From Okamejei kenojei (taxonomy: Eukaryota), in contig CM069132.1 in the NCBI GenBank assembly GCA_035221665.1, positions 117,738,001 through 117,802,000 on the forward strand: DNA of 64,000 nucleotides. The letters are read 5' to 3'. Positions 1 through 64,000 of the stretch are shown here, piece after piece; positions within the stretch are counted from its first letter, which is position 1; each line of letters starts with the position of its first letter. Made by a program: the position numbers and the translations under genes. A model generated the notes under the pieces. It did no database searches. It was not told the DNA's origin and worked only from the letters and a program-made list of their open reading frames with translations.

Positions 1-104
1 TAGTCTGGGTCTCCTATCAATGTGTGTGGGAATCCAGTCATGAGCATGGAGTTGGGAACGTGGGGTTTCTGAAGAGTGTCATGGTTTCCACTGCAGGGGG
101 ATTT

Positions 105-746
105 AGAAACATAGAAAAATAGGTGTAGGAGGAGGCCATTTGGCCTTTTGAGTCAGCACTGCCATTCATTGTGATCATGGCTGATCATTCACAATCAGTA
201 ACCCCTGCCTGCCTTCTTCCCATATCCCTTGACTCTGCTAGCCCCTAGAGCTCTATCTAACTTTCAAATTCATCGAGTGAATTGGCCTCAACTGCCGTGG
301 CAGATAATTCCGCAAATTCACAACACAAAAAGTTTTTTCTCATCTCAGTTTTAAATGGCCTCCTCTTTATTCTTAGACTGTGGCCCCTGATTCTGGACTC
401 CCCCAACATCGGGAACATTTTTCCTGCATCTAGCTTGTCCAGTCCTTTTATAATTTTATACGTTTCTATAAGATCCCCTCTCATCTTTATAAATTCTAGT
501 GAATACAAGTCCAGCCTTTCCTCAAATGACAGTCCCGCCATCCCGCAGATCAACCTCATGAACCTACGCTGCACTGCCTCGAAAGCAAGGATGTACTTCC
601 TCAAATTAGGAGACCAAAACTGCACACAATACTCCAAATGTGGTCTCACTGGGGCCCTGTACAACTGCAGAAGGACCTATTTATTCCTATACTTATATCT
701 TCTCGTTATGATGCCATTAGCTTTCTTCACTGCCTGCTGTACCTGT
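105..746 (-). mobile_element. CR1/HER1-type LINE, 5'-truncated 3' fragment
   Basis: ORF 257..664(-) has the CR1 ORF2 C-terminal motifs VRPHLEYCVQFWSP and RGDLIETYKI. The (TTTCTATG)n-type tail appears as tagaaacatagaaa at ~105-118. Confidence 0.9.
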
Positions 747-1957
747 TTGAGAGTTAATTCGAGTCAGGTGGGATTGGGATCTTGAGTTGGAAATAAATTA
801 TGAGTGATCACTATCATGAAATCGCTATACAATTTCTCGGATGTTGGCAATACTTTTGAAAAGTAGTTGTGAACAGTGCAGTGCAGGAGCAGGCCCTTCA
901 GCCCACAATGTTTGTGCTGAACGTGACGCCAAGTTAAACTGATCTCATCTGCCTGTACATGATCCATATCCTTCTATTCCCTGGTCTTCCATGTGCCTAT
1001 CTAAAAGCCTCTTAAATGCCACAATCGTAACTACCTCCACAGGTGCCTCTGACAATGTGTTACAGGTCCTGACTACTCTCTGTGTAGAACATTTGCCTTA
1101 CACATCTCCATTAAACTCTCCCCTCTCACCTTAAAGTTGTGCCCTCTAGTTGGACATTTCTATCCTCAAAAAGGGTTCTGACTACCCTATGTATGCCTCT
1201 GATAATACTTCTATCAATGATCCCTCTACCGCAAACGTTCCAGAGAATGATTGTTAGATTTATCACATCCAATCAAATGGTTCATACTCCTGTTATTATA
1301 CTTTGTGTGGACAATCTTGCCTGAGTCCTTCTTTAGTTTGTACAAATCATGATTTTCTACCTTTCATGACCATTTTTAATACCTGTTCTGAAACCTGATT
1401 CTTGACACTTCAAATTAGAGGTTTATTGGGTGAAATCTGGAGCCTGCTAAATTAATCATGCTGATTTGAAGTGCCTTGACAACAGTTGTCCAACACCTGT
1501 TCCTCAAGCAACTCCATGTCTTTATTTGGTGAACTGTTATATGTAGATGAAGCACCTTAAAATACAGATTGAGGATTCAAGTGTGAAAGCGACCGGTTTT
1601 CGTTTTAACCCGATGTACATTGATAACACATTTTGCTGTAAATTATTCTGTTGCAATAAAATAATTTGGATTTTAAAATGTAATGGGGTACTGGATTCTA
1701 GTGGAAAGGATATCATGTGCAACATTTTGTCCTTGGTGTTTGTGAAAATTTGACTTCAACCTTAAAATTGTTTTATTTGTTTTCTTCAAACTTTAAGTGC
1801 TGTTTAAACTGGTATTCAAAACCATGTGATTTACTTCAATGCATGCTAATTAAACTCGCATGATGTGTCAGTTAAGTTGACTTGTACACGTGTATGGGAG
1901 AGCAGGCTAGGATAGTGGGGTTTAATCTTATCCAGAAAACATGAACTTTATCACAAA

Positions 1958-2127
1958 GGTGTGTGGGTTTGTAGGTTAATTAGCCTCTGTAAAATGTTCC
2001 CTAATGTGCAGGGAGTGAATGTGTAAATGGGATATCATAAAGGCAGTGTGAATGGTGATTGATGGTTGGTGTGGACAAGATGGGCTGAAGGGCCTATTTC
2101 CTTGCTGTATCTATAAACTAAACTAAA
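1958..2127 (+). mobile_element. HE1-type SINE, 3' part
   Basis: gtttgtaggttaattagcctctgtaaaatg...gggctgaagggcctatttc...(CTAAA)n tail, matching other copies in the window. Confidence 0.75.
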
Positions 2128-3688
2128 CGGTGTATGATAGGTCAATGTCTGTTTCCTTCAGGCTTATAGGTAAGGCGAGGTTTGACTCCAATGTTTTACT
2201 TTTCATCAGTTGCTGTTTGTGTACAACATTCTTTTCCTGTTTTTAAATATATTAATACCAATTTAAATATGAGTGAATGTCTGTTATATTAGAAGCTGCT
2301 GATATCAGGAGCTGAGTCATTGGTATGTTCTCTGAAATCCATTTACTGGCAATGTTGTTTTTGTTCTGTATTAGTTGCCAAGTTATCTGATTTCTTTGAA
2401 GCTACATACCAAAGTATTTAATTTTCAAAATTTATGCAGCATTCTGAGGACAGCATATTTCAAAACCATAAGTTTCCACTGCCCCCAGCCAAAATAAAGC
2501 TGATTTTTTTTTTTGTGACTAATGAAATTTTAATGTTGATTCATAATTTAATATTGATATACTCAGTGAAAAATAATACACTCCAAGAGCTAGCTCTTCA
2601 GGAGCAGCTGTATAGATTTTCACGGAGAAAGGTTGGCATGGAAATAATGCAGACTGTTAATAACGTGCAAATTGGCCAGCAACTTAAGGGAATGCAGAAA
2701 TAGCCCAGGAATTGCAAATTGGTGTAAATTTCACAGTTGATTTGGTGAAAATAGCATACTTTGCTTACACTTGATTTCATGAAATTGTCACATTTGCACT
2801 GTTTTTAACCTTTTCACAAAGTTCCCATTGATGTGAACTTTGGTTGCAGATTTTAAGGCTGCAATTTTCTAAAATTAAATCACATTATTTTACACCCTTC
2901 GGTTCTGTACATTTTTTCACTCCTTTCTAATTCAATGTTTCCTTCTGAAAATCTGCTTCAACAGAATCTGACCTTTTTTCATTATTGAGCACCTTACTGC
3001 ATCCTGGAAATGTTAACAAGGTTTGTTGAGTACTTAATTGCAATTTGTGTGTGGGCAATTAAGATAACAGCTTGGAATATCTATACCTATATGGATGCTT
3101 GTATTGGAGGCTACCTAATGCTTCTTCAATGGTGCTTTATTTGTCACATGTGCAACTGCACAGTGAAAATTCATTTTGCACATTGGTGCCATTTCCACAG
3201 CATCTTGGCATCATTTCCACAGTTCAAAGTTTGGTCTGCCCGTGTGCTTCGTCTACTAGAACAGTTCCCGATCCTGCTTTGCCCTATGCTCCTGCAGGGC
3301 CTTCTCCATTGCCCTCGACTGGATCAGCCCGTGAACCGATGTCCCTCCCCTCGCTCGGCCATCCCGGAGGGTCCTCCTGCAACCGTGAATTTGCCCATTT
3401 AGATGTTTTGCCCCATCAATAAGATCTTAACAGGTCTGATCTTGCCTTCATTCCACTTTCTTGTCTGATCCCCGCACTCTTGATTCCGCAAAAAAAAGCT
3501 GTCTCAGCTTTGAATGTACTTAATAACTCAACATCCACACCTTGCAGGGTAGAATATATTTATTGACTCAGCATCCAGGTTAGTGGAAACTAAAACTGCA
3601 TCCCAATAAGGGGTCAAGTTCTTCCTCTGGAGTTGAGCAGCAGACCTCCTATCATGATAATATACACTCTTGTTGTAGGCTCATCGTA

Positions 3689-3917
3689 GGGTGGCACAAT
3701 GGTAGAGTTGCTGCCTTATAGCACCAGAGACCCAGGCTCCACCTTGACTACAGGTGCTTTGGTTTCCTCCAACACTCCAAAGACAGGCAGGTTGGTAGGT
3801 TAATTGCCTTCTGGTCCCTAGGGCATAGGATAGAACTAATGTATGGATGATTGGCAAAGACTCAATGAGCCGAAGGGCCAGTTTCCATGCCTTATTTTGT
3901 GGTTCCACTAAACTAAA
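3689..3917 (+). mobile_element. HE1-type tRNA-derived V-SINE (internally deleted)
   Basis: ggtggcacaatggtagagttgctgcc head, ggtttcctcc core remnant, ctaaactaaac tail. Confidence 0.75.
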
Positions 3918-4129
3918 CACTTTTCAGAAAAACCTCTTCACAGAATCCTCCCTGTTAAGCCTCCTTTGCAATCTTCGGTATTTCAATGAGATCGCATCCT
4001 ACTCCTTTAAACTCCAGATAGCATGGAGTCATTCTTTCTTCACAGGCTATCCACATCTCAGAACCAATCTAATAAATCTTCTGCATCACCTCCACACCAA
4101 ATATATCCTAGCAAGAGCTTTGAAAAGGC

Positions 4130-4740
4130 ACCAAATGGTAGGCTGATGTGAAAGATTAGATAAAATGGGATTCAGTGTGAGCTTGTCAATTGGATACCAA
4201 CATTGGCTTAAAAATTGGAGAAATTGGAGTGGTGGTAGAGGGTTATATGTCATAGTGGAGGCTTATAACAAGTCAGAACTTGGTCCATTGTTGTTAATTA
4301 TTCATATTGATCATTAGAATATGATTATAGGTGGCACGGTTCATAAATTTGTGTATTATAATAAAATTGGTGGTATGGTGAAGAAGGTTATCTAAGATTA
4401 CATGGGATCTTGATGTAAAGCCAAGGATTGGCAGGTAAAGTTCAGATAAATGTAAGGTGCTGCATTTTGGTAAGACAAACCAGGGCTGGTCTTGCATAAT
4501 AAATGGAACCTGGGGAGTGTTGTAGCACTGAGAGACATGGGGGGTGCAGAAACATAGTTGCATGAAAGTGGCAGCACAGATACACAGGGTGGTAAAGAGG
4601 TTTGCACGGTTACCTTCTTTGGTCATTGCGTTAAATACAGGACTAGGGATGTCATGTTACAACTGTAGAGGATGTTAGGTAGGCCCCATTTGCAGTACTG
4701 TGTGCAATTCGGATTGCCCTGCAATAGAAAGGATGCCATT
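4130..4740 (+). mobile_element. Old CR1 RT relic
   Basis: Degenerate RT sequence; the short ORF MLGRPHLQYCVQF matches the CR1 C-terminal motif. Confidence 0.7.
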
Positions 4741-5004
4741 CACCATTTTTTAAAACCCTTGGAAGCAGTTCTAAATGATAAACTATTTAAGTCATTCAGT
4801 TATAGAATAATACTGCACAGAACCAGTCCCAACTCCTCCATGCTGACCAAAGTGGCTTACTGAGTTAATCCCATTTGCCAGCATTTGACCTCCATCCCTC
4901 TAAAACATTCCTCTCCATGAAACTCCCAACTTGGTAGGTGAGTCTGGAAGATTAGATCACCGATTTTACAGTTTGTCACGTGTCCCGAAGTACAGTGAAA
5001 AGCT

Positions 5005-5308
5005 TTAGTTTAGTTTATTTTAGAGACAGCGCGGAAATGGGCCCTTCGGCCCACTGGGTCTGCGCCGACCAGTGGTCCCCGCACATTAACATGATCCTAT
5101 ATCCACTAAGGACAATTTTTACATTTACCAAGACAATTAACCTACAAACCTGTACGTCTTTGGAGTGTGGGAGGAAACCTAAGATCTTGGAGAAAACCCA
5201 CGCAGGTCACGGGGAGAATGTACAGTCAGCACCCGTGGTCAGGATCGAACCCGGGTCTCCGGTGCTGCGTTCGCTGTAAGGCAGCAGCTCTACCGCTGCG
5301 CCACCGTG
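5005..5308 (-). mobile_element. HE1-type V-SINE, near full length
   Basis: (TTTAG)n tail, V-domain (tgtgggaggaaacc...gagaaaacccacgcaggtcacggggagaa), B-box ggatcgaacccggg, tRNA-like head. Confidence 0.9.
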
Positions 5309-5394
5309 ACTTTAATTGCGTGCTATCCAGTCAGCGGAAATACAATAAATGAATACAATCGAGCCATTTACAATATGTAGATACATTATAATTT

Positions 5395-5470
5395 CAAATG
5401 GTCGGCACGGACTGGAAGGGCCGAGAGGGCCTGTTTCCGTGCTGTAATTGTTAATTGTTATATGGTTATA
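5395..5470 (+). mobile_element. ~75-bp 3' terminus of the young CR1 family seen at 9835-13177 and 19446-20609
   Basis: aaatggtcggcacggactggaagggccgagagggcctgtttccgtgctgtaattgtt...tatatggttata is almost identical to the 3' ends of those copies. Confidence 0.85.
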
Positions 5471-5811
5471 AGGGGCTAATGTTCAGTGCAAGGTTAAGGC
5501 AACAAAGTTCGATCAAGGATAGTCCAAGGGTCACCAAGGAGGTAGATAGTAGTTCAGCACTGCTCTCTGGTTGTGGTAGGATGATACAGTTGCCTGTTAA
5601 AAACTGGGAAGAAGCTGTCCCTGAATCTGGAGGTGTGCGTTTTCACACTTACATACATAGCTACATCGACAATAGGTACAGGAGTAAGTCATTCGGCCCT
5701 TCAAGCCAGCACCGCCATTCAATGTGATCATGGATGATCATCCACAATCAGTACGCCGTTCCTGCCTTCTCCCCATACCCCTTGATTCCGCTAGCCCTAA
5801 GAGTTCTATCT

Positions 5812-7465
5812 CAAGTTCAAGTGAGTTTATTGTCATGTGTCCCTGATAGGACAATAAAATTCTTGCTTTGCTTCGGCACACAGAATATAGCAGGCATTTA
5901 CTACAGAATAGATCAGTGTGTCCATATATCATTATATAAATACATACACACATGAATAAATAAACTGATAAAGTGCAACTAACAGATAACAGATAATGGG
6001 TTATTAATGATCATAGTTTTCTCCGAGCCAGGTTTAATAGCCTGATGGCTGTGGGAAAGTAACTATTCCTGAACCTGGTCGTTGCAGTCTTCAGGCTCCT
6101 GTACCTTCTACCTGAAGGTAGCAGAGAGATGAGTGTGTGGCCAGGATGGTGTGGGTCCTTGATGATGCTGCCAGCCTTTTTGAGGCAGCGATGGCGATAA
6201 ATCCCCTCGATGGAAGGAAGGTCAGAGCCGATGATGGACTGGGCAGTGTTTACTACTTTTTGAAGTCTTTTCCTCTCCAGGGCGCTCAAGTTGCCGAACC
6301 AAGCCACGATGCAACCAGTCAGCATGCTCTCCACTGTGCACCTTAGAAGTTAGAGAGAGTCCTCCTTGACAAACCAACTCTCCGTAATCTTCTCAGGAAG
6401 TAGAGGCACTGATGTGCTTTCTTTTTTTAATTTATTTTTTTATTTTTATTTTTTAGAAGTAAGTACGTTACATTTTGATGGTACCTTTTTACAGGTTCCC
6501 AGAATTATTAAAACATTCTTTGTACAACTTCCTTTTTTTTTAGAAAGAAATGAGAAAGAACGAAGTAGTGAAGAGTAAAGGAAAGTCTAGTGAGTGTGAT
6601 GTAAAGAAAAGAAATGTGAAAAAGTGAAGCAGAAAGGAGATTCTCCCTCACCACAAGTCGATGCTTTTTTATATTCTTAATCATTTTTCACCCAAACCCA
6701 GAATTTTTAATCTTACGATACTATTGCACCACAGGAATCCACAAGGTCAATAAATGGAGACCAACTCGTTAAGAATTGGTCTTTTTTTTCTATTAGGAGG
6801 AGTCTCATTTCTTCCGAATGGGCAGTTTCCAACATATTACCAATCCACATTTTGAGTGTTGGTAAAGTAGCCTTCTTCCAAAATTTAAGTATGAGTTTTT
6901 TTGCTATTATTAAACCATAATTAAAAAATGAAATTTGGGATATATTTAATTTGTTTCCATCTCCTTTTACTCCAAAGATAATCATTTCCTGATGTGCTTT
7001 CTTTATAATTGCATTAGTGTTCTCGGACCAGGAAAGATCTTCAGAGATGTGCACTCCCAGGAATTTGAAACTCTTGACCCTTCAACCATTGACCCACTGA
7101 TATAAACAGGACTGTGGGTCCCCATCCTACTCCTTCCAAAGTCCACAATCAGTTCCTTGGTTTTGCAGGTGGCCAGGTAATTGTACTGGCACCATATGGA
7201 CAGTTGGTCGATCTCTCTTCTATACTCTGACTCATCCCCATCAGTGATACATCCAACAACATTGGTGTCGTCTGCGAACTTGATGATGGAGTTCACACTG
7301 TGACCGGCTACGCAGTCATGAGTATAGTGTGAGTACAGCAGGGGGCTGAGCACTTAGCCTTGAGGTGCTCCCTTGCTGATTGTTATCGAGGCTGACACAT
7401 TTCCATCACTACGAACGGACAGTGGTCTGTGAATGAGGATCCAATTGCAGAGGGATGCGCCGAGA
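5812..7465 (-). mobile_element. Rex1/Babar-like LINE, 5'-truncated, interrupted by an L1/Tx1 fragment
   Basis: RT motifs LSPLLYS and IIKFADDT (7003..7353), plus the C-terminal ESMLTGCIVAWFGN...RFRNSYFPTAIRLLN (6011..6334). Confidence 0.85.
6425..6988 (-). mobile_element. L1/Tx1-clade LINE 3' end with A-rich tail and 16-bp TSD
   Basis: Encodes ...GLIIAKKLILKFWK...W...WSPFI, typical of a fish L1 ORF2 end. T-rich run at 6425-6455. TSD ctgatgtgctttcttt at 6409-6424 and 6989-7004. Confidence 0.85.
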
Positions 7466-7972
7466 CTAACTCTCTTTTGAATGCATCCAGTGTAGGCTTC
7501 CACTGCCTTCTAAGGCAGAGAATTCAACAAATTCACAACTCTCTGTGTGAAAAGGTTTTTCCTCATCTCAGTCCTAAATGGCTTACCCCTTATTCTTAAA
7601 CTGTTGCCCCTGGTTCTGGATTCCCCCAACATCGGGAACATGTTTCCTGCATCTAGTGTATCCAATCCCTTAATAATTTTATATCTTTCTATAAGATCCC
7701 CGCTCATCCTTCTAAATTCCAGTGTATAAAAGCCCTGTCGCTCCATTCTTTCATCATATGACAGTCCAGCCATCCAGGCAATTAACCTTGCGACCTCCGC
7801 TACAATCCCTCAATAGCAAGAATGTCCTTCCTCAAATTAGGAAGGACATTACTTCTATACCCTTTGCTTGATGGGAGAGGGGAGAAGAGAGGATGAAGGT
7901 TTGATCCTAATAATCCCAGGTAAGCTAGTTGTTTGGATTCAAAATTGGCTTGGAGGAGGTAGGAAAAGTGTA

Positions 7973-8282
7973 GTTTAGTTTAGTTTTAGTTAGTTTAGAG
8001 ATACAGCACAGTAATTAGCCCTCCAGCACACCGAATCGCTCAACCAGCAATCCCCGCACACTAACACTATCTCACACACACTTGAGATAATTTACAATTA
8101 TACCAAGCCTATTAACCTGCAAAATCTGTACGTCATTGGAATCAGGGAGGAAACCTGAGCTCCCGGAGAAAGCCCACACAGGTCAAGGGAGAACGTACAA
8201 ACTCGGTACAGACAGCACCCATTGTCAGAATCCAACCTGGGTCTCTGGCCCTGTAAGGTAGCAACTTTACCGCTGCACCACC
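7973..8282 (-). mobile_element. HE1-type V-SINE
   Basis: (TTTAG)n tail, V-domain, tRNA-like head. Confidence 0.85.
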
Positions 8283-8497
8283 TTAGTTGTAGTTAGTTGT
8301 AATGGATTGTTTTCCAATTGGAGACCTATGTCCAGTGGTATTCTTGTTTGTTAATCACATTAACAATTTGGATGACAATGTAGTTCGTGTTGTTAGTAAA
8401 TTTGTAGATGACACTTAAATTGGTGCCATAGTAGACTGTGAGGAAGAATATCAATTTGCAACAGAATCTGCAGCAGTTTAACTCTGGCACGTGTAAG

Positions 8498-8860
8498 CTC
8501 ATAGAGTGATACAGTGAAGAAACAGGCCCTTCGGCCCAACTTGCCCACACCGGCTAACATGTCCCAGCTACGCTAGTCCCACCTGCCTGAGCTTGGTCCA
8601 TATCCCTCAAAACCTGTCCTATCCATGTACCTGTCTAAAAGTTTCTGAAACGTTGGGATAGTCCCAGTTTTAACTATCTCATCTGGCAGCTTGTTCCATA
8701 CACTCGCCACCCTTTGTGTGAAAAAGTTACCCCTCAGATTCCTATTAAATCATTTTCCCCTCACCTGTACATCTATGTCGTCTGGTCCTCGATTTTGCAA
8801 TTCTGGGCAAGGGATTCTGTGCATCAACCCAATCTATTCCTCTCATGATTTTATACACTC
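8498..8860 (-). mobile_element. CR1 3' fragment inserted into an older + strand CR1 relic (~7930-9825)
   Basis: Same family as 20616-21497 (catagagtgatacag...aaacaggcccttcggccc). Confidence 0.75.
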
Positions 8861-9044
8861 ATGTGTTTTATACACTGTTACACTTTGGTATGTCAAACCA
8901 AGCCAGGCATTGAAGATGGTAATGAAGATGGGTTGTAGAATAGACATCTGGGAGTACATGTGCATGGGTCCTTAAAGGTTGCTGTTCAAGTGGACAGTGT
9001 GGTGAAGTATGCATTTTGCATGCTTGCTTACATTGGGAAGAGTA

Positions 9045-9335
9045 GTTTAGTTTAGAGATACAGACTCTTCGGCCCACCGAGTCCGCGACGACCATACGCC
9101 AGCTCTCTTCGCCCCACCGAGTCCCCATACACCAGCACGTTCCTACACACATTAGGGAAAATTAACATTTTTCCGAAGCCAATTAACCTACAAACCTGTA
9201 CGTCTTTGTAGGGTGTGAGGAAGCCGGTGATCCCTGAGAAAACCCACGCAGGTCAGGGGGAAAACGTACAAACTCCGCACTCGTAGTCAGGATCAAACCT
9301 GGGTCTCTGGCGTTTTAAGGCAGTAACTCTACCAC
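9045..9335 (-). mobile_element. HE1-type V-SINE
   Basis: gtttagtttagagatacag tail; V-domain remnant. Confidence 0.8.
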
Positions 9336-9834
9336 AAAAGTACTGAGTACAAAAGTAGTGGCATCATGTGACAGCTGTACAAGTCATTGGTAAGACCACA
9401 TTTGGAGTACTGTGTGCAATTTTAGTCACCCAGCTATAGAAGGGATGTCATAAAGTTGGAAAGAATGCAGAAGCGATTCACTAGGATGTTACTTGGACTT
9501 GTGGGCTGAGTTATAGGGAAAGGATTGAGAGGGTGCGACTTCTTGAATTGAGGGTGTATGAGGCTGAGGGGTGACTTTATTGAATCATGAGGGGCATAAT
9601 GTAAGAAGAGGGAGATCTTGGTGGCAACTTTCTCACAGACGGAAGCCTGCATCTGGAGCTGCCAGAGGAAGTAATTGGAGCAGATACAGTTGTGACTTTC
9701 AAAAGGCATTTGGACAGATATGTGGATAGAAAGGGTTTAGAGGGATGTGGATCAAATGCAGGCAAATGGGACTAACCCAGAACACCAGTTTGGGTGACAT
9801 GGATAAGTTAGACAAAAGGACATGTTCATAAGTT

Positions 9835-12800
9835 ACGTGTCCAAAGGATTCTGATAAGGGAGGGAGAGGAGCCTGATGTTGTGGTACACATAGGTACCAA
9901 AGACATAGGCAGAAAAAGTGACGAGGTCCTGAAGGGAGAATTTAGGGAGTTGGGGGGAAAGTTAAGGAGAAGGACCAAAAGGGTAACGATTTCAGGATTA
10001 CTGCCTGTGCCGCGTGACAGTGATAGTAGGAATGAAATGAGGTGGAGGATAAATGCGTGGCTGAGGGACTGGTGCAGTGGGCAGGGATTCAAGTTTCTTG
10101 ATCACTGGGACCTCTTTTGGGGAAGGCATGATTTGTACACAAAGGACGGGTTGAACTTGAACCCAAGGGGGACCAATATCCTGGCAGGGAGATTTGCAAA
10201 GGCTACTGGGGAGACTAAACTAGAAAGGCTGGGTGGAGGGACTCGGGTAGAGGGGGGTAGGGGTCAGGGTGTGGGGCAAGAGGCAGAGAAGGGAAGCACT
10301 CGGATCCAAAATGTAGGCGAAAAAGATAATAGACAGAGAATAAGGGATGGTGGGTTTCTAAAATGTGTATATTTTAATGCTAGGAGCATTATAAGTAAGG
10401 TGGATGAACTTAGAGCCTGGATTGACACCTGGAAATATTCCAGGATTTCGTTGCTTCAGGTGTGATAGAATTGGAGGGACCAGAGGGGGAGGTGTTGCAT
10501 TGCTTGTCAGAGAAGATATTACAGCAGTGCTTTGGCAGGATAGATTAGAGGGCTCATCTAGGGAGGCTATTTGGGTGGAAGTGAGAAGTGGGAACGGTGT
10601 AGCAACACTTTTAGGGGTGTATTATAGACCGCCAAATGGGGAGCGAGAATTGGAAGAGCAAATATGTAAGGAGATAGCAGATATTAGTAGTAAGCACAAG
10701 GTAGTGATTGTGGGAGATTTCAATTTTCCAAAAATAGACTGGGAAACACATTCTGTAAATGGGCTGGATGGTTTGGAGTTTTTAAAATGTGTGCAGGATA
10801 GTTTTTTGCAGCAGTACATAGAGGTATCGACCAGAGAAGGGGCAGTGCTGGACCTCCTGTTAGGAAATGAGACAGGTCAGGTGACGGAGGTATGCGTTGG
10901 TGAGCACTTCGGGACCAGTGATCACAATACCATTAGTTTCAATATAATTATGGAGAGAGTCAGAACTGGACCTAGGGTGGAGATTTTTGATTGGAGAAAG
11001 GCTAACTTTGAGGGAATGCATAAGGATTTTAAAGGAGTGAATTGGGACACTTTGTTTCATGGGAAGGATGTAGAAGAGAAATGGAGGACATTTAAAGGGG
11101 AAATTGTAAGAGTACAGAATCTTTATGTCCCTGTTAGGTTGAAAGGAAATAGTAAAAATTGGAAAGAGCCATGGTTTTCAAGGGAAATTGGACACTTGTT
11201 TCGAAAAAAGAGAGATATCTACAATAATTATAGGAGGCATGGAGTAAATGAGGTGCTAGACGAGTATAAAGAATGTAAAAAGAATCTTAAGAAATAAATT
11301 AGGAAGGCTAAAAGAAGATATGAGATTGCTTTGGCAAGAAAGGTGAACGTAAACCCAAAGGGTTTCTACAGCTATATTAATAGCAAAAGAATAATGAGGG
11401 ATAAAATTGGACCATTAGAGAACCAGAATGGACAGCTATCTGCAGAGCCAAAAGAGATGGGGGAGATATTGAACAATTTATTTTCTTCGGTATTCACCAA
11501 GGAGTTAAGGGGAAAAAGTAGAGTAGCTATGGAAACTATGAGATTCAAAGAGGAGGAAGTACTGACACTTTTGAAAAATATAAAAGTGGATAAGTCTCCA
11601 GGTCCTGACAGGATATTCCCTAGGACATTGAGGGAAGTTAGTGTAGAAATAGCAGGAGCTATGACAGAAATATTTCAAATGTCATTAGAAACGGGAATAG
11701 TGCCGGAGGATTGGCATACTGCGCATGTTGTTCCATTGTTTAAAAAGGGTTCAAAGAATAAACCTAGCAATTATAGACCTATTAGTTTGATATCAGTGGT
11801 GGGCAAATTAATGGAAAGGATACTTAGAGATAATATATATAAGCATCTGGATAAACAGGGTCTGATCAGGAACAGTCAACATGGATTTGTGCCTGGAAGG
11901 TCATGTTTGACAAACCTTCTTGAATTTTTTTGAAGCGGTAACTAGGGAAATTGATGAGGGTAAAGCAGTGGATGTTGTCTATATGGATTTCAGTAAGGCC
12001 TTTGACAAGGTTCCCCATGGAAGGTTGGTTCAGAAGGTTCAATCTTTGGGAGTTAATGGCGGAGTAGCAAGATGGATTCAACAGTGGCTGAATGGGAGAT
12101 GTCAGAGAGTAATGGTGGATGGCTGTTTGTCAGGTTGGAAGCCGGTGACCAGTGGGGTGCCTCAGGGATCTGTGTTGGGTCCACTGTTGTTTGTCATGTA
12201 CATCAATGATCTGGATGATGGGGTGGAAAATTGGATAAGTAAGTATGCAGATGATACTAAGATAGGTGGTGTTGTGGGTAATGAAGTAGATTTTCAAAGT
12301 CTACAGAGAGATTTGGGCCATTTGGAAAAGTGGGCTGAAAGATGGCAGATGGAGTTTAATACTGTTAAGTGTGAAGTGCTACATCTTGGCAGGACAAATC
12401 AAAATAGGACGTACATGGTAAATGGTAGGGAATTGAGGAATGCTGTGGAACAGAGGGATCTAGGAATAACTGTGCATAGTTCCCTGAAGGTGGAATCGCA
12501 TGTAGATAGGGTGGTAAAGAAAGCCTTTGGTGTGCTGGCCTTTATAAATCAGAGCATTGAATATAGGAGTAGGGAAGTAATGTTAAAATTGTACAAGGCA
12601 TTGGTAAGACCAATTCTGGAGTATGGTGTACAATTTTGGTCGCCTAGTTATAGGAAGGATGTCAACAAAATAGAGAGAGTACAGAGGAGATTTACTAGAA
12701 TGTTGCCAGGGTACCAGCAACTCTGTTACAGAGAAAGGTTGAACAGGTTAGGTCTTTATTCTTTGGAGCGCAGAAGGTTAAGGGGGGACTTGATTGAGGT

Positions 12801-13177
12801 CTTTAAAATGATGAAAGGGATAGACAGAGTTGACGTGGATACGTTTTTCCCATTGAGGGTAGGGAAGATTCAAACAAGAGGGCATGACATGAGAATTAAG
12901 GGACAGAAGTTTAGGGGTAACGTGAGGGGGAACTTCTTTACTCAGAGGGTGGTGGCTGTGTGGAATGAGCTTCCAGCAGAAGTGGTGGAGGCAGGATCGA
13001 TTTTAACATTTAAAAGTAAAGTGGATAGGTATATGGACGTGAAGGGAATGGGAGGGGTATGGAGGGAATGGAGCAGGTAGATGGGACTAGGGGAAAACAA
13101 ATGGTCAGCACGGACTGGAAGGGCCGAGAGGGCCTGTTTCCGTGCTGTAATTGTTATATGGTTATATGTTATATGGT
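9835..13177 (+). mobile_element. Near-complete but inactivated CR1 LINE: ORF1 esterase C-terminus plus ORF2 APE endonuclease and RT
   Basis: SGNH-like VVHIGTKD; endonuclease motifs GVYYRPP, VGDFN and SDHN; RT motifs QHGF, DFSKAFD, GVPQGSVLGP and YADD. (TTATATGG)n tail. Stop at 11295-11297 and frameshifts near 10430 and 11925. Candidate TSD taagtt at 9829-9834 and 13178-13183. Confidence 0.95.
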
Positions 13178-13639
13178 TAAGTTGTAGGTGCAGATTTAGG
13201 CCATTTGGCCCATCAGGTGTAAATGGCTGATCTATCTTTCCCTCTCAATCCCATTTTCCTACCTTCTCCCAATAACCCCTGACTTCTGTACTAATGTACG
13301 GACTTGTTTTCATGCTGTATAGCTCAATGACTCTAACCTTTTCAAATGTCTTTTAAACTTCATAATTGTACCAGCTCTATCACTTCCTTTGACAGTCTGT
13401 TCCATATACCCTGCACTATAAACCCACCCAGTCTACATGGTAAAAGTTGCCACTCAGGATCCTGTTAAATCATTCCCTGTCACCCTCTAGTTTTAGACTC
13501 CCCTGTAGGGAAAAATACTGCAAATAGGCATTATTGGGCACTGCAGTCGGCAAGGACGAGGTGACCTGTAAGCCTGTTCGCGCTCTCCCTAAATGCAAGA
13601 CCTCCAGTCTTGACAACATCCCAGTGAATCTTTTAGACT

Positions 13640-13975
13640 TAAGACCTTAGGGTTTAGAGTGGAAACGGGCCCGTTGGCACCAAGTCCACGCCAACCAGCA
13701 ATCAACCCCATACTCCAGCACTATCCTACACACTGGGGACAATTTACAATTTCCAGAAGCTATTCAACCTACAAATCTGTACATCTTTGGAATGTGGGAG
13801 GAAACTGGAAAACCCATGCAGTCACAGGGAGAACGTACAAACTACGTATACACAGCTCCCATAGTCATGATCGAACCCGAGTCTCTAGCGCTATAACTCT
13901 CTGGTAGTCTAGTGGTAGAGTCTCTGGACTCAGTGGTAGAGTCTATAACTCGACCACTGCACCACCATGCCACCC
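13640..13975 (-). mobile_element. HE1-type V-SINE with a local internal rearrangement
   Basis: V-domain (tgtgggaggaaactgg...gtcacagggagaacgtacaaact). A duplicated agtggtagagtct segment lies near the head. Confidence 0.8.
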
Positions 13976-14949
13976 CAGCATGCGCTCTAGCTTAGTCACA
14001 TCCTTCTTCTGGTATGGTAACCATACTATTATGTGTCGGGTCTCACCAATGTCGATCTCACGATATAGTCATCTATCATACTTCTTCTCCCATAACTTTT
14101 AACTTAATATCTATTTTAGCCAACTTCAACTATACCTCTGTAATCAACTGCAGTTGTCTAGGTTCTGAGTTTTAAATCTTAATTGCTTACAAACTGAATG
14201 TGAAAATGCACATTATGATTGCTGTTTCCCAAAAGACAGAATATAGAATAGTATAGCACAGAAACCGGCCCTTTGGCCCACAATTTCTGTGCCACGTGAT
14301 GTAGTCCTTCTCTTATCTGCTGCACATAATTTATATCCCATTCCCTGTACATCCATGGGCCTATCCAAAAGCCGCTTAAATGCCACCACTGTATCAGCCT
14401 CCACCACCACTCCTGGCAGCATATTCCAGGCACTCATCACCCTCTATGTTTTAAAAAATAATTGCCTCACACGTCTACTTCAAACATTACCTCCTCAACC
14501 TAAAGCTATGCCCTCTAGCATTTGATATTTCCAGTCTGGGAAAACGTTTCTGACTCAACCCCATTTACGCCTTTCATCTATATTACTAAAAGTCCGATCT
14601 TGACCGCTTTTGGCTTGCTGTGCTGTGATTTCCAAGAGAATGCCGCCACCTACGGCCGTCATTTTTGGCCAGCTCGCTCAGAGCCCCCCTCTGCCTTCCT
14701 GGACCAGAGGATGTTTCTCATCGATGAAAAATCAGAGCGATATTAATGTTTTTAACAAATTCCCCATTCTCTCTGCTGCCCCTGCTGGAGGGAGGGGGAG
14801 GGACTATAAAACCAGGAAGTGGTGTGCCTCACTCAGTCTCCGCAAGATGGAGGAACCAGATGGTCATGTCTCTCTGAACACTGAAGCAGCACTGAACACA
14901 TGTCTACTCAACTGTGAGTGCCCTTAATGTGGTTTGAAAATGAAAATAT

Positions 14950-15215
14950 GGTTGGTTTGAAGTAAAAAGGCACTGCCTGCAAATGTTTGTTTGGAGGTTT
15001 GGGTTGAAGTTAAAAGGCACTACTGCAAATGTTTGTTTGGGTGCTTGGGGTTGAAGTGAAAAGGCACTACTGCAAATGGTTGTTTGGGGGGGGTTGGCTT
15101 GAAGTGAAAAGGTACTACTGCAAATGGTGAAAAGGCACAACTGCAAATGGTGGCTTGGGGGCTTTGGCTTGAAGCGAAACGGCACAGCTGCAAACGGTGG
15201 CTTGGGGGCTTCGGC
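14950..15215. repeat. ~45-bp minisatellite inside the Helitron
   Basis: Repeated gaagtgaaaaggcactactgcaaatg...tgggggc units. Confidence 0.85.
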
Positions 15216-15584
15216 TAACTTCCTGTTTGCACTGTATATTGATTTTAGATAAAACGCTACCACTTACGGCAGTGACTTTTGGCCATCTTACTCAGTCCCC
15301 TCCCGCTCAGCAGGTGCAGAGGATTCTTCCCATCAATGAAAAATAAAGGTGTTATTAGTGTTCAGAAAATTTTGAGAATCTCTCTCCTGTCAATCACGCC
15401 ATGAAGGCCACACCTTTTCCCGTGGGAGGGGGAGGGGTTATAAAACCCGGAAGTGTGGCTGTGGCTCAGTCTCTGCATGGTGGGGGAGGGAGAGGTCACG
15501 ACTGTCTGAGCTGTGAATCAACTGAACACACTGAATGTCTACTGGCCTGTGAGTTTGGTGTTTTGTGTGGTTTTATGGTGGTTT

Positions 15585-16222
15585 CATCCTGCTTGAAATG
15601 GTGTGAAACTGAATTTGAATGTGGTGACCTTGCACCCTGCATGAAATGATATGAAACTGCATTTGAATGTGGTGGCCTTGCACCCTGCTTGAAATGGTAT
15701 GAAGCTACATTTGAATGGATGGCATGACTTCCATATGAAGAAAGACTGGATAGACTTGGCTTGTACTCGCTGGAGTTTAGAAGATAGAGGGGTGATCTCA
15801 TAGAGACTTACAAAATTCTTATGGGGTTGGACAGGCTAGATGCAGGAAGATTTTTCCGATGTTGGGGAAGTCCAGGGGTCACTTTTAGGACCGAGATGAG
15901 AAAATCGTTTTTCACACAGAGAGTGCACTTGGAGAGAAAGGCAGGTACAGGATACTGAGTTGGATGATCAGCCATGATCATATTGAGTGGCGGTGCAGGC
16001 TCGAAGGGCCGAATGGCCTCTCACCTAATTTCTATGTTTTCTCTATGTTTTCTATGATGCCTTGAATTTTGTGGCCTTGCACCCTTGCAAGCTTTGAGAA
16101 ACTGTGCCTTGCACCTGCTGAAGGTGGTAAGAAACTGCACTTGAATTTGGTGGCCTTGCACCCTGCTTGAAATGGTAGGAAAATGGATTTGAATTTGGTG
16201 GCCTTGCACCCTGCTTGAAATG
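15585..16222. repeat. Second ~45-bp minisatellite inside the Helitron, interrupted by a CR1 fragment (~15715-16055)
   Basis: Repeated ttgaatgtggtggccttgcaccctgcttgaaatggt units on both sides of the CR1 piece. Confidence 0.85.
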
Positions 16223-17064
16223 GAATTTCAAGGAATAGCCATGAGTCAACTGCCAGCCCACCAGCCGTGAGTGAGCTGTCAGCACATCAGGCTTGAGGGA
16301 CTGAGCTGCCACCCCAAGAAGCCATTCCAGCGCTCCAGAAAGCCCCCCAACTGGCCACCAATATTGGAATTGGTGGAGAGGTGGAATATTGCGTCGGGGG
16401 ACCAGCCCTCCCGTGTGAACATGGGACCCAACGGGTTCCACTTAGTCTAGTAATTTTGATATATCTCAACTGTTGGAGGAAACGATCCAAGTCTGTCCAA
16501 CCTCTCTCTGTAGCCAACACCCCATACTCCAGGCCTCATTTTGTTTAACCACCGCTGCACCCTTTCTAAACCCTCCACATCCTGCAACGGGGCTACCAGA
16601 ACCGCACACAACAATTAAATTGCCGTCTGATCAAAGTCCAATAAAGCTGCATCATGACTTCCTGACATATTCAATGCCACAACCAATGAAGGCAAACCAT
16701 ATGCTTACTTTATCACTCAATCTACTTGTGTGCCATTTTCATGGAATTATGGAATTGTCCCCAAGATCCCTCTGCACATCAATGTTGTTAAGGGCTTCTT
16801 ATTAATTGCATAGTTTCCCCTTACATTTGACCTCCTAAAGTCAGCACCTCACACTTGCTTGGATTAAACTCCATCTGCCATTTATCTGCCTATTTCCACA
16901 GCTGATCTATATCGTGCTGACCTCCATGTCCATCTGTTCTGAATCCATACGACCATTACTGTTAATCCACTGCATCTTAATCTTCAGGATCAACCTACCA
17001 TGGGAAATGTTATCAAATGTCTTACTGAAATCCATGTAAACACAACCACCACCCTATACTCCTC

Positions 17065-17265
17065 GAGGTGCTGACTATGAAGAGTTTGTACATTCTCCAT
17101 GACTACATGGGTTTTCTCTGGGTGCTCCAGTTTCCTCCCACATTCCAAAGATGTGTAGGTTAATTGGTCGTGTAAATTGTTCCTAGTGTGCCGGATAGAA
17201 CTAGTGTACGAAGATTATCAGTGGGCGAAGGGCCTGTTTTCCATGCTATATCACTAAACTAAAAA
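17065..17265 (+). mobile_element. HE1-type V-SINE, 5'-truncated
   Basis: gagtttgtacattctcc...ggtgctccagtttcctcccaca V-domain; ctaaact tail. Confidence 0.8.
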
Positions 17266-17947
17266 CTGATACTAAATGTAGTTGCTTAAGGTTTATATCT
17301 TGCTATTTTTGCAGTTCCCTTTTATTTTTCCATAGTCCAGTTGTATTGGGCAAAATAATTGTTTGGAATAAAAACCTTCTATGTTCAGAAGAGATTTGGA
17401 CAGGTACGTGGATAGGAAAGGTTGAAAGGGATATGGACCAAACACGGGCAGGATTGGCGAGCATAGGTAGTGCTTCTTGGTCAGCATAGGGAGGTTGGGC
17501 CGAACGGGATGTTCCCATGCTGTACAACTCTAGGGCTCTAAAGGAGAGGAGCAACACAATGGGCAGTAAATGTGACGGCCAGCCTGAGTTCCTGTAGAGA
17601 AAATCCAGGTAGCGACACGGTGCCAGTCAGCACATACTGACCTGCAACACACTAGCATTGAATGTATTGCAGGTCAGATGCTGGCACATGTTAATTTAAT
17701 AGTCAAATTTTTCAATTATTATAAATGTTTTTAGTTAATTTATATTTCCCTTCCTGGGCCATACTTGTGCTTGCGGCCTACTCCGATTGTAGAATGGCCA
17801 AAACAACGAGGCCTAGTGGTGATTGAGTACCACACTGCCACGCAATAGAAATAAAAGTTCCAGAAAACTTTACACAACAGTTGGGTAACAAAGTCGAGGA
17901 TTAAAAGTATTGTATATAAAAATAATACAGATATTTCTAGACAATGT

Positions 17948-19150
17948 AAAACATAGAAACATACAACAAGTTGCAGGAGTAGGCTATTCGGCCTTTCGAG
18001 TTGGCACCACCATTCAATATGATCATGGCTGAATCAAAATCAGTACCCCATTCTGGCTTTTTCCCCATATCCCTTGATTCCCTTAGCCCTAAGAGCTAAA
18101 TATAACTCTATTGAAAACATCCAGTGAGTTGGCATCCACTGCCTTCTGTGACAGAAAATTCCACAGATTCACAAACATTTCTCTGGGTGAAAATGTTATT
18201 CCTCATCACAGTCCTAAATGGCCTCCCTTTATTCTTAAACTGTGACCCCTGGTTCTGGACTCCCTCAACATCGGGAACATTTTGGCTGCATCTATCCTGT
18301 CCAATCCTCTAAGAATGTTATATGTTTCTATAAGATATCCTCTCATCCTTCTAAATTCCAGTGAATACAAGCCCAGTCGACCCATTCTTTCATCATATGT
18401 CAGTCCCGTCATCCTGGGAATTAACCTGATGAACCTACGCTGCACACCCTCAATAGTAATAATGTCCTACCTCAAATTAGGAGACCAAAATTGCACATAA
18501 TACTGCAGGTGTGGTCTCACCAGGGTCATGTACAACTGCAGTAGGACCTCCTTGCTCCTAATCTCAAATCCTCTTGCAATGAAGGCAATTACCTTTCTTC
18601 ACTGCCTGCTGCACCTGCATGCTTACTTTCAGTGACTGATGTACAAGCACACCGAGGTCTCTTTGCACCTCCCCTTCTCCTAATCTGACACCATTCAGAT
18701 AATAATCTGCCTTCCTGTTCTTGCCACCAAAGTGGATAACCTCACATTTATCCACATTATACTGCATCTGCCATGCTTCTGCCCACTCACCCAACCTATC
18801 CAAGTGACCCTGCAGCCTCATAGCATCCTCATCACAGTTCACACTGCCACCCAGCTTTGTGTCATTTGCAAACTTTGAGATGTTACATTTACTTCCCTCA
18901 TCTAAACCGTTAATATATATTGTGAACAACTGGGTTCCCTGCATCGAGCCTTGCGGCACCCCACTACTCACTACCTGCCATTCTGAAAAGGACCCGTTAA
19001 TTCCTACTCTCTGCCAACCAGTTCTCTATCCATGTCAATTCTCTACCCCCCAATACCATGTGCTCTAATTTTGCACACTGATCTCTTGTATGGGACCTTG
19101 TCAAAGGCTTTTTGAAAGTCCAGATACACCACAGCCACTGGCTCTCCCTT
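17948..19150 (-). mobile_element. CR1 LINE RT/3' fragment
   Basis: ORFs 18564..18971 and 18206..18445 carry SGVPQGS, KFANDTKLGG and RMRGYLIETY. Confidence 0.92.
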
Positions 19151-19445
19151 ACATTTACTACCCTCCAGTCCACAGATGTAAGATTTCCTAAAGCAACTTG
19201 GATGATAATGCGATTGATAAATTAGCGAACATTATTAGTATTAAATGAGCCGAATTGAATGTAATGCAATATCAACAGGAACTATACAATCACTTTCCCT
19301 CTTCCCTGACTCCCAGTTTGAAGAAGGGTCTCGCCCAAAACATCACCAATTCCTTTTCTCCAAAGATATTGCCTGATCTGCTGAGTTACTCCAGCAATAT
19401 GTGTTGATTATCTATAGAATCACTTAGAGTCATAGAGTGACTCTA

Positions 19446-20609
19446 TGGAAGGTTGGTTAAGAAGGTTCAATCTTTGGGTGTTAATGGCGAAGTAGCAAGA
19501 TGGATTCAACAGTGGCTGAATGGGAGATGTCAGAGAGTAATGGTGGATGGCTGTTTGTCAGGTTGGAAGCCGGTGACCAGTGGGGTGCCTCAGGGATCTG
19601 TGTTGGGTCCACTGTTGTTTGTCATGTACATCAATGATCTGGATGATGGGGTGGAGAATTGGATAAGTAAGTATGCAGATGATACTAAGATAGGTGGTGT
19701 TGTGGATAATGAAGTAGATTTTCAAAGTCTACAGAGAGATTTGGGCCATTTGGAAAAGTGGGCTGAAAGATGGCAGATGGAGTTTAATGCTGATAAGTGT
19801 GAAGTGCTACATCCCGCTTGGCAGGACAAATCAAAATAGGACGTACATGGTAAATGGTAGGGAATTGAGGAATGCTGTGGAACAGAGGGATCTAGGAATA
19901 ACTGTGCATAGTTCCCTGAAGGTGGAATCGCATGTAGATAGGGTGGTAAAGAAAGCCTTTGGTGTGCTGGCCTTTATAAATCAGAGCATTGAATATAGGA
20001 GTAGGGAAGTAATGTTAAAATTGTACAAGGCATTGGTAAGACCAATTCTGGAGTATGGTGTACAATTTTGGTCGCCTAGTTATAGGAAGGATGTCAACAA
20101 AATAGAGAGAGTACAGAGGAGATTTACTAGAATGTTGCCAGGGTTCCAGCAACTATGTTACAGAGAAAGGTTGAACAAGTTAGGTCTTTATTCTTTGGAG
20201 CGCAGAAGGTTAAGGGGGGACTTGATTGAGGTCTTTAAAATGATGAAAGGGATAGACAGAGTTGACGTGGATAAGTTTTTCCCATTGAGGGTAGGGAAGA
20301 TTCAAACAAGAGGGCATGACATGAGAATTAAGGGACAGAGGTTTCGGGGTAATGTGAGGGGGAACTTCTTTACTCAGAGGGTGGTGGCTGTGTGGAATGA
20401 GCTTCCAGCAGAAGTGGTGGAGGCAGGATCGATTTTAACATTTAAGAGTAAAGTGGATAGGTATATGGACGTGAAGGGAATGGAGGGGTATGGTCTGAGT
20501 GCAGGTAGATGGGACTAGGGGAAAACAAATGGTCGGCACGGACTGGAAGGGCCGAGAGGGCCTGTTTCCATGCTGTAATTGTTATATGGTTATATGGTTA
20601 TATGGTTAT
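19446..20609 (+). mobile_element. Young 5'-truncated CR1, near-identical to 12018-13177
   Basis: RT YADD and C-terminal ORFs; (TTATATGG)n tail; TSD agtgac at 19436-19441 and 20610-20615; 2-nt insertion frameshift near 19813. Confidence 0.95.
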
Positions 20610-20615
20610 AGTGAC

Positions 20616-21497
20616 ACAGTGTCGAAACAGGCCCTTCGGCCTAAATTGCCCACACCGGCCAACATGTCCCAGCTACACTAGTCCCACTTGCCTGCGCTTG
20701 GTCCATATCCTTCCAAACCTGTCCTATCCATGTACCTGTGCAACTGTTTCTTAAACGTTGGGATAGTCCCAGCCTCAACTACCTCATCTGGCAGCTTGTT
20801 CCATACTCCTACCACCCTTTGTGTGAAAAGATTCCTCAGATTCCTATTAAATATTTTCCCCTTCACCTTGAACCTATGTCCTCTGTTCCTCGATTCCCCT
20901 ACTCTGGTCAAGAGATTCTGTGCATCTACCCAATCTATTCCTCTCGTGATTTTATGCACCTCAATAAGATCACCCCTCATCCTCCTGCACGCCAGGGAAT
21001 AGAGACCCAGCCTACTCAACCTCTCCCTATAGCTCACACCCTCTAGTCCTGGCAATATCCTGATAAATCTTCTCTGAACCATAACAAGCTTGACAATATA
21101 TTTCCTATAACAGGTTGCCCAGAACTGAACACAATATTCTAAATGCGGTCTCACCAACATCTTGAACAACTGCAACATGACCTCCCAACTTCCAAATACT
21201 CTGATCCGATGAAGGCCAATGTGCCAAAAGCCTTTTTGACCACCTTATCTACCTGTGACTCGACCTTCAAGGAACCTTGCACCTGTACTCCTAGATCCCT
21301 CTGCTCACCAAAGGGGCTTCCATTCATTGTGTAGGTCTTGCCCTTGTTACACGTCCCAAAATGCAACACCTCACACTTCTCTATTAAATTCCATCAACCA
21401 TTCGTTAGCCCACCTGGCCAATCGATCCAGATCCTGCTACAATCTTTCACAACTACCTTCACTATCTTCAAAACCACCCACTTTTGTATCATCAGCA
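20616..21497 (-). mobile_element. CR1 fragment whose tail was the target of the young CR1
   Basis: ORF 20678..21178 has LVRPHLEYCVQFW; its tail continues at ~19425-19441. Confidence 0.9.
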
Positions 21498-21574
21498 AGT
21501 TATTATGGAAATTGATAAATAGAAAGAAAGTTCTCTTGGGGAGAAAAAAATCCGTGTTTGGAATAAAAACCTTA

Positions 21575-21860
21575 GGGCGGCACAGTGGCGCAGCGGTTGA
21601 GTTGCTGCCTTGCTCCACAAGCGATCCGGCTTGATCTTGACTATGGGTGCTGTACGCACTCCCTGTGACCGTGTGAGTTTTCTCCAGATATTCCGGTTTC
21701 CTCCCAGGTTTGCAGGTAAATTGGCTTCTGTGAATTGTATATTGTCCCTAGTGTGTAGGATGGTGCTAGCTTACTCGGTGATTGGTGGTCGATATGGACT
21801 CGGTGGGCCAAAGGGACTGTTTCCATGTTGTTTTTCTAAAATCTAAAGTAAAGTCTAAAG
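21575..21860 (+). mobile_element. HE1-type V-SINE
   Basis: gggcggcacagtggcgcagcggttgagttgctgcc head; ctaaagt tail. Confidence 0.85.
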
Positions 21861-22984
21861 TCTTCTCGTGTAACCTTCCCACAGAAATCAAACATCATTG
21901 TCCCTCAAGAAAACAGCTGCTGGTTTCACCTTGAGAGGGCTTAGAAATTGACAAGCAAACACTTCCATTGACACTTGTGCAATGATACTCTACTAAATGA
22001 TATAACGTGCAGCCTTTAGTATTTTTAGTTTGCAGTAACAAAAATATAAATATAGCTACTAAAAAAAACTTTTTTATTTTAGAGAAACCCTACAGGAAAA
22101 AATAACTTTGTTATAATGAAACTCTCTAACCCACAGATTCCCTTTTCCCATAGTCATAGTGGAAAATGGAGTAACATGATTTTCTCCTAATGCAAGCTTT
22201 CTTAGGAATACCACCATTGTGTTATAGTAGAACTGCCTGTATATATCAAATAATTATACATTTATGCATCTGCATATATCAGTGAATTGGAACGGCAGTG
22301 CAACATGCTGATCAGAACAGAGATCAAGGGATTAGAATGGATTAGTCTGTGAATTGTCAGTATTAACAAAGGGCATACAGTTTGAGATTCAATGGTTGAT
22401 GTCTGAGGGTTTTGCTGAACCAGTGCAGAGAAATGTCTATTGACTAGAAACTAAGAATGATATGAATATACAAAAGGTAGGTAAGCAATTGAGATAATTC
22501 TAACTATCAGCAGTTTAATTTGTGACGGAAAGTTACACAATTATGTGTTTTTTTTAGAGGAAATAGCTGACGTGATCTCATTGAAATTATGGCTTCCTGT
22601 TGCTCTGGTCACTAACACGTGAGAAAAATACTCGTATTTTACATGTGACGAAGGGATGTTTGCGTTCGATCTATTTACTATTGATTCATTATGCAAAGTC
22701 AAGAATTTCAAATGTTTCAAAATATAACCTTGTGTGCCTTAAAAATATCTTAACTATAATCAACAGATAAATTCAAAAATGCACTAGTGTTTCTAAAATT
22801 GTTGTTTTCACTTCAGACATTTTTGTCCAATATATTATAAATCTAACTAAGTATTGTCCAATATATTTGGCAACAACTACATCCGATAAGCTGCTAACCA
22901 GATATTCAGGTGTGTATTTTTTGCATTTCACATTAGCAAGTAAAAATGAAGTTACAGGCACTGACACAATGAATATAATTTCAA

Positions 22985-23300
22985 TACAGTGGCACAGCTG
23001 GTAGAGCTGCTGCCTCACCGTGCCAGACACCCAGGTTCAAACCTGACCTTGGATGCTGGCTGTGTGGAGTTTGTACGTTCTGCCTGTGACTGCGTAGGTT
23101 TCCTCCGGGTGTTCGGGTTTCCTCACACATCTCAAAGATGTGCGGGTTTGTAGGTTAATTGGCCTCCATAAAATTTCCCATGATGTATAGGGAGTGGATG
23201 AGAAAATGGGATATCATAGTACTAGTGCGAACGGGTGATCGATAGTCAGTGTGGACACAGTGGGCTGAAGGGTCTGTTTCTATGCTGTTTTTCTAAACTC
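22985..23300 (+). mobile_element. HE1-type V-SINE
   Basis: A-box-like gtggcacagctggtagagc, B-box ggttcaaacc, V-domain. Confidence 0.88.
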
Positions 23301-25477
23301 TTAAGCTAATATTCACAAACTTGGATTATTTTTCTCTAGAATGCCAGAGATTAAGTGGAGACTTGAGACAGTCAGAACCTTTTTCCCAGAGTGGAAATGT
23401 CAAAGATTAGTAGGCATAACTTTAAGGTGAGAGAGACAAAGCTTAAAGGAGATGTACGGGGCAATTTGGGTTTTAACACAAAGAGTGGTGGGTGCCTGGA
23501 ATGCACTCCCAAGGATGGTGGTGGAGGTAGCTCCGATGGTGGCATTTAAGAAGCTTTTTGATAAGTACATGCATACATAAGGAATAGAGGGATGCTTGCA
23601 GCTGCAATTAGTTTATCTTGGCATTATGTTTGACACAGACATTGTGGGCTGTACTTTTCTATGCTCTAAGGTACACGTACGTATTTTTCTGATCAAATGT
23701 TAATATTGAAAACAGAGTGTAAATATTTCCTGGTTATTAAGTGTTTTGTTACTGAATACACATGGACTTTTCTGAAGTGATTACAAAAATGTGAGATCCA
23801 TTATGTAAGCGTCTTAAGACATTTCCCACTCGCACTACTTTACTATGACATAACATTGCCCAGTAGCTGAAATAAATAAAAAATGGATCTCCACTGCTTA
23901 CTGTCAAGACATTTTGTTTGTAAATTAGCACATACATATAGTTATTCAGAAGAGCGCATGGATCTACTTCTGAGGTAGCCTTGGAATATGGCTGAAGTAG
24001 CAAGTAAAATGTAACAGTTGTATTTGAATTATTTGTACACAAGTTCTTGTACATATCTCAAGAGTATATCCCTAAATCTCTACTTGCACTGCACAACGCT
24101 AATGGGTTAGGTAACTTAAAGGTGTGTTTAACAATAGATGTAGTGGTGGGTGGGTTGGAATAAGGTTTCAGTGATGTCTACTCATGAGTGACAGTTGTAG
24201 CTGTCAAGGTTCGATTCCTGTGCAGCCTTTCAAGTACTAAAATAGAAACAAAATGTTGCAAGCATTCAGCAGATCAGGTACTGTAGTATCTGGAGAAAGA
24301 GAAACAGAGTTGACATTTCAGGTTGAAGATCTTTGGCAGGACTGTGATAGAGAGAAAAACAAATGAGTTTTAAGTCACAGAGAAGTCGGGGAAGAGAAGC
24401 AGAAGGAAAAAGGGAACAACTGTGACATGGTGAAGCCAGGATTTCCATTAGAATAATTTATAAAGGTCCTCTGGTCAATGGGTTAATGGAGGGTATTTGC
24501 GGATTATAATACAAAATGAAAAATGGTGTGAAATACATTGCTCTGGTACATACTCGGCAGGAAAGGCTTTGTTAATGGAGAGAGAAGGAGTGAGCAAATA
24601 TCACAACTAAATGATTAACAGCTGAAAAATTATTTGTTTCCAGTGTATACATTTTAAAACTTTGATGTACCAGATTTCCCTCAGTTATGTGGTAATCAGA
24701 TAGTTTTTCCTTTCATAATTTAATTACTATTTTAGTTTATTGAGTTAGATTATCAACTGGTCAATATTTATAAGTCTATGCCAAATAGACGTGTTCATTT
24801 ATGGGCCAAATGTGGGAAAGGGGTTTAGCTTAGATGGGGCATCTTGGCCAGCATGGTTAGGTTGGGCGGAAGGGCCTGTTTTTGTGCTGCATAACACTAT
24901 GACACCATGATATTTATCAAAATAGAATTTAATGATTGAATAGAAATGTTGGGGGGGGGGGGGGGGGGGGTGGAGGAGGGGGATGGGGAGAAGGAGACTA
25001 ATTTCCTGAACGATAATCCCAAGAAACTGGGCCAATGTGAATATTAGATCCTCATCAAATTACACCTGTTTATCTCATATTTCCAAATGATACTTCTGAG
25101 AGCAAGTCAGCAATAAATCTAATCCTATCAGATTGCTAATCTCAGATTTAAAATATTCACTTAAATTTAGCAAAAAATATCCTCTAGCAGAATAGTACCT
25201 TATTTATTGGCCTCCAATAAAGGAATGGTTGATGAGGATTCATCAATGAATTAGGAAGTATGGCAGATATTATGATGAATAGAGGATATGAAAGGATTAG
25301 AAATTATACTGAATTCCAATTGAATGGTTTAGGGAGTCATTATTGGAGGGAAAGGAATAAACGTAATGCTAAACTTGAAGAATACCAGACCCCATTGGAA
25401 TATGACAGCCAAATAAATTAATTGAGTAAAATGGTGCATATAAATGCAGTATGTATATCTATAATCATGTTTGAGGT

Positions 25478-25950
25478 TTAGATTTGTTTGAAGATACAGC
25501 ATTGAAATAGGTCCTTTGGCCCACCAAGTCCATACCAACTATCGATCACCCGTTCACACTTGTTCTATGTTATCCCATTTTGCATCCACTCCCTACACGC
25601 TAGGACTAATTCACAGAGGCCAAATAACCTACAAATCTTCCATCTTTGTGATGTGGGAGGAAATGCACGAGGTCACAGGGATCAATGGTTCAATGGTGCA
25701 TTATTATCACATGTACCAAGGCAGAGTGAAATTCTTTTTTGCATATATTTCAGTAAAAGTATTACTATACCTATGTACAATCTCGGATTAAGTACCACTG
25801 TATAGGAATAGTACACTGAGACAGTACACAAGGGTCACCAGGTTTTGCCGCCATTTTCAGAGAACGTGCAAAGTCAGCACCCGAGGTCTGGATTGACCCA
25901 GATCTCTGAAGCTGTGAGGCAGCAACTCTACCAGATGCGCCATTGTGCCA
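25478..25950 (-). mobile_element. HE1-type V-SINE split by a ~180-bp LINE-tail insertion (~25681-25859)
   Basis: The SINE reads gtcacaggg|agaacgtgcaaa across the insert. Confidence 0.78.
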
Positions 25951-26628
25951 CTCGTATTTAGAGAGCTGAACCGACTGATTCAAACCTTTCCCTGGGCCCC
26001 TGTACTCGTCTATATACATGGCTTTACCAGCTTTGAAGTAAGAGACAAATGAACATGCACATGTTGCAAATTGACGAGGATAGATAGCAAAATAAAGAAC
26101 CATGTCTCTGAGTCTGTTAGTATGCACAAGGTAATATTTCATGCGGTGTAACTGGAAGACCTGAGAGAGTTTTTTAACTTTAAATTCATGCAAGGATAAG
26201 GTTGAATCCACAGCAAATGTTGCATTGTGGTAAATAAAGAAAATCAAATAGAAAGCACAGGACAAACTGTAGCAATGCATAATTTGCCGGAACAGAAACT
26301 GCATTCATTGTCAAACTGGAAACGATGCAAATGGTTATTCTCACTGGTGTATACAGTTGAGTGCAGTTTTATTTGCTGAAATACATGAAAATATTTTGAA
26401 CAAATAACATGTTGAAAATTGACAGTGGTGATGAACTCATGTCTGAACAAAGCCATGCATTGTGGAAGTCATTTTCTACCAACAAACCATAGAAACCTGC
26501 TTCTTCAAGTAAAAATTAATCGTCGCTCAGAACATTTTCCAATAACTTCCCTGCCACTGACATGAGGCAAGCCTGTCGTTACAGGCAACATCTTTGGAGG
26601 GAGTCGCCTTCATGGTTGCGAGGAATTT

Positions 26629-26776
26629 TTTCTTCTTCTTCTTCTTCTGTCGTGTGGCGTGCATAGCCTAAAGATGTTGGACAATTTGTTCTATTTGATC
26701 TTCTGTTTGTGCACGTCGAGTTGATTGCATTAGTCGAAACAGGGCGGACCACGTGAAGGTTGCAATCTTCCACCCC
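26629..26776 (-). mobile_element. 148-bp non-autonomous retroelement with ribozyme head and (GAA)n tail
   Basis: 10-bp TSD cgaggaattt at 26619-26628 and 26777-26786. The minus-strand 3' tail is ...CACACGACAGAAGAAGAAGAAGAAGAAA. Confidence 0.88.
26723..26776 (-). ncRNA. Predicted minimal HDV-like (CPEB3-type) self-cleaving ribozyme
   Basis: GGGGUGG AA GAUUGCA ACC UUCACGU GGU CCGCCCU GU UUCG A CUAA UGCAAUC. P1 is 7 bp with G1-U, P2 is 7 bp perfect, P3 is ACC/GGU, L3 is UUCACGU, and J4/2 is CUAA with the catalytic C at 26733. Confidence 0.85.
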
Positions 26777-27269
26777 CGAGGAATTTCTGAGTTCTGGGAA
26801 CTAGTCACGGCCTCATTATCGTCGCCGCAAATTTTTCAACATGTTGAAAAATTAACGGCGACTAGAATTAAGCCGCCATGGAGAGCAGCGAGAATTCTCG
26901 TGCCGTAGGTGGGTCGCCAGGAGGTCCTAATGGGTTGCACAAGGTCGAAGGTTCTCTGAGGTTCTCATGGGTTGTAGCCGGTGCTGATTCTGTCTAATTT
27001 TATTGACTCATTGGGAAAAAAAAGGTAAGCAGTAGTTTTCAGAATCAAGGATAACCAACCGGTAATGTTAAATATACGCCGAGCTTCACTGCCATGTATC
27101 TCTGGCTTCTTAAAAGTTGTCTCCACTCCTTCTCCCTGTCCCCCCCCCCCTCTCCCTGTCCCCCCCCCCCCCTCTCCCTGTCTCCCCCCCCCCCCCCCCC
27201 CCCCTTCTCCCCACCCCAACCCCCCTCCCTCTTTTAAAGGATTTACCGTACACTGTGCTTTAGCCGTCT

Positions 27270-27817
27270 TATTGTGTGTAGTTTTGGTCCCCTAATTTGA
27301 GGAAGGACATTCTTGCTATTGAGGGCGTGCAGCATAGTTCACAAGGTTAATTCCCGGGATGGCGGGACTGTTATATGCTGAGAGAATGGAGCAGCTGGGC
27401 TTGTATACTCTGGAATTTAGAAGGATGAGAGGATATCTTATTGAAACAAAATTATTAAGGGTTTGGACACGCTGGAGGCAGGAAACGTGTTACAGATTTT
27501 GGGGGAGTCCAGAACCAGGGGCCACAGTTTAAGAATAAGGGGTAAGGCATTTAGAGCGGAGATAAGGAAACACTTTTTCACACAGAGAGTTGTGAGTCTG
27601 TGGAATTCTCTGCCTCAGAGGGTGGTGGAGACAGTTCTCTGGATCCTTTCAAGAGAGAGCTTGATAGCGCTCCTAAAGAGAGCGGAGTCAGGGGATAGGA
27701 GAAGAAGGCAGGAACGGGGTACTGATTGTGGATGATCAGCTATGATCACATTGAATGGCGGTGCTGACTCGAAGGGCCGAATGGCCTACTCCTGCACCTA
27801 TTGTCTATTGTCTATTA
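27270..27817 (+). mobile_element. CR1 3' fragment
   Basis: GESRTRGHSLRIRG...FFTQRVVSLWNSLP; (CTATTGT)n tail. Confidence 0.9.
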
Positions 27818-28261
27818 ATTACAGCGTCAACCTTCCGGTTCATCGCGGGGTGTGTCTGTATCACCTTGGCTTTGCACTGTGTGAATTTTTTAGACAGCGC
27901 TCCCCCTGCTTGTCCTGTCCCCTGCCTGCACTACGGGCTGGTGAAGGAAGTGATGTGTTTCATACCTGCCAACTATTCCGATTTGGGCGGAATTCTTCCG
28001 ATTTTTCCATCCCAATTCCGAATTCCGATTTTTTTCCTCAATATTCCGAAAAAAATTGGAATTCGGAATTGGGATGGAAGCGTGCATGCGACCCATGGCG
28101 GCGGCGGCGGCGAGGAGACAGCGAGAGAGCGCACCGCGCCTGCGCCGCTTATGGGGACACGCACGGGTGTACGTCAGCACGCAGCCGCATGACCCCGCCC
28201 CGCCACGGTGGCGTTCGGCGTCACTTGCCCCCCCCCCCCCCCCCCGCACTGAGGTCACTTT

Positions 28262-28494
28262 GTTAACGAAGAAACTGCAGATGCTGGAGAATCGAGGGTT
28301 ACACAAAATGCTGGAGAAACTCAGCGGGTGCAGCAGCATCTAAGGAGCGAAGGAGATACACAAAATGCTGGAGAAACTCAGCGGGTGCAGCAGAAAGTCT
28401 GAAGAAGGGTCTCGACCCGAAACGTCGCCTATCTCCTTCGCTCCTTAGATGCTGCTGCACCCGCTGAGTTTCTCCAGCATTTTGTGTAACCCCC
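28262..28494. mobile_element. Penelope-like terminal-repeat insertion with a perfect 63-bp inverted repeat and hammerhead-like core
   Basis: Arms at 28296-28358 and 28430-28492. Core CTGAAGA-A-GGGTCTCGACCC-GAAAC-GTC at 28399-28426. Flanking direct repeat ctgaggtcacttt at 28249-28261 and 28495-28507. Confidence 0.82.
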
Positions 28495-28507
28495 CTGAGG
28501 TCACTTT

Positions 28508-28601
28508 CCCGCCCCTTACTGACGTCACGTACCCGCCCCTTACTGACGTCACTTGCCCCGCCCCTTACTGACGTCACGTGCCCCGCCCCTTACTGACGTC
28601 A
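28508..28601. promoter_or_regulatory. Tandem 4x (GC-box + full CRE) array
   Basis: TGACGTCA at 28520, 28544, 28569 and 28594, each preceded by CCCGCCCC. Function not shown. Confidence 0.55.
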
Positions 28602-28954
28602 GACTAATAGGATTCCGATTTTTCAATCTCACAAGTTGCCAGGTATGGTGTTTGTGTGTGTTCCACTCTGACAGTTGCTGTTCCAGTTGCCGGCTTTACA
28701 GGCGACTGCCCATTAGGTTGCGTTTTTTGGTCTATTTTTTATAATGTTAATGAACTTAGCAAATGTTTTATACATTTTTAACTGAAAGCGTTTTTATAAT
28801 TATCTTTAAATTATTTTTTAAATGCTCTTTATTTCAACCTGTTTAAATTCATCAGTGTGGTTCAGCTGGTGTGGTCCCTGGTGTCAATGTCTGCGTTCTG
28901 GATGCAACTGGCAGACTGCTCCATCTCGCAACCTTTTGACGGAAGGGCTCTGGA

Positions 28955-29960
28955 CATAGAAACATAGAAAATAGGTGCAGGAGCAGGCCATTCGGCCCTT
29001 CGAGCCTGCACCGCCATTCAATATGATCATGGCAGATCATCCAACTCAGTATCCTGTACCTGACTCCTCTCCATACCCCCTGAACCCTTTAGCCACAAGG
29101 GCCACATCTAACTCCCTCTTAAATATAGCCAATTAACTGGCCTCAACTACCTTCTGTGGCAGAGAATTCCACAGATTTATCCCTGCCCCTGCACCAGTTC
29201 CTCAGCCACACATTCATAGAAATTAGGTGCAGGAGTAGGCCATTCAGCCCTTCGAGCCTGCACCGCCATTCAATATGATCATGGCTGATCATCCAACTCA
29301 GTATCCCGTACCTGCCTTCTCTCCATACACCCTGATCCCCTTAGCCACAAGGGCCACATCCAACTCACTCTTAAATATAGCCAATGAACTGGCCTCAACT
29401 ACCCTCTGTGGCAGAGAGTTCCAGAGACTCACCACTCTCTGTGTGAAAAAAGTCTTTCTCATCTCGGTCTTAAAGGATTTCCCCCTTATCCTTAAGCTGT
29501 GACCCCTTGCCCTGGACTTCCCCAACATCGGGAACAATCTTCCTGCATCTAGCCTGTCCAACCCCTTAAGAATTTTGTAAGTTTCTATAAGATCCCCTCT
29601 TAATCTCCTAAATTCCAGAGAGTATAAACCGAGTCTATCCAGTCTTTCTTCATAAGACAGTCCTGACATCCCAGGAATCAGTCTGGTGAACCTTCTCTGC
29701 ACTCCCTCTATGGCAATAATGTCCTTCCTCAGATTTGGAGACCAAAACTGCACGCAATACTCCAGGTGTGGTCTCACCAAGACCCTGTACAACTGAAGTA
29801 GAACCTCCCTGCTCCTGTACTCAAATCCTTTTGCTATGAAAGCTAACATACCATTCGCTTTTTTCACTGCCTGCTGCACCTGCATGCCTACTTTCAATGA
29901 CTGGCACCTGCATGCCTACTTTCAATGACTGGCACCTGCATGCCTACTTTCAATGACAAA
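28955..29960 (-). mobile_element. Composite young CR1 insertion with two 3' ends inside one 14-bp TSD
   Basis: TSD ggaagggctctgga at 28941-28954 and 29961-29974. ORF 29298..29897 is a CR1 C-terminus. Confidence 0.9.
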
Positions 29961-30360
29961 GGAAGGGCTCTGGATTTAGATGCCACATTAACTGATCGGA
30001 GGGCAGGTTCACAGCGTGGCTAATTTCTTGGATACTTCTGAAAATAAAATTACAGCGGGGAGCAAAATATGGAATAATGATGGGTTCAAACATGATCTGG
30101 TCCCACAACAATGAAACAAGCTCTTGTGAGAAAATGAAAGCGCTCCAAAATCTGAGAATAGGTTAAACTTCTAAAGAATAAAAAAGCAATATGTAAATAT
30201 GTATTGCATATCTACTTCCACACGAGAGTGTAGATAGAGTTCTGTTTCTTGTTTCTTTACATGCAATGTCTTGTTTGGTTTCAAATAAGGATCTCTCTCT
30301 CCCCCCCCCCCCTCCCCCCCTCTCCCCCCTCCCCCCACTCTCCCCCCCCTCTCCCCCCCT

Positions 30361-30470
30361 CGCGAGTTTAGCCAATCGTAGTGTAGCGGCACCTAGTGGT
30401 GAAGCTGGGCATTCAGAGCCTTCGTCATTGGTCGAGACTGTCATGTAACTGGCGGTTCGTTCGTGGGCCT
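30361..30470. promoter_or_regulatory. CpG-containing element with CCAAT boxes and a CTCF-like motif
   Basis: gccaatcg at 30371 and cattgg near 30426. Minus-strand CCACTAGGTGCCGC at 30386-30399 has one mismatch to CCASYAGRKGGCRS. Confidence 0.4.
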
Positions 30471-30789
30471 TTGAGAGTAATCAGTAGCTGGTGCTCCTCA
30501 CATCGACAGGAGCTTTAATCGTTAATTCTTGACTAGGTACGCGGTAGTTCGAGTATTTGTTTTTGTTAATAAAGAATATTTCGCTCAACCTGCCTGGTCT
30601 CACTACAGTAGATGTGTTATTATTAGACACACTCCTTGGTCAAGGAGAAGCAAAGAAGCCAAAGTGCTAAACTACAGTTGTCTCAAACGCCTAGGTTTTG
30701 GAATGGGAAGTCAAATTTGGGTTGCTTATCTGTCTTGCGCTCTATCCAACAGCTTCTATAATTATTGGACAAGAGATAAGGATATTGTT

Positions 30790-31020
30790 GGACACATAAA
30801 GCTGGAGTAACCCAATGGGTCAGACAGCATCTCTGGGGAAAAGGAATGGGTGACATTTCGGGTCGAGACCCTTCTTCAGTCTGAAGAAGAGTCCGACCCA
30901 AAACGAAGAAGGGTCTTGACACGAAATGTCACCTATTCCTTTTCTCCAGAACCCACTGAATTACTCCGGCTTTTTGTGTCTACCTTTGGTTTAAACCAGC
31001 ATCTGCAGTTCCTTCCTACA
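30790..31020. mobile_element. Head-to-head pair of Penelope-like terminal repeats
   Basis: Centred on the near-palindrome cttcttcag-t-ctgaagaag; each half carries the CTGAAGA...GAAA motif. Confidence 0.75.
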
Positions 31021-31654
31021 GAGGATGTTATTGGATCTTTTCGTGAAAACATCTTCCATGATCCTGTTCAGGATCACCATGTCAATAAAAGCCACTTTGG
31101 CTGAGGAACAAAAGTGTCCGCTTCTCACTACACCAAACCAGAGAAAAGAATTGAAACATTCACAAAGGATGCAGATGGGACAAAATTAACACAAACAAAA
31201 AAATCATCTTGGCAACATTAACATGTCAAGAAGAAACAAGGAAAAATATCTGAGAATAGAAACAGAGGACAAGAGATGTCTGCCTTTGATATGGAAAGTG
31301 GCAACCAGGAGTCCAATCTACATGGATTAAAAAGCTTTGGGGAGATTCAATTTGGCGTTACTTTTTAGTTGTACATTATTCCACTCCAGTTTCTTAAATC
31401 TCAGTAGTCTCCCAATTTTGGATGTGCATTGTTCAATGGATTTTGCTTTCCACGGCTACTTCTGTTAATACTGAAATCCGCTAATTTAGTTACAGAGGAA
31501 TATGACAGCAATGAATAAGAGGTTTGTTTGAAAGAATGCATTTGAAAAAATCCCTCAAAACATTAATTTAAATTGTTTATACAAAGTGAATTGCTATTTC
31601 AGAAATATTTAGTACTGTCTGTGATTTCTCCTGAACATAAATCCAGTCTAATTG

Positions 31655-32600
31655 TGCAGAGAGGAACTGCAGATGCTGGTTTAAACAGAAGACAGACACA
31701 AAAAGCTGGAGTAACTCAGTGGGTCAGGCAGCGTCTCTGGAGAAAAGGAATTGGTACCGTTTTCGGTCTAGATCCATCTTTAGACTGAGAGTCAAGTGAA
31801 AGGGGAACGAGAGGTAAAGATGGTACTTGGGAGAAATTAATGGAAGATATGCTAAAAGCAATGATAATCAAGGAAATGTGGGGCACACAAGCCATTGTTG
31901 GCTATGCTATAGGTGACAGTGAGTCTCCAGACAGAGGAACTCAACAGGATGACAGTAAACTAGTACGATGACTAAGATGGAGGACGGGCAGAGATAGAGG
32001 GGATGCAAGGGTTACTTGAAGTTAGAGAAATCAAGAATTATACCATTGGGTTGTAAGCAACCCAAGCGAAATATGAGATGCTGTTCCTCCAATTTACATT
32101 TGGTCACACTCTGATAATGGAGGAGGCCCAGGACAGAAATATCCGAATGGGAGGGGGAGTTAAAGTGTTTGGCAACTGGAAGATCACGTAGGTTTAGGTG
32201 GACTAAGCAAAGGTGTTCAGTGAAACCATCACCGAATCTGGGCCTGGTCTCACCAATATACAGGAGTCCATATCTGGAACAGCGGATACAGTAGATGAGG
32301 TTGGAGGAGATGCAAGTGAACCTCTGTCTTATCTGAACGGACTGTCGGGGTCCCTGGATAGAGTTGAGTGAGGAATGGAGATATAGGGAGAGGTGTTGGA
32401 TTTCCTGCAGTGGCAGGGGGTGGTTAGGTGGGAAGTGATTAGTTAACCAGGGAGTTGCGAAGGGAACAGTCTCTGCAGTAAGCAGAAAGGGGTGGGGATG
32501 GGAAAATGTGGCTAGTGGTGGGACCCCGTCGAAGGTGGCGAAAATGTCAGAGGATTATTTGCAGTATGCGACGGCTGATGGGGTGAAAGGTGAGAACCCA
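31655..32600 (-). mobile_element. Degenerate Penelope-like element (terminal repeat plus GIY-YIG region)
   Basis: 32010-32340 aligns by eye to the GIY-YIG-coding segment at 50275-50620. Confidence 0.8.
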
Positions 32601-33639
32601 GTCAAGTCGGGCCTGAACTCATTAGAATCATGAAACTATACAGCATTGAAATATGTCCTTGAGTCCAACATGTCCGTGCCCTAATGTTGCCTAACTGAGC
32701 TAGTCCCACTTACTTGTGTTCAACCTGTGTTGCTTCAAACCTTTCCTATCCATGTGTCTGAACAAATCTATTTTAAATGTCCCAATTGCCCTGCCTTTAC
32801 CACTTCATCTTATAGCTTGTTCCATCTACACACCACCCTCTGTCTGGATATTGTTCACCTTAAATCTATCGCCACTAGTTATAGATTTCCCTACCCTGGG
32901 GAAGGACACTATGAATGCTAAGCACCACAATTCGTGGGGTTTACACCACAATGTCGTGCCCAAAAAATATTTGGAGAAAGACTTGGGGAATTTAGTGCAT
33001 TTTAGGTCATAAGTAATAGGAGCAGAATTAGACCATTTGGCCCATCAAATCTACTCTGGCATTCAATATGGCTGATCTATCTCTCCCTGGTAACTCAATT
33101 CTCCCGTCTTCTCTCCATAACCCCTGACACCCGTCTATCTCCCTTTAAAAATATCCATTGTCTTGGTCTCCACAGCCTTCTGTGGCAAAGAATTCCACAG
33201 ATTCACCACCCTGACTAATGAAATTCCTTGTCATCTCCTTCCCAAAGGAACGTCCTTTAATTCTGAGGCTATGACCTCTAGTCCTAGACTAGAGTCTCCC
33301 ACCAGTGGAAGCATCCTCTCCATCCAAGCCGGAACTTCGACCTGTGTGTGTGTGTGTACTGGGATGTATGTGTGCATGTGTGTGGAATGAGAGAGGCTGT
33401 TTGGGAAAGTATTCTTTACAATCAGATCATGAAAAATTCAAAGGATTGTATTTTCATTTGTCATTTATATCCATGTTGGCGGTAAGTTTCGCGCGTGTTT
33501 GAATCGAAACCACCCGAACACTGATGATTACTACTTGGGTCTGGTTCAGGATCTTGGGCCATTGCAGCTACTATATATAGAATTATCTCCTTAAACTAAA
33601 AATACCACCACATACTGTAAGCCATGACTAAAGGGGACG

Positions 33640-34330
33640 GATATCAGAGGCTGCCATCAGCGCTTACGTTGCTTCCCACATGCATTCCTGGTGCAGAATA
33701 ATGCGTGTCTAGCTGTTGTGGTGACTTATGCCAACTTTTTGACTCCTTTAACCGCAGGGGCCAGAGTTGGGAATGTAATAAATCCAGGGTAATGCCAGGG
33801 TCTCGCCAGCCAGGAGTCGGTGGTTGGGGGGGGGGGGGGTAGCTAGTGTAGAGGTCCCGGGACAAGGTTGAACGACCGGGGCTGGTCATCCTAAGGGCAG
33901 CGCCGGGTAGTGCACGTCCTCGGTCCCAGCCGGACTGGCACTCCAGTGAAAGCGGGGGCCGCCGTCCAACAGGGTGTGGTGGGGGATTTGTAGTCGCTCC
34001 GTCTCTCAGCAAGGACTGGCGCCGCCTCCCCGTTGCCCGTCTGTAGAAAGTTGAGGGTGCATGCAGTCTGCGCTAACTTGTCCCATGGAAGCAGCCGATA
34101 GTTGAACGCCGATCTCTCTCAGCGGGGACATGTACCTCTACGGCCAGGAGGAGCCCGAAGAGGTAAGGAGGAGGGGGAGGGAGGGAGGGAGGGCAGGGAA
34201 TGAAAGTCCAAGCTTCAAGAGAACACCACAGACCCTGTCCCACTCTGGAATGGAGAAGCGGCCAGAGTCTGCACAGTTCAAGTATGCTCTCCTCCGTCAT
34301 TATTTCCCAGGGTGGCTCGCCGGAGGCACA
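33640..34330 (+). promoter_or_regulatory. CpG-rich island, candidate alternative CACNB2 promoter
   Basis: Local GC/CpG enrichment with no recognisable TE hallmarks, surrounding the candidate exon at 34130. Confidence 0.55.
34130..34162 (+). CDS. CACNB2: Candidate alternative first coding exon of CACNB2 (MYLYGQEEPEE), beta3/beta4a-like N-terminus
   Basis: ATG has G at -3 and an upstream in-frame TGA. 11 codons are followed by a phase-0 donor GAG|GTAAGG, in frame with the exon at 61994. The peptide resembles beta4a MYDNLYLHGIEDSEA. Confidence 0.65.
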
Positions 34331-34829
34331 CGCAATTGTTCAAGTGATTGATGAGAAATTAAGTGATAAAAGCCCAATAACTGTTGTTTTAATCATAACC
34401 TGCTGACTTGGGTGGGTGGGGGAACGAGTGCACAGCCCAAGTTAAAACAAAAACTGCTGGAAATACCCGGGAGAAAACGGATTCGAGCACAAATGCCTAA
34501 CCTGATGAGCAACTCCAGCATTTTCCTTTTCTATTTAAACTCTGCGCCCAACCATGTTAGATAAAGGCGACAAGCGGTTAAGATTTTTATCACAAAGAAA
34601 ACTTAAATACAAAATACCAGGCATGAGATAAATACTGTGGATTTTTGAAATCTAACGTGAAACGGGAACTCAACAGTAACTTGTGGACACAAGAGATTGT
34701 AGATGCTGAAATCTCGGGCAAAAAAAACCCCAATCTGGCGTAAGAACAAACTCTGTACTGAGAACAAACTCTGTACAGAGAGCACCTTTAATCAGGATCG
34801 AACCTGGATCTCTGGCATTGTAAAGCACC

Positions 34830-35400
34830 AACTCACCACTGTACGATAATACTGTACTGATACTGATAAATATAAAGCCAAACTGAAGTACAATCCGTAG
34901 AGCAAAGGGGAAGATGTAGAGTCTAGAATATAATTCTCAGCATTGCAGTGCAGTTCCAGAGACAACGTCCAATGTTCACATTGGGATAGAGGTGATCCGA
35001 CAGTATACTAGCTTATTGGAGGACTATTCAGAAGCTTGAAAATAACAGGGAACAATCTGTTCCTGAGTCTGGCCATGTGCGCTTTCAAGTTTCTGTATCC
35101 TCTGCCCAATGAAAGTAGGGACAAGTCTTTGATTATGTTGACTGCTTTTCCTAGGCAATGTGTGTCAGTGTGAAGAGCCTGGTCTGTGTGATGGACTGGG
35201 CAACATTTACAACACCCTGCAATGTCTTGCGGTCTAGGGCAGAGCTGGTCCCAAACCAAGCTGTGATGGCCCAAACAAAACCAACCACCCTGACAGCATG
35301 CTTTCTATGTGCATCCACAGCATATAAAAGTCTTTGGAGACATGCTGAATTTCTTCAGTCTTCTGAGGAAGTAGAGGCATTGGCGTGCCTTCATGGCTAT
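34830..35400 (-). mobile_element. Rex1/Babar-like LINE 3' relic
   Basis: ...GRGYRNLKAHMARLRNRLFPVIFKLLN, similar to the 6011 and 52472 ORFs. Confidence 0.7.
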
Positions 35401-35574
35401 TGCGCCAATGCTGAGATCTGGAGCAAAAGAACAAGCTGTTGAAGGAACTTGGGGTCAAACATCATCTGTAGAGGCAAAGGGGTAGTCGACCCTTTCTGGT
35501 CCAAAACCTATATCATGGCAAATTAGTAAATATTGGAAGAAAGCATGTTAACTTGTTGAGTTTCTCCAACAGAT

Positions 35575-35750
35575 AGACACAAAGTGCTGGAGCAAGTCAG
35601 CGGGTCAGGCAGTGTGAAGTCCGAAGAAGGGTCCTGACCTGAAATGTCACCTGTTCCTTTCTCCATAGATGCTGCACGACCCGCTTAGTTACTCCAGCAC
35701 TTTGTATCTATCTTTGGTATAAACCACCATCTCCAGTTCCTTCCTATGAA
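35575..35750. mobile_element. Penelope-like terminal repeat, inverted pair
   Basis: gacacaaagtgctggag...ccgaagaagggtcctgacctgaaatgtc...ctccagcactttgtatc. Confidence 0.7.
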
Positions 35751-37224
35751 GTTCTCCAGCAGCTTGCTTCTTGTGAGGATGGAAAAAATGATTTTATTTC
35801 TAGTTTTTTCTCCCATGTGTTGTCTGTGAACCAAATATTTTCTGAAGGGATATATTTTCTGCAGTTCGTATGCAACTCAATTGACCATTATTTATGAACC
35901 TACAGGACATTCTCAGCACTAGATCCAATGCTGCCAGGTCACATTCCAATCTTTATGAAAAGGTTCTTTTTCAATGCTGCATTATTATTAGAATGTAGAA
36001 CAGCACAGCAACAGGCCCTTCAGCACACAAAGCCTGTGCTTAACATGGTGCCAAGATAAACTAATCTGATCTGTCTGCACATGATCCATATCCCTTCACT
36101 CCCTGCAAATCCACGTGGCTATCTAAAAGCATTTAATGTATCTGCCTCCTCGCCCAATCTGGTATCCAACACCCTTTTAGTCTCTCATAATTTTATGTAC
36201 TTTCTATCAGATCACCATGCAACCTCTGGTGTTCCAGAGATAACAGTCCAAGTCTGTCCACACTATCTTTCCTCCAATATCCTCTAATCCAGGGATCATT
36301 CTGGTAAACCTTTTCTGCACTCCCTCCTATGCCTCCACATCCTTCTTGTGATGAATTAGGCCATTTGGCCTGTCAAGTCTACTCCACCATTCAATCATGG
36401 CTGATCTAACTTTCCCTCCTAACCCCATTCTCCTGCCTTCTCCCCAAAATCTCTGACACCTGAACTAGATGCAACACACCAAATGCAGTCTGACCAACTC
36501 CTTTAAAGCTGCATTATGACTTCCTGACTCTTATATTTGATGCCCTGACTTATAAACAAGCATATTATATGCATTTTTAATAGCAGTATTATTATAGTCA
36601 ATAGGGGGAACCGAGCTTTCCTCCTAAGAGCAAGGCAGCAATGATAACTGTGGTTCCCCAGCTGAAATAACTAATTTAGCATAGAGCAACAGGATTATGA
36701 GTGTTCTGTGCTTTCAGTTCGAAGTCTTAGTCTTCAAGCACCCTTTCCCCCTCAGCCAAGGGCTCTGCTGGTACACTGAAGGATATTGTAAATGTCAACC
36801 TTGATATCCACCTTCACATAGGGTCCACATTGTCCGGGATCTCACCATGACACTTCATTGTCCGAGCGTGGTATTTGTATAGTGGGCACAGGTTGATGGA
36901 AGCCGTCTGTTTTGTGAATGTTGTGTTTAAGGTCCATCATCTTCTTTGCTTCAGTGAATGAGTTGAAACTTGCCCTCTGAATGCAAGTGTTGCCCAAGTA
37001 CTGCTGTTCAATGACTAAGGCAAGGATGACGAATTGCACCCAGTTATTACAGGCCGCATTATCTGCATGCCTAACAACACACTTATGACGGTATCCATTT
37101 TGAGTTTTGGCATGAAGATATTCTCAGGAGGGAAGAATAGAAGCTTCAAGGATGTGGCCAAAGCCTTCCTGAGAATGAATTCTGACTAACTGCCAGGCCT
37201 CCCAGATCCAGGACCACCCAAAGT

Positions 37225-37655
37225 GGAAGAGAAAACAGGTCCTTCAGCCCACCGAGTCAATGCCAACCAGCGATCACCCAGTACACTAACACTATCGTAC
37301 ATGAATGGGACTATTTTACAACTAACTGAAGCCAATTTACTACAAACCTGTAGTATGGGAGGAAACCAGAGCACCCAGAAAAAACCCACGCCGTCACAGG
37401 GATAATAGACAATAGGTGCAGGAGCAGGCCATTCAGCAAGGAGCCAGCACCGCCTCGAGCCAGCACCGCCATTCAATGTGATCATGGCTGATCATCCACA
37501 ATCAGTACCCTGTTCCTGCCTTCTCCCCATATCCCTTGACTCCGCTATCTTTATGGACAATGTACAAACTCTATACAGATAGCATCCTTAGTCAGGATTG
37601 AACCAGGGGCTCTTGCACTGTAAGGCAGCAACTCTACCGCTGCTCCACTGTGGTT
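37225..37655 (-). mobile_element. HE1-type V-SINE interrupted by a CR1 tail (~37403-37552)
   Basis: The SINE core resumes at tgtacaaactc after the CR1 3' UTR piece. Confidence 0.75.
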
Positions 37656-38663
37656 GCCGTTCCTACGTTGGTCTCATCAGTTACCTTAAAGCCCACAAAA
37701 CTGGAAAAAAGCAAGTCATCCTCGAATCCAAGGAAAATTCAGAAGGAGAAGAATAGATTCAAGTACATATACTAACTGAATCACTGGAAGTGGCAACTCA
37801 AGCTCATCGTGCATGTGGATACTATAAGGTCAGGGTATAAGCTGCATGAGTATTATTGAAGAGTTAGTAACAAAGGGCTGTACAACTGATGAAATCTTTT
37901 GCTTGTCTTAAGATGGATGCTATAGAATATATGAGGAACACAGGAAGTTGAAGAATTTTCTCGTTTTTAGGAATAATTTCATAAGGAGTTCAAAATCTGA
38001 AAGGTTTTTGTGAGAGTACATAAAGATAAGCTCTTTAGAGAATTGCCACAGAAGAATGTGGAGGCCGTCAGTGGATATTTTTAAGGAAGAGGTAGATAGA
38101 TTCTTGATTAGTACAGGTGTCAGAGGTTATGGGGAGAAGGCATGAGAATGGGGTTTGGAGGGAGAGATAGATCCGCCATGATTGAATGGTGGAAGACTTG
38201 ATGGGCCGAATGGTCTAATTCTATTCCTATCACTTATGGCCTTATGACCTCTCCACTGACAGGAGATAAACTAATCAGAAGACACAAAATCTAAGGTATG
38301 GGTCCCATGATATGTAGCAAGCACACTTGTGCATTTGTCATTTGTTCACCATATGCGAATATAAATTTAATTCAAATGATTCCCTGGAAAGAATCTAGTA
38401 TCTCAAATCTAGTTAAAATAAAATTGGTGTGATTGATGATAAACAGATTGATCCAGAATTAGATCTGGATTTCTTTAAATATAGATCATTTGTATTTAGT
38501 GAACATCTGATCGAAACTGCCTGACATTGCTATCATCTGTGAACACTGTGAACAACTCTCACAGATGGAATGTGGAGTCTTCTGGCTGCTTCAATCAACT
38601 GTTCCTGGCACATTCAAAATGCGCGAACATCACACAACTTCTGACGTAAATAACTCTTCGACC

Positions 38664-38948
38664 TTTAGTTTAGTTTAATTTAGAAATCCTTTGACCGACA
38701 AAGTCCACACCGACCAGCAATCACCTGTACATTAATTCTATTCTACACACTAGGAACAGTTTACAGAAGCCAATCAAACTACAAACCTGCACATCTTTGG
38801 AGTGTGGGAGGAAGCCGGAGCACCCGGAGAAAACCCATGCGGTCACAGGCAGAAAGTACAAACTCTGTACAGACAGCACCCATAGTCAGGATCGAACCCG
38901 GGTCCCTGGGGTTGTAAGATAGCAACTCTACTGCTGTACCACTGTGTC
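38664..38948 (-). mobile_element. HE1-type V-SINE
   Basis: (TTTAG)n tail, intact V-domain, ggatcgaacccggg B-box. Confidence 0.9.
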
Positions 38949-40520
38949 GACGCTATTGATTTGTCAAAAAATACCCTGGATGATGTAAGTGATGGGGACC
39001 GCAATTGACAAGAGAAATCAGAAGATGAAGTGATGTTCTAGCCTATATTGTTTGAAATTTATTGTCACTGTATGACTCTAAAGAGAAATGGAATCGGATT
39101 CAATAATAATGGGAAAATAACAATGCAGAGCAATGGGGAGAAAATAGAGGAGGGGGGCTAATAGGTCATCTTTTTAAAAGTGTCTGCAGTGAACTCTTTG
39201 TACAGTGCTGATCTATGGAATAAACTGTTTAGGAAAGAACTGCAGATGCTGGAACAATCTAAGGTAGACAAAAATGCTGGAGAAACTCAGCGGGTGAGGC
39301 AGCATCTATGGAGGAGAGGATGTTGCTAAACTGTCTTTGGAGAGAGGAGGAGAACTTCTTCAAAGTAGACATACCTTAAGGGGATTTTGCAGTGGAGTAA
39401 ACAAAATGTTTAAGAAAGAATTGCATATGCTGGAAAATTCGGAGGTAGACAAAAATGTTGGAGAAACTCAACGGGTTTCCATATGGGTGAAATTGCTCAA
39501 GGAAAGTATGCAAGAGCTAAGTCAATGTAATGATAATTTGATGGAGCAAGGTGGTGGAAAAGTGGAAACAAGGAAGCTGTTTAACCCTAAACCTTGATTT
39601 CTCTCAAGATCAAGAAAGTACCATCTCAGCCTTGAATGTGTACTTGAAACACAGTTCATTTATATATTTATGTTGCAGATGTTATTTTTACCATGCTAGC
39701 ATTGATGAAAAACAGTACTGTTGCAAAAGGATGGGAGCAATTTTTTTTCAGAGATCAGCGCTCGAGATAGTGACCTGCTCTGCCAGATTTTCTAAGCATC
39801 TATTAAAAAACAATCAGTGAGTTTGGCGCACAGTGTTTTCCTGCTCTGTGTTGTCAAGATGCACAGCCCTACTGTCTTTTTGTATTGAAATAAAAGATTG
39901 TTGCAATGGAGGTTGCAGGAAAAACACTAAACATTGTCCAACTGGGTTACGCTGGGAGCTGACGGGAACAAGATTGACACAGTGCTCCAGTAAGAAGGCA
40001 GAAGACACCCGGGATCCGCCGTGCGGCTGCGGAAGGTCCCCGGAATGAGCCACGGAGCCGGGAATATGCCATGTGCCTCCTATCCAGGAGCCCCAGTAGC
40101 CGGATGAAGGTTGACCCAGTGGGCCGCCTGTGGCCACAAGCGGCTGCAGACCTGGCTCGCCGCTGTGAAGAAAGACTCTGCGGGTTGCGGCCTGTGGGGA
40201 GTATGCTCGGAAGCCGCCGAGCTCTGCCCCGAAAACCGGAGAGTGGAAGAGGAGGGAGATGCTGGTGAGAGGAGCGGGCCGGTAGGAGAGGGTCAAGGAA
40301 GGATTGCCATCAAGGTCAGCTGCAGGAGGCACCCCCTGATCACAGAGGCATTTGGGCGAGTAGAGGGACGTTGGATTCACAGGCCAAGCAGATTCAGGGC
40401 CATGCAGGAGGCCTTGAAGCAGCCTGGGTTTACCTGGATCGGGAGCCATTCCAAAACATCGAGCATGTGGACCACACTTTGGCCTTTTTGTTAATGGCAT
40501 CAAAATACGGGACTTTTGCC

Positions 40521-41602
40521 CAGTGTTGCAGTGCTAATTTTTTAGGTGCGGTAGCTGTCAAACAGGAGCGTCATTTCAGGTTTTGCTTGGTGGGGGGGGG
40601 GGGGGGGGGGGGGGGGGGAGAGGAAACTAGTCGAGGGTCAAACAAGATTATAGCCTATCAATACATCCCAGTATATAACTAGTACAATAAAACATATAAT
40701 ACTTACTTTAATAATATGACAAAATATTGCACGGTTGCATTCACTAATTATCATGAAATATAATTATCAAGCAAGTAAAGAAAAAGACAGTAATGATGTA
40801 TTTTACCAATTTACAAGTAATTACCTAGTTACCAAATGAGAAGTTTCACAGTAATTTCCTCAAAGGGTCAGGCGTAACATGTGTTTGGGTGTCTGAAGCA
40901 ACTCTTGTGGTCCTGGTGCAGGTGGGATGGTGAGGGTAGGGGGAGGTCTGTGTGGGGAAGGTGGTGAGGGAGGCTGGTCATGGGGTGGAGAGGCGGTGGG
41001 GTGTGTGTTGGGGTGCGGGGATCTATGTACTGTGGTTGGGGGTTTTTGTGGGGGGTCTCCCCGCGGACTCGGATCTCTCCCCCCATCCCCCCCCTCCCCC
41101 CGTAACGGGCAGCGCAGCTCCAGGAGCCGCCGCTACCGCACCTTCCCCATTGTTCCCCTCACAGTGTGGCGGTGGGGAATCGAACCTTCCCTCCCCTTCG
41201 CATCATATGGAAGATGCACTTGGTTGGGTGAGAAAGCGGGCATTGAATCCGCACCCAGGGCCTCCTCACCTAATTCTGTTCAGTAGTGAACGCGAGCAGC
41301 CCGCGTCTCCGGGAGGTGGAATATACAGAGTGCTGGCATCTATTTGGATGTTACAAACGGGTCTCTATGAATCGTTCTTATCACGACAAAGTATCAGGTT
41401 ACGCTCTATTGGCATTGAACCAGCTCAGATATTAATTTACCTAGTGATCACGGTAACATTTCACAACCATTGTGTTAATGAACAGATAATCAGTGTTAAA
41501 ATCCGCTGTTAGATTCCCCACTGGTTAAAATTCCCTGCTGTTTATTTTGGCTTTTTTTTTACAGAGGTGCCGGAGTGGCGCTCCGGCAGCACTGCACCCC
41601 TG
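40521..41602. mobile_element. Non-autonomous hAT-like element (1082 bp)
   Basis: TIRs cagtgttgcagtgct / agcactgcacccctg (13/15 match). 8-bp TSD cttttgcc (40513-40520) / cttgtgcc (41603-41610), 7/8 match. Confidence 0.8.
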
Positions 41603-41969
41603 CTTGTGCCTATGCAAAAAGGAATTTCACTGTGCAGTGCACACGTGACAATAAAGCACCATTGAACCCTCCTGCTTATTTTGTTCTGAACATTTATCCT
41701 CAGCCCTATACTTTTGAGGTATTGATGAAAATATATTTTCAGTGTTGTAGCTTCAATTGGCATTGAACCAGCTCAGATATTAATTTACCTAGTGATCACG
41801 GTAACATTTCACAACCATTGTGTTACACAACCTCAGCAGAAGGTAATTTAAGCTATAATATTGTACTGCTTAAGTTACAGTGTTAACCTAAGTTTGTTTT
41901 CTAAAACAATCAGTATTAACTTAAGCTAAAGTGTATTAGAGCTTACTGTATAGCTATTTGTGAGTGTAA

Positions 41970-42177
41970 AGGGTCTGTCCCACTTTCAAGACCTAATTCA
42001 CGACCTCTGCCGAATTTGCCCTTGACTCACACTCGCAGCATGGTCGTCACAAGGTCGTAATGCTAGTCGTAGGTACTCGTGGCATCAAGTAGGTCGGGGT
42101 GTTTTTTTCTAGCATGATGAAAAATGTCCACGAGTAAAAAAGGTTGTGAATTAGGTTGTGAAAGTGCGACAGGCCCT
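41970..42177. mobile_element. PIF/Harbinger-like MITE
   Basis: TIRs agggtctgtcccactttc... / ...gaaagtgcgacaggccct; 3-bp TSD TAA. Confidence 0.82.
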
Positions 42178-42882
42178 TAACCCTATAATGTAGGGTTTAC
42201 TGGGAGTGGAACCCTCATGAGGATGGTATTCTTTAAAATGTCCAAAGGAGACTGCATTCAACATTTTGTCTTTCACTTTCAATGACTTTCCAGAAACTGC
42301 TCAAAGTGTGAGGCATGAACTTCCTGAACCTCTCAAGTAAATCAGTCGGTCACAACAGTGACTGACGCATAATTATAAACTCTTGAAATGATACAATGGA
42401 ATGTTAGTATCCGGGTTATTGAAATGCGGATATTTAACTAAATCACAAGTCATTAATATCAAGGATGATCAGATTATCAATTTTATGGAGACTCAAGAAA
42501 CTGCAGATGCTGGAATCTAGAGCAAAAGATAAGGTGCTGGAGGCACTCAACGGGTAAGGCAAGATTTTAGGTCTGAACCCTTTTTCCTGATGATGCATGA
42601 TCCACTGGTTTCGTCCCGCACTTTGCCTTTTGCTCAGTTTATCAATTTTATGGTTTCACAATTTAGCAATTTTTTAATACTTGCTGCAGAAGAAACTGTT
42701 GTTTGCTGGAAATTACCTTGTTTCCAAAACGACCATGTTCTCACCGTTGTAGGAACTAGAATTCACAACGAGGGAGAATTATGAAAGCTTCTGACCTTCC
42801 GCTGATTAGTGACTTCCTGCTCTCTCCACATTGGTTGGTCTTTGCTCCTCTTCTCAAGAAAGAGATTATAGAGTTCCCTCCA

Positions 42883-42970
42883 TGCTGAAGAAGGGTCTCG
42901 ACCCGAAACGTCGCCTATCTCCTTCGCTCCTTAGATGCTGCTGCACCCGCTGAGTTTCTCCAGCTTTTTG
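42883..42970 (+). mobile_element. 88-bp Penelope-derived hammerhead-like module flanked by a 34-bp direct repeat
   Basis: tcttctcaagaaagagattatagagttccctcca at 42849-42882 and 42971-43004. CTGAAGA...GAAACGTC starts at 42885. Confidence 0.88.
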
Positions 42971-45317
42971 TCTTCTCAAGAAAGAGATTATAGAGTTCCC
43001 TCCAGGCCACAATATGATTTGGTTGCCAAAGTTAGATGGAATTTTAAACTCTAAATACTCAATTGTATGGACAAATATTGAAGTTGTTAGGCATATGTAT
43101 AGATGGATATTATTGAACACCTAATGCACCTTGATGGACCCTCTAGTCTTATTAGAAAGGTGGGAGTGTGGAAACAAAGTGGAATCTGGTCTGTGATTAT
43201 ATCATCAGGCCAGATACAGGGGCTTATGAATACTTCAGAGTTTTCTTGTAAATAATGGTGACTTCGTAAACATTGTACAGAACTTTCCCTCTGTAAATTC
43301 AATACATAGGGAGAGCCCGTTGTTTGGTCGAGAATTATGTGGAAGGATTGGGCTTGATATTTGACCATTTCTTGTTCTACTTCATCTAAGCATTAAATGT
43401 ATTGTTTGTCTGAACATTCCCGAGTTTGTTTGCAGATCATTCCCTCGGGAATTGTTACTTTCAATCAATAACATTTTATTTGTGTATGTGAACAATTTGT
43501 GTTGCATCATCTGGCCCTCTTGGCCGCAGATCCTTTTACAGCCTTTGTTGGGAACAGGGATGAAAGAGACAAATCTCTGAGATGATGTTCGTTAATGACT
43601 TGAAGTCAATGGAAATCCAGGAAAAAACTCCATCGGTTGATCCTGACTAGCACAAAGGCTGTGGTTGCTGTAGAGACAATTCTTTCTGCCGCAGGTTCTC
43701 TCTGGAGGATAGACACAAAGTGCTGGAGTAACTCAGCAGGTCAGGCAGCATCTCTGGGTAAAAGGAATAGGTGACGTTTCGGGTTGAGACCCCTCAGTGA
43801 GAGAGGGTGTTGCTGGAGTTCCTCAATCCTAGGCCAAGCTGCTTCATCTTGACCTTTCAAGAGTGAAGAATTGTGGAGGAAACAAACGTGGCTGTGGTAG
43901 TGAGTCCAGGTCAAAACATGGTTGTAGAGTTGGAAAGCAGGAATCAGAGACAGGGAGCAGCGATACTTGCCTCCAGTGACACTTGGCACTAGACCGAAAG
44001 AACTCCTATCTATATTCTTCAGGGATGCTGCCTGACCTGCTGAGTTACTCCAGCGCTTTGTGCCCTTTTGTGTTTTAACCAGCTTCGTTGTTTCTAGATA
44101 ATGAAGTAGCCTTAGCTGCACTAAGGCTACGGACCTTGAAAAATGAGGACATAAGAAAGGCATATCTCCTTAGATTAAATTCAGACCTAATATTTTCGGA
44201 GACTTGAGACTTGAACGTTGCAGGATGGTTGCAATGGAAGATGTTCGAATTTGCCGACTATTTCTGCGCTGTTTCTCACTTTTGCTTTTGTATGATTGTA
44301 GCCACATATCGTAAGATTTGGCTGGAGAGCACACAAAACAGGCCTTTCACTGTGTGTCGCATGTGACAATTATAAACTAAACTAGATTAAACTTCCACTA
44401 CCAAACCCTGCCACACAGCATTCATTCAATACAAGTCCCAGGCAATGATTGTTACCAACATAAGAAAGTCAAACCACTTCCTCAAGACATTTCTTTTAAC
44501 ATCCACTGAACCAAAATGTAATAGGTTCAGTTAATATTAAAGCAGATAGGTGGCTGGATATATTGAAATCACTGCCTTTTCTACTGACTCTCCATAACTG
44601 AGGGAACATAGTAGGGATGCACTATTAATTACATGGAGCATGAGGAAATAGGTAGGATTGGGCACAACTTGATATTACCCACTGTTAAGCAGCCACAATC
44701 TAAATATATCGATGATATATTTTATTTTGCTAACCTTCAAATAGCTATTTCAATTTCGTATTGTGAATAAAATAAATTATTACCACTCAGTAATGGAAAT
44801 AACCTGAGCATACAAATAACAGCGGGCAAAAACATGGAAACTCACATAAACATCTCCAACCTAATTCAGCTAAGTGTCTTACATCTTACAGTGTTCTCTT
44901 GTATTTTAAAATTATTTGTCTCCTGCAAAAGCCCCAAAGTTACTAATATCTTTGCAATTCTCCTTCTCAGTGTCAATCTAACTTCCATTTTAATAAGACA
45001 AAAATGTGTAAGAACTCATGTACCCTCAATACCAAATGCAGTTGAAAGTACTGCCATCTCCTATATAACATTTCCAGCTTTGGTATTTTGCCAGTGCATA
45101 TGATGAAAAATAATTCTATTGATGAATATAAACAGGATATTCAGCAGTGAAGTCCATAATCGCCAAGGTGGATTATTTAGATGGTTAGGTTTTTAAACAA
45201 GGGATGTAGGCAGCAATGCTCAAATAAAACTGTGACAAAGTCAGAGATTTTTATCTTGAGATGAACATAAGCAATCTGTGCAAATGGATTAATGGTGTGA
45301 ACCATCTTCATCATCTC

Positions 45318-46222
45318 GGCATGGTGGCGCAATGGTAAAGTTGCTGCCTCACAGCTCCAGAGACCCGGGTTCGATCCTGACCTCGGGTGATGTCTGAGCG
45401 GAGTATGCATATTCTCGCTGTGACTGAATGGGATTCCTCCCACATCCCAAAGATATATGGGTTTGTAGATTAATTGTAGATTATAATCACCCTGAGTATG
45501 TATGGGATAACTAGTGTGAATGGGTTATTAATGGTTGGCGTGAACTCGGTGAGCCAAAGGGCCTGTTTCCATGCCGTATCTCTAAACTAAACTGAAAACT
45601 CAACAAACTTTGAGTCTGGCAAGCTGATATTATCAGCATATTATTTCCAATTTCTAACAATTGAGCCATTCCTAAAACATTATCATTCAGTCAGTGATAA
45701 AAAAGAAACTGCTGGAAACATTGGTGGCACCGTAGCACAGCTAGTAGAACTACTGTCTACAGAGACCCAGGAGCAATCCTGACCTCAGGTGCTGCCTGTG
45801 TGGAGTTTGCCCATTGTCTCTGTGACCACACAGGTCTCCCCCTGATGCTACAGCTTCCACCCACTTCCTCAATATGTAGGTTGGTAGGTTAACTGGCCAC
45901 TATAAATTGTTCCTAGTGTACAGGTGAGTGTTTAGTTTAATTTAGAGATATAGTATGGAAACAAGCCCTATGGCCCATCGAGTACACGCGACTATGATCA
46001 CCCATAGACCAGTTCTATCCTAGACACTAGGGACAATACCCAGAAGCCAATTAACATACAAACTTGCACATCTTTGGAATGTGGGAGGAAACTGGAGTAC
46101 ACGGAGAAAACCCTCACATTCACAGGGAGAACGTACAAACTCCGTACAGACAGCACCCTTAGTCAGGATCAAATCCAGGTCTCTGGCGCAGTAAAGCAGC
46201 AACTGTGCCGCTGGGCCACCCT
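45318..46222. mobile_element. Cluster of three HE1-type SINEs (+45318-45592, +45725-45930, -45931-46222)
   Basis: tRNA-like heads, V-domain pieces and (CTAAA)n tails. The last two copies are tail-to-tail. Confidence 0.85.
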
Positions 46223-47084
46223 GTTGAATCTGGGAGGATGTGAATTTAAGCTTGGTGTGGACTTGTTAGACTGAAAAGTCAAAGAAAGGTACAACACATA
46301 AACTAATTCTACTGATGTGCGCCATTTCACAGAACTCTGCCTGTGCAACAGTTATTCATGTGTGAGCCCAGGGATGAATATTAACAGGATATTCAGCAGT
46401 GACGTCCATCATAGCCATTTCCAGTCAGACCTTTCATCAAAACGACAAAAAATGTTTTAAGTTACTAAGTTAACAACAATTAAGTTAAGGTTATTCGGTC
46501 CATAATGCAACATATAATGTTTTGATAGCCATGGAAATCAAATTGATCCTGTTAAATCGTCAAAAATATTTCACTATTGAGAGAGCTTTTTCAGACATTC
46601 CAAATAACCCTAGACAGTCTTGCATAAGATCCTTTTTAAATGTACGTTTATCTGGGAATTCACCCACAGTCCTGGAATCTTATTTATTTGAGCAATCCAG
46701 GCAAGTCAAATGTAGAATTAGGGAAAGTTATGTTTACACAGTGAGCGACTGATTTAAGCTGTGAGAATGTTAAAAAAGGAACAGTTCTAACTGAGCTAAA
46801 CAATAGGATGTGCATTATTTGTGCATTGCAAGGTGATGTAGTGATTTGCACTGATGAATGCATTTGCATGGGTGCTAGTGAAGGAACACAGGCCTACACT
46901 ATCAGGCTGCTGTTGAGTTTAGGCTCGGATGCTGGCAGTCAGCCACAACTGCAAAGCTTGGAATGCTCAAAAATATTTGGCTAGAGATCGCAGTGATTTG
47001 TTTTCTCGATTAACATGGGAAACAATTGAAGATAGAAAACTAAACTGCTGTGCAGGAAGCCGTTACTGTTTCTTCTCATGTGGA

Positions 47085-47540
47085 TGTGGAGAGGATGTTT
47101 CCACCAGAGGTCATAGCCTCAGAATAAAAGGACGAACCTTTAAGGGCCTGGCCCACTTGGGCATCATTTGCGCGTCACGCAGATGGTGCGCAAAGATTTT
47201 GTACATCCCAAAATCCTGGGGCGCCGCATGCGACCTTGCGTCACTGCCTACATCACCACGCATCATGTGCGCGTCACCACGCACGCCCAAGTGGGACAGG
47301 CCCTTTAGAAAGGATGATGAGGAGGATTTTTTTAGCCAGATTGTGGTGAATCCTTGGAATTCATTGGCAAAGACTTCTGTGGAGGCTAAGTCATTGGGTA
47401 TTTATAAGGTGGAGATTAACATATACTTGATTGGTAAGGGTGTCGACGCTTATGGGTATAAGGCCGGAGAATAGGGTTGAGAGGGAAACGTAGGCATGAT
47501 TGAATGGTGGAGTAGACTTGATGGGCCAAATGGCCTGCTT
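47085..47540 (+). mobile_element. CR1 3' fragment interrupted by a MITE
   Basis: TRGHSLRIKGR...FFSQIVVNPWNSL. Confidence 0.8.
47143..47304. mobile_element. PIF/Harbinger-like MITE (162 bp)
   Basis: TIRs agggcctggcccacttgggc / gcccaagtgggacaggccct; TSD TTA at 47140-47142 and 47305-47307. Confidence 0.88.
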
Positions 47541-48039
47541 CTGCTCCTGTGACTTATGAACTAATTTACATTTACTTTTTTCTAATTTAAAGCACAAACC
47601 TTGGAAATCTATGCAACTCTTTCAAATCTGAACAGGAATAAATTCCATTATTCTGCTCACAATAATTTGATCACTTGTTTTCTTGAATAGAACATTCCCA
47701 GTGTAAACCAGCATCTGCCATTGCTTCTTACACATTCCTAATGTCTTAAATGCCCAGACTCGATCATAGTGCTTATTGGTTTGTCATCACTGATTCTAAG
47801 ACTAGTGTTTTCTCCTATTTTCCCTGGATTTCAATTTAAACTTGATCTCCTTTATGCCACACTGTGCCTAATACTATCATACTACCAACTACAGTCATTT
47901 TCACTTCACTGTTTAGTTAATCTCTTACTTCAGTGCATAAGGTAAGGCTGTGATGAGGTCTGAAGCCGAGTAGTTCTGGCAAAAACTCAAACTATGCACC
48001 AGCAAGTAGTTCCTGGCGGTGCCAGATTATAGCAATGGG

Positions 48040-48770
48040 AAATTCCACGCGACATGGCAAATGGTGGAGCCCTGGAGAGTGTTGCAGAACAGATCTAGGA
48101 ATACAGGAGCATGGTTCCCTGAAAGTGGTGAGTCAGGTGGACAACATGATGAAGGCGGTATTTGGCACATTTGCCTTTAATGGGAAAGGTATTGAGTACA
48201 AGTGGGTTCATCATATGCGGCTGTGTAAGTTGTTGGGAGACCACACCTGGAGTACTGTGTGCGGTTATGATTACCCAGCAGAAGGAAGGATGTCATTAAG
48301 TTGGTGGAAATGGTGCTATCGAGATTCATTTAGATGTTGCTTAGGGTTGCAGATTTGATTTAATTGGATGGATTGGATAGGCTAGCATTTGTTCTTTGGA
48401 ACATAGGAGGATGAGGGGTGTCATTGACGTATATGAGATTTATGAGGGGCATTGATGAAGTGAACATTCATAGTCTTTTTCTCAAGGTGGAGGATTAGAA
48501 AACAAGGGCACAAGGTTAGGGTGAGAGGGGAGATATTTAAGAGGGATGTCAAAGGGCAATGTTTTCACTCAGAGGTTCGTATCTGGAATTAGCTGCCAGA
48601 GGAAGCCATATAAGTGAATACAGTTACAATTTTGGACATATGTAGGGGTTTATAGGACTATGAGCCAAATGCTGGCAAATAGGTCTTGCCCAATGTGCCA
48701 ACTTGGACTGCATAAATGAACAAGGTGGGCCAAAGGGCATGTCTTTGTGCTGTATGACTCCATGACTCTA
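48040..48770 (+). mobile_element. Old CR1 3' relic
   Basis: DLGIQEHGSLKVVSQVD; atgactccatgactcta tail. Confidence 0.75.
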
Positions 48771-50061
48771 AGAAGTTTAATTAAAACAATTACTGTTTTG
48801 CAATTTTAATTCTACATTTGTTACATTCATTGATTGTAAGTGTCTTAGCTGCTCTAGTTGGATTTGAATTACTGTAAGTTCTCTTGATCATCTTTGCATG
48901 CCGCTTGATTTTTATTCAAATATCCATGCTAATATTTCCCAGTGTAACGACTTAATGAAGCCACTCTCATCAACAAGGCCCAAGGCCAACCTTAAAATAG
49001 GTCTCAAGACTTATTAACATGCAAAATGCAAACAGCTGGAAGGGACGTAGCAGATCAGGCAGCAGGGTGGTCGATGTTCGGATTGAGACCCAGCATCTAG
49101 TCTTGGTGCCGGCCTGAATCGCATTTCCACTTATTGCACCAAACTTTAATCAAGAATCTTAAAATTAGTGTTTTTCTTTAATTATGTAAATAAGACATCA
49201 AGTTCCATTCATAGGCAGCTTATAGAAAATGGCCTGGTCCATTATCTGCACGACAGACTGTCCGACTAAGCCTTAGGGTGGAAGATGTACATCTCATCTT
49301 GCTGGCTTTGCAGTCATAAAACACACACAATAAGGTCTTGTTTCTACTCTTGTGAGTCCAACGGGTTATAAATCCAGGCATTCGACTTGGATTACCCAGT
49401 TCAACGGTGACAACGGTTTTGCCAATAAATGATGGCTCTTCTGATGATGCCCAATACCTGTAAAGTAAACCAATTAAAAAAACAATCAAAATCTTATGGA
49501 AGCCTCACCTAGCGCATTAATAAGGCAAGTGAACTTTATCTAACACTTGACAGTGTTTAGTAGAACAAAGAACATTGAAAAGTACAGCACAGGAACACGC
49601 CCTTTGAATCACGAAGTTTGTGCCGAACATGATGCCAAGATAAACTAATCTCATCTGCCAGCATATGATCAATATCCCTCCACTCCCTGCATATTCACAT
49701 GCCTAACTAAAAGCCTCTTAACGTCCACTATCGTAGCTGCCTCCTTGACTACCCCTGGCAGAGCGTTCCAGGCACCCTGTGTGTAAAAAAAAAAGCCCCA
49801 AAACTTCTTTAAACTTTGGCCCTCTTACTTTAAAGTTATGCCCTCCAGTCTTTGATATTTCCACCATGGGAGTTATTTCTGACTATCTATCCTATCTATG
49901 CCTCTCATAGTTGTATATGTTTCTAGCAGATAATTGACATGGGGTGGGTACAATACTACAGCCACAGAGATGTTACTGGCTGTGCAGGGTGACATCAATT
50001 GGCAAGTGATGGATGATCATAACCTAAATGCACAACAATAAACTAAACTAAACTATGATCA

Positions 50062-50625
50062 ATGTTTAAGAAGGAACTGCAGATGCTGGAAAATCGAAGG
50101 TAGACAAAAATGCTGGAGGAACTCAGCGGGTGAGACAGCATCTGTGGAGCGATGTTTTGGGTCGAGACCCTTCTGCAGACTGATGTGAGGATGGGGGAGG
50201 GGGCGGGAAGAAGAAAGGAAGAGGCGGAGACAGTGGGCTGAGGGAGAGCTGAGAAGGGGAGGAGAAAGCAGGGACTACCTGAAATTAGAGAAGTCAATGT
50301 TCATACCACTGGGGTGTAAACTGTCCAAGCGAAATACGAGGTGCTGCTGTTCCAATTTATGGTGGGCCTCACTCTGGCCATGGAGGGGGCCCAGGACAGA
50401 AAGGTCAGATTCGGAATGGGAGGGGCAGTTGAAGTGCTGAGCCACCGGGAGATCAGGTTGGTTATTGCAAACCGAGCGGAGGTGTTGGGAGAAGCGATCG
50501 CCAAGCCTAGGTTTGGTCTCACCAATGTAGAGCAGCTGACACCTAGAGCAGCGGATGCAATAGATGAGGTTGGAGGAGGTGCAGGTGAACCTCTGCCGCA
50601 CCTGGAAAGACTGCTTGCGTCCTTG
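50062..50625 (-). mobile_element. Penelope-like element 3' part: GIY-YIG endonuclease plus terminal repeat
   Basis: FTCTSSNLIYCIRCSRCQLLYIGET...RFSQHL...VAQHF...GMN is a PLE GIY-YIG signature. A degenerate hammerhead-like motif follows at ~50150-50180. Confidence 0.92.
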
Positions 50626-50785
50626 AATGGAAACTATGATCAACATTGTTTGCATGTTGTAAATGGCACTGGAGATGGTCTTCATTGAGGTTGCCATTCT
50701 TTCTATTTAAAGTTTCAAAGAATGAGAATAGACACAAAAAGCTGGAGTAACTCAGCGGGACAGGCAGCATCTCTGGAGGGAAGGA

Positions 50786-51290
50786 ATCAGATTTTATTCG
50801 CCAAGTATGTTTTGCAACATACGAGGAATTTCACTGGCCAGGTCAGTCATACAATTAAAAGCAACAGACTCAAAAACGGGACAATTTTGACTCCCGTAGC
50901 CGTCGCGTTCGGGCCCTCCGCATCGAGGCGATCCGCTCCTGCATCGGGGGGGGGTTGTCAGCTCCCGATGGCGATCGAACCTCGCATTGAGGCTGGTCGA
51001 ACCTTCTGCGGCAATGGAGCTCCCGACTAGCCTCTCCCGAGACTGCGAGCCCTTGATGGTAAGTCCACAGGCCGTGGTGGGAGCGATCCCATGCAAGGGA
51101 TCTGCTCCGATGTTAAGTCCGCGCCCCGCGGTGGGGCTCACGACAGTCCGAGGAGGCCTCCAACTCCAGTGATGGTTGGCCGCAGAGCCCTGAGAATGTG
51201 ATCCGAAAATTGATCACATCTCCGGGAAGGTAAGAACTTGAAAAAAAGTTTCCCTCGATCCCCTTGCTATCCCCCACATAAAACATCTGC
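50786..51290 (-). mobile_element. Unclassified GC-rich non-autonomous element splitting a Penelope terminal repeat (50728-50785 / ~51318-51422)
   Basis: Minus-strand AATAAA-bearing tail similar to 51870-51905. The PLE repeat continues on both sides. Confidence 0.5.
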
Positions 51291-52189
51291 CATCTCCCCG
51301 GCGCCCCTGGTTCAAATGGTTGATGTTTCGGGTCGAGACCCTTCTTCTGCCTTTCCCGCTGAGTTACTCCAGCTTTTGTGTCCATCTTCGGTTTAAACCA
51401 GCTTCTGCATTTCCTTCCTACACATTTCAAAGAATGAGAGGTTATCTGGATATCTAGAACTTTATGGCTCTCTTCATCTTGACTTTGATTTCAAGCTTAA
51501 TCATTTATTTGATAATCACCTTGCCCATCTGATTCCAAGATTCTCAGACCACCCCTTAATCCACCCTCCTAGTTATGTCCACTTCCCCTATTGCTCCTGT
51601 GGGCCCCATATATTCTTTATTCACTGTGGTGATGGTGAACTAGGAAGGAAGCATTTGTGTTATCAGGGTCTAATCATTCGACAGTTGGATAGGATATTTT
51701 AGCCTCCAGTCCTTACTGCAAGCTGGCTTGATCTACCACACTGCACTTCAGTGTATAAAATAATTCCTTGAAGCATTCATGGGCCATTGTCTTGCACCTA
51801 ATGTTTTATGTTTTATTCTTAATGGTTTACGGTTTGTCGCGTTGTTAATTGCGAGCGGAGCACCAAGGCAAATTCCTTGTATGTGTACATACTTGGCCAA
51901 TAAACTTATTCATTCATTCATTCAATCATAAACTTATTCATGCATTCATTCACCTGTCATCCACTGAGTGTTTGCCCCTGCAGTTTCATGCACATTGTGA
52001 TTGTGCTGCACGGTTGCAGCTTCCATCCTTGGTGTTGAATAGCACATTAATTGTGTATTATGCAAATGCAATAATTTATTTCAAAATATTTGTACTTTGT
52101 AAGTTACCAGAACATTTAAAATTTCCTGCCAATGCTAGCATGTATTGCTCAAACCCAATTGCATCATTATGGCTGTCCTTCTGCTGGAT

Positions 52190-53040
52190 CAAATCAAATC
52201 AAAATACGTTTTATTGTCATTGCACAGCAACTGTACAATGAAATTTCATGTGCATCTCCTTCAATGGTAAACAATAAAAGACACAGGATAAAAAGATTAA
52301 AAAGAACAAAACCAAATAACACAAACAACCATTTACTCTCACATTAACATTTACCGCAAGATCAATGCATAAAATAAGTAATAGATAATAAAAATTATGT
52401 ACATTATATTGCACATTCCAGCAGACAAATTTTTATAATGCACCCCAAATTGTGTAATGTTGCCCCTAGTATTATCTGTTTGAGTTAAGTTCTCTAATGG
52501 CACGTGGGTAGAAACTGTTAGTTAGTCTGCAAGTGCGGGCCTTCAAAGACCCGTATCGCCTCCTAGAGGGCAGCAGAGTGAAAAGATGGTTGGCAGGGTG
52601 GGATGTGTCCTGTGTGGTGTTTGTCACCCGACGTAAACATCGGGCCTTGTAAATGTCTTCCAGGGAGGGTAGTTGAGTGTTTGTGATGCTCTGTGCTGTT
52701 TTAATAACCCGCTGTAGTGCCTTCCTTCCAGCCACAGTGCAGCTAGCAAACCACACCAGGATGCCATAGGAGAGGATGCTTTTCACGGCGCACCGGTAGA
52801 AGGACAGCAGCAGCTGCTGTGAGACGTTTGCTCTCCGCAGAGTCCTCAGGAAATATAGCCGCTGCTGTGACTTCTTTACGAGAGTGATGGTGTTCACTGT
52901 CCATGTAAGGTCCTGGGAGATGTATGTGCCCAGGAACTTAAAGTCAGTGACTCTCTCCACCATGTCTCCTTTGATGTAAAGAGGAGCAGGTTCCTCTCTC
53001 CTCCTCCTGAAGTCAATAACCAGTTATTTTGTTTTGGACA
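52190..53040 (-). mobile_element. Rex1/Babar-like LINE 3' part
   Basis: ORF 52472..52963: FKFLGTYISQDLTW...QQRLYFLR...NSFYPRAIRELN; (ATTTG)n tail. Confidence 0.9.
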
Positions 53041-53503
53041 CTTCCATGTTGGAGAGCGAGTTCAATTATGTAGATCCAGTGATGTTGAAGAAATTATACA
53101 TATTTCCAAATCATAATGGTGTATGACATGGAGAAGAGACGATAGGTGGTGATGTTCCTGTGTTACCTGAAGGCCTCGTCGTTTATGGTGATGGAGGTGT
53201 TGACTTTGGGAGGTGTTGGAGTAAACTAAGTGAACAACTGCAGTGTATTTTGTAGATGTAGAACATAGTATAGTGGATCACAGGAATAGGTTCTTCAGCC
53301 CACAATGTCAGTGCTGAACATGACACAGTTAAATTAATCTGAAAGCAGCTTAAATGCCACTATCGTGTCTGCCTCCACCACTATGACAGCATATTGCAGG
53401 CACTCATCTCATGTGCAAAGAAAACTGGCCCTGCTCATCTCTTTTAAACTTTGCCCCTCTCACTCTGAAGCCATGGCTTTTAGTCTTCGACTTTTCCCAT
53501 CCT

Positions 53504-54653
53504 AGAAACATAGAAACATAGAAATTAGGTGCAGGAGTAGGCCATTCAGCCCTTCGAGCCTGCACCGCCATTCAATATGATCATGGCTGATCATCCAACT
53601 CAGTATCCCGTACCTGCCTTCTCTCCATACCCTCTGATCCCCTTAGCCACAAGGGCCACATCCAACTCACTCTTAAATATAGCCAATGAACTGGCCTCAA
53701 CTACCCTCTGTGGCAGAGAGTTCCAGAGACTCACCACTCTCTGTGTGAAAAAAGTCTTTCTCATCTCGGTCTTAAAGGATTTCCCCCTTATCCTTAAGCT
53801 GTGACCCCTTGTCCTGGACTTCCCCAACATCGGGAACAATCTTCCAGCATCTAGCCTGTCCAACCCTTAAGAATTTTGTAAGTTTCTATAAGATCCCCTC
53901 TCAATCTCCTAAATTCCAGAGAGTATAAACCGAGTCTATCCAGTCTTTCTTCATAAGACAGTCCTGACATCCCAGGAATCAGTCTGGTGAACCTTCTCTG
54001 CACTCCCTCTATGGCAATAATGTCCTTCCCCAGATTTGGAGACCAAAACTGTACGCAATACTCCAGGTGTGGTCTCACCAAGACCCTGTACAACTGAAGT
54101 AGAACCTCCCTGCTCCTGTACTCAAATCCTTTTGCTATGAAAGCTAACATACCATTCGCTTTTTTCACTGCCTGCTGCACCTGCATGCCTACTTTCAATG
54201 ACTGGTGTACCATGACACCCAGGTCTCGCTGCATCTCCCCTTTTCCTAATCGGCCACCATTTAAATAATAGTCTGCTTTCCTGTTTTTTGCCACCAAAGT
54301 GGATAACCTCACATTTATCCACATTATACTGCATCTGCCAAACATTTGCCCACTCACCCAGCCTATCCAAGTCACCTTGCAGTCTCCTAGCATCCTCCTC
54401 ACAGCGAACACTGCCCCCCAGCTTAGTGTCATCCGCAAACTTGGAGATATTGCCTTCAATTCCCTCATCCAGATCATTAATATATATTGTAAATAGCTGG
54501 GGTCCCAGCACTGAGCCCTGCGGTACCCCACTAGTTACTGCCTGCCATTGTGAAAAGGACCCGTTTACTCCTACTCTTTGCTTCCTGTTTGCCAGCCAGT
54601 TCTCTATCCACCTCAATACTGAACCCCTAATACCGTATGCTTTAAGTTTGTAT
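53504..54653 (-). mobile_element. Young CR1, near-identical to 29215-29903
   Basis: GVPQGSVLGP and FADD motifs; tagaaacata tail; candidate TSD atcct at 53499-53503 and 54691-54695. Confidence 0.93.
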
Positions 54654-56009
54654 TAGTTTGGCCTGGATGGTGTTGATATCTTAAGTTTGTATCCTGGGAA
54701 AAAGGCTCTGACTGTCTACCCTATGACTCTTATAATTGTATATACTTCTGTCAGGTCTCCCTTAAGACTTCAACATTCCAGAGAAAATAATCCAAGTTTG
54801 TCTAATGTAATAGCTAATATCCTCTAATCCAGGCTGCATTCTTGTAAATCTCTTGTGCACCATCTCCAAAGCTTTCACATTCTTCCTGCAATGAGGCAAC
54901 TGGAATTGTGCACAGTACTCCAATCATGGCTGAACCAAAGTTCTTTAAAGCTGCACCATGACTTTCTGATTCGTATACTCAATGCTTCGACCTATGAGGA
55001 CAAGCATACCATTCGCCGTCTTTTCCGCTCTACCTACTCGTGTTGCCGCTTTCAGGGAGTTATAGACTTGGAACCCAAGAACCCTTTGTACATCAGTACT
55101 GTTAAGGGTCTTGGCAATAACTGTATACTTTCTCCTTAAATTATCAGCTCAAAGAGCAACACCTCATACTGTAGCCACTGTGAAGCAGTGTTAGCATGGC
55201 AGAAGGGAAACCAGTCAATGGTCTGCTTTGGCCTGGATGGTGTTGATATCTTGAGTGTTGTTGGACTTAGTTGGTGTAAGCTTGCTTACGGTCTAAGTGC
55301 AAGATTTCAACATGCAACACATTTAAATTAAAAGTAGAATAGCCACCTTTAATCATCACTAAAGCATAAATCTAGAAATGGAGAACCAGATTTTTTTGAA
55401 TGAGATTTCTTTTACACAGTACAAAAACGATTTGTTGTACTTGTTTGGAATAGAGGCTAGAAGTTGTGATCTTTTAGTAATGTTCTTAAAAAACGTATTT
55501 GGAGCTAGCCAAGAGCAGGGCAACTTGATTCTACAATATTCTGAAGAAGGCTCCCAACCTGAAATGTTACCTCTGCATTCTTTCCACAGCTGCCTGACCT
55601 GCTGAATTCTCCAGCACTTTGTTTTTTGCCCAAATGCCAGCATCTGCAGTATTTAGTGTATTCTATAGGTATGTTGCTTCAAAGTGAATATCACTTCAAT
55701 TACTGAAGTAGTGCATTGATTATTTGGAGCTTGGCATTTATTTCTGGTTGTGGTTTTCATGACCTTTCCATTAGTGAGACTCCAGAATTCAAATGTTATT
55801 ATTTTACTTTTATCTGCCAGAAACCTGGATGCAGTAGCTTTAACTGCAGGTTCATTTACAAGTGTGAAAGCAGGAAGCATGGCTTAGGAATCTCACTGCA
55901 TTGATTAGCTTCCACCTGGCACTGACCAGTCTGTGGAGGTTGAATCCGTAATCCTTTAGAAGTTGTGCCTGATAAGTTAGATGTTTAAAAATGTTTAAAT
56001 AAAGGATTC

Positions 56010-56082
56010 GCCTGGATAGCACAGTTGGTAGAGCATTAGAGTTTTAATCTGAGGGTCTAGGGTTCATGTCCCTGTTCGGTCA
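56010..56082 (+). pseudogene. tRNA-Lys(TTT) pseudogene or degenerate gene
   Basis: GCCTGGATAGCACAGTTGGTAGAGCATTAGAGTTTTAATCTGAGGGTCTAGGGTTCATGTCCCTGTTCGGTCA has about 9 substitutions from canonical vertebrate tRNA-Lys(UUU), including breaks in the D and acceptor stems. No CCA; TTTT at 56088-56091. Confidence 0.88.
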
Positions 56083-56304
56083 TTCACTTTTGGTACATGG
56101 ATAGGCCAGGTTCGGAGGGATATGAACCAAATGCAGGCAGGTGGGACTAGTGTAGCTGGGACATGTTGGTCGGTGTGGGCAAGTTGGGCCGAAGGGCCTG
56201 TTTCCACACTGTATCACTCTATGACTCTATCATAGGGGAAATTGATGCAATGTCAAGCTACCCTCTGTCGTGAGCTTCCTCTGGAAGGAAGAAAGTCCTG
56301 GAGA

Positions 56305-57590
56305 GATAATGGTCTATTAGTGTTCAGAGATTTGTTTCAGTTGAGTTTAATAGCGTGATGTCTGTGGGGAAGGAGCTATTTCTGAACCTGGACGTTGCAG
56401 TCTTCAAGCTCCTGTACCTTCTACCTGAAGGTAGCAGGGAGATGAGTATGTGGCCAGCATGGTGTGGGTCCTAGATGATGCTGCCAGCCTTTCTGCAGCA
56501 GCGACTGCGATAGATCCCGTCGATGGTAGGGAGGTCAGAGCCGATGATGGACTGGGCAGTGTTTACTACTTTTTATAGTCTTTTCTGCTCCTTGGCGCTC
56601 AAGTTGCTGAACCAAGCAATGATGCAACCAGTCAGCATGCTCTCTACTGTGCACCTGTAGAAGTTAGAGAGAGTCCTCCTTGACATACCGACACTCCGTA
56701 ATCTTCTCAAGAAGTAGAGTCGCTGATGTGCTTTCTTAATAATTGTATCAGTGTTCTTGGACCAGGAGAGATCATCAGAAATATGCACACCCATGAATTT
56801 GAAGCTCTTGACCCTCTTCACCATCGACCCATTGATATAAATGGGACTGTGGGTTCCCATCCTATCCCTTCCAAAGTACACAATCAGTTCCTCGGTTTTC
56901 CTGCTGTTGAGTGCCAGGTTATTGTGCAGTTATTTTGGTCAGTTGGTCGATCTCACTTCTATACGCTGACTTGTCCCCATCAGTGATACGTCCCACAACA
57001 GTGGTGTCGTCAGCGAACTTGATGATGGAGTTCGCACTGTGACCGGCTACGCAGTCATGAGTATAGAGTGAGTACAGCAGGGGGCTGAGCACGCAGCCTT
57101 GAGGTGCTCCCGTGCTGATTGTTATAGAGGCTGACACATTTCCACCAATACGAACAGTCTGTGGTCTTTGAATGAGGAAGTCGAGGATCCAATTGCAGAG
57201 GGAAGCGCAGAGAACCAGTTATGAGAGATTGCTAGCCAGCTTGGAGGGGATGACTGTATTAAAAGCCGAGCTGTAATCAATGAATAACAGCCTGACATAT
57301 GAGTTTTTGTTGTCCAAGTGGTCCAGAGCAGAGTGGAGAGCCAGCGAGATCGCATCCACCGTTGATCTGTTGTGGCAATAGGCAAACTGCAGAGGGTCCA
57401 GGTTTTTGTCGAGGTAGGAGTTGATTTGCACCATGATCAGCCTCTCAAAGCCCTTCATCAACACCGACGTCAGTGTCACTGGTCGATAGTCATTGAGGCA
57501 CGTCACCTTGCTCTTCTTGGGCACCAGTATAATTGATACCCTTTTAAAGCAGGTGGGAACCTCAGACCTCAGAAGTGAGAGGTTATTCAA
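56305..57590 (-). mobile_element. Rex1/Babar-like LINE RT fragment, same family as 5812-7465
   Basis: [38 protein letters not shown] and KFADDT motifs, with frameshifts. Confidence 0.92.
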
Positions 57591-58149
57591 GGAGAGGAAC
57601 AACAGTCCAAGGGACATCTGGATGGGGGCAACGGCTGTAACAGGCCTTGGCCAGCTGCAGTTGGGATTGTGACATGGCACTAAAACTTGGCGACTCTTGC
57701 ATATTGCATGTGGGGTGTTTTTATGCATTAAGTACTTAACCGGGGATTGTACTTATATTACAATAGTCTTACTGATCTGTATGCAAAAAAAAACAATTTC
57801 ACTGTACCTTGGTGCACATGATATTATTAGGAACATTGAACCATTCATTTGGTTCATTATGTTTCATTGATTATTGAACAACACTTTCAATTTAGGATTG
57901 GTGGGAAACATTTCCCCGTACTGAGGTAAAGCCCATTGCATTAATTGGCATTAAATAGCTAATCAGATCGATGTGTCGAGGTTTGTTCATGTTGCCATGG
58001 AGATGTGGCAGATGCATGAGATACCTGTTGTCCTCTGCAGGTTCTTTACACGTTGACCAGCACAACAAACCTAAGGTGGATAGAAATAAAATAAATATGT
58101 TAGAATTTTGTTGTAGTGTGGTTACTTTGTAAACTGAATCCTACCACAA

Positions 58150-59012
58150 TGAGGGGGGCACCCAGTGGCGGCGCGACTCGCGTTGCAGCGGCCCCTACAG
58201 CCTGTCTGTCTTTTTTTTAAATTTTTGTCTAGTTAAATGTAGTTGTTCGTGTTTATTTTAATACTGTTTTTAACTGTGATTATGTGGGTGGAGGGGGGGG
58301 AAGAAACTTTTAAAATCTCTTCCCTGTACGGGAGACCCGACCTTTTCCCTGTCGGGTCTCTGTTGTTGTTGGGGCCTAGCACCGTGGAGCGGCCTCCAAC
58401 CAGAACGACCTGGGGGCTCCAGTCGCGGAGCTGCGGACTACTCACCATCGTGGGGCTGGCTGGCCTCGGAGCGTAGGGAGCAGTGGTGGTTCGCTGCTGC
58501 GGCCCGAATCCGGGGCTCGGAGGCTCCAGCTGCAGGCCTGTGGACTGTGATATTGGGAGCTCGCGGGTCCTGGTGGGAGACCACTTTTCGGAGCTCCCGC
58601 AACACAACTTCTCCAGCCCATGTCGCGGGGTTGGAACGACCCGGAGCGGGGCCGTACATCGCCCGGCCCGGCTTTAACGGCCGCGGGACATTCCAACGCC
58701 TGCTGGGAGCCTCCAACTTTGTGACTTTTGGGCCTGGTGCGGGGCCGTACATCATCTGGCGCGGTCTTAAATGGCCGTGGGACTTACCATCACTCGCCTG
58801 GGGCTTCAACATCGGGAGAAAAATGGTGCAAGGGAGAGAAAAGACTGCCTTCCATCACAGTGAGGAAGAGATTCACTGTGATGGATATTTGTGTAAATTG
58901 AATTGTTTGTATGTTTTGTAAGAGTTGTCTTTGTTTGTATGGCTGTGGAAACAGAGTTTTGTTTGAGCCTCACTGAGGTTCAAATGACATGAAATAAAAT
59001 ATTGTATTGTAT
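58150..59012 (+). mobile_element. Unclassified CpG-rich non-autonomous retroelement
   Basis: GC-rich body with an internal repeat (gcggggccgtacatc x2), ending in aataaaatattgtattgtatt. No coherent ORF. Confidence 0.5.
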
Positions 59013-61240
59013 TTGTCTGAAGAAGGGTCCTGACCCAGAAAAGTCACCTATCCATGTTCCCCAGGGATGCTCAGTTGCTCCAGCATTTTTGTAAGTTCTT
59101 TAGCATGGCTTTTTAGTTAGTTCTTTATATGCACCTGATTTGATTCACAAGCATTTAGAGGAGAACATCCAATTTGTAAATACTTACTGAATTGTAAATA
59201 GATACAAGATGAAAATTAAGAATAGGCATTAAGGTAATCTAATTGATAATAATCTAGTTAGCCCATTCCATCACGAGCACAGCCACCCTCTTCATCAAAG
59301 GCATCTATTTAAAGTGCTGCCTCAAGAAGACAGTATCTATCATCAGGGATTCCCAACATCCAGACCATGCCCTCTTCTCTCTGTTACGTTTGGACACGAG
59401 GTACAAAAGTCCAATGTTGCACACCACCATGTTCAGGGGCAGCTACTTTCCTATGAACATCAGTTTCTTAAACTGACCTGCACAACCGTAATCCTACTTC
59501 ACAACGGCATACTACGGCTCACCTCTTTCACTACCATGAACTTGGTTTCCAATTGTTTTTTTGCAATAGTTTATTGTTTTTTGTTGCAGTGTTTTCCTTT
59601 TTACTTGCAGTATTTAAGTGTAATATATGAGTAATTTGTTTCTTCTTTCTGCGTTGTAACTCTATATGCCTGTGATGCAGCTACAGGCAAGATTGTTCAT
59701 GTGCCAGGAGCAAAATTAGGCCATTTGGCCCATCGAGTCTACTCCACTATTCAATCACGGCTGATCTATCTTTCCCTCTAACCCCATTCTCCTGTCTTCT
59801 CCCCATAACCCATACTATTCAAGAATCTGTCAATCCGCCTTGAAAATATTAATTGACATCCTCCACAGGCTTTGTGACAATGAAATCCACAGATTCTCCA
59901 CACTATGACTAAAATTATACCTGTATCTCACTGTACCTGTGCACATGACAATAAAGTTGACTTGAATTTATAGATGCCGTTATTAACCCTGTGGCAGATA
60001 CAGATCGAGCAAACGTTCCCAGTAAATGGACTTGACAGATTTGCAGACAGGCTAGATAGATTAGCATTCACTGGCAGATTGTTGTGTTTCTCGTTTTGTA
60101 AGTCAGAACATTATATTCATGTTGAAAAGAGCCAGTTGGGATCGCATTGTCTCTTGGGCAATGATGTTTTCTCACCTGTGGGTGGGATGCTCTGTCTAAA
60201 ATGGAAAACAGATTTCATTCCTCGCAGCTAGTGCAGGCGACGTATAAACTGTAATGGTGCACGTTTCATGTTCAAGCTGTTAAAGTTTACGATTGATTAT
60301 TCCTTTTGAAGTTGGATATTAATAGAATAATTCATTTCAACCGTGTTTTGATGTCCTTGGAATATCAGAAAAACTTTAGTAAGTCTCGTTAATATTTTCA
60401 TTTTTGATTATCACTTCTGACCAGTGTGACTGCTTTTGTTCAGTTACATTTTCATCAGGTCTACCAGACTAGCATCTTGGCTTTCACTGTAGCTGGTGTG
60501 TTTATTTTAAACGTTGCTGGTTCCTGTCCTTGTTAATTAGGCACTGTGGGAAGGAAATGTGTCATTCTTGATTTAAAAGATCCTGTAAAAAGAGTGAAGG
60601 CTAGCGGTATTGTTTTGTGCAAGTGGTGACAGGTGTATGACAGAAAAATGAAGCCATTGACTTGCATTTGTTACAGCTATACAAGGACCCTGCTATTTTC
60701 ATGCTCTACCCTTGAGAATTCGAATGGCAGCTTGACAGAAGGTGAACATCACAGTGTGATGTGAGCATCTGCGTAAAGCTTTAGCTACTGAGCATGCTCC
60801 TTGATGTGACGAGTTTCTCTGTCTCCCTGGAGAGAGGGATTGAACTTTGCACTATAATATGCGTAAATAAATTCCATATTTGACTTTTAAAAGATTCCCA
60901 CTTGCAATATTTTTTTTGTCTCTCCTGTCATGTAGTGCCTGCGTGATGAACGGAGGTTTCTAGGTGTACTAGTGGAATTGTGGCAACCGAAGACTTCAAG
61001 TATGGAAAACACCTAACCTTCATTTTTCAAAGAAGCGAGCTGTCTTGTTTGCTCGCTCGAATGACTCATTATAGAATGAGAGGAAAGAGGCTAAAATGAA
61101 AGGAGCAGGTTTGCAAGCGTTCGGGCAAGATGGGTTAAAAGTAAAGCAGTGTTGATTGAGCAGCGCACAGTGGCAATCAGCTTTATCTAGGATCAGAGCT
61201 AGGCACAGCCACAGTGGACAATAGCTGAGATCTCCGGCTA

Positions 61241-61309
61241 ATGAAGGCCACCTGGATAAGGATTCTGAAACGAGCTAAAGGAGGACGTTTGAAGAATTCT
61301 GATCTCTGT
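61241..61309 (+). CDS. CACNB2: CACNB2 beta2e-type alternative first coding exon (polybasic membrane-targeting N-terminus)
   Basis: Translates to MKATWIRILKRAKGGRLKNSDLC (mammalian beta2e is MKATWIRLLKRAKGGRLKNSDIC). Phase-0 donor GTAAGA at 61310. Too short for the ORF track. Confidence 0.96.
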
Positions 61310-61993
61310 GTAAGAATAAACATTTTCTTAATTTGCTTTCGGTAACGATTGGCGTGGATGAAGTGAGACAAACACAGCTGCCGTGTTTGCAGCACCGGTT
61401 AATATAATGTAACTGATGATTGAAATAATTTGTTGAAATCTGCTCGAGAGTCAGAGTAACCTTTTATTAAGCCTGTTAGGAATTTCTGGCAACTTCACTA
61501 TTTTCACAAATAGGTGGCAGGGAAGTATTTTTGATCTTAATCTATCGGAAACCAGCGGATGTTTGCAAAGATCAAAAGATGCAGAACAGCACAAGGGAAA
61601 AGTAAAATAGTAGTTGGAAACAGGATCTTGTGATTTTATAGTGTTAGACATGCTTTGTATATATTTTCTTTAGTCATCTGCTTTGTGATTGTGCAACAGT
61701 TTATTCAGGTGACTCTATTGCGAAATAACTGCATCCAAATGTGTGCGCATAGAATTATACTTCAAAATAGAAATATTACCAACTCAGAAGTGGGAGAGAG
61801 ATAAGATGGAAGCATAATCACTCATTGTTTCCAGCAAATTAATTTTCCATTTGATATCCTGGGATACAGTCATTCCTAATTAATTTGCTTTACATTACAG
61901 ACTGTGGTGATTCGCTGCAAGTGCAATGACTTTCAAACTGCAGTTTGCTTGCCATCGGCAAAGGTCACATATTTCCCATGTCTTGTCTCGCAG

Positions 61994-62113
61994 GGTTCGG
62001 CGGACTCCTATACCAGCCGTCCATCTGAATCAGATGTATCTCTGGAGGAAGACCGCGAGGCAGTACGGAGAGAAGCACAGCGCCAAGCCCAAGCCCAGCT
62101 GGAGAAAGCAAAG
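61994..62113 (+). CDS. CACNB2: CACNB2 first common exon (120 nt), voltage-dependent L-type Ca channel beta-2
   Basis: Acceptor tcttgtctcgcag, then [40 protein letters not shown], then GT donor at 62114. Phase 0 at both ends. Confidence 0.97.
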
Positions 62114-62199
62114 GTGGTGTAACGCTCGTTTAAATCATATTATGCATCTAGATTTTATTGCAACTATTATTATTTTACTTGTTGGATTCACAAGCTCAA

Positions 62200-62555
62200 G
62201 TTCGCAAGTTATATGAACAGAATTAGGCCATTCGGCCCTTTGAGTCTACTACGCCATTCAATCATGGCTGATCTCTGTCTCCTAGTCCCATTTTCCTGCC
62301 TTACCCCCATAACCCTTGATACCCGTTCTAATCAAGAATTTGTCTATCTCTGCCCTTAAAACATCCACCGACTTGGCCTCCATGCCCCTCGGTGGCAATG
62401 AGTTCCACAGATTAACTACCCTCTGACTAAAGAAGTTCCTCCTCACTTCCTTTCTAAAAGAGCGCCCTTTAATTCTGAGGCTATGACCTCTGGTCCGAGA
62501 CTCTCCCACCAGTCATGCTTTTCACATCCACTCTATCTCTGCCTTTCATTATTCT
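62200..62555 (-). mobile_element. CR1 3' fragment
   Basis: GESRTRGHSLRIKGR...FFSQRVVNLWNSLP. Confidence 0.88.
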
Positions 62556-62579
62556 GTAAGGTTCATCGCATGGAACAAT

Positions 62580-63170
62580 GTTAGAACACGTTTTTTCCCC
62601 TCCCCCATCCCCAGTCCCCTTCCACCTATATCCCTCCCTCTATAGCTTTATATTTCCTCCTCTTCTCTCCTTATCTGTCACCCTTTTGTCTCCTTTTTAT
62701 CACTAGCCATTGTCCACCCATCTGCCCATCAAACCCTCCTTCTCCTCTGTATCCACCTATTCCTTCTCTCCAGAGATGCTACCCGAGGCTATGCTGAGTT
62801 ATTCCAGCATTTTGTGTCCACCTACCACCATGCTGTGTCCTGCCCCCACCTCATTTCCAGCTTTCTCTCTCCTGCTACAATCAGTCTGAAGAAGGGTCCC
62901 AGCCCGAAACATCGCCTGCACATTTTTTCCGCAAATAATGCCTGACTCCAGCATTTTGTGTATTACTTAAGTTAGAATGCATGTAGGAAACTGATCTAAG
63001 CAAGCAGAAATACCCCGAGGGTCGATTTGGGAGAATTTCTAATCTCCTTTAAATATTTAAGTCAAATTAAAGTCTGAAGGAGGGTCCCGACCCATAACGT
63101 CACCAGGCATGTTCTCCAGGCATGTTGCTTGGCCTGCTGAGATACTCTAGCACTTTGTATCTTTTTTTAG
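62580..63170 (+). mobile_element. Penelope-like terminal repeat relics
   Basis: Pyrimidine-rich tract plus gtctgaagaagggtcc...cccgaaac motifs at ~62885 and ~63073. Confidence 0.65.
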
Positions 63171-63249
63171 GTCAAATTAAATGTTGCTTTCCATTAAATA
63201 CTGGCATTCAGGAATCTAAATCTATTTCTTCAAATGTGTAAAGTACTTT

Positions 63250-63562
63250 ATAGTCATAGACTCATACAGCGTGGAAATGGGCCCTTTGGCTCAACTTACC
63301 CTCACCGAGCAACATGTCCCATATACACTAGACCCATCTGCCTGCGTTTGACCCATATCTCACTAAACCTATCCTATCAATGTACCTGTCTAAATGTTTT
63401 TTAAACATTGCAATAGTACCTGCTTCAACTACCCGTCAGGTTCCTATTAAATCTTTCTCCCCTCACTTTAAACCTATGTCCTCTGGCTTTCAATTCCCCT
63501 ACTCTGGGCAATAGACTCTGTGCGTTTACCCAATCTATTCCTCAGATGATTTTGTACACCCA
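63250..63562 (-). mobile_element. CR1 3' fragment
   Basis: Same family as 8498-8860. Confidence 0.78.
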
Positions 63563-63566
63563 TATA

Positions 63567-63847
63567 AGGGCGGCACTGTGGTGCAGCAGCAGAGTTGCAG
63601 CCAGAGACCCAAGTTCAATCCTGACTAAGGTTGCTGTCTGTATGGAGTTTGTACTTTCTCCCTGAGAGCCTGTGGGTTTTCTCCGAGTGCTCTGGTTTCC
63701 TCCCGCACTCGAAAGAAGTGGAGTCAATTGGCTTTAGTAAATTTGTAAATTGTCCCTAGTGTGCACGATAGTGCTGGTGTAGTGGATCGCTGGGCGGCGG
63801 GGATGCTGTGGGCCGAAAGGCTGTATTTCCAAACCAAACTAAACTAA
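63567..63847 (+). mobile_element. HE1-type V-SINE
   Basis: gggcggcactgtggtgcagc head, V-domain, caaactaaactaaa tail. Confidence 0.87.
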
Positions 63848-64000
63848 AGATCAATTAAATGCACTCACAGATATGTGGAAGAGCTCAGCAGCCAATTTGT
63901 GCGAAGCAAGACCAATCAGACAGCACTCAGTTAAAATATAATTTATTTTCTCTTTGTTTATATTGACTGCTGAAGGAATGTTGGGCTTAATAGAATTTGC

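Follow-up and report, generated by a model that had tools for sequence, protein, structure and literature searches.

How does a short, non-coding insert headed by a sequence resembling a self-cleaving RNA come to be copied around a genome, and which LINE would move it? Using a 64,000-nucleotide stretch of Okamejei kenojei DNA (the window; contig CM069132.1, positions 117,738,001 to 117,802,000), we located such an insert at 26629-26776 on the minus strand. It is 148 bp long, opens with G1 at 26776, has C44 at 26733 and ends in a (GAA)n tail. The 10-mers at 26619-26628 and 26777-26786 are identical and form a target-site duplication (TSD) around it. The insert, duplication and tail given in the preliminary description are thus all present, and the cleavage site predicted there, 5′ of G1, directly adjoins the TSD copy at 26777-26786. 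The copy is a true insertion, because the palindromic repeat surrounding it also exists uninterrupted: uninterrupted copies continue into the sequence left of 26628 and have loose ends at 26792 in 111, 120 and 7 contigs. The features are as follows.

26629-26776, minus strand: whole retroposon copy of the younger subfamily, about 128 nt plus tail
26777-26786, unstranded: TSD copy adjoining G1
26619-26628, unstranded: TSD copy beyond the tail
26723-26776, minus strand: predicted minimal (P4-less) HDV-like ribozyme, putatively active, with the predicted cut 5′ of 26776
26770-26776, minus strand: 5′ strand of P1, partner 26741-26747
26761-26767, minus strand: 5′ strand of P2, partner 26723-26729
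26748-26760, minus strand: P3-L3-P3; L3 (26751-26757) is the same as the CPEB3 and theta loops, and C22 (26755) pairs with G37 (26740)
26730-26738, minus strand: J4/2 with the predicted catalytic C at 26733, plus the 5-nt linker 26734-26738 that replaces P4
26680-26722, minus strand: 5′ part of the body, common to an older, longer relative that diverges at about nt 97
26649-26679, minus strand: 3′ segment, probably the end recognised by the protein of the partner LINE, with a weak likeness to the 3′ end of a Vingi-derived sister (p about 0.01)
26629-26648, minus strand: (GAA)n tail
26787-26938, unstranded: palindromic high-copy repeat (MITE-like), the insertion target of the copy

The window also holds two near-identical dispersed repeat pairs (12017-13179 with 19445-20608, 97%; 29215-29904 with 53517-54205, 99%), which are young insertions of other families.

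The first 54 nt of the insert fold completely. All pairs form in P1 (7/7), P2 (7/7) and P3 (3/3), with wobbles at G1-U36 and U5-G32, and in P1.1 C22 pairs with G37 while U21 and U38 do not pair. The RNA would therefore have a 7-bp P1 opening with G1-U, a P2, a 3-bp P3, a 7-nt L3 and a P1.1 in nested double-pseudoknot order, with C44, the predicted catalytic C of J4/2, four bases ahead of P2; the architecture proposed earlier holds, down to its single C-G pair in P1.1. One detail had to be revised. The UUCG that had been read as a shrunken P4 does not form a mini-hairpin, since that would need G37 and U38, which are taken by P1.1; P4 is absent, a 5-nt linker precedes C44, and the ribozyme is better called P4-less. 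A loose HDV descriptor matched once in the window, at the insert. Forty locally shuffled windows gave 7 matches, or about 1.4e-6 per position, which means that a match exactly at the first base of the element is not chance. Nested folding, a method that cannot model the pseudoknot, gave a stability that is not unusual (z -0.04). The covariation in P1 and P2 that the preliminary description had called for is uninformative within the family: of 34 double changes affecting the terminal pair of P3, 19 restore pairing but 17 of these are double transitions, and 20 of the 54 aligned rows are a sister family with a swapped P3. Across families, all helices are preserved with different letters, in a P4-less sister and in five heads that have P4. 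Among the family contigs, G32 and G42 are often affected by CpG decay, and C44 is invariant in all the rows listed for these contigs.

We then asked how large the family is and where its copies begin. In the 2.76-Gb genome, searching for a 35-nt core with ≤2 mismatches yields 15,284 matches, where a control yields 0, and hence at least 15,284 copies, the best 40 of which show 95-100% identity. An older subfamily differs at the variable base of J4/2 and in the body, and both subfamilies retain every helix. Among the 30 best full-length matches, an exact TSD of 7-15 bp ends just before G1 in 25 copies (26 allowing one mismatch); at control offsets, exact TSDs occur in only 0-2 of the 30. The base preceding G1 is free to be any of the four. 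In unselected contigs of four sequencing runs, 535, 552, 33 and 7 contigs depart from the element at 26776 into unrelated flanks, and 94, 99 and 8 depart one base further; one of the runs may come from the species of the window itself. The TSDs and the contig departures together bear out the expectation that 5′ ends across the family are fixed at G1. Family sites share no upstream flank, and sequencing contigs place the stretch in seven organisms across 12 studies. For a young CR1 protein of this genome, the closest named relative comes from a ray (57%, against 44% for birds), in line with the cartilaginous fish of the preliminary description.

A head derived from tRNA, 5S or 7SL is lacking, as are A and B boxes, and so the element is not a Pol III SINE; at 15,284 matches, it is the high-copy short retroposon lacking a Pol III tRNA head that had been proposed. 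It is short, non-coding and multicopy, with a TSD and a repeat tail, as are SIDEs and bipartite non-autonomous LINEs. An older, longer relative follows the body of the element as far as about nt 97, where a single different sequence, rich in C and T, takes over (about 16 of the 100 rows listed, and 20/20 in a second set); this departure likely marks a seam between the 5′ and 3′ parts. The longer relative has no Vingi-type match within 1 kb in two sets of Vingi-type domain matches.

We consider the element to be a SIDE-type retroposon that is neither autonomous nor coding, with a self-cleaving head and a priming tail, that is moved in trans by a Vingi-type protein, and assign this reading a probability of about 0.7. 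A copy would be passively transcribed within a host transcript. Its first 54 nt, whose fold is described above, would cut 5′ of G1, and this cleavage would free the element RNA from upstream sequence and leave a structured 5′-OH end. A Vingi-type APE-RT protein acting in trans would bind the 3′ segment and prime at the (GAA)n tail, and target-primed reverse transcription would proceed to G1, with the outcome observed here, a 7-15-bp TSD adjoining G1. Read-through transcription, self-release and trans-priming are modelled on the R2 SIDE and NARTc/SIDER precedents, as far as these are set out in the accessible portions of PMC3414825, PMC4035085 and PMC6765202. Since each full-length daughter would have its own release device, no Pol III promoter would be needed. 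The element would be one of a group of Vingi-type LINEs with HDV heads and of short derivatives, in some of which the head is homologous to CPEB3.

Many fairly intact Vingi-type copies are present (46 scored), about 300 Vingi-type 3′ ends are found in the genome against 7 in controls, and the Vingi-type LINEs here have (GAA)n tails plus HDV-like heads. Our label Vingi is based on the domain layout (a single ORF with APE and RT and without RNase H, about 3.1 kb in all, as in relative P0042) and on an Anolis relative, rather than on a named record. Three loci bear on the relationship.

L154, 49-150, plus strand: Vingi-type 5′ end with its own decayed HDV-like head, which has a long P4 and is unlike the head of the window element
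L072, 2720-3035, minus strand: Vingi-type LINE 3′ end with a 16-nt 3′ UTR, of the same family as L154
L027, 668-830, plus strand: sister element, a second short P4-less ribozyme-headed element with a CPEB3-type P3, a (GAA)n tail and an imperfect TSD

The junction of the sister is one base away from that of the window element, and the last 32 nt of the window element align with the sister (p 0.014 and 0.011, one of six comparisons). The sister in turn has its last letters in common with the Vingi-type end in L072 (p 0.039) and a weak trace of a Vingi-like ORF end (5.7 bits, E 0.48), while BLASTP of its 18 aa against the Vingi-type protein P0138 gave no match. In direct comparison, the last 32 nt of the window element do not align with the Vingi 3′ end in L072 (p 0.20, 0.44), and its 3′ end has no Vingi C-terminal coding trace. 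The 3′ UTR in L072 opens with the same 9 nt as nt 10-18 of the element, for which we estimate a chance of about 0.4%, and a Vingi 3′ end fetched at L153 is interrupted.

Six junction searches, with head or tail negated, each of a kind that can miss a real partner, returned no LINE sharing either end of the element. One of these sets had 83 matches, and the 30 loci that were read are mostly indel copies, with two clear 5′-truncated copies with a TSD. No foreign sequence recurs among the 100 rows listed of 158 junction rows, nor in further sets of 80 and 72. A sequence recurring in 15 of 28 junction rows was rejected as a partner because it is the end of another repeat that is also found elsewhere in the loci and in the window. 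We take the repeat recurring at the element junctions to be a Harbinger-type MITE. A MITE-like repeat, also present in the window near 47140-47305, shows many insertions at the same TTA site of the 3′ segment of the element. Two further LINE families considered as partners are CR1-like and were set aside.

The ribozyme could work as proposed and the mobiliser could be another LINE, either a young Nimb-like family or an RTE. A Nimb/I-like LINE is intact and young in this genome (L042, L091, L092; contig C2 at about 28225090-28230240, minus strand), with a CCHC ORF1, a 1276-aa APE-RT-RNase H ORF2, a (GAA)n tail and a 13-bp TSD, and RTE is described as making bipartite derivatives and having ribozymes (Kojima 2018, PMC5786205, in the part accessible). 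The Nimb-like LINE, which provided the top PF14529 matches, was nevertheless rejected as partner: beyond the tail it has no sequence in common with the element, whose last 32 nt do not align with it (p 0.35, 0.54), and no HDV-like head was found at its 5′ end. The Vingi-type heads and the Vingi-like sister in the same genome also argue against a Nimb or RTE mobiliser, which we regard as unlikely. A Vingi-type LINE is our best guess for the partner, and a probable one.

The fixed 5′ ends could also be explained without cleavage. The head may be an internal promoter, or promoter and ribozyme at once like Pr77 of L1Tc, which is described in the accessible literature as being both, and a start site at G1 would yield the same ends. 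The 5′ end of the element coincides, however, with G1 of a complete HDV fold that is kept across families with unlike letters; there are no A or B boxes; and contigs from two runs presumed to be RNA, though they may be DNA, extend into varied upstream flanks. We therefore find a promoter head rather improbable. Least probable is that the fold is an inherited relic that no longer cleaves, and that all copies descend from a single source or a handful of sources, transcribed from a start of their own further upstream: the single P1.1 pair, the lack of significant covariation within the family and the frequent CpG decay at G32 and G42 would fit it, but every helix is kept in both subfamilies, C44 is constant among the rows listed and the sites have no common upstream flank.

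Returning to the retroposon with its predicted self-cleaving head, we next consider its relation to the mammalian CPEB3 ribozyme, to whose core its own had been called identical. That identity was overstated. The ribozyme scores 19.4 bits against the RF00622 cut-off of 35 and 16 bits against the RF02682 cut-off of 44, and no CPEB ZZ domain is found on contig C2. L3, G1-G4 and the run closing P1 do equal the CPEB3 consensus, whereas the consensus is not matched in P2, P3 or the inner pairs of P1. The agreement is limited to unpaired positions, so this particular head may or may not share its descent with CPEB3. The suggested link to the origin of the CPEB3 ribozyme nevertheless holds, through other families in the genome. 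In a genome scan with RF00622, 59 of 141,138 candidates were scored and 30 of these, spread over many contigs, pass the cut-off, which no candidate passes in any of 14 control genomes. The top five matches (L148-L152) all pass, at 58.3-66.8 bits.

L148, 38-102, plus strand: CPEB3-like head above the RF00622 cut-off, ahead of a Vingi-type ORF start
L151, 34-98, plus strand: CPEB3-like head above the RF00622 cut-off, ahead of a Vingi-type ORF start
L149, L150 and L152, minus strand: CPEB3-like heads above the RF00622 cut-off

Of its first 46 nt, the head in L149 has 44 in common with the Rfam CPEB3 consensus; the head in L150 agrees with it at 56 of 67 nt and shows a compensatory change in P2. 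The catalytic C is lost in L149 and L152. None of the 59 scored matches lies within 4 Mb of five CPEB loci. The ORF starts in L148 and L151 match the endonuclease N-termini (best E 3.9e-9) of APE-RT proteins of about 980 aa without RNase H, which sit on 3.1-kb contigs and have an Anolis relative, and a profile of such proteins gives 63 bits for L148 and 27 bits for L151. A single ORF with APE and RT and without RNase H is the Vingi layout, as described in the available part of PMC13708176. A further RF00622 match (C31:21564843-930) lies 130 nt upstream of a Vingi-type endonuclease domain. The L148 family has 19 matches, 5 of them long and 14 with the head alone in common; L148 itself is probably a fragment, since it is absent from the best 150 endonuclease matches. 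The L150 family had appeared very abundant, but the matches belonged to its flank. A 24-nt core pattern occurs at 59 sites, 10 with P4 and 49 without, and most of these are P4-less with a short junction like that of the window element. At C4:69229145-69229222 (plus strand) a CPEB3-like head stands back to back with a Vingi-type endonuclease fragment (69228871-69229152, minus strand), perhaps through a 5′ inversion.

The near identity of the L148-L152-type heads to the CPEB3 ribozyme in freely varying helices favours common descent. An ancient Vingi trace is reported in the human genome (PMC5753468, from the part accessible), which implies that Vingi was active in mammalian ancestors. In our best reading, Vingi-type LINEs carry HDV-like heads and spawn minimal-ribozyme parasites like the window element, and the CPEB3 ribozyme arose from one of these heads. 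On balance we favour, with less assurance than the partner, the view that the mammalian CPEB3 ribozyme is a domesticated 5′ end of a Vingi-type LINE; that its relatives, and first homologs outside mammals, are the dispersed heads in this genome with and without P4; and that P4-less theta-like ribozymes head a family of >15,000 copies as a promoter-free, SINE-like route.

Minimal ribozymes elsewhere place the head of the window element in a wider context. In a scan of metagenomes, its P3-L3-P3 motif matched 55 times and P1 was perfect in 46 of these, so this core is common among HDV-like RNAs. Three metagenome ribozymes, which are theta ribozymes (L103, L139, L140), adjoin tRNA 3′ ends and have the P3, the L3 and nearly the same short junction of the window element; from P3 through J4/2, L140 is identical at 28 of 31 nt, of which the search pattern itself dictated 18. 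These tRNA-adjacent phage ribozymes match the element better than CPEB3 does, which speaks against the specifically CPEB3-like core of the preliminary description and weakens any special tie between the two. Theta ribozymes are described as active, with nearly 99% of the minimal ones in phages and a small eukaryote set (Kienbeck 2024, PMC10879173, as far as accessible), and by analogy the likeness supports catalytic competence of the element's predicted ribozyme. Convergence is as likely as descent here. The metagenome contigs (L095-L147) also hold many unannotated HDV-like ribozymes, among them a family with P4 that recurs in contigs rich in AT and poor in ORFs (for example L106, L109 and L125) and one that is present twice in L119.

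Ribozyme-headed non-autonomous LINE derivatives are already known, and the kind itself is not new. At title and abstract level, the literature on Vingi, HDV-like ribozymes, the CPEB3 ribozyme and skate or cartilaginous elements contains no description of these families, nor do the accessible portions of 2026 preprints, PMC13635239 and PMC10919898. The family may well be catalogued in Repbase or Dfam, and Ruminski 2011 may cover Ingi-related heads now named Vingi. In the accessible text of Kojima 2018 (PMC5786205), six LINE clades bear ribozymes, Vingi is not among them and the word shark does not occur; Bendixsen 2021 reports that the CPEB3 ribozyme was not found outside mammals and that an outgroup is lacking. 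The dispersed heads supply such an outgroup and give a testable answer to the origin of the CPEB3 ribozyme. Vingi, now a gene-writing platform according to the accessible part of PMC13708176, would join the ribozyme-headed LINE clades, which has consequences for how templates are designed. With minimal HDV-like ribozymes so numerous in the genome of a vertebrate, host transcripts could be cut by thousands of copies lying in introns, and the family offers many natural variants of a 54-nt catalyst.

Among known systems, Vingi LINEs, taken together with bipartite non-autonomous LINEs, are known to yield internally deleted derivatives (Kojima 2018, PMC5786205; review PMC13708176; both as far as accessible). 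The Drosophila R2 SIDEs (Eickbush 2012, PMC3414825) and the trypanosomatid NARTc, RIME and SIDER elements (PMC4035085) are, in the available portions of these sources, likewise short and non-autonomous, with an HDV-like 5′ ribozyme, a LINE-type 3′ end and TSDs. The present family differs from them in being of a vertebrate, in its at least 15,000 dispersed copies, in its P4-less 54-nt ribozyme and in its (GAA)n tail. Minimal HDV-like and theta ribozymes lack P4 as this one does; theta ribozymes adjoin phage tRNAs, whereas the ribozyme of the window heads a chromosomal retroposon and no tRNA is found at its locus (L001). The CPEB3 ribozyme (RF00622) is alike in L3, in a one-pair P1.1 with a U.U and in a G-rich start of P1, but it is single-copy and intronic and the element differs from it in P2, P3, inner P1 and the absence of P4, while other families of the same genome, at 58-67 bits, are far closer to it.

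What the first reader, a model, noticed from the sequence alone, without database searches (positions are those of the whole stretch)
34130..34168. Candidate beta3/beta4a-like first exon in a CACNB2 gene
Seen: inside a CpG-rich island, ATG TAC CTC TAC GGC CAG GAG GAG CCC GAA GAG|GTAAGG, with an upstream in-frame stop and a phase-0 donor. Splicing to 61994 gives [22 protein letters not shown]. Known: beta4a begins [26 protein letters not shown] and beta3 begins MYDDSYVPGFEDSEA-GSADS, while mammalian beta2a-e N-termini are unlike this. Inference: an ancestral short acidic N-terminal exon predating the vertebrate duplications was kept in elasmobranch CACNB2. It would give a cytosolic, non-membrane-anchored beta2 isoform and so probably different channel inactivation from beta2e. 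That could matter for electroreceptor CaV1.3 function, which is speculative.
Basis: partly seen in the sequence, partly recalled or inferred. Interest (0 to 1): 0.78.

Follow-up and report, generated by a model that had tools for sequence, protein, structure and literature searches.

The report
Ancient short start of calcium-channel subunit
A skate-like fish gene for a helper subunit of calcium channels has a tiny alternative first exon that is real and old: it is already known from zebrafish, and its sister copies open the other three subunit genes, so it corrects an evolutionary label rather than revealing a new mechanism.

Summary
The exon is there as described: 34130-34162, MYLYGQEEPEE, donor GTAAGG, single-copy, between the beta2b and beta2e first exons of an intact CACNB2. 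Contigs of 4 of 4 laid runs stop exactly at the donor and run on elsewhere, but the junction to 61994 was not read. It is not elasmobranch-specific. The same 11-residue start opens database CACNB2 isoforms of sawfish and skate (10/11 identical), sturgeons, teleosts, frogs, newt, squamates, turtle and platypus; an eroded form occurs in one cat. It is zebrafish beta2.1 exon 1, cloned in 2008 and called teleost-specific (PMC2365960). It therefore predates the four vertebrate genes. The peptide is acidic, with no cysteine or basic cluster, so it most likely gives a cytosolic beta2 (faster inactivation than beta2a or beta2e; inferred). The electroreceptor link is unsupported; two papers lean against it. 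I found no paper stating the four-paralogue homology, but several key papers could not be read. The scan's earlier notes held nothing on this. Verdict: known kind, modest interest.

The parts
33870..34129 (+). Small CpG-rich promoter / 5' UTR of the alternative first exon; contig 5' ends at 33952, 34046, 34067 and 34076 suggest starts in this stretch
   Evidence: GC 0.63, CpG o/e 0.78; single copy; contig ends (contigs cannot prove a start)
34061..34105 (+). Upstream ORF in frame with the exon (ATGs at 34061 and 34085, stop TGA 34103-34105)
   Evidence: a 4-base deletion at 34058 in two relatives' runs removes the first ATG
34130..34162 (+). Coding part of the alternative first exon, 11 codons, MYLYGQEEPEE
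   Evidence: 10/11 identical to Pristis and Rhinoraja CACNB2 starts; rank 2 of 526,656 with a beta3/beta4a profile
34163..34168 (+). Phase-0 splice donor GTAAGG
   Evidence: 4 of 4 laid runs have a contig whose match ends at 34162
34163..61993 (+). 27.8-kb intron to the first constitutive exon (inferred)
   Evidence: orthologous proteins join this start directly to GSADS; junction not read in this species
61241..61309 (+). Competing beta2e-type first exon MKATWIRILKRAKGGRLKNSDLC, donor GTAAGA
61994..62113 (+). First constitutive CACNB2 exon ([11 protein letters not shown]...EKAK)
   Evidence: remaining exons found downstream in the genome

Best explanation
This is a working alternative first exon of CACNB2 with its own small CpG-rich promoter. 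It is spliced in phase 0 to the GSADS exon and caps CaVbeta2 with an 11-residue acidic N-terminus. It is the orthologue of zebrafish beta2.1 exon 1 and the paralogue of the beta3 and beta4a first exons and of a matching exon in non-mammalian CACNB1: one exon of the ancestral vertebrate CACNB gene, copied with the gene. Shown: sequence, position, single copy, homologues. Strongly indicated: splicing. Inferred: lacking the cysteine pair of beta2a and the basic cluster of beta2e, the isoform stays cytosolic, so channels carrying it inactivate faster and are more PIP2-sensitive than with beta2a or beta2e; promoter choice therefore switches a tissue between anchored and unanchored beta2, as zebrafish heart appears to do between embryo (beta2e type) and adult (this exon).
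For: 71 stored CACNB2 proteins, 27 of 142 distinct beta2 N-termini, carry this type of start: Pristis, Rhinoraja, Polyodon, Acipenser, teleosts, frogs, Pleurodeles, Tiliqua, Crotalus, Pelodiscus, platypus, and an eroded MCDDGSEHSEV in Neofelis. Zebrafish beta2.1_tv1 (ABY19301.1) and tv2 begin MYLSTSEESDL, tv5-7 begin with the beta2e type; four tv1 clones came from 5' RACE. 20 beta1, 11 beta3 and 45 beta4 stored proteins carry the paralogous start. In this genome the exon sits upstream of CACNB1 (C31:9608670, MKVEMYLHGLDDVEV, GT donor) and CACNB4 (C7:17565800, MYDNLYLHGFDDSEA, GT donor), 20/33 and 19/33 bases identical to the window exon. A tree without the exon recovers beta1, beta2, beta3, beta4 as separate groups (SH-aLRT 98-100) with beta3+beta4 joined (99), so carriers lie in all four. 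Contigs of 4 of 4 runs, 2 studies, match up to 34162 and carry 446-2796 further letters, with no cover of 34164-34457. Peptide: 0 K/R, 4 D/E, 0 C versus 7 K/R in beta2e. Anchored versus cytosolic beta gating: PMC9662827 passages, PMC4672716 passages.
Against: The 34162-61994 junction was not read: the two ends lie further apart than the 20-kb limit, and the tool skipped a repeat at 34163-34206, warning that reads seem cut there and that loose ends dropped there are mostly false; two of the four runs are marked 'probably DNA' and none is on record as RNA. Most orthologues are predicted database models. No shark or chimaera CACNB2 with this start was among the 120 listed hits of either targeted search. 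The window peptide has Q6 and P9 where most homologues have S (S9 in 31 of 35). An in-frame upstream ORF could dampen translation. The tree is the quick search, without bootstrap, on 35 rows that I chose, and leaves beta1 and beta2 unresolved at the base. In snail CaVbeta the N-termini had little effect on inactivation and the HOOK exon mattered more (PMC3972191). Localisation and gating were not tested.
Confidence: 0.85

Rival explanations
1. The exon matters less for gating than as a protein-binding tag: like the beta3 and beta4a A domain it binds synaptotagmin I (or another acidic-motif partner) and ties beta2- and beta1-containing channels to vesicle release sites.
For: Synaptotagmin I binds beta3 and beta4a but not beta4b (review passages, PMC4672716). 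The batoid start aligns over its whole length with the solved beta4a A domain 2d46. Y2, acidic 7-8 and acidic 10 are kept across all four paralogues, more than a neutral spacer would need.
Against: The four residues MYDN/MYDD of beta3/beta4a are absent; the codon four upstream is CTC. S9 is P in batoids. Zebrafish adult heart rather than brain expresses tv1. No binding test was run.
Confidence: 0.2
2. An elasmobranch retention that tunes CaV1.3 in electroreceptors.
For: Paddlefish ampullary organs express Cacnb2 (PMC5429088). No CACNB3 was found in this assembly, so these exons may supply the beta3-like form.
Against: Present in zebrafish and Xenopus, which PMC5429088 calls non-electroreceptive (abstract), and in reptiles. 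Skate ampullary data are reported to point to Cavbeta1; sawfish rostral skin reportedly lacked Cacnb2 expression.
Confidence: 0.07
3. A decaying or barely translated relic in this species, or a chance ATG-plus-donor in an intron.
For: Upstream ORF in frame; loss of the conserved serine; 30 chance-level ATG-donor candidates exist in the window; junction not read.
Against: 10/11 identity with two other batoid orders' or families' models, 0 differences over 96 and 87 bases in two relatives' runs, intact donor, single copy, rank 2 of 526,656.
Confidence: 0.05

Closest known systems
Zebrafish cacnb2a (beta2.1) exon 1, transcript variants tv1/tv2 (ABY19301.1, ABY19302.1; Ebert et al. 2008, PMC2365960)
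   Same: Same gene, 11 codons, ATG-bearing first exon joined directly to GSADS, upstream of the beta2e-type exon, acidic, 5/11 identical.
   Different: The paper called it teleost-specific and, in the parts read and by term search, did not link it to beta3 or beta4a. Cyprinids can also start four codons earlier (MFIDMYLS..., NP_001410748.1); the window cannot (CTC).
Batoid CACNB2 RefSeq models XP_051871813.1 (Pristis pectinata X3) and XP_078272568.1 (Rhinoraja longicauda X4)
   Same: MYLYGREEPEE joined to GSADS; 10/11 identical.
   Different: R for Q at position 6; predicted models with no functional data seen.
CaVbeta4a and CaVbeta3 first exon (A domain; PDB 2d46, 7mix)
   Same: Right-aligned at the phase-0 donor: YL(H/Y)G-x-acid-acid-x-E; no lipid or basic anchor.
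   Different: 15 residues starting MYD with L at position 5, where beta1 and beta2 have the M that starts the 11-residue form; S before the last acid is P here; different genes.
Mammalian beta2a-e N-termini
   Same: Same series of mutually exclusive first exons; beta2a, beta2b and beta2e orthologues flank this exon in the genome.
   Different: None resembles it in sequence (other beta2 starts score at most 2.2 against a profile on which platypus scores 28.6 and clouded leopard 13.8).
CaVbeta 'exon 2 / B form' of Dawson et al. 2014 (PMC3972191)
   Same: States that a short first exon at this position is shared by molluscs and vertebrates and groups beta2a, b, e, beta3, beta4a there.
   Different: A positional class; says vertebrate beta1 bears only exons 1a/1b, which the non-mammalian CACNB1 exon found here contradicts. 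A human CACNB1 exon 1b at that position has since been reported (PMC12963491); I did not see its sequence.

Membership tests
Orthologue of zebrafish beta2.1 exon 1 | Lies in CACNB2 | tested here: met
   (exons 93-99% identical to skate CACNB2 where boundaries are clean)
Orthologue of zebrafish beta2.1 exon 1 | ATG-bearing 11-codon exon upstream of the beta2e-type exon | tested here: met
   order on C2: beta2a, MLV-type, beta2b, this exon, beta2e, GSADS exon
Orthologue of zebrafish beta2.1 exon 1 | Sequence similarity bridged by intermediates | tested here: met
   5/11 to zebrafish, 6/11 to paddlefish, up to 8/11 to a frog; mean score 25.7 against non-batoid starts
Orthologue of zebrafish beta2.1 exon 1 | Spliced directly to the GSADS exon | tested here: inconclusive
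   contigs stop at 34162 in 4 of 4 runs, junction letters not shown, repeat caveat; orthologous proteins show the join
beta3/beta4a-type first exon | [ML]Y[LI]xGx[DE][DE]S[DE]x motif ending at a phase-0 donor | tested here: met
   commonest residue at 7 of 11 columns over 35 distinct starts, S9 replaced by P; rank 2 of 526,656
beta3/beta4a-type first exon | 15-residue length beginning MYD | tested here: not met
   11 residues; codon four upstream is CTC. It is a paralogue, not a beta3 or beta4a exon
beta3/beta4a-type first exon | Binds synaptotagmin I | not tested
   property taken from review passages
Membrane-anchored beta2 (beta2a) | N-terminal cysteine pair for palmitoylation | tested here: not met
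   0 cysteines
Membrane-anchored beta2 (beta2e) | Polybasic N-terminus | tested here: not met
   0 K/R, 4 D/E versus 7 K/R in the beta2e exon of this window
Cytosolic beta class (beta2b, beta2c, beta3) | Cytosolic localisation and fast inactivation when co-expressed | not testable with these tools
   inferred from PMC9662827 passages

The most novel reading that the evidence does not exclude
All four vertebrate CaVbeta genes inherited one acidic first exon that encodes a protein-binding module (synaptotagmin-I type). Jawed vertebrates up to monotremes keep it in beta2, and up to turtles in beta1; it eroded in placental beta2. Non-therian beta1 and beta2 channels would then have a vesicle-docking form that the mammal-based beta nomenclature misses, and skates, in whose assembly CACNB3 is not found, would rely on it.
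Probability: 0.2. Interest if true: 0.6.

Novelty: new member of a known kind. Interest (0 to 1): 0.33.

Why it matters
It corrects two statements in print: that this zebrafish beta2 exon is teleost-specific (PMC2365960) and that vertebrate beta1 has only the long N-terminus (PMC3972191). It shows that the beta3/beta4a start is an ancestral exon once shared by all four genes, which gives natural variants (11 versus 15 residues, S versus P) for testing what the beta4a/beta3 N-terminus does. It also warns that fish, amphibian and reptile channel physiology modelled with mammalian beta2a-e omits a native isoform. It does not reveal a new mechanism.

Tried and rejected
Run search: no RNA holder listed on record; no evidence either way. 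Invertebrate origin: none of the 150 listed representatives showed an MY-acidic start on reading them, but the query carried a beta2e start, so this search did not favour such starts; an origin before vertebrates is neither shown nor excluded. Internal-exon reading: a pyrimidine tract plus CAG ends at 34122, but that exon would be 40 bases (frame-shifting) and contigs run unbroken across it; rejected as main form. Second candidate first exon at 51014: lies in a repeat with 5224 candidate copies; rejected. Bird orthologue: only a peacock model ending HLYSGSSPEEN, score 2.2; not counted. Exons 1A, 1B and 2A of CACNB2 were not found in the 200 kb upstream of the window; presumably further away. 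Careful tree did not finish; quick tree used. No structure or complex prediction was run: an 11-residue tail would not be informative and no synaptotagmin sequence was in hand. Papers not held: Vendel 2006, Helton 2002, Ebert 2008 on beta4, Takahashi 2003, Buraei and Yang 2010 and 2012, Bellono 2017. Figures and the .ppt supplements of PMC2365960 could not be seen; they hold the exon alignments and may bear on the novelty claim. The scan's earlier findings held nothing relevant.

Full report
Observation. The exon at 61994-62113 follows an AG and its named best database hits are CACNB2. The later exons lie downstream in the genome, the last one 98.8% identical to skate CACNB2 proteins, so the gene is intact and the genome skate-like. 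ATG plus donor is common (30 candidates in the window). The peptide is not: a profile built only from beta3 and beta4a starts ranks it 2 of 526,656 six-frame positions over 264 kb, the only one of the top 8 with both ATG and GT donor; a beta1-only profile also ranks it 2. The surrounding 296 bases are single-copy. The CpG-rich stretch is real but small (o/e 0.78 over 300 bases against 0.40; not flagged in 500-base windows).

Position. On contig C2 the CACNB2 first exons run beta2a (117646730), a hydrophobic MLV-type exon (117665314), beta2b (117736308), this exon (117772130), beta2e (117799241; window 61241-61309), then the GSADS exon (117799994), each with a GT donor in phase 0.

Expression. 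Eleven runs were listed, none on record as RNA; I laid 4 of the 5 guessed to be RNA. In 4 of 4 runs (2 studies, 2 coded organisms) one contig begins at 33952, 34046, 34067 or 34076, matches to exactly 34162 and carries 996, 2796, 1088 or 446 further letters; depth is zero from 34164 to 34457. That is what a spliced first exon gives. Against: the tool skipped a repeat at 34163-34206, says reads seem cut there and that loose ends dropped there are mostly false, and marks two runs as probably DNA. The junction itself was not read.

Orthologues. Two searches with the N-terminal 40-46 residues of a frog and a turtle isoform (120 listed of 2722 and 2931 hits) and two cluster look-ups gave 71 CACNB2 proteins with this type of start, 27 of 142 distinct beta2 N-termini stored. 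They include Pristis and Rhinoraja (MYLYGREEPEE), Polyodon, Acipenser, many teleosts, frogs including Xenopus tropicalis, Pleurodeles, Tiliqua, Crotalus, Pelodiscus and platypus (MYLYGTEDTDG). One placental model, Neofelis X9 (MCDDGSEHSEV), scores 13.8 on a non-mammalian profile where 79 other starts average -12.6 (sd 4.6, max 2.2): probably an eroded copy, but one predicted model only. No shark, chimaera, crocodile or clear bird CACNB2 example was among the listed hits; lists are cut at 120 and cluster representatives hide isoforms, so this is not absence. Zebrafish beta2.1_tv1 and tv2 begin MYLSTSEESDL and tv5-7 begin with the beta2e type. Ebert et al. 2008 (PMC2365960; parts 1-4 of 8 read, term search; figures and supplements not seen) recovered four tv1 clones by RACE, could not find exon 1 in mammals, Xenopus or chick and called it possibly teleost-specific; by elimination exon 1 is this exon. 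They report tv1 in adult heart and tv6 in brain and embryonic heart.

Paralogues. The same start opens 20 stored CACNB1 proteins (sharks, sturgeon, eels and relatives, caecilian, turtles), 11 CACNB3 (frogs; human MYDDSYVPGFEDSEA from PDB 7mix) and 45 CACNB4 (one unrelated beta4 start dropped from the count). In this genome it lies upstream of CACNB1 (C31:9608670, MKVEMYLHGLDDVEV, two in-frame ATGs) and CACNB4 (C7:17565800, MYDNLYLHGFDDSEA). Shark beta1 and cyprinid beta2 have 15-residue forms whose fifth residue is the M that starts the 11-residue form; beta3 and beta4a mostly have L there. A quick IQ-TREE tree of 35 proteins that I picked, with the exon trimmed from the vertebrate rows and batoid proteins standing in for the window's gene, recovers the four paralogues (SH-aLRT 98-100) and beta3+beta4 (99), with beta1 and beta2 unresolved. 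Presence in all four is most simply explained by one exon in the pre-duplication gene (inference). No CACNB3 was found in this assembly: all matches of three searches fall on C2, C7 and C31. An origin before vertebrates was not shown.

Mechanism. Shown: the peptide has no cysteine, no basic residue and four acids, against seven basic residues in beta2e. From papers: beta2a and beta2e are membrane-anchored and slow inactivation, while cytosolic beta2b, beta2c and beta3 give faster inactivation and higher PIP2 sensitivity, and an N-terminally deleted beta2 behaves as cytosolic (PMC9662827, passages; PMC4672716, passages); swapping the beta3 N-terminus onto beta2a gives beta3-like kinetics (cited in PMC2365960). 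Inferred: this exon yields a cytosolic beta2 under its own promoter, a switch away from the anchored forms (0.85 for the exon and its ancestry; the gating step is untested). Caveats: the same review says most unanchored betas behave alike, and snail data put more weight on the HOOK exon (PMC3972191, abstract, passages and section 3 read). A rival adds a binding role: synaptotagmin I binds beta3 and beta4a and the batoid start aligns fully with the beta4a A-domain structure 2d46; untested. A short upstream ORF may lower translation.

Electroreceptors. PMC5429088 (passages) finds Cacnb2 in paddlefish ampullary organs but says skate sequencing suggests Cavbeta1; PMC11057056 (one passage) says Cacnb2 was not expressed in sawfish rostral skin while also listing it among expressed subunits; bioRxiv 10.1101/274449 (passages) has no CACNB mention. 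The exon's presence in zebrafish, Xenopus and reptiles argues against an electroreceptor specialisation.

Novelty. The exon is cloned in zebrafish and modelled in RefSeq for batoids, so it is a new member of a known kind. Dawson et al. 2014 already treat a short first exon at this position as ancestral, but as a positional class, and state that vertebrate beta1 lacks it; a human CACNB1 exon 1b is now reported (PMC12963491, passages). Five searches showed no paper stating the sequence homology across all four paralogues. I recall, without having read it here, that Vendel et al. 2006 ascribe A-domain variety to two duplications of a gene with several alternative exons; that paper and others were not held, so the claim of absence from print is weak. 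PMC12034931 and the other listed papers were seen as search listings only. Interest 0.33.

Noticed in passing
G000:C2:117665314 (L024), upstream of the window: A hydrophobic 27-residue CACNB2 first exon (MLVGLLLVFTTLHVAMLKTPKAKNVSW, GT donor), also in Narcine, frogs and a mouse record. It is not one of beta2a-e; its hydrophobic-then-basic make-up suggests a third way of membrane anchoring.
   Followed up: partly
G000:C31:9608670 (L038): CACNB1 carries the paralogous exon with two in-frame ATGs (15 or 11 residues) in a CpG-rich stretch (o/e 0.90), directly after an acceptor-like tttcag. If skate electroreceptors use beta1, this isoform is the one to check.
   Followed up: partly
G000 whole assembly: No CACNB3 found; all matches fall on the CACNB1, CACNB2 and CACNB4 loci. 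Loss or assembly gap not distinguished.
   Followed up: partly
window 34061-34105: In-frame upstream ORF; its first ATG arises from a TGCA tandem that two relatives' runs lack, while the second ATG and stop are unchanged in all four runs.
   Followed up: partly
window 34111-34122: Pyrimidine tract plus CAG seven bases before the ATG, an acceptor-like site; some database beta4 models use the beta4a exon internally (P0236).
   Followed up: partly
P0262 (XP_058537754.1, Neofelis nebulosa): Possible eroded placental copy of the exon, MCDDGSEHSEV.
   Followed up: partly
window 50876-51150 and about 12196-12603, 19624-20353: CpG-rich repeat with thousands of copies; near-identical reverse-transcriptase-like reading frames occur twice in the intron (LINE-like by recall).
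   Followed up: partly
UniRef records: Many proteins named 'beta-3' there have the beta4a sequence; names are unreliable for this isoform.
   Followed up: yes
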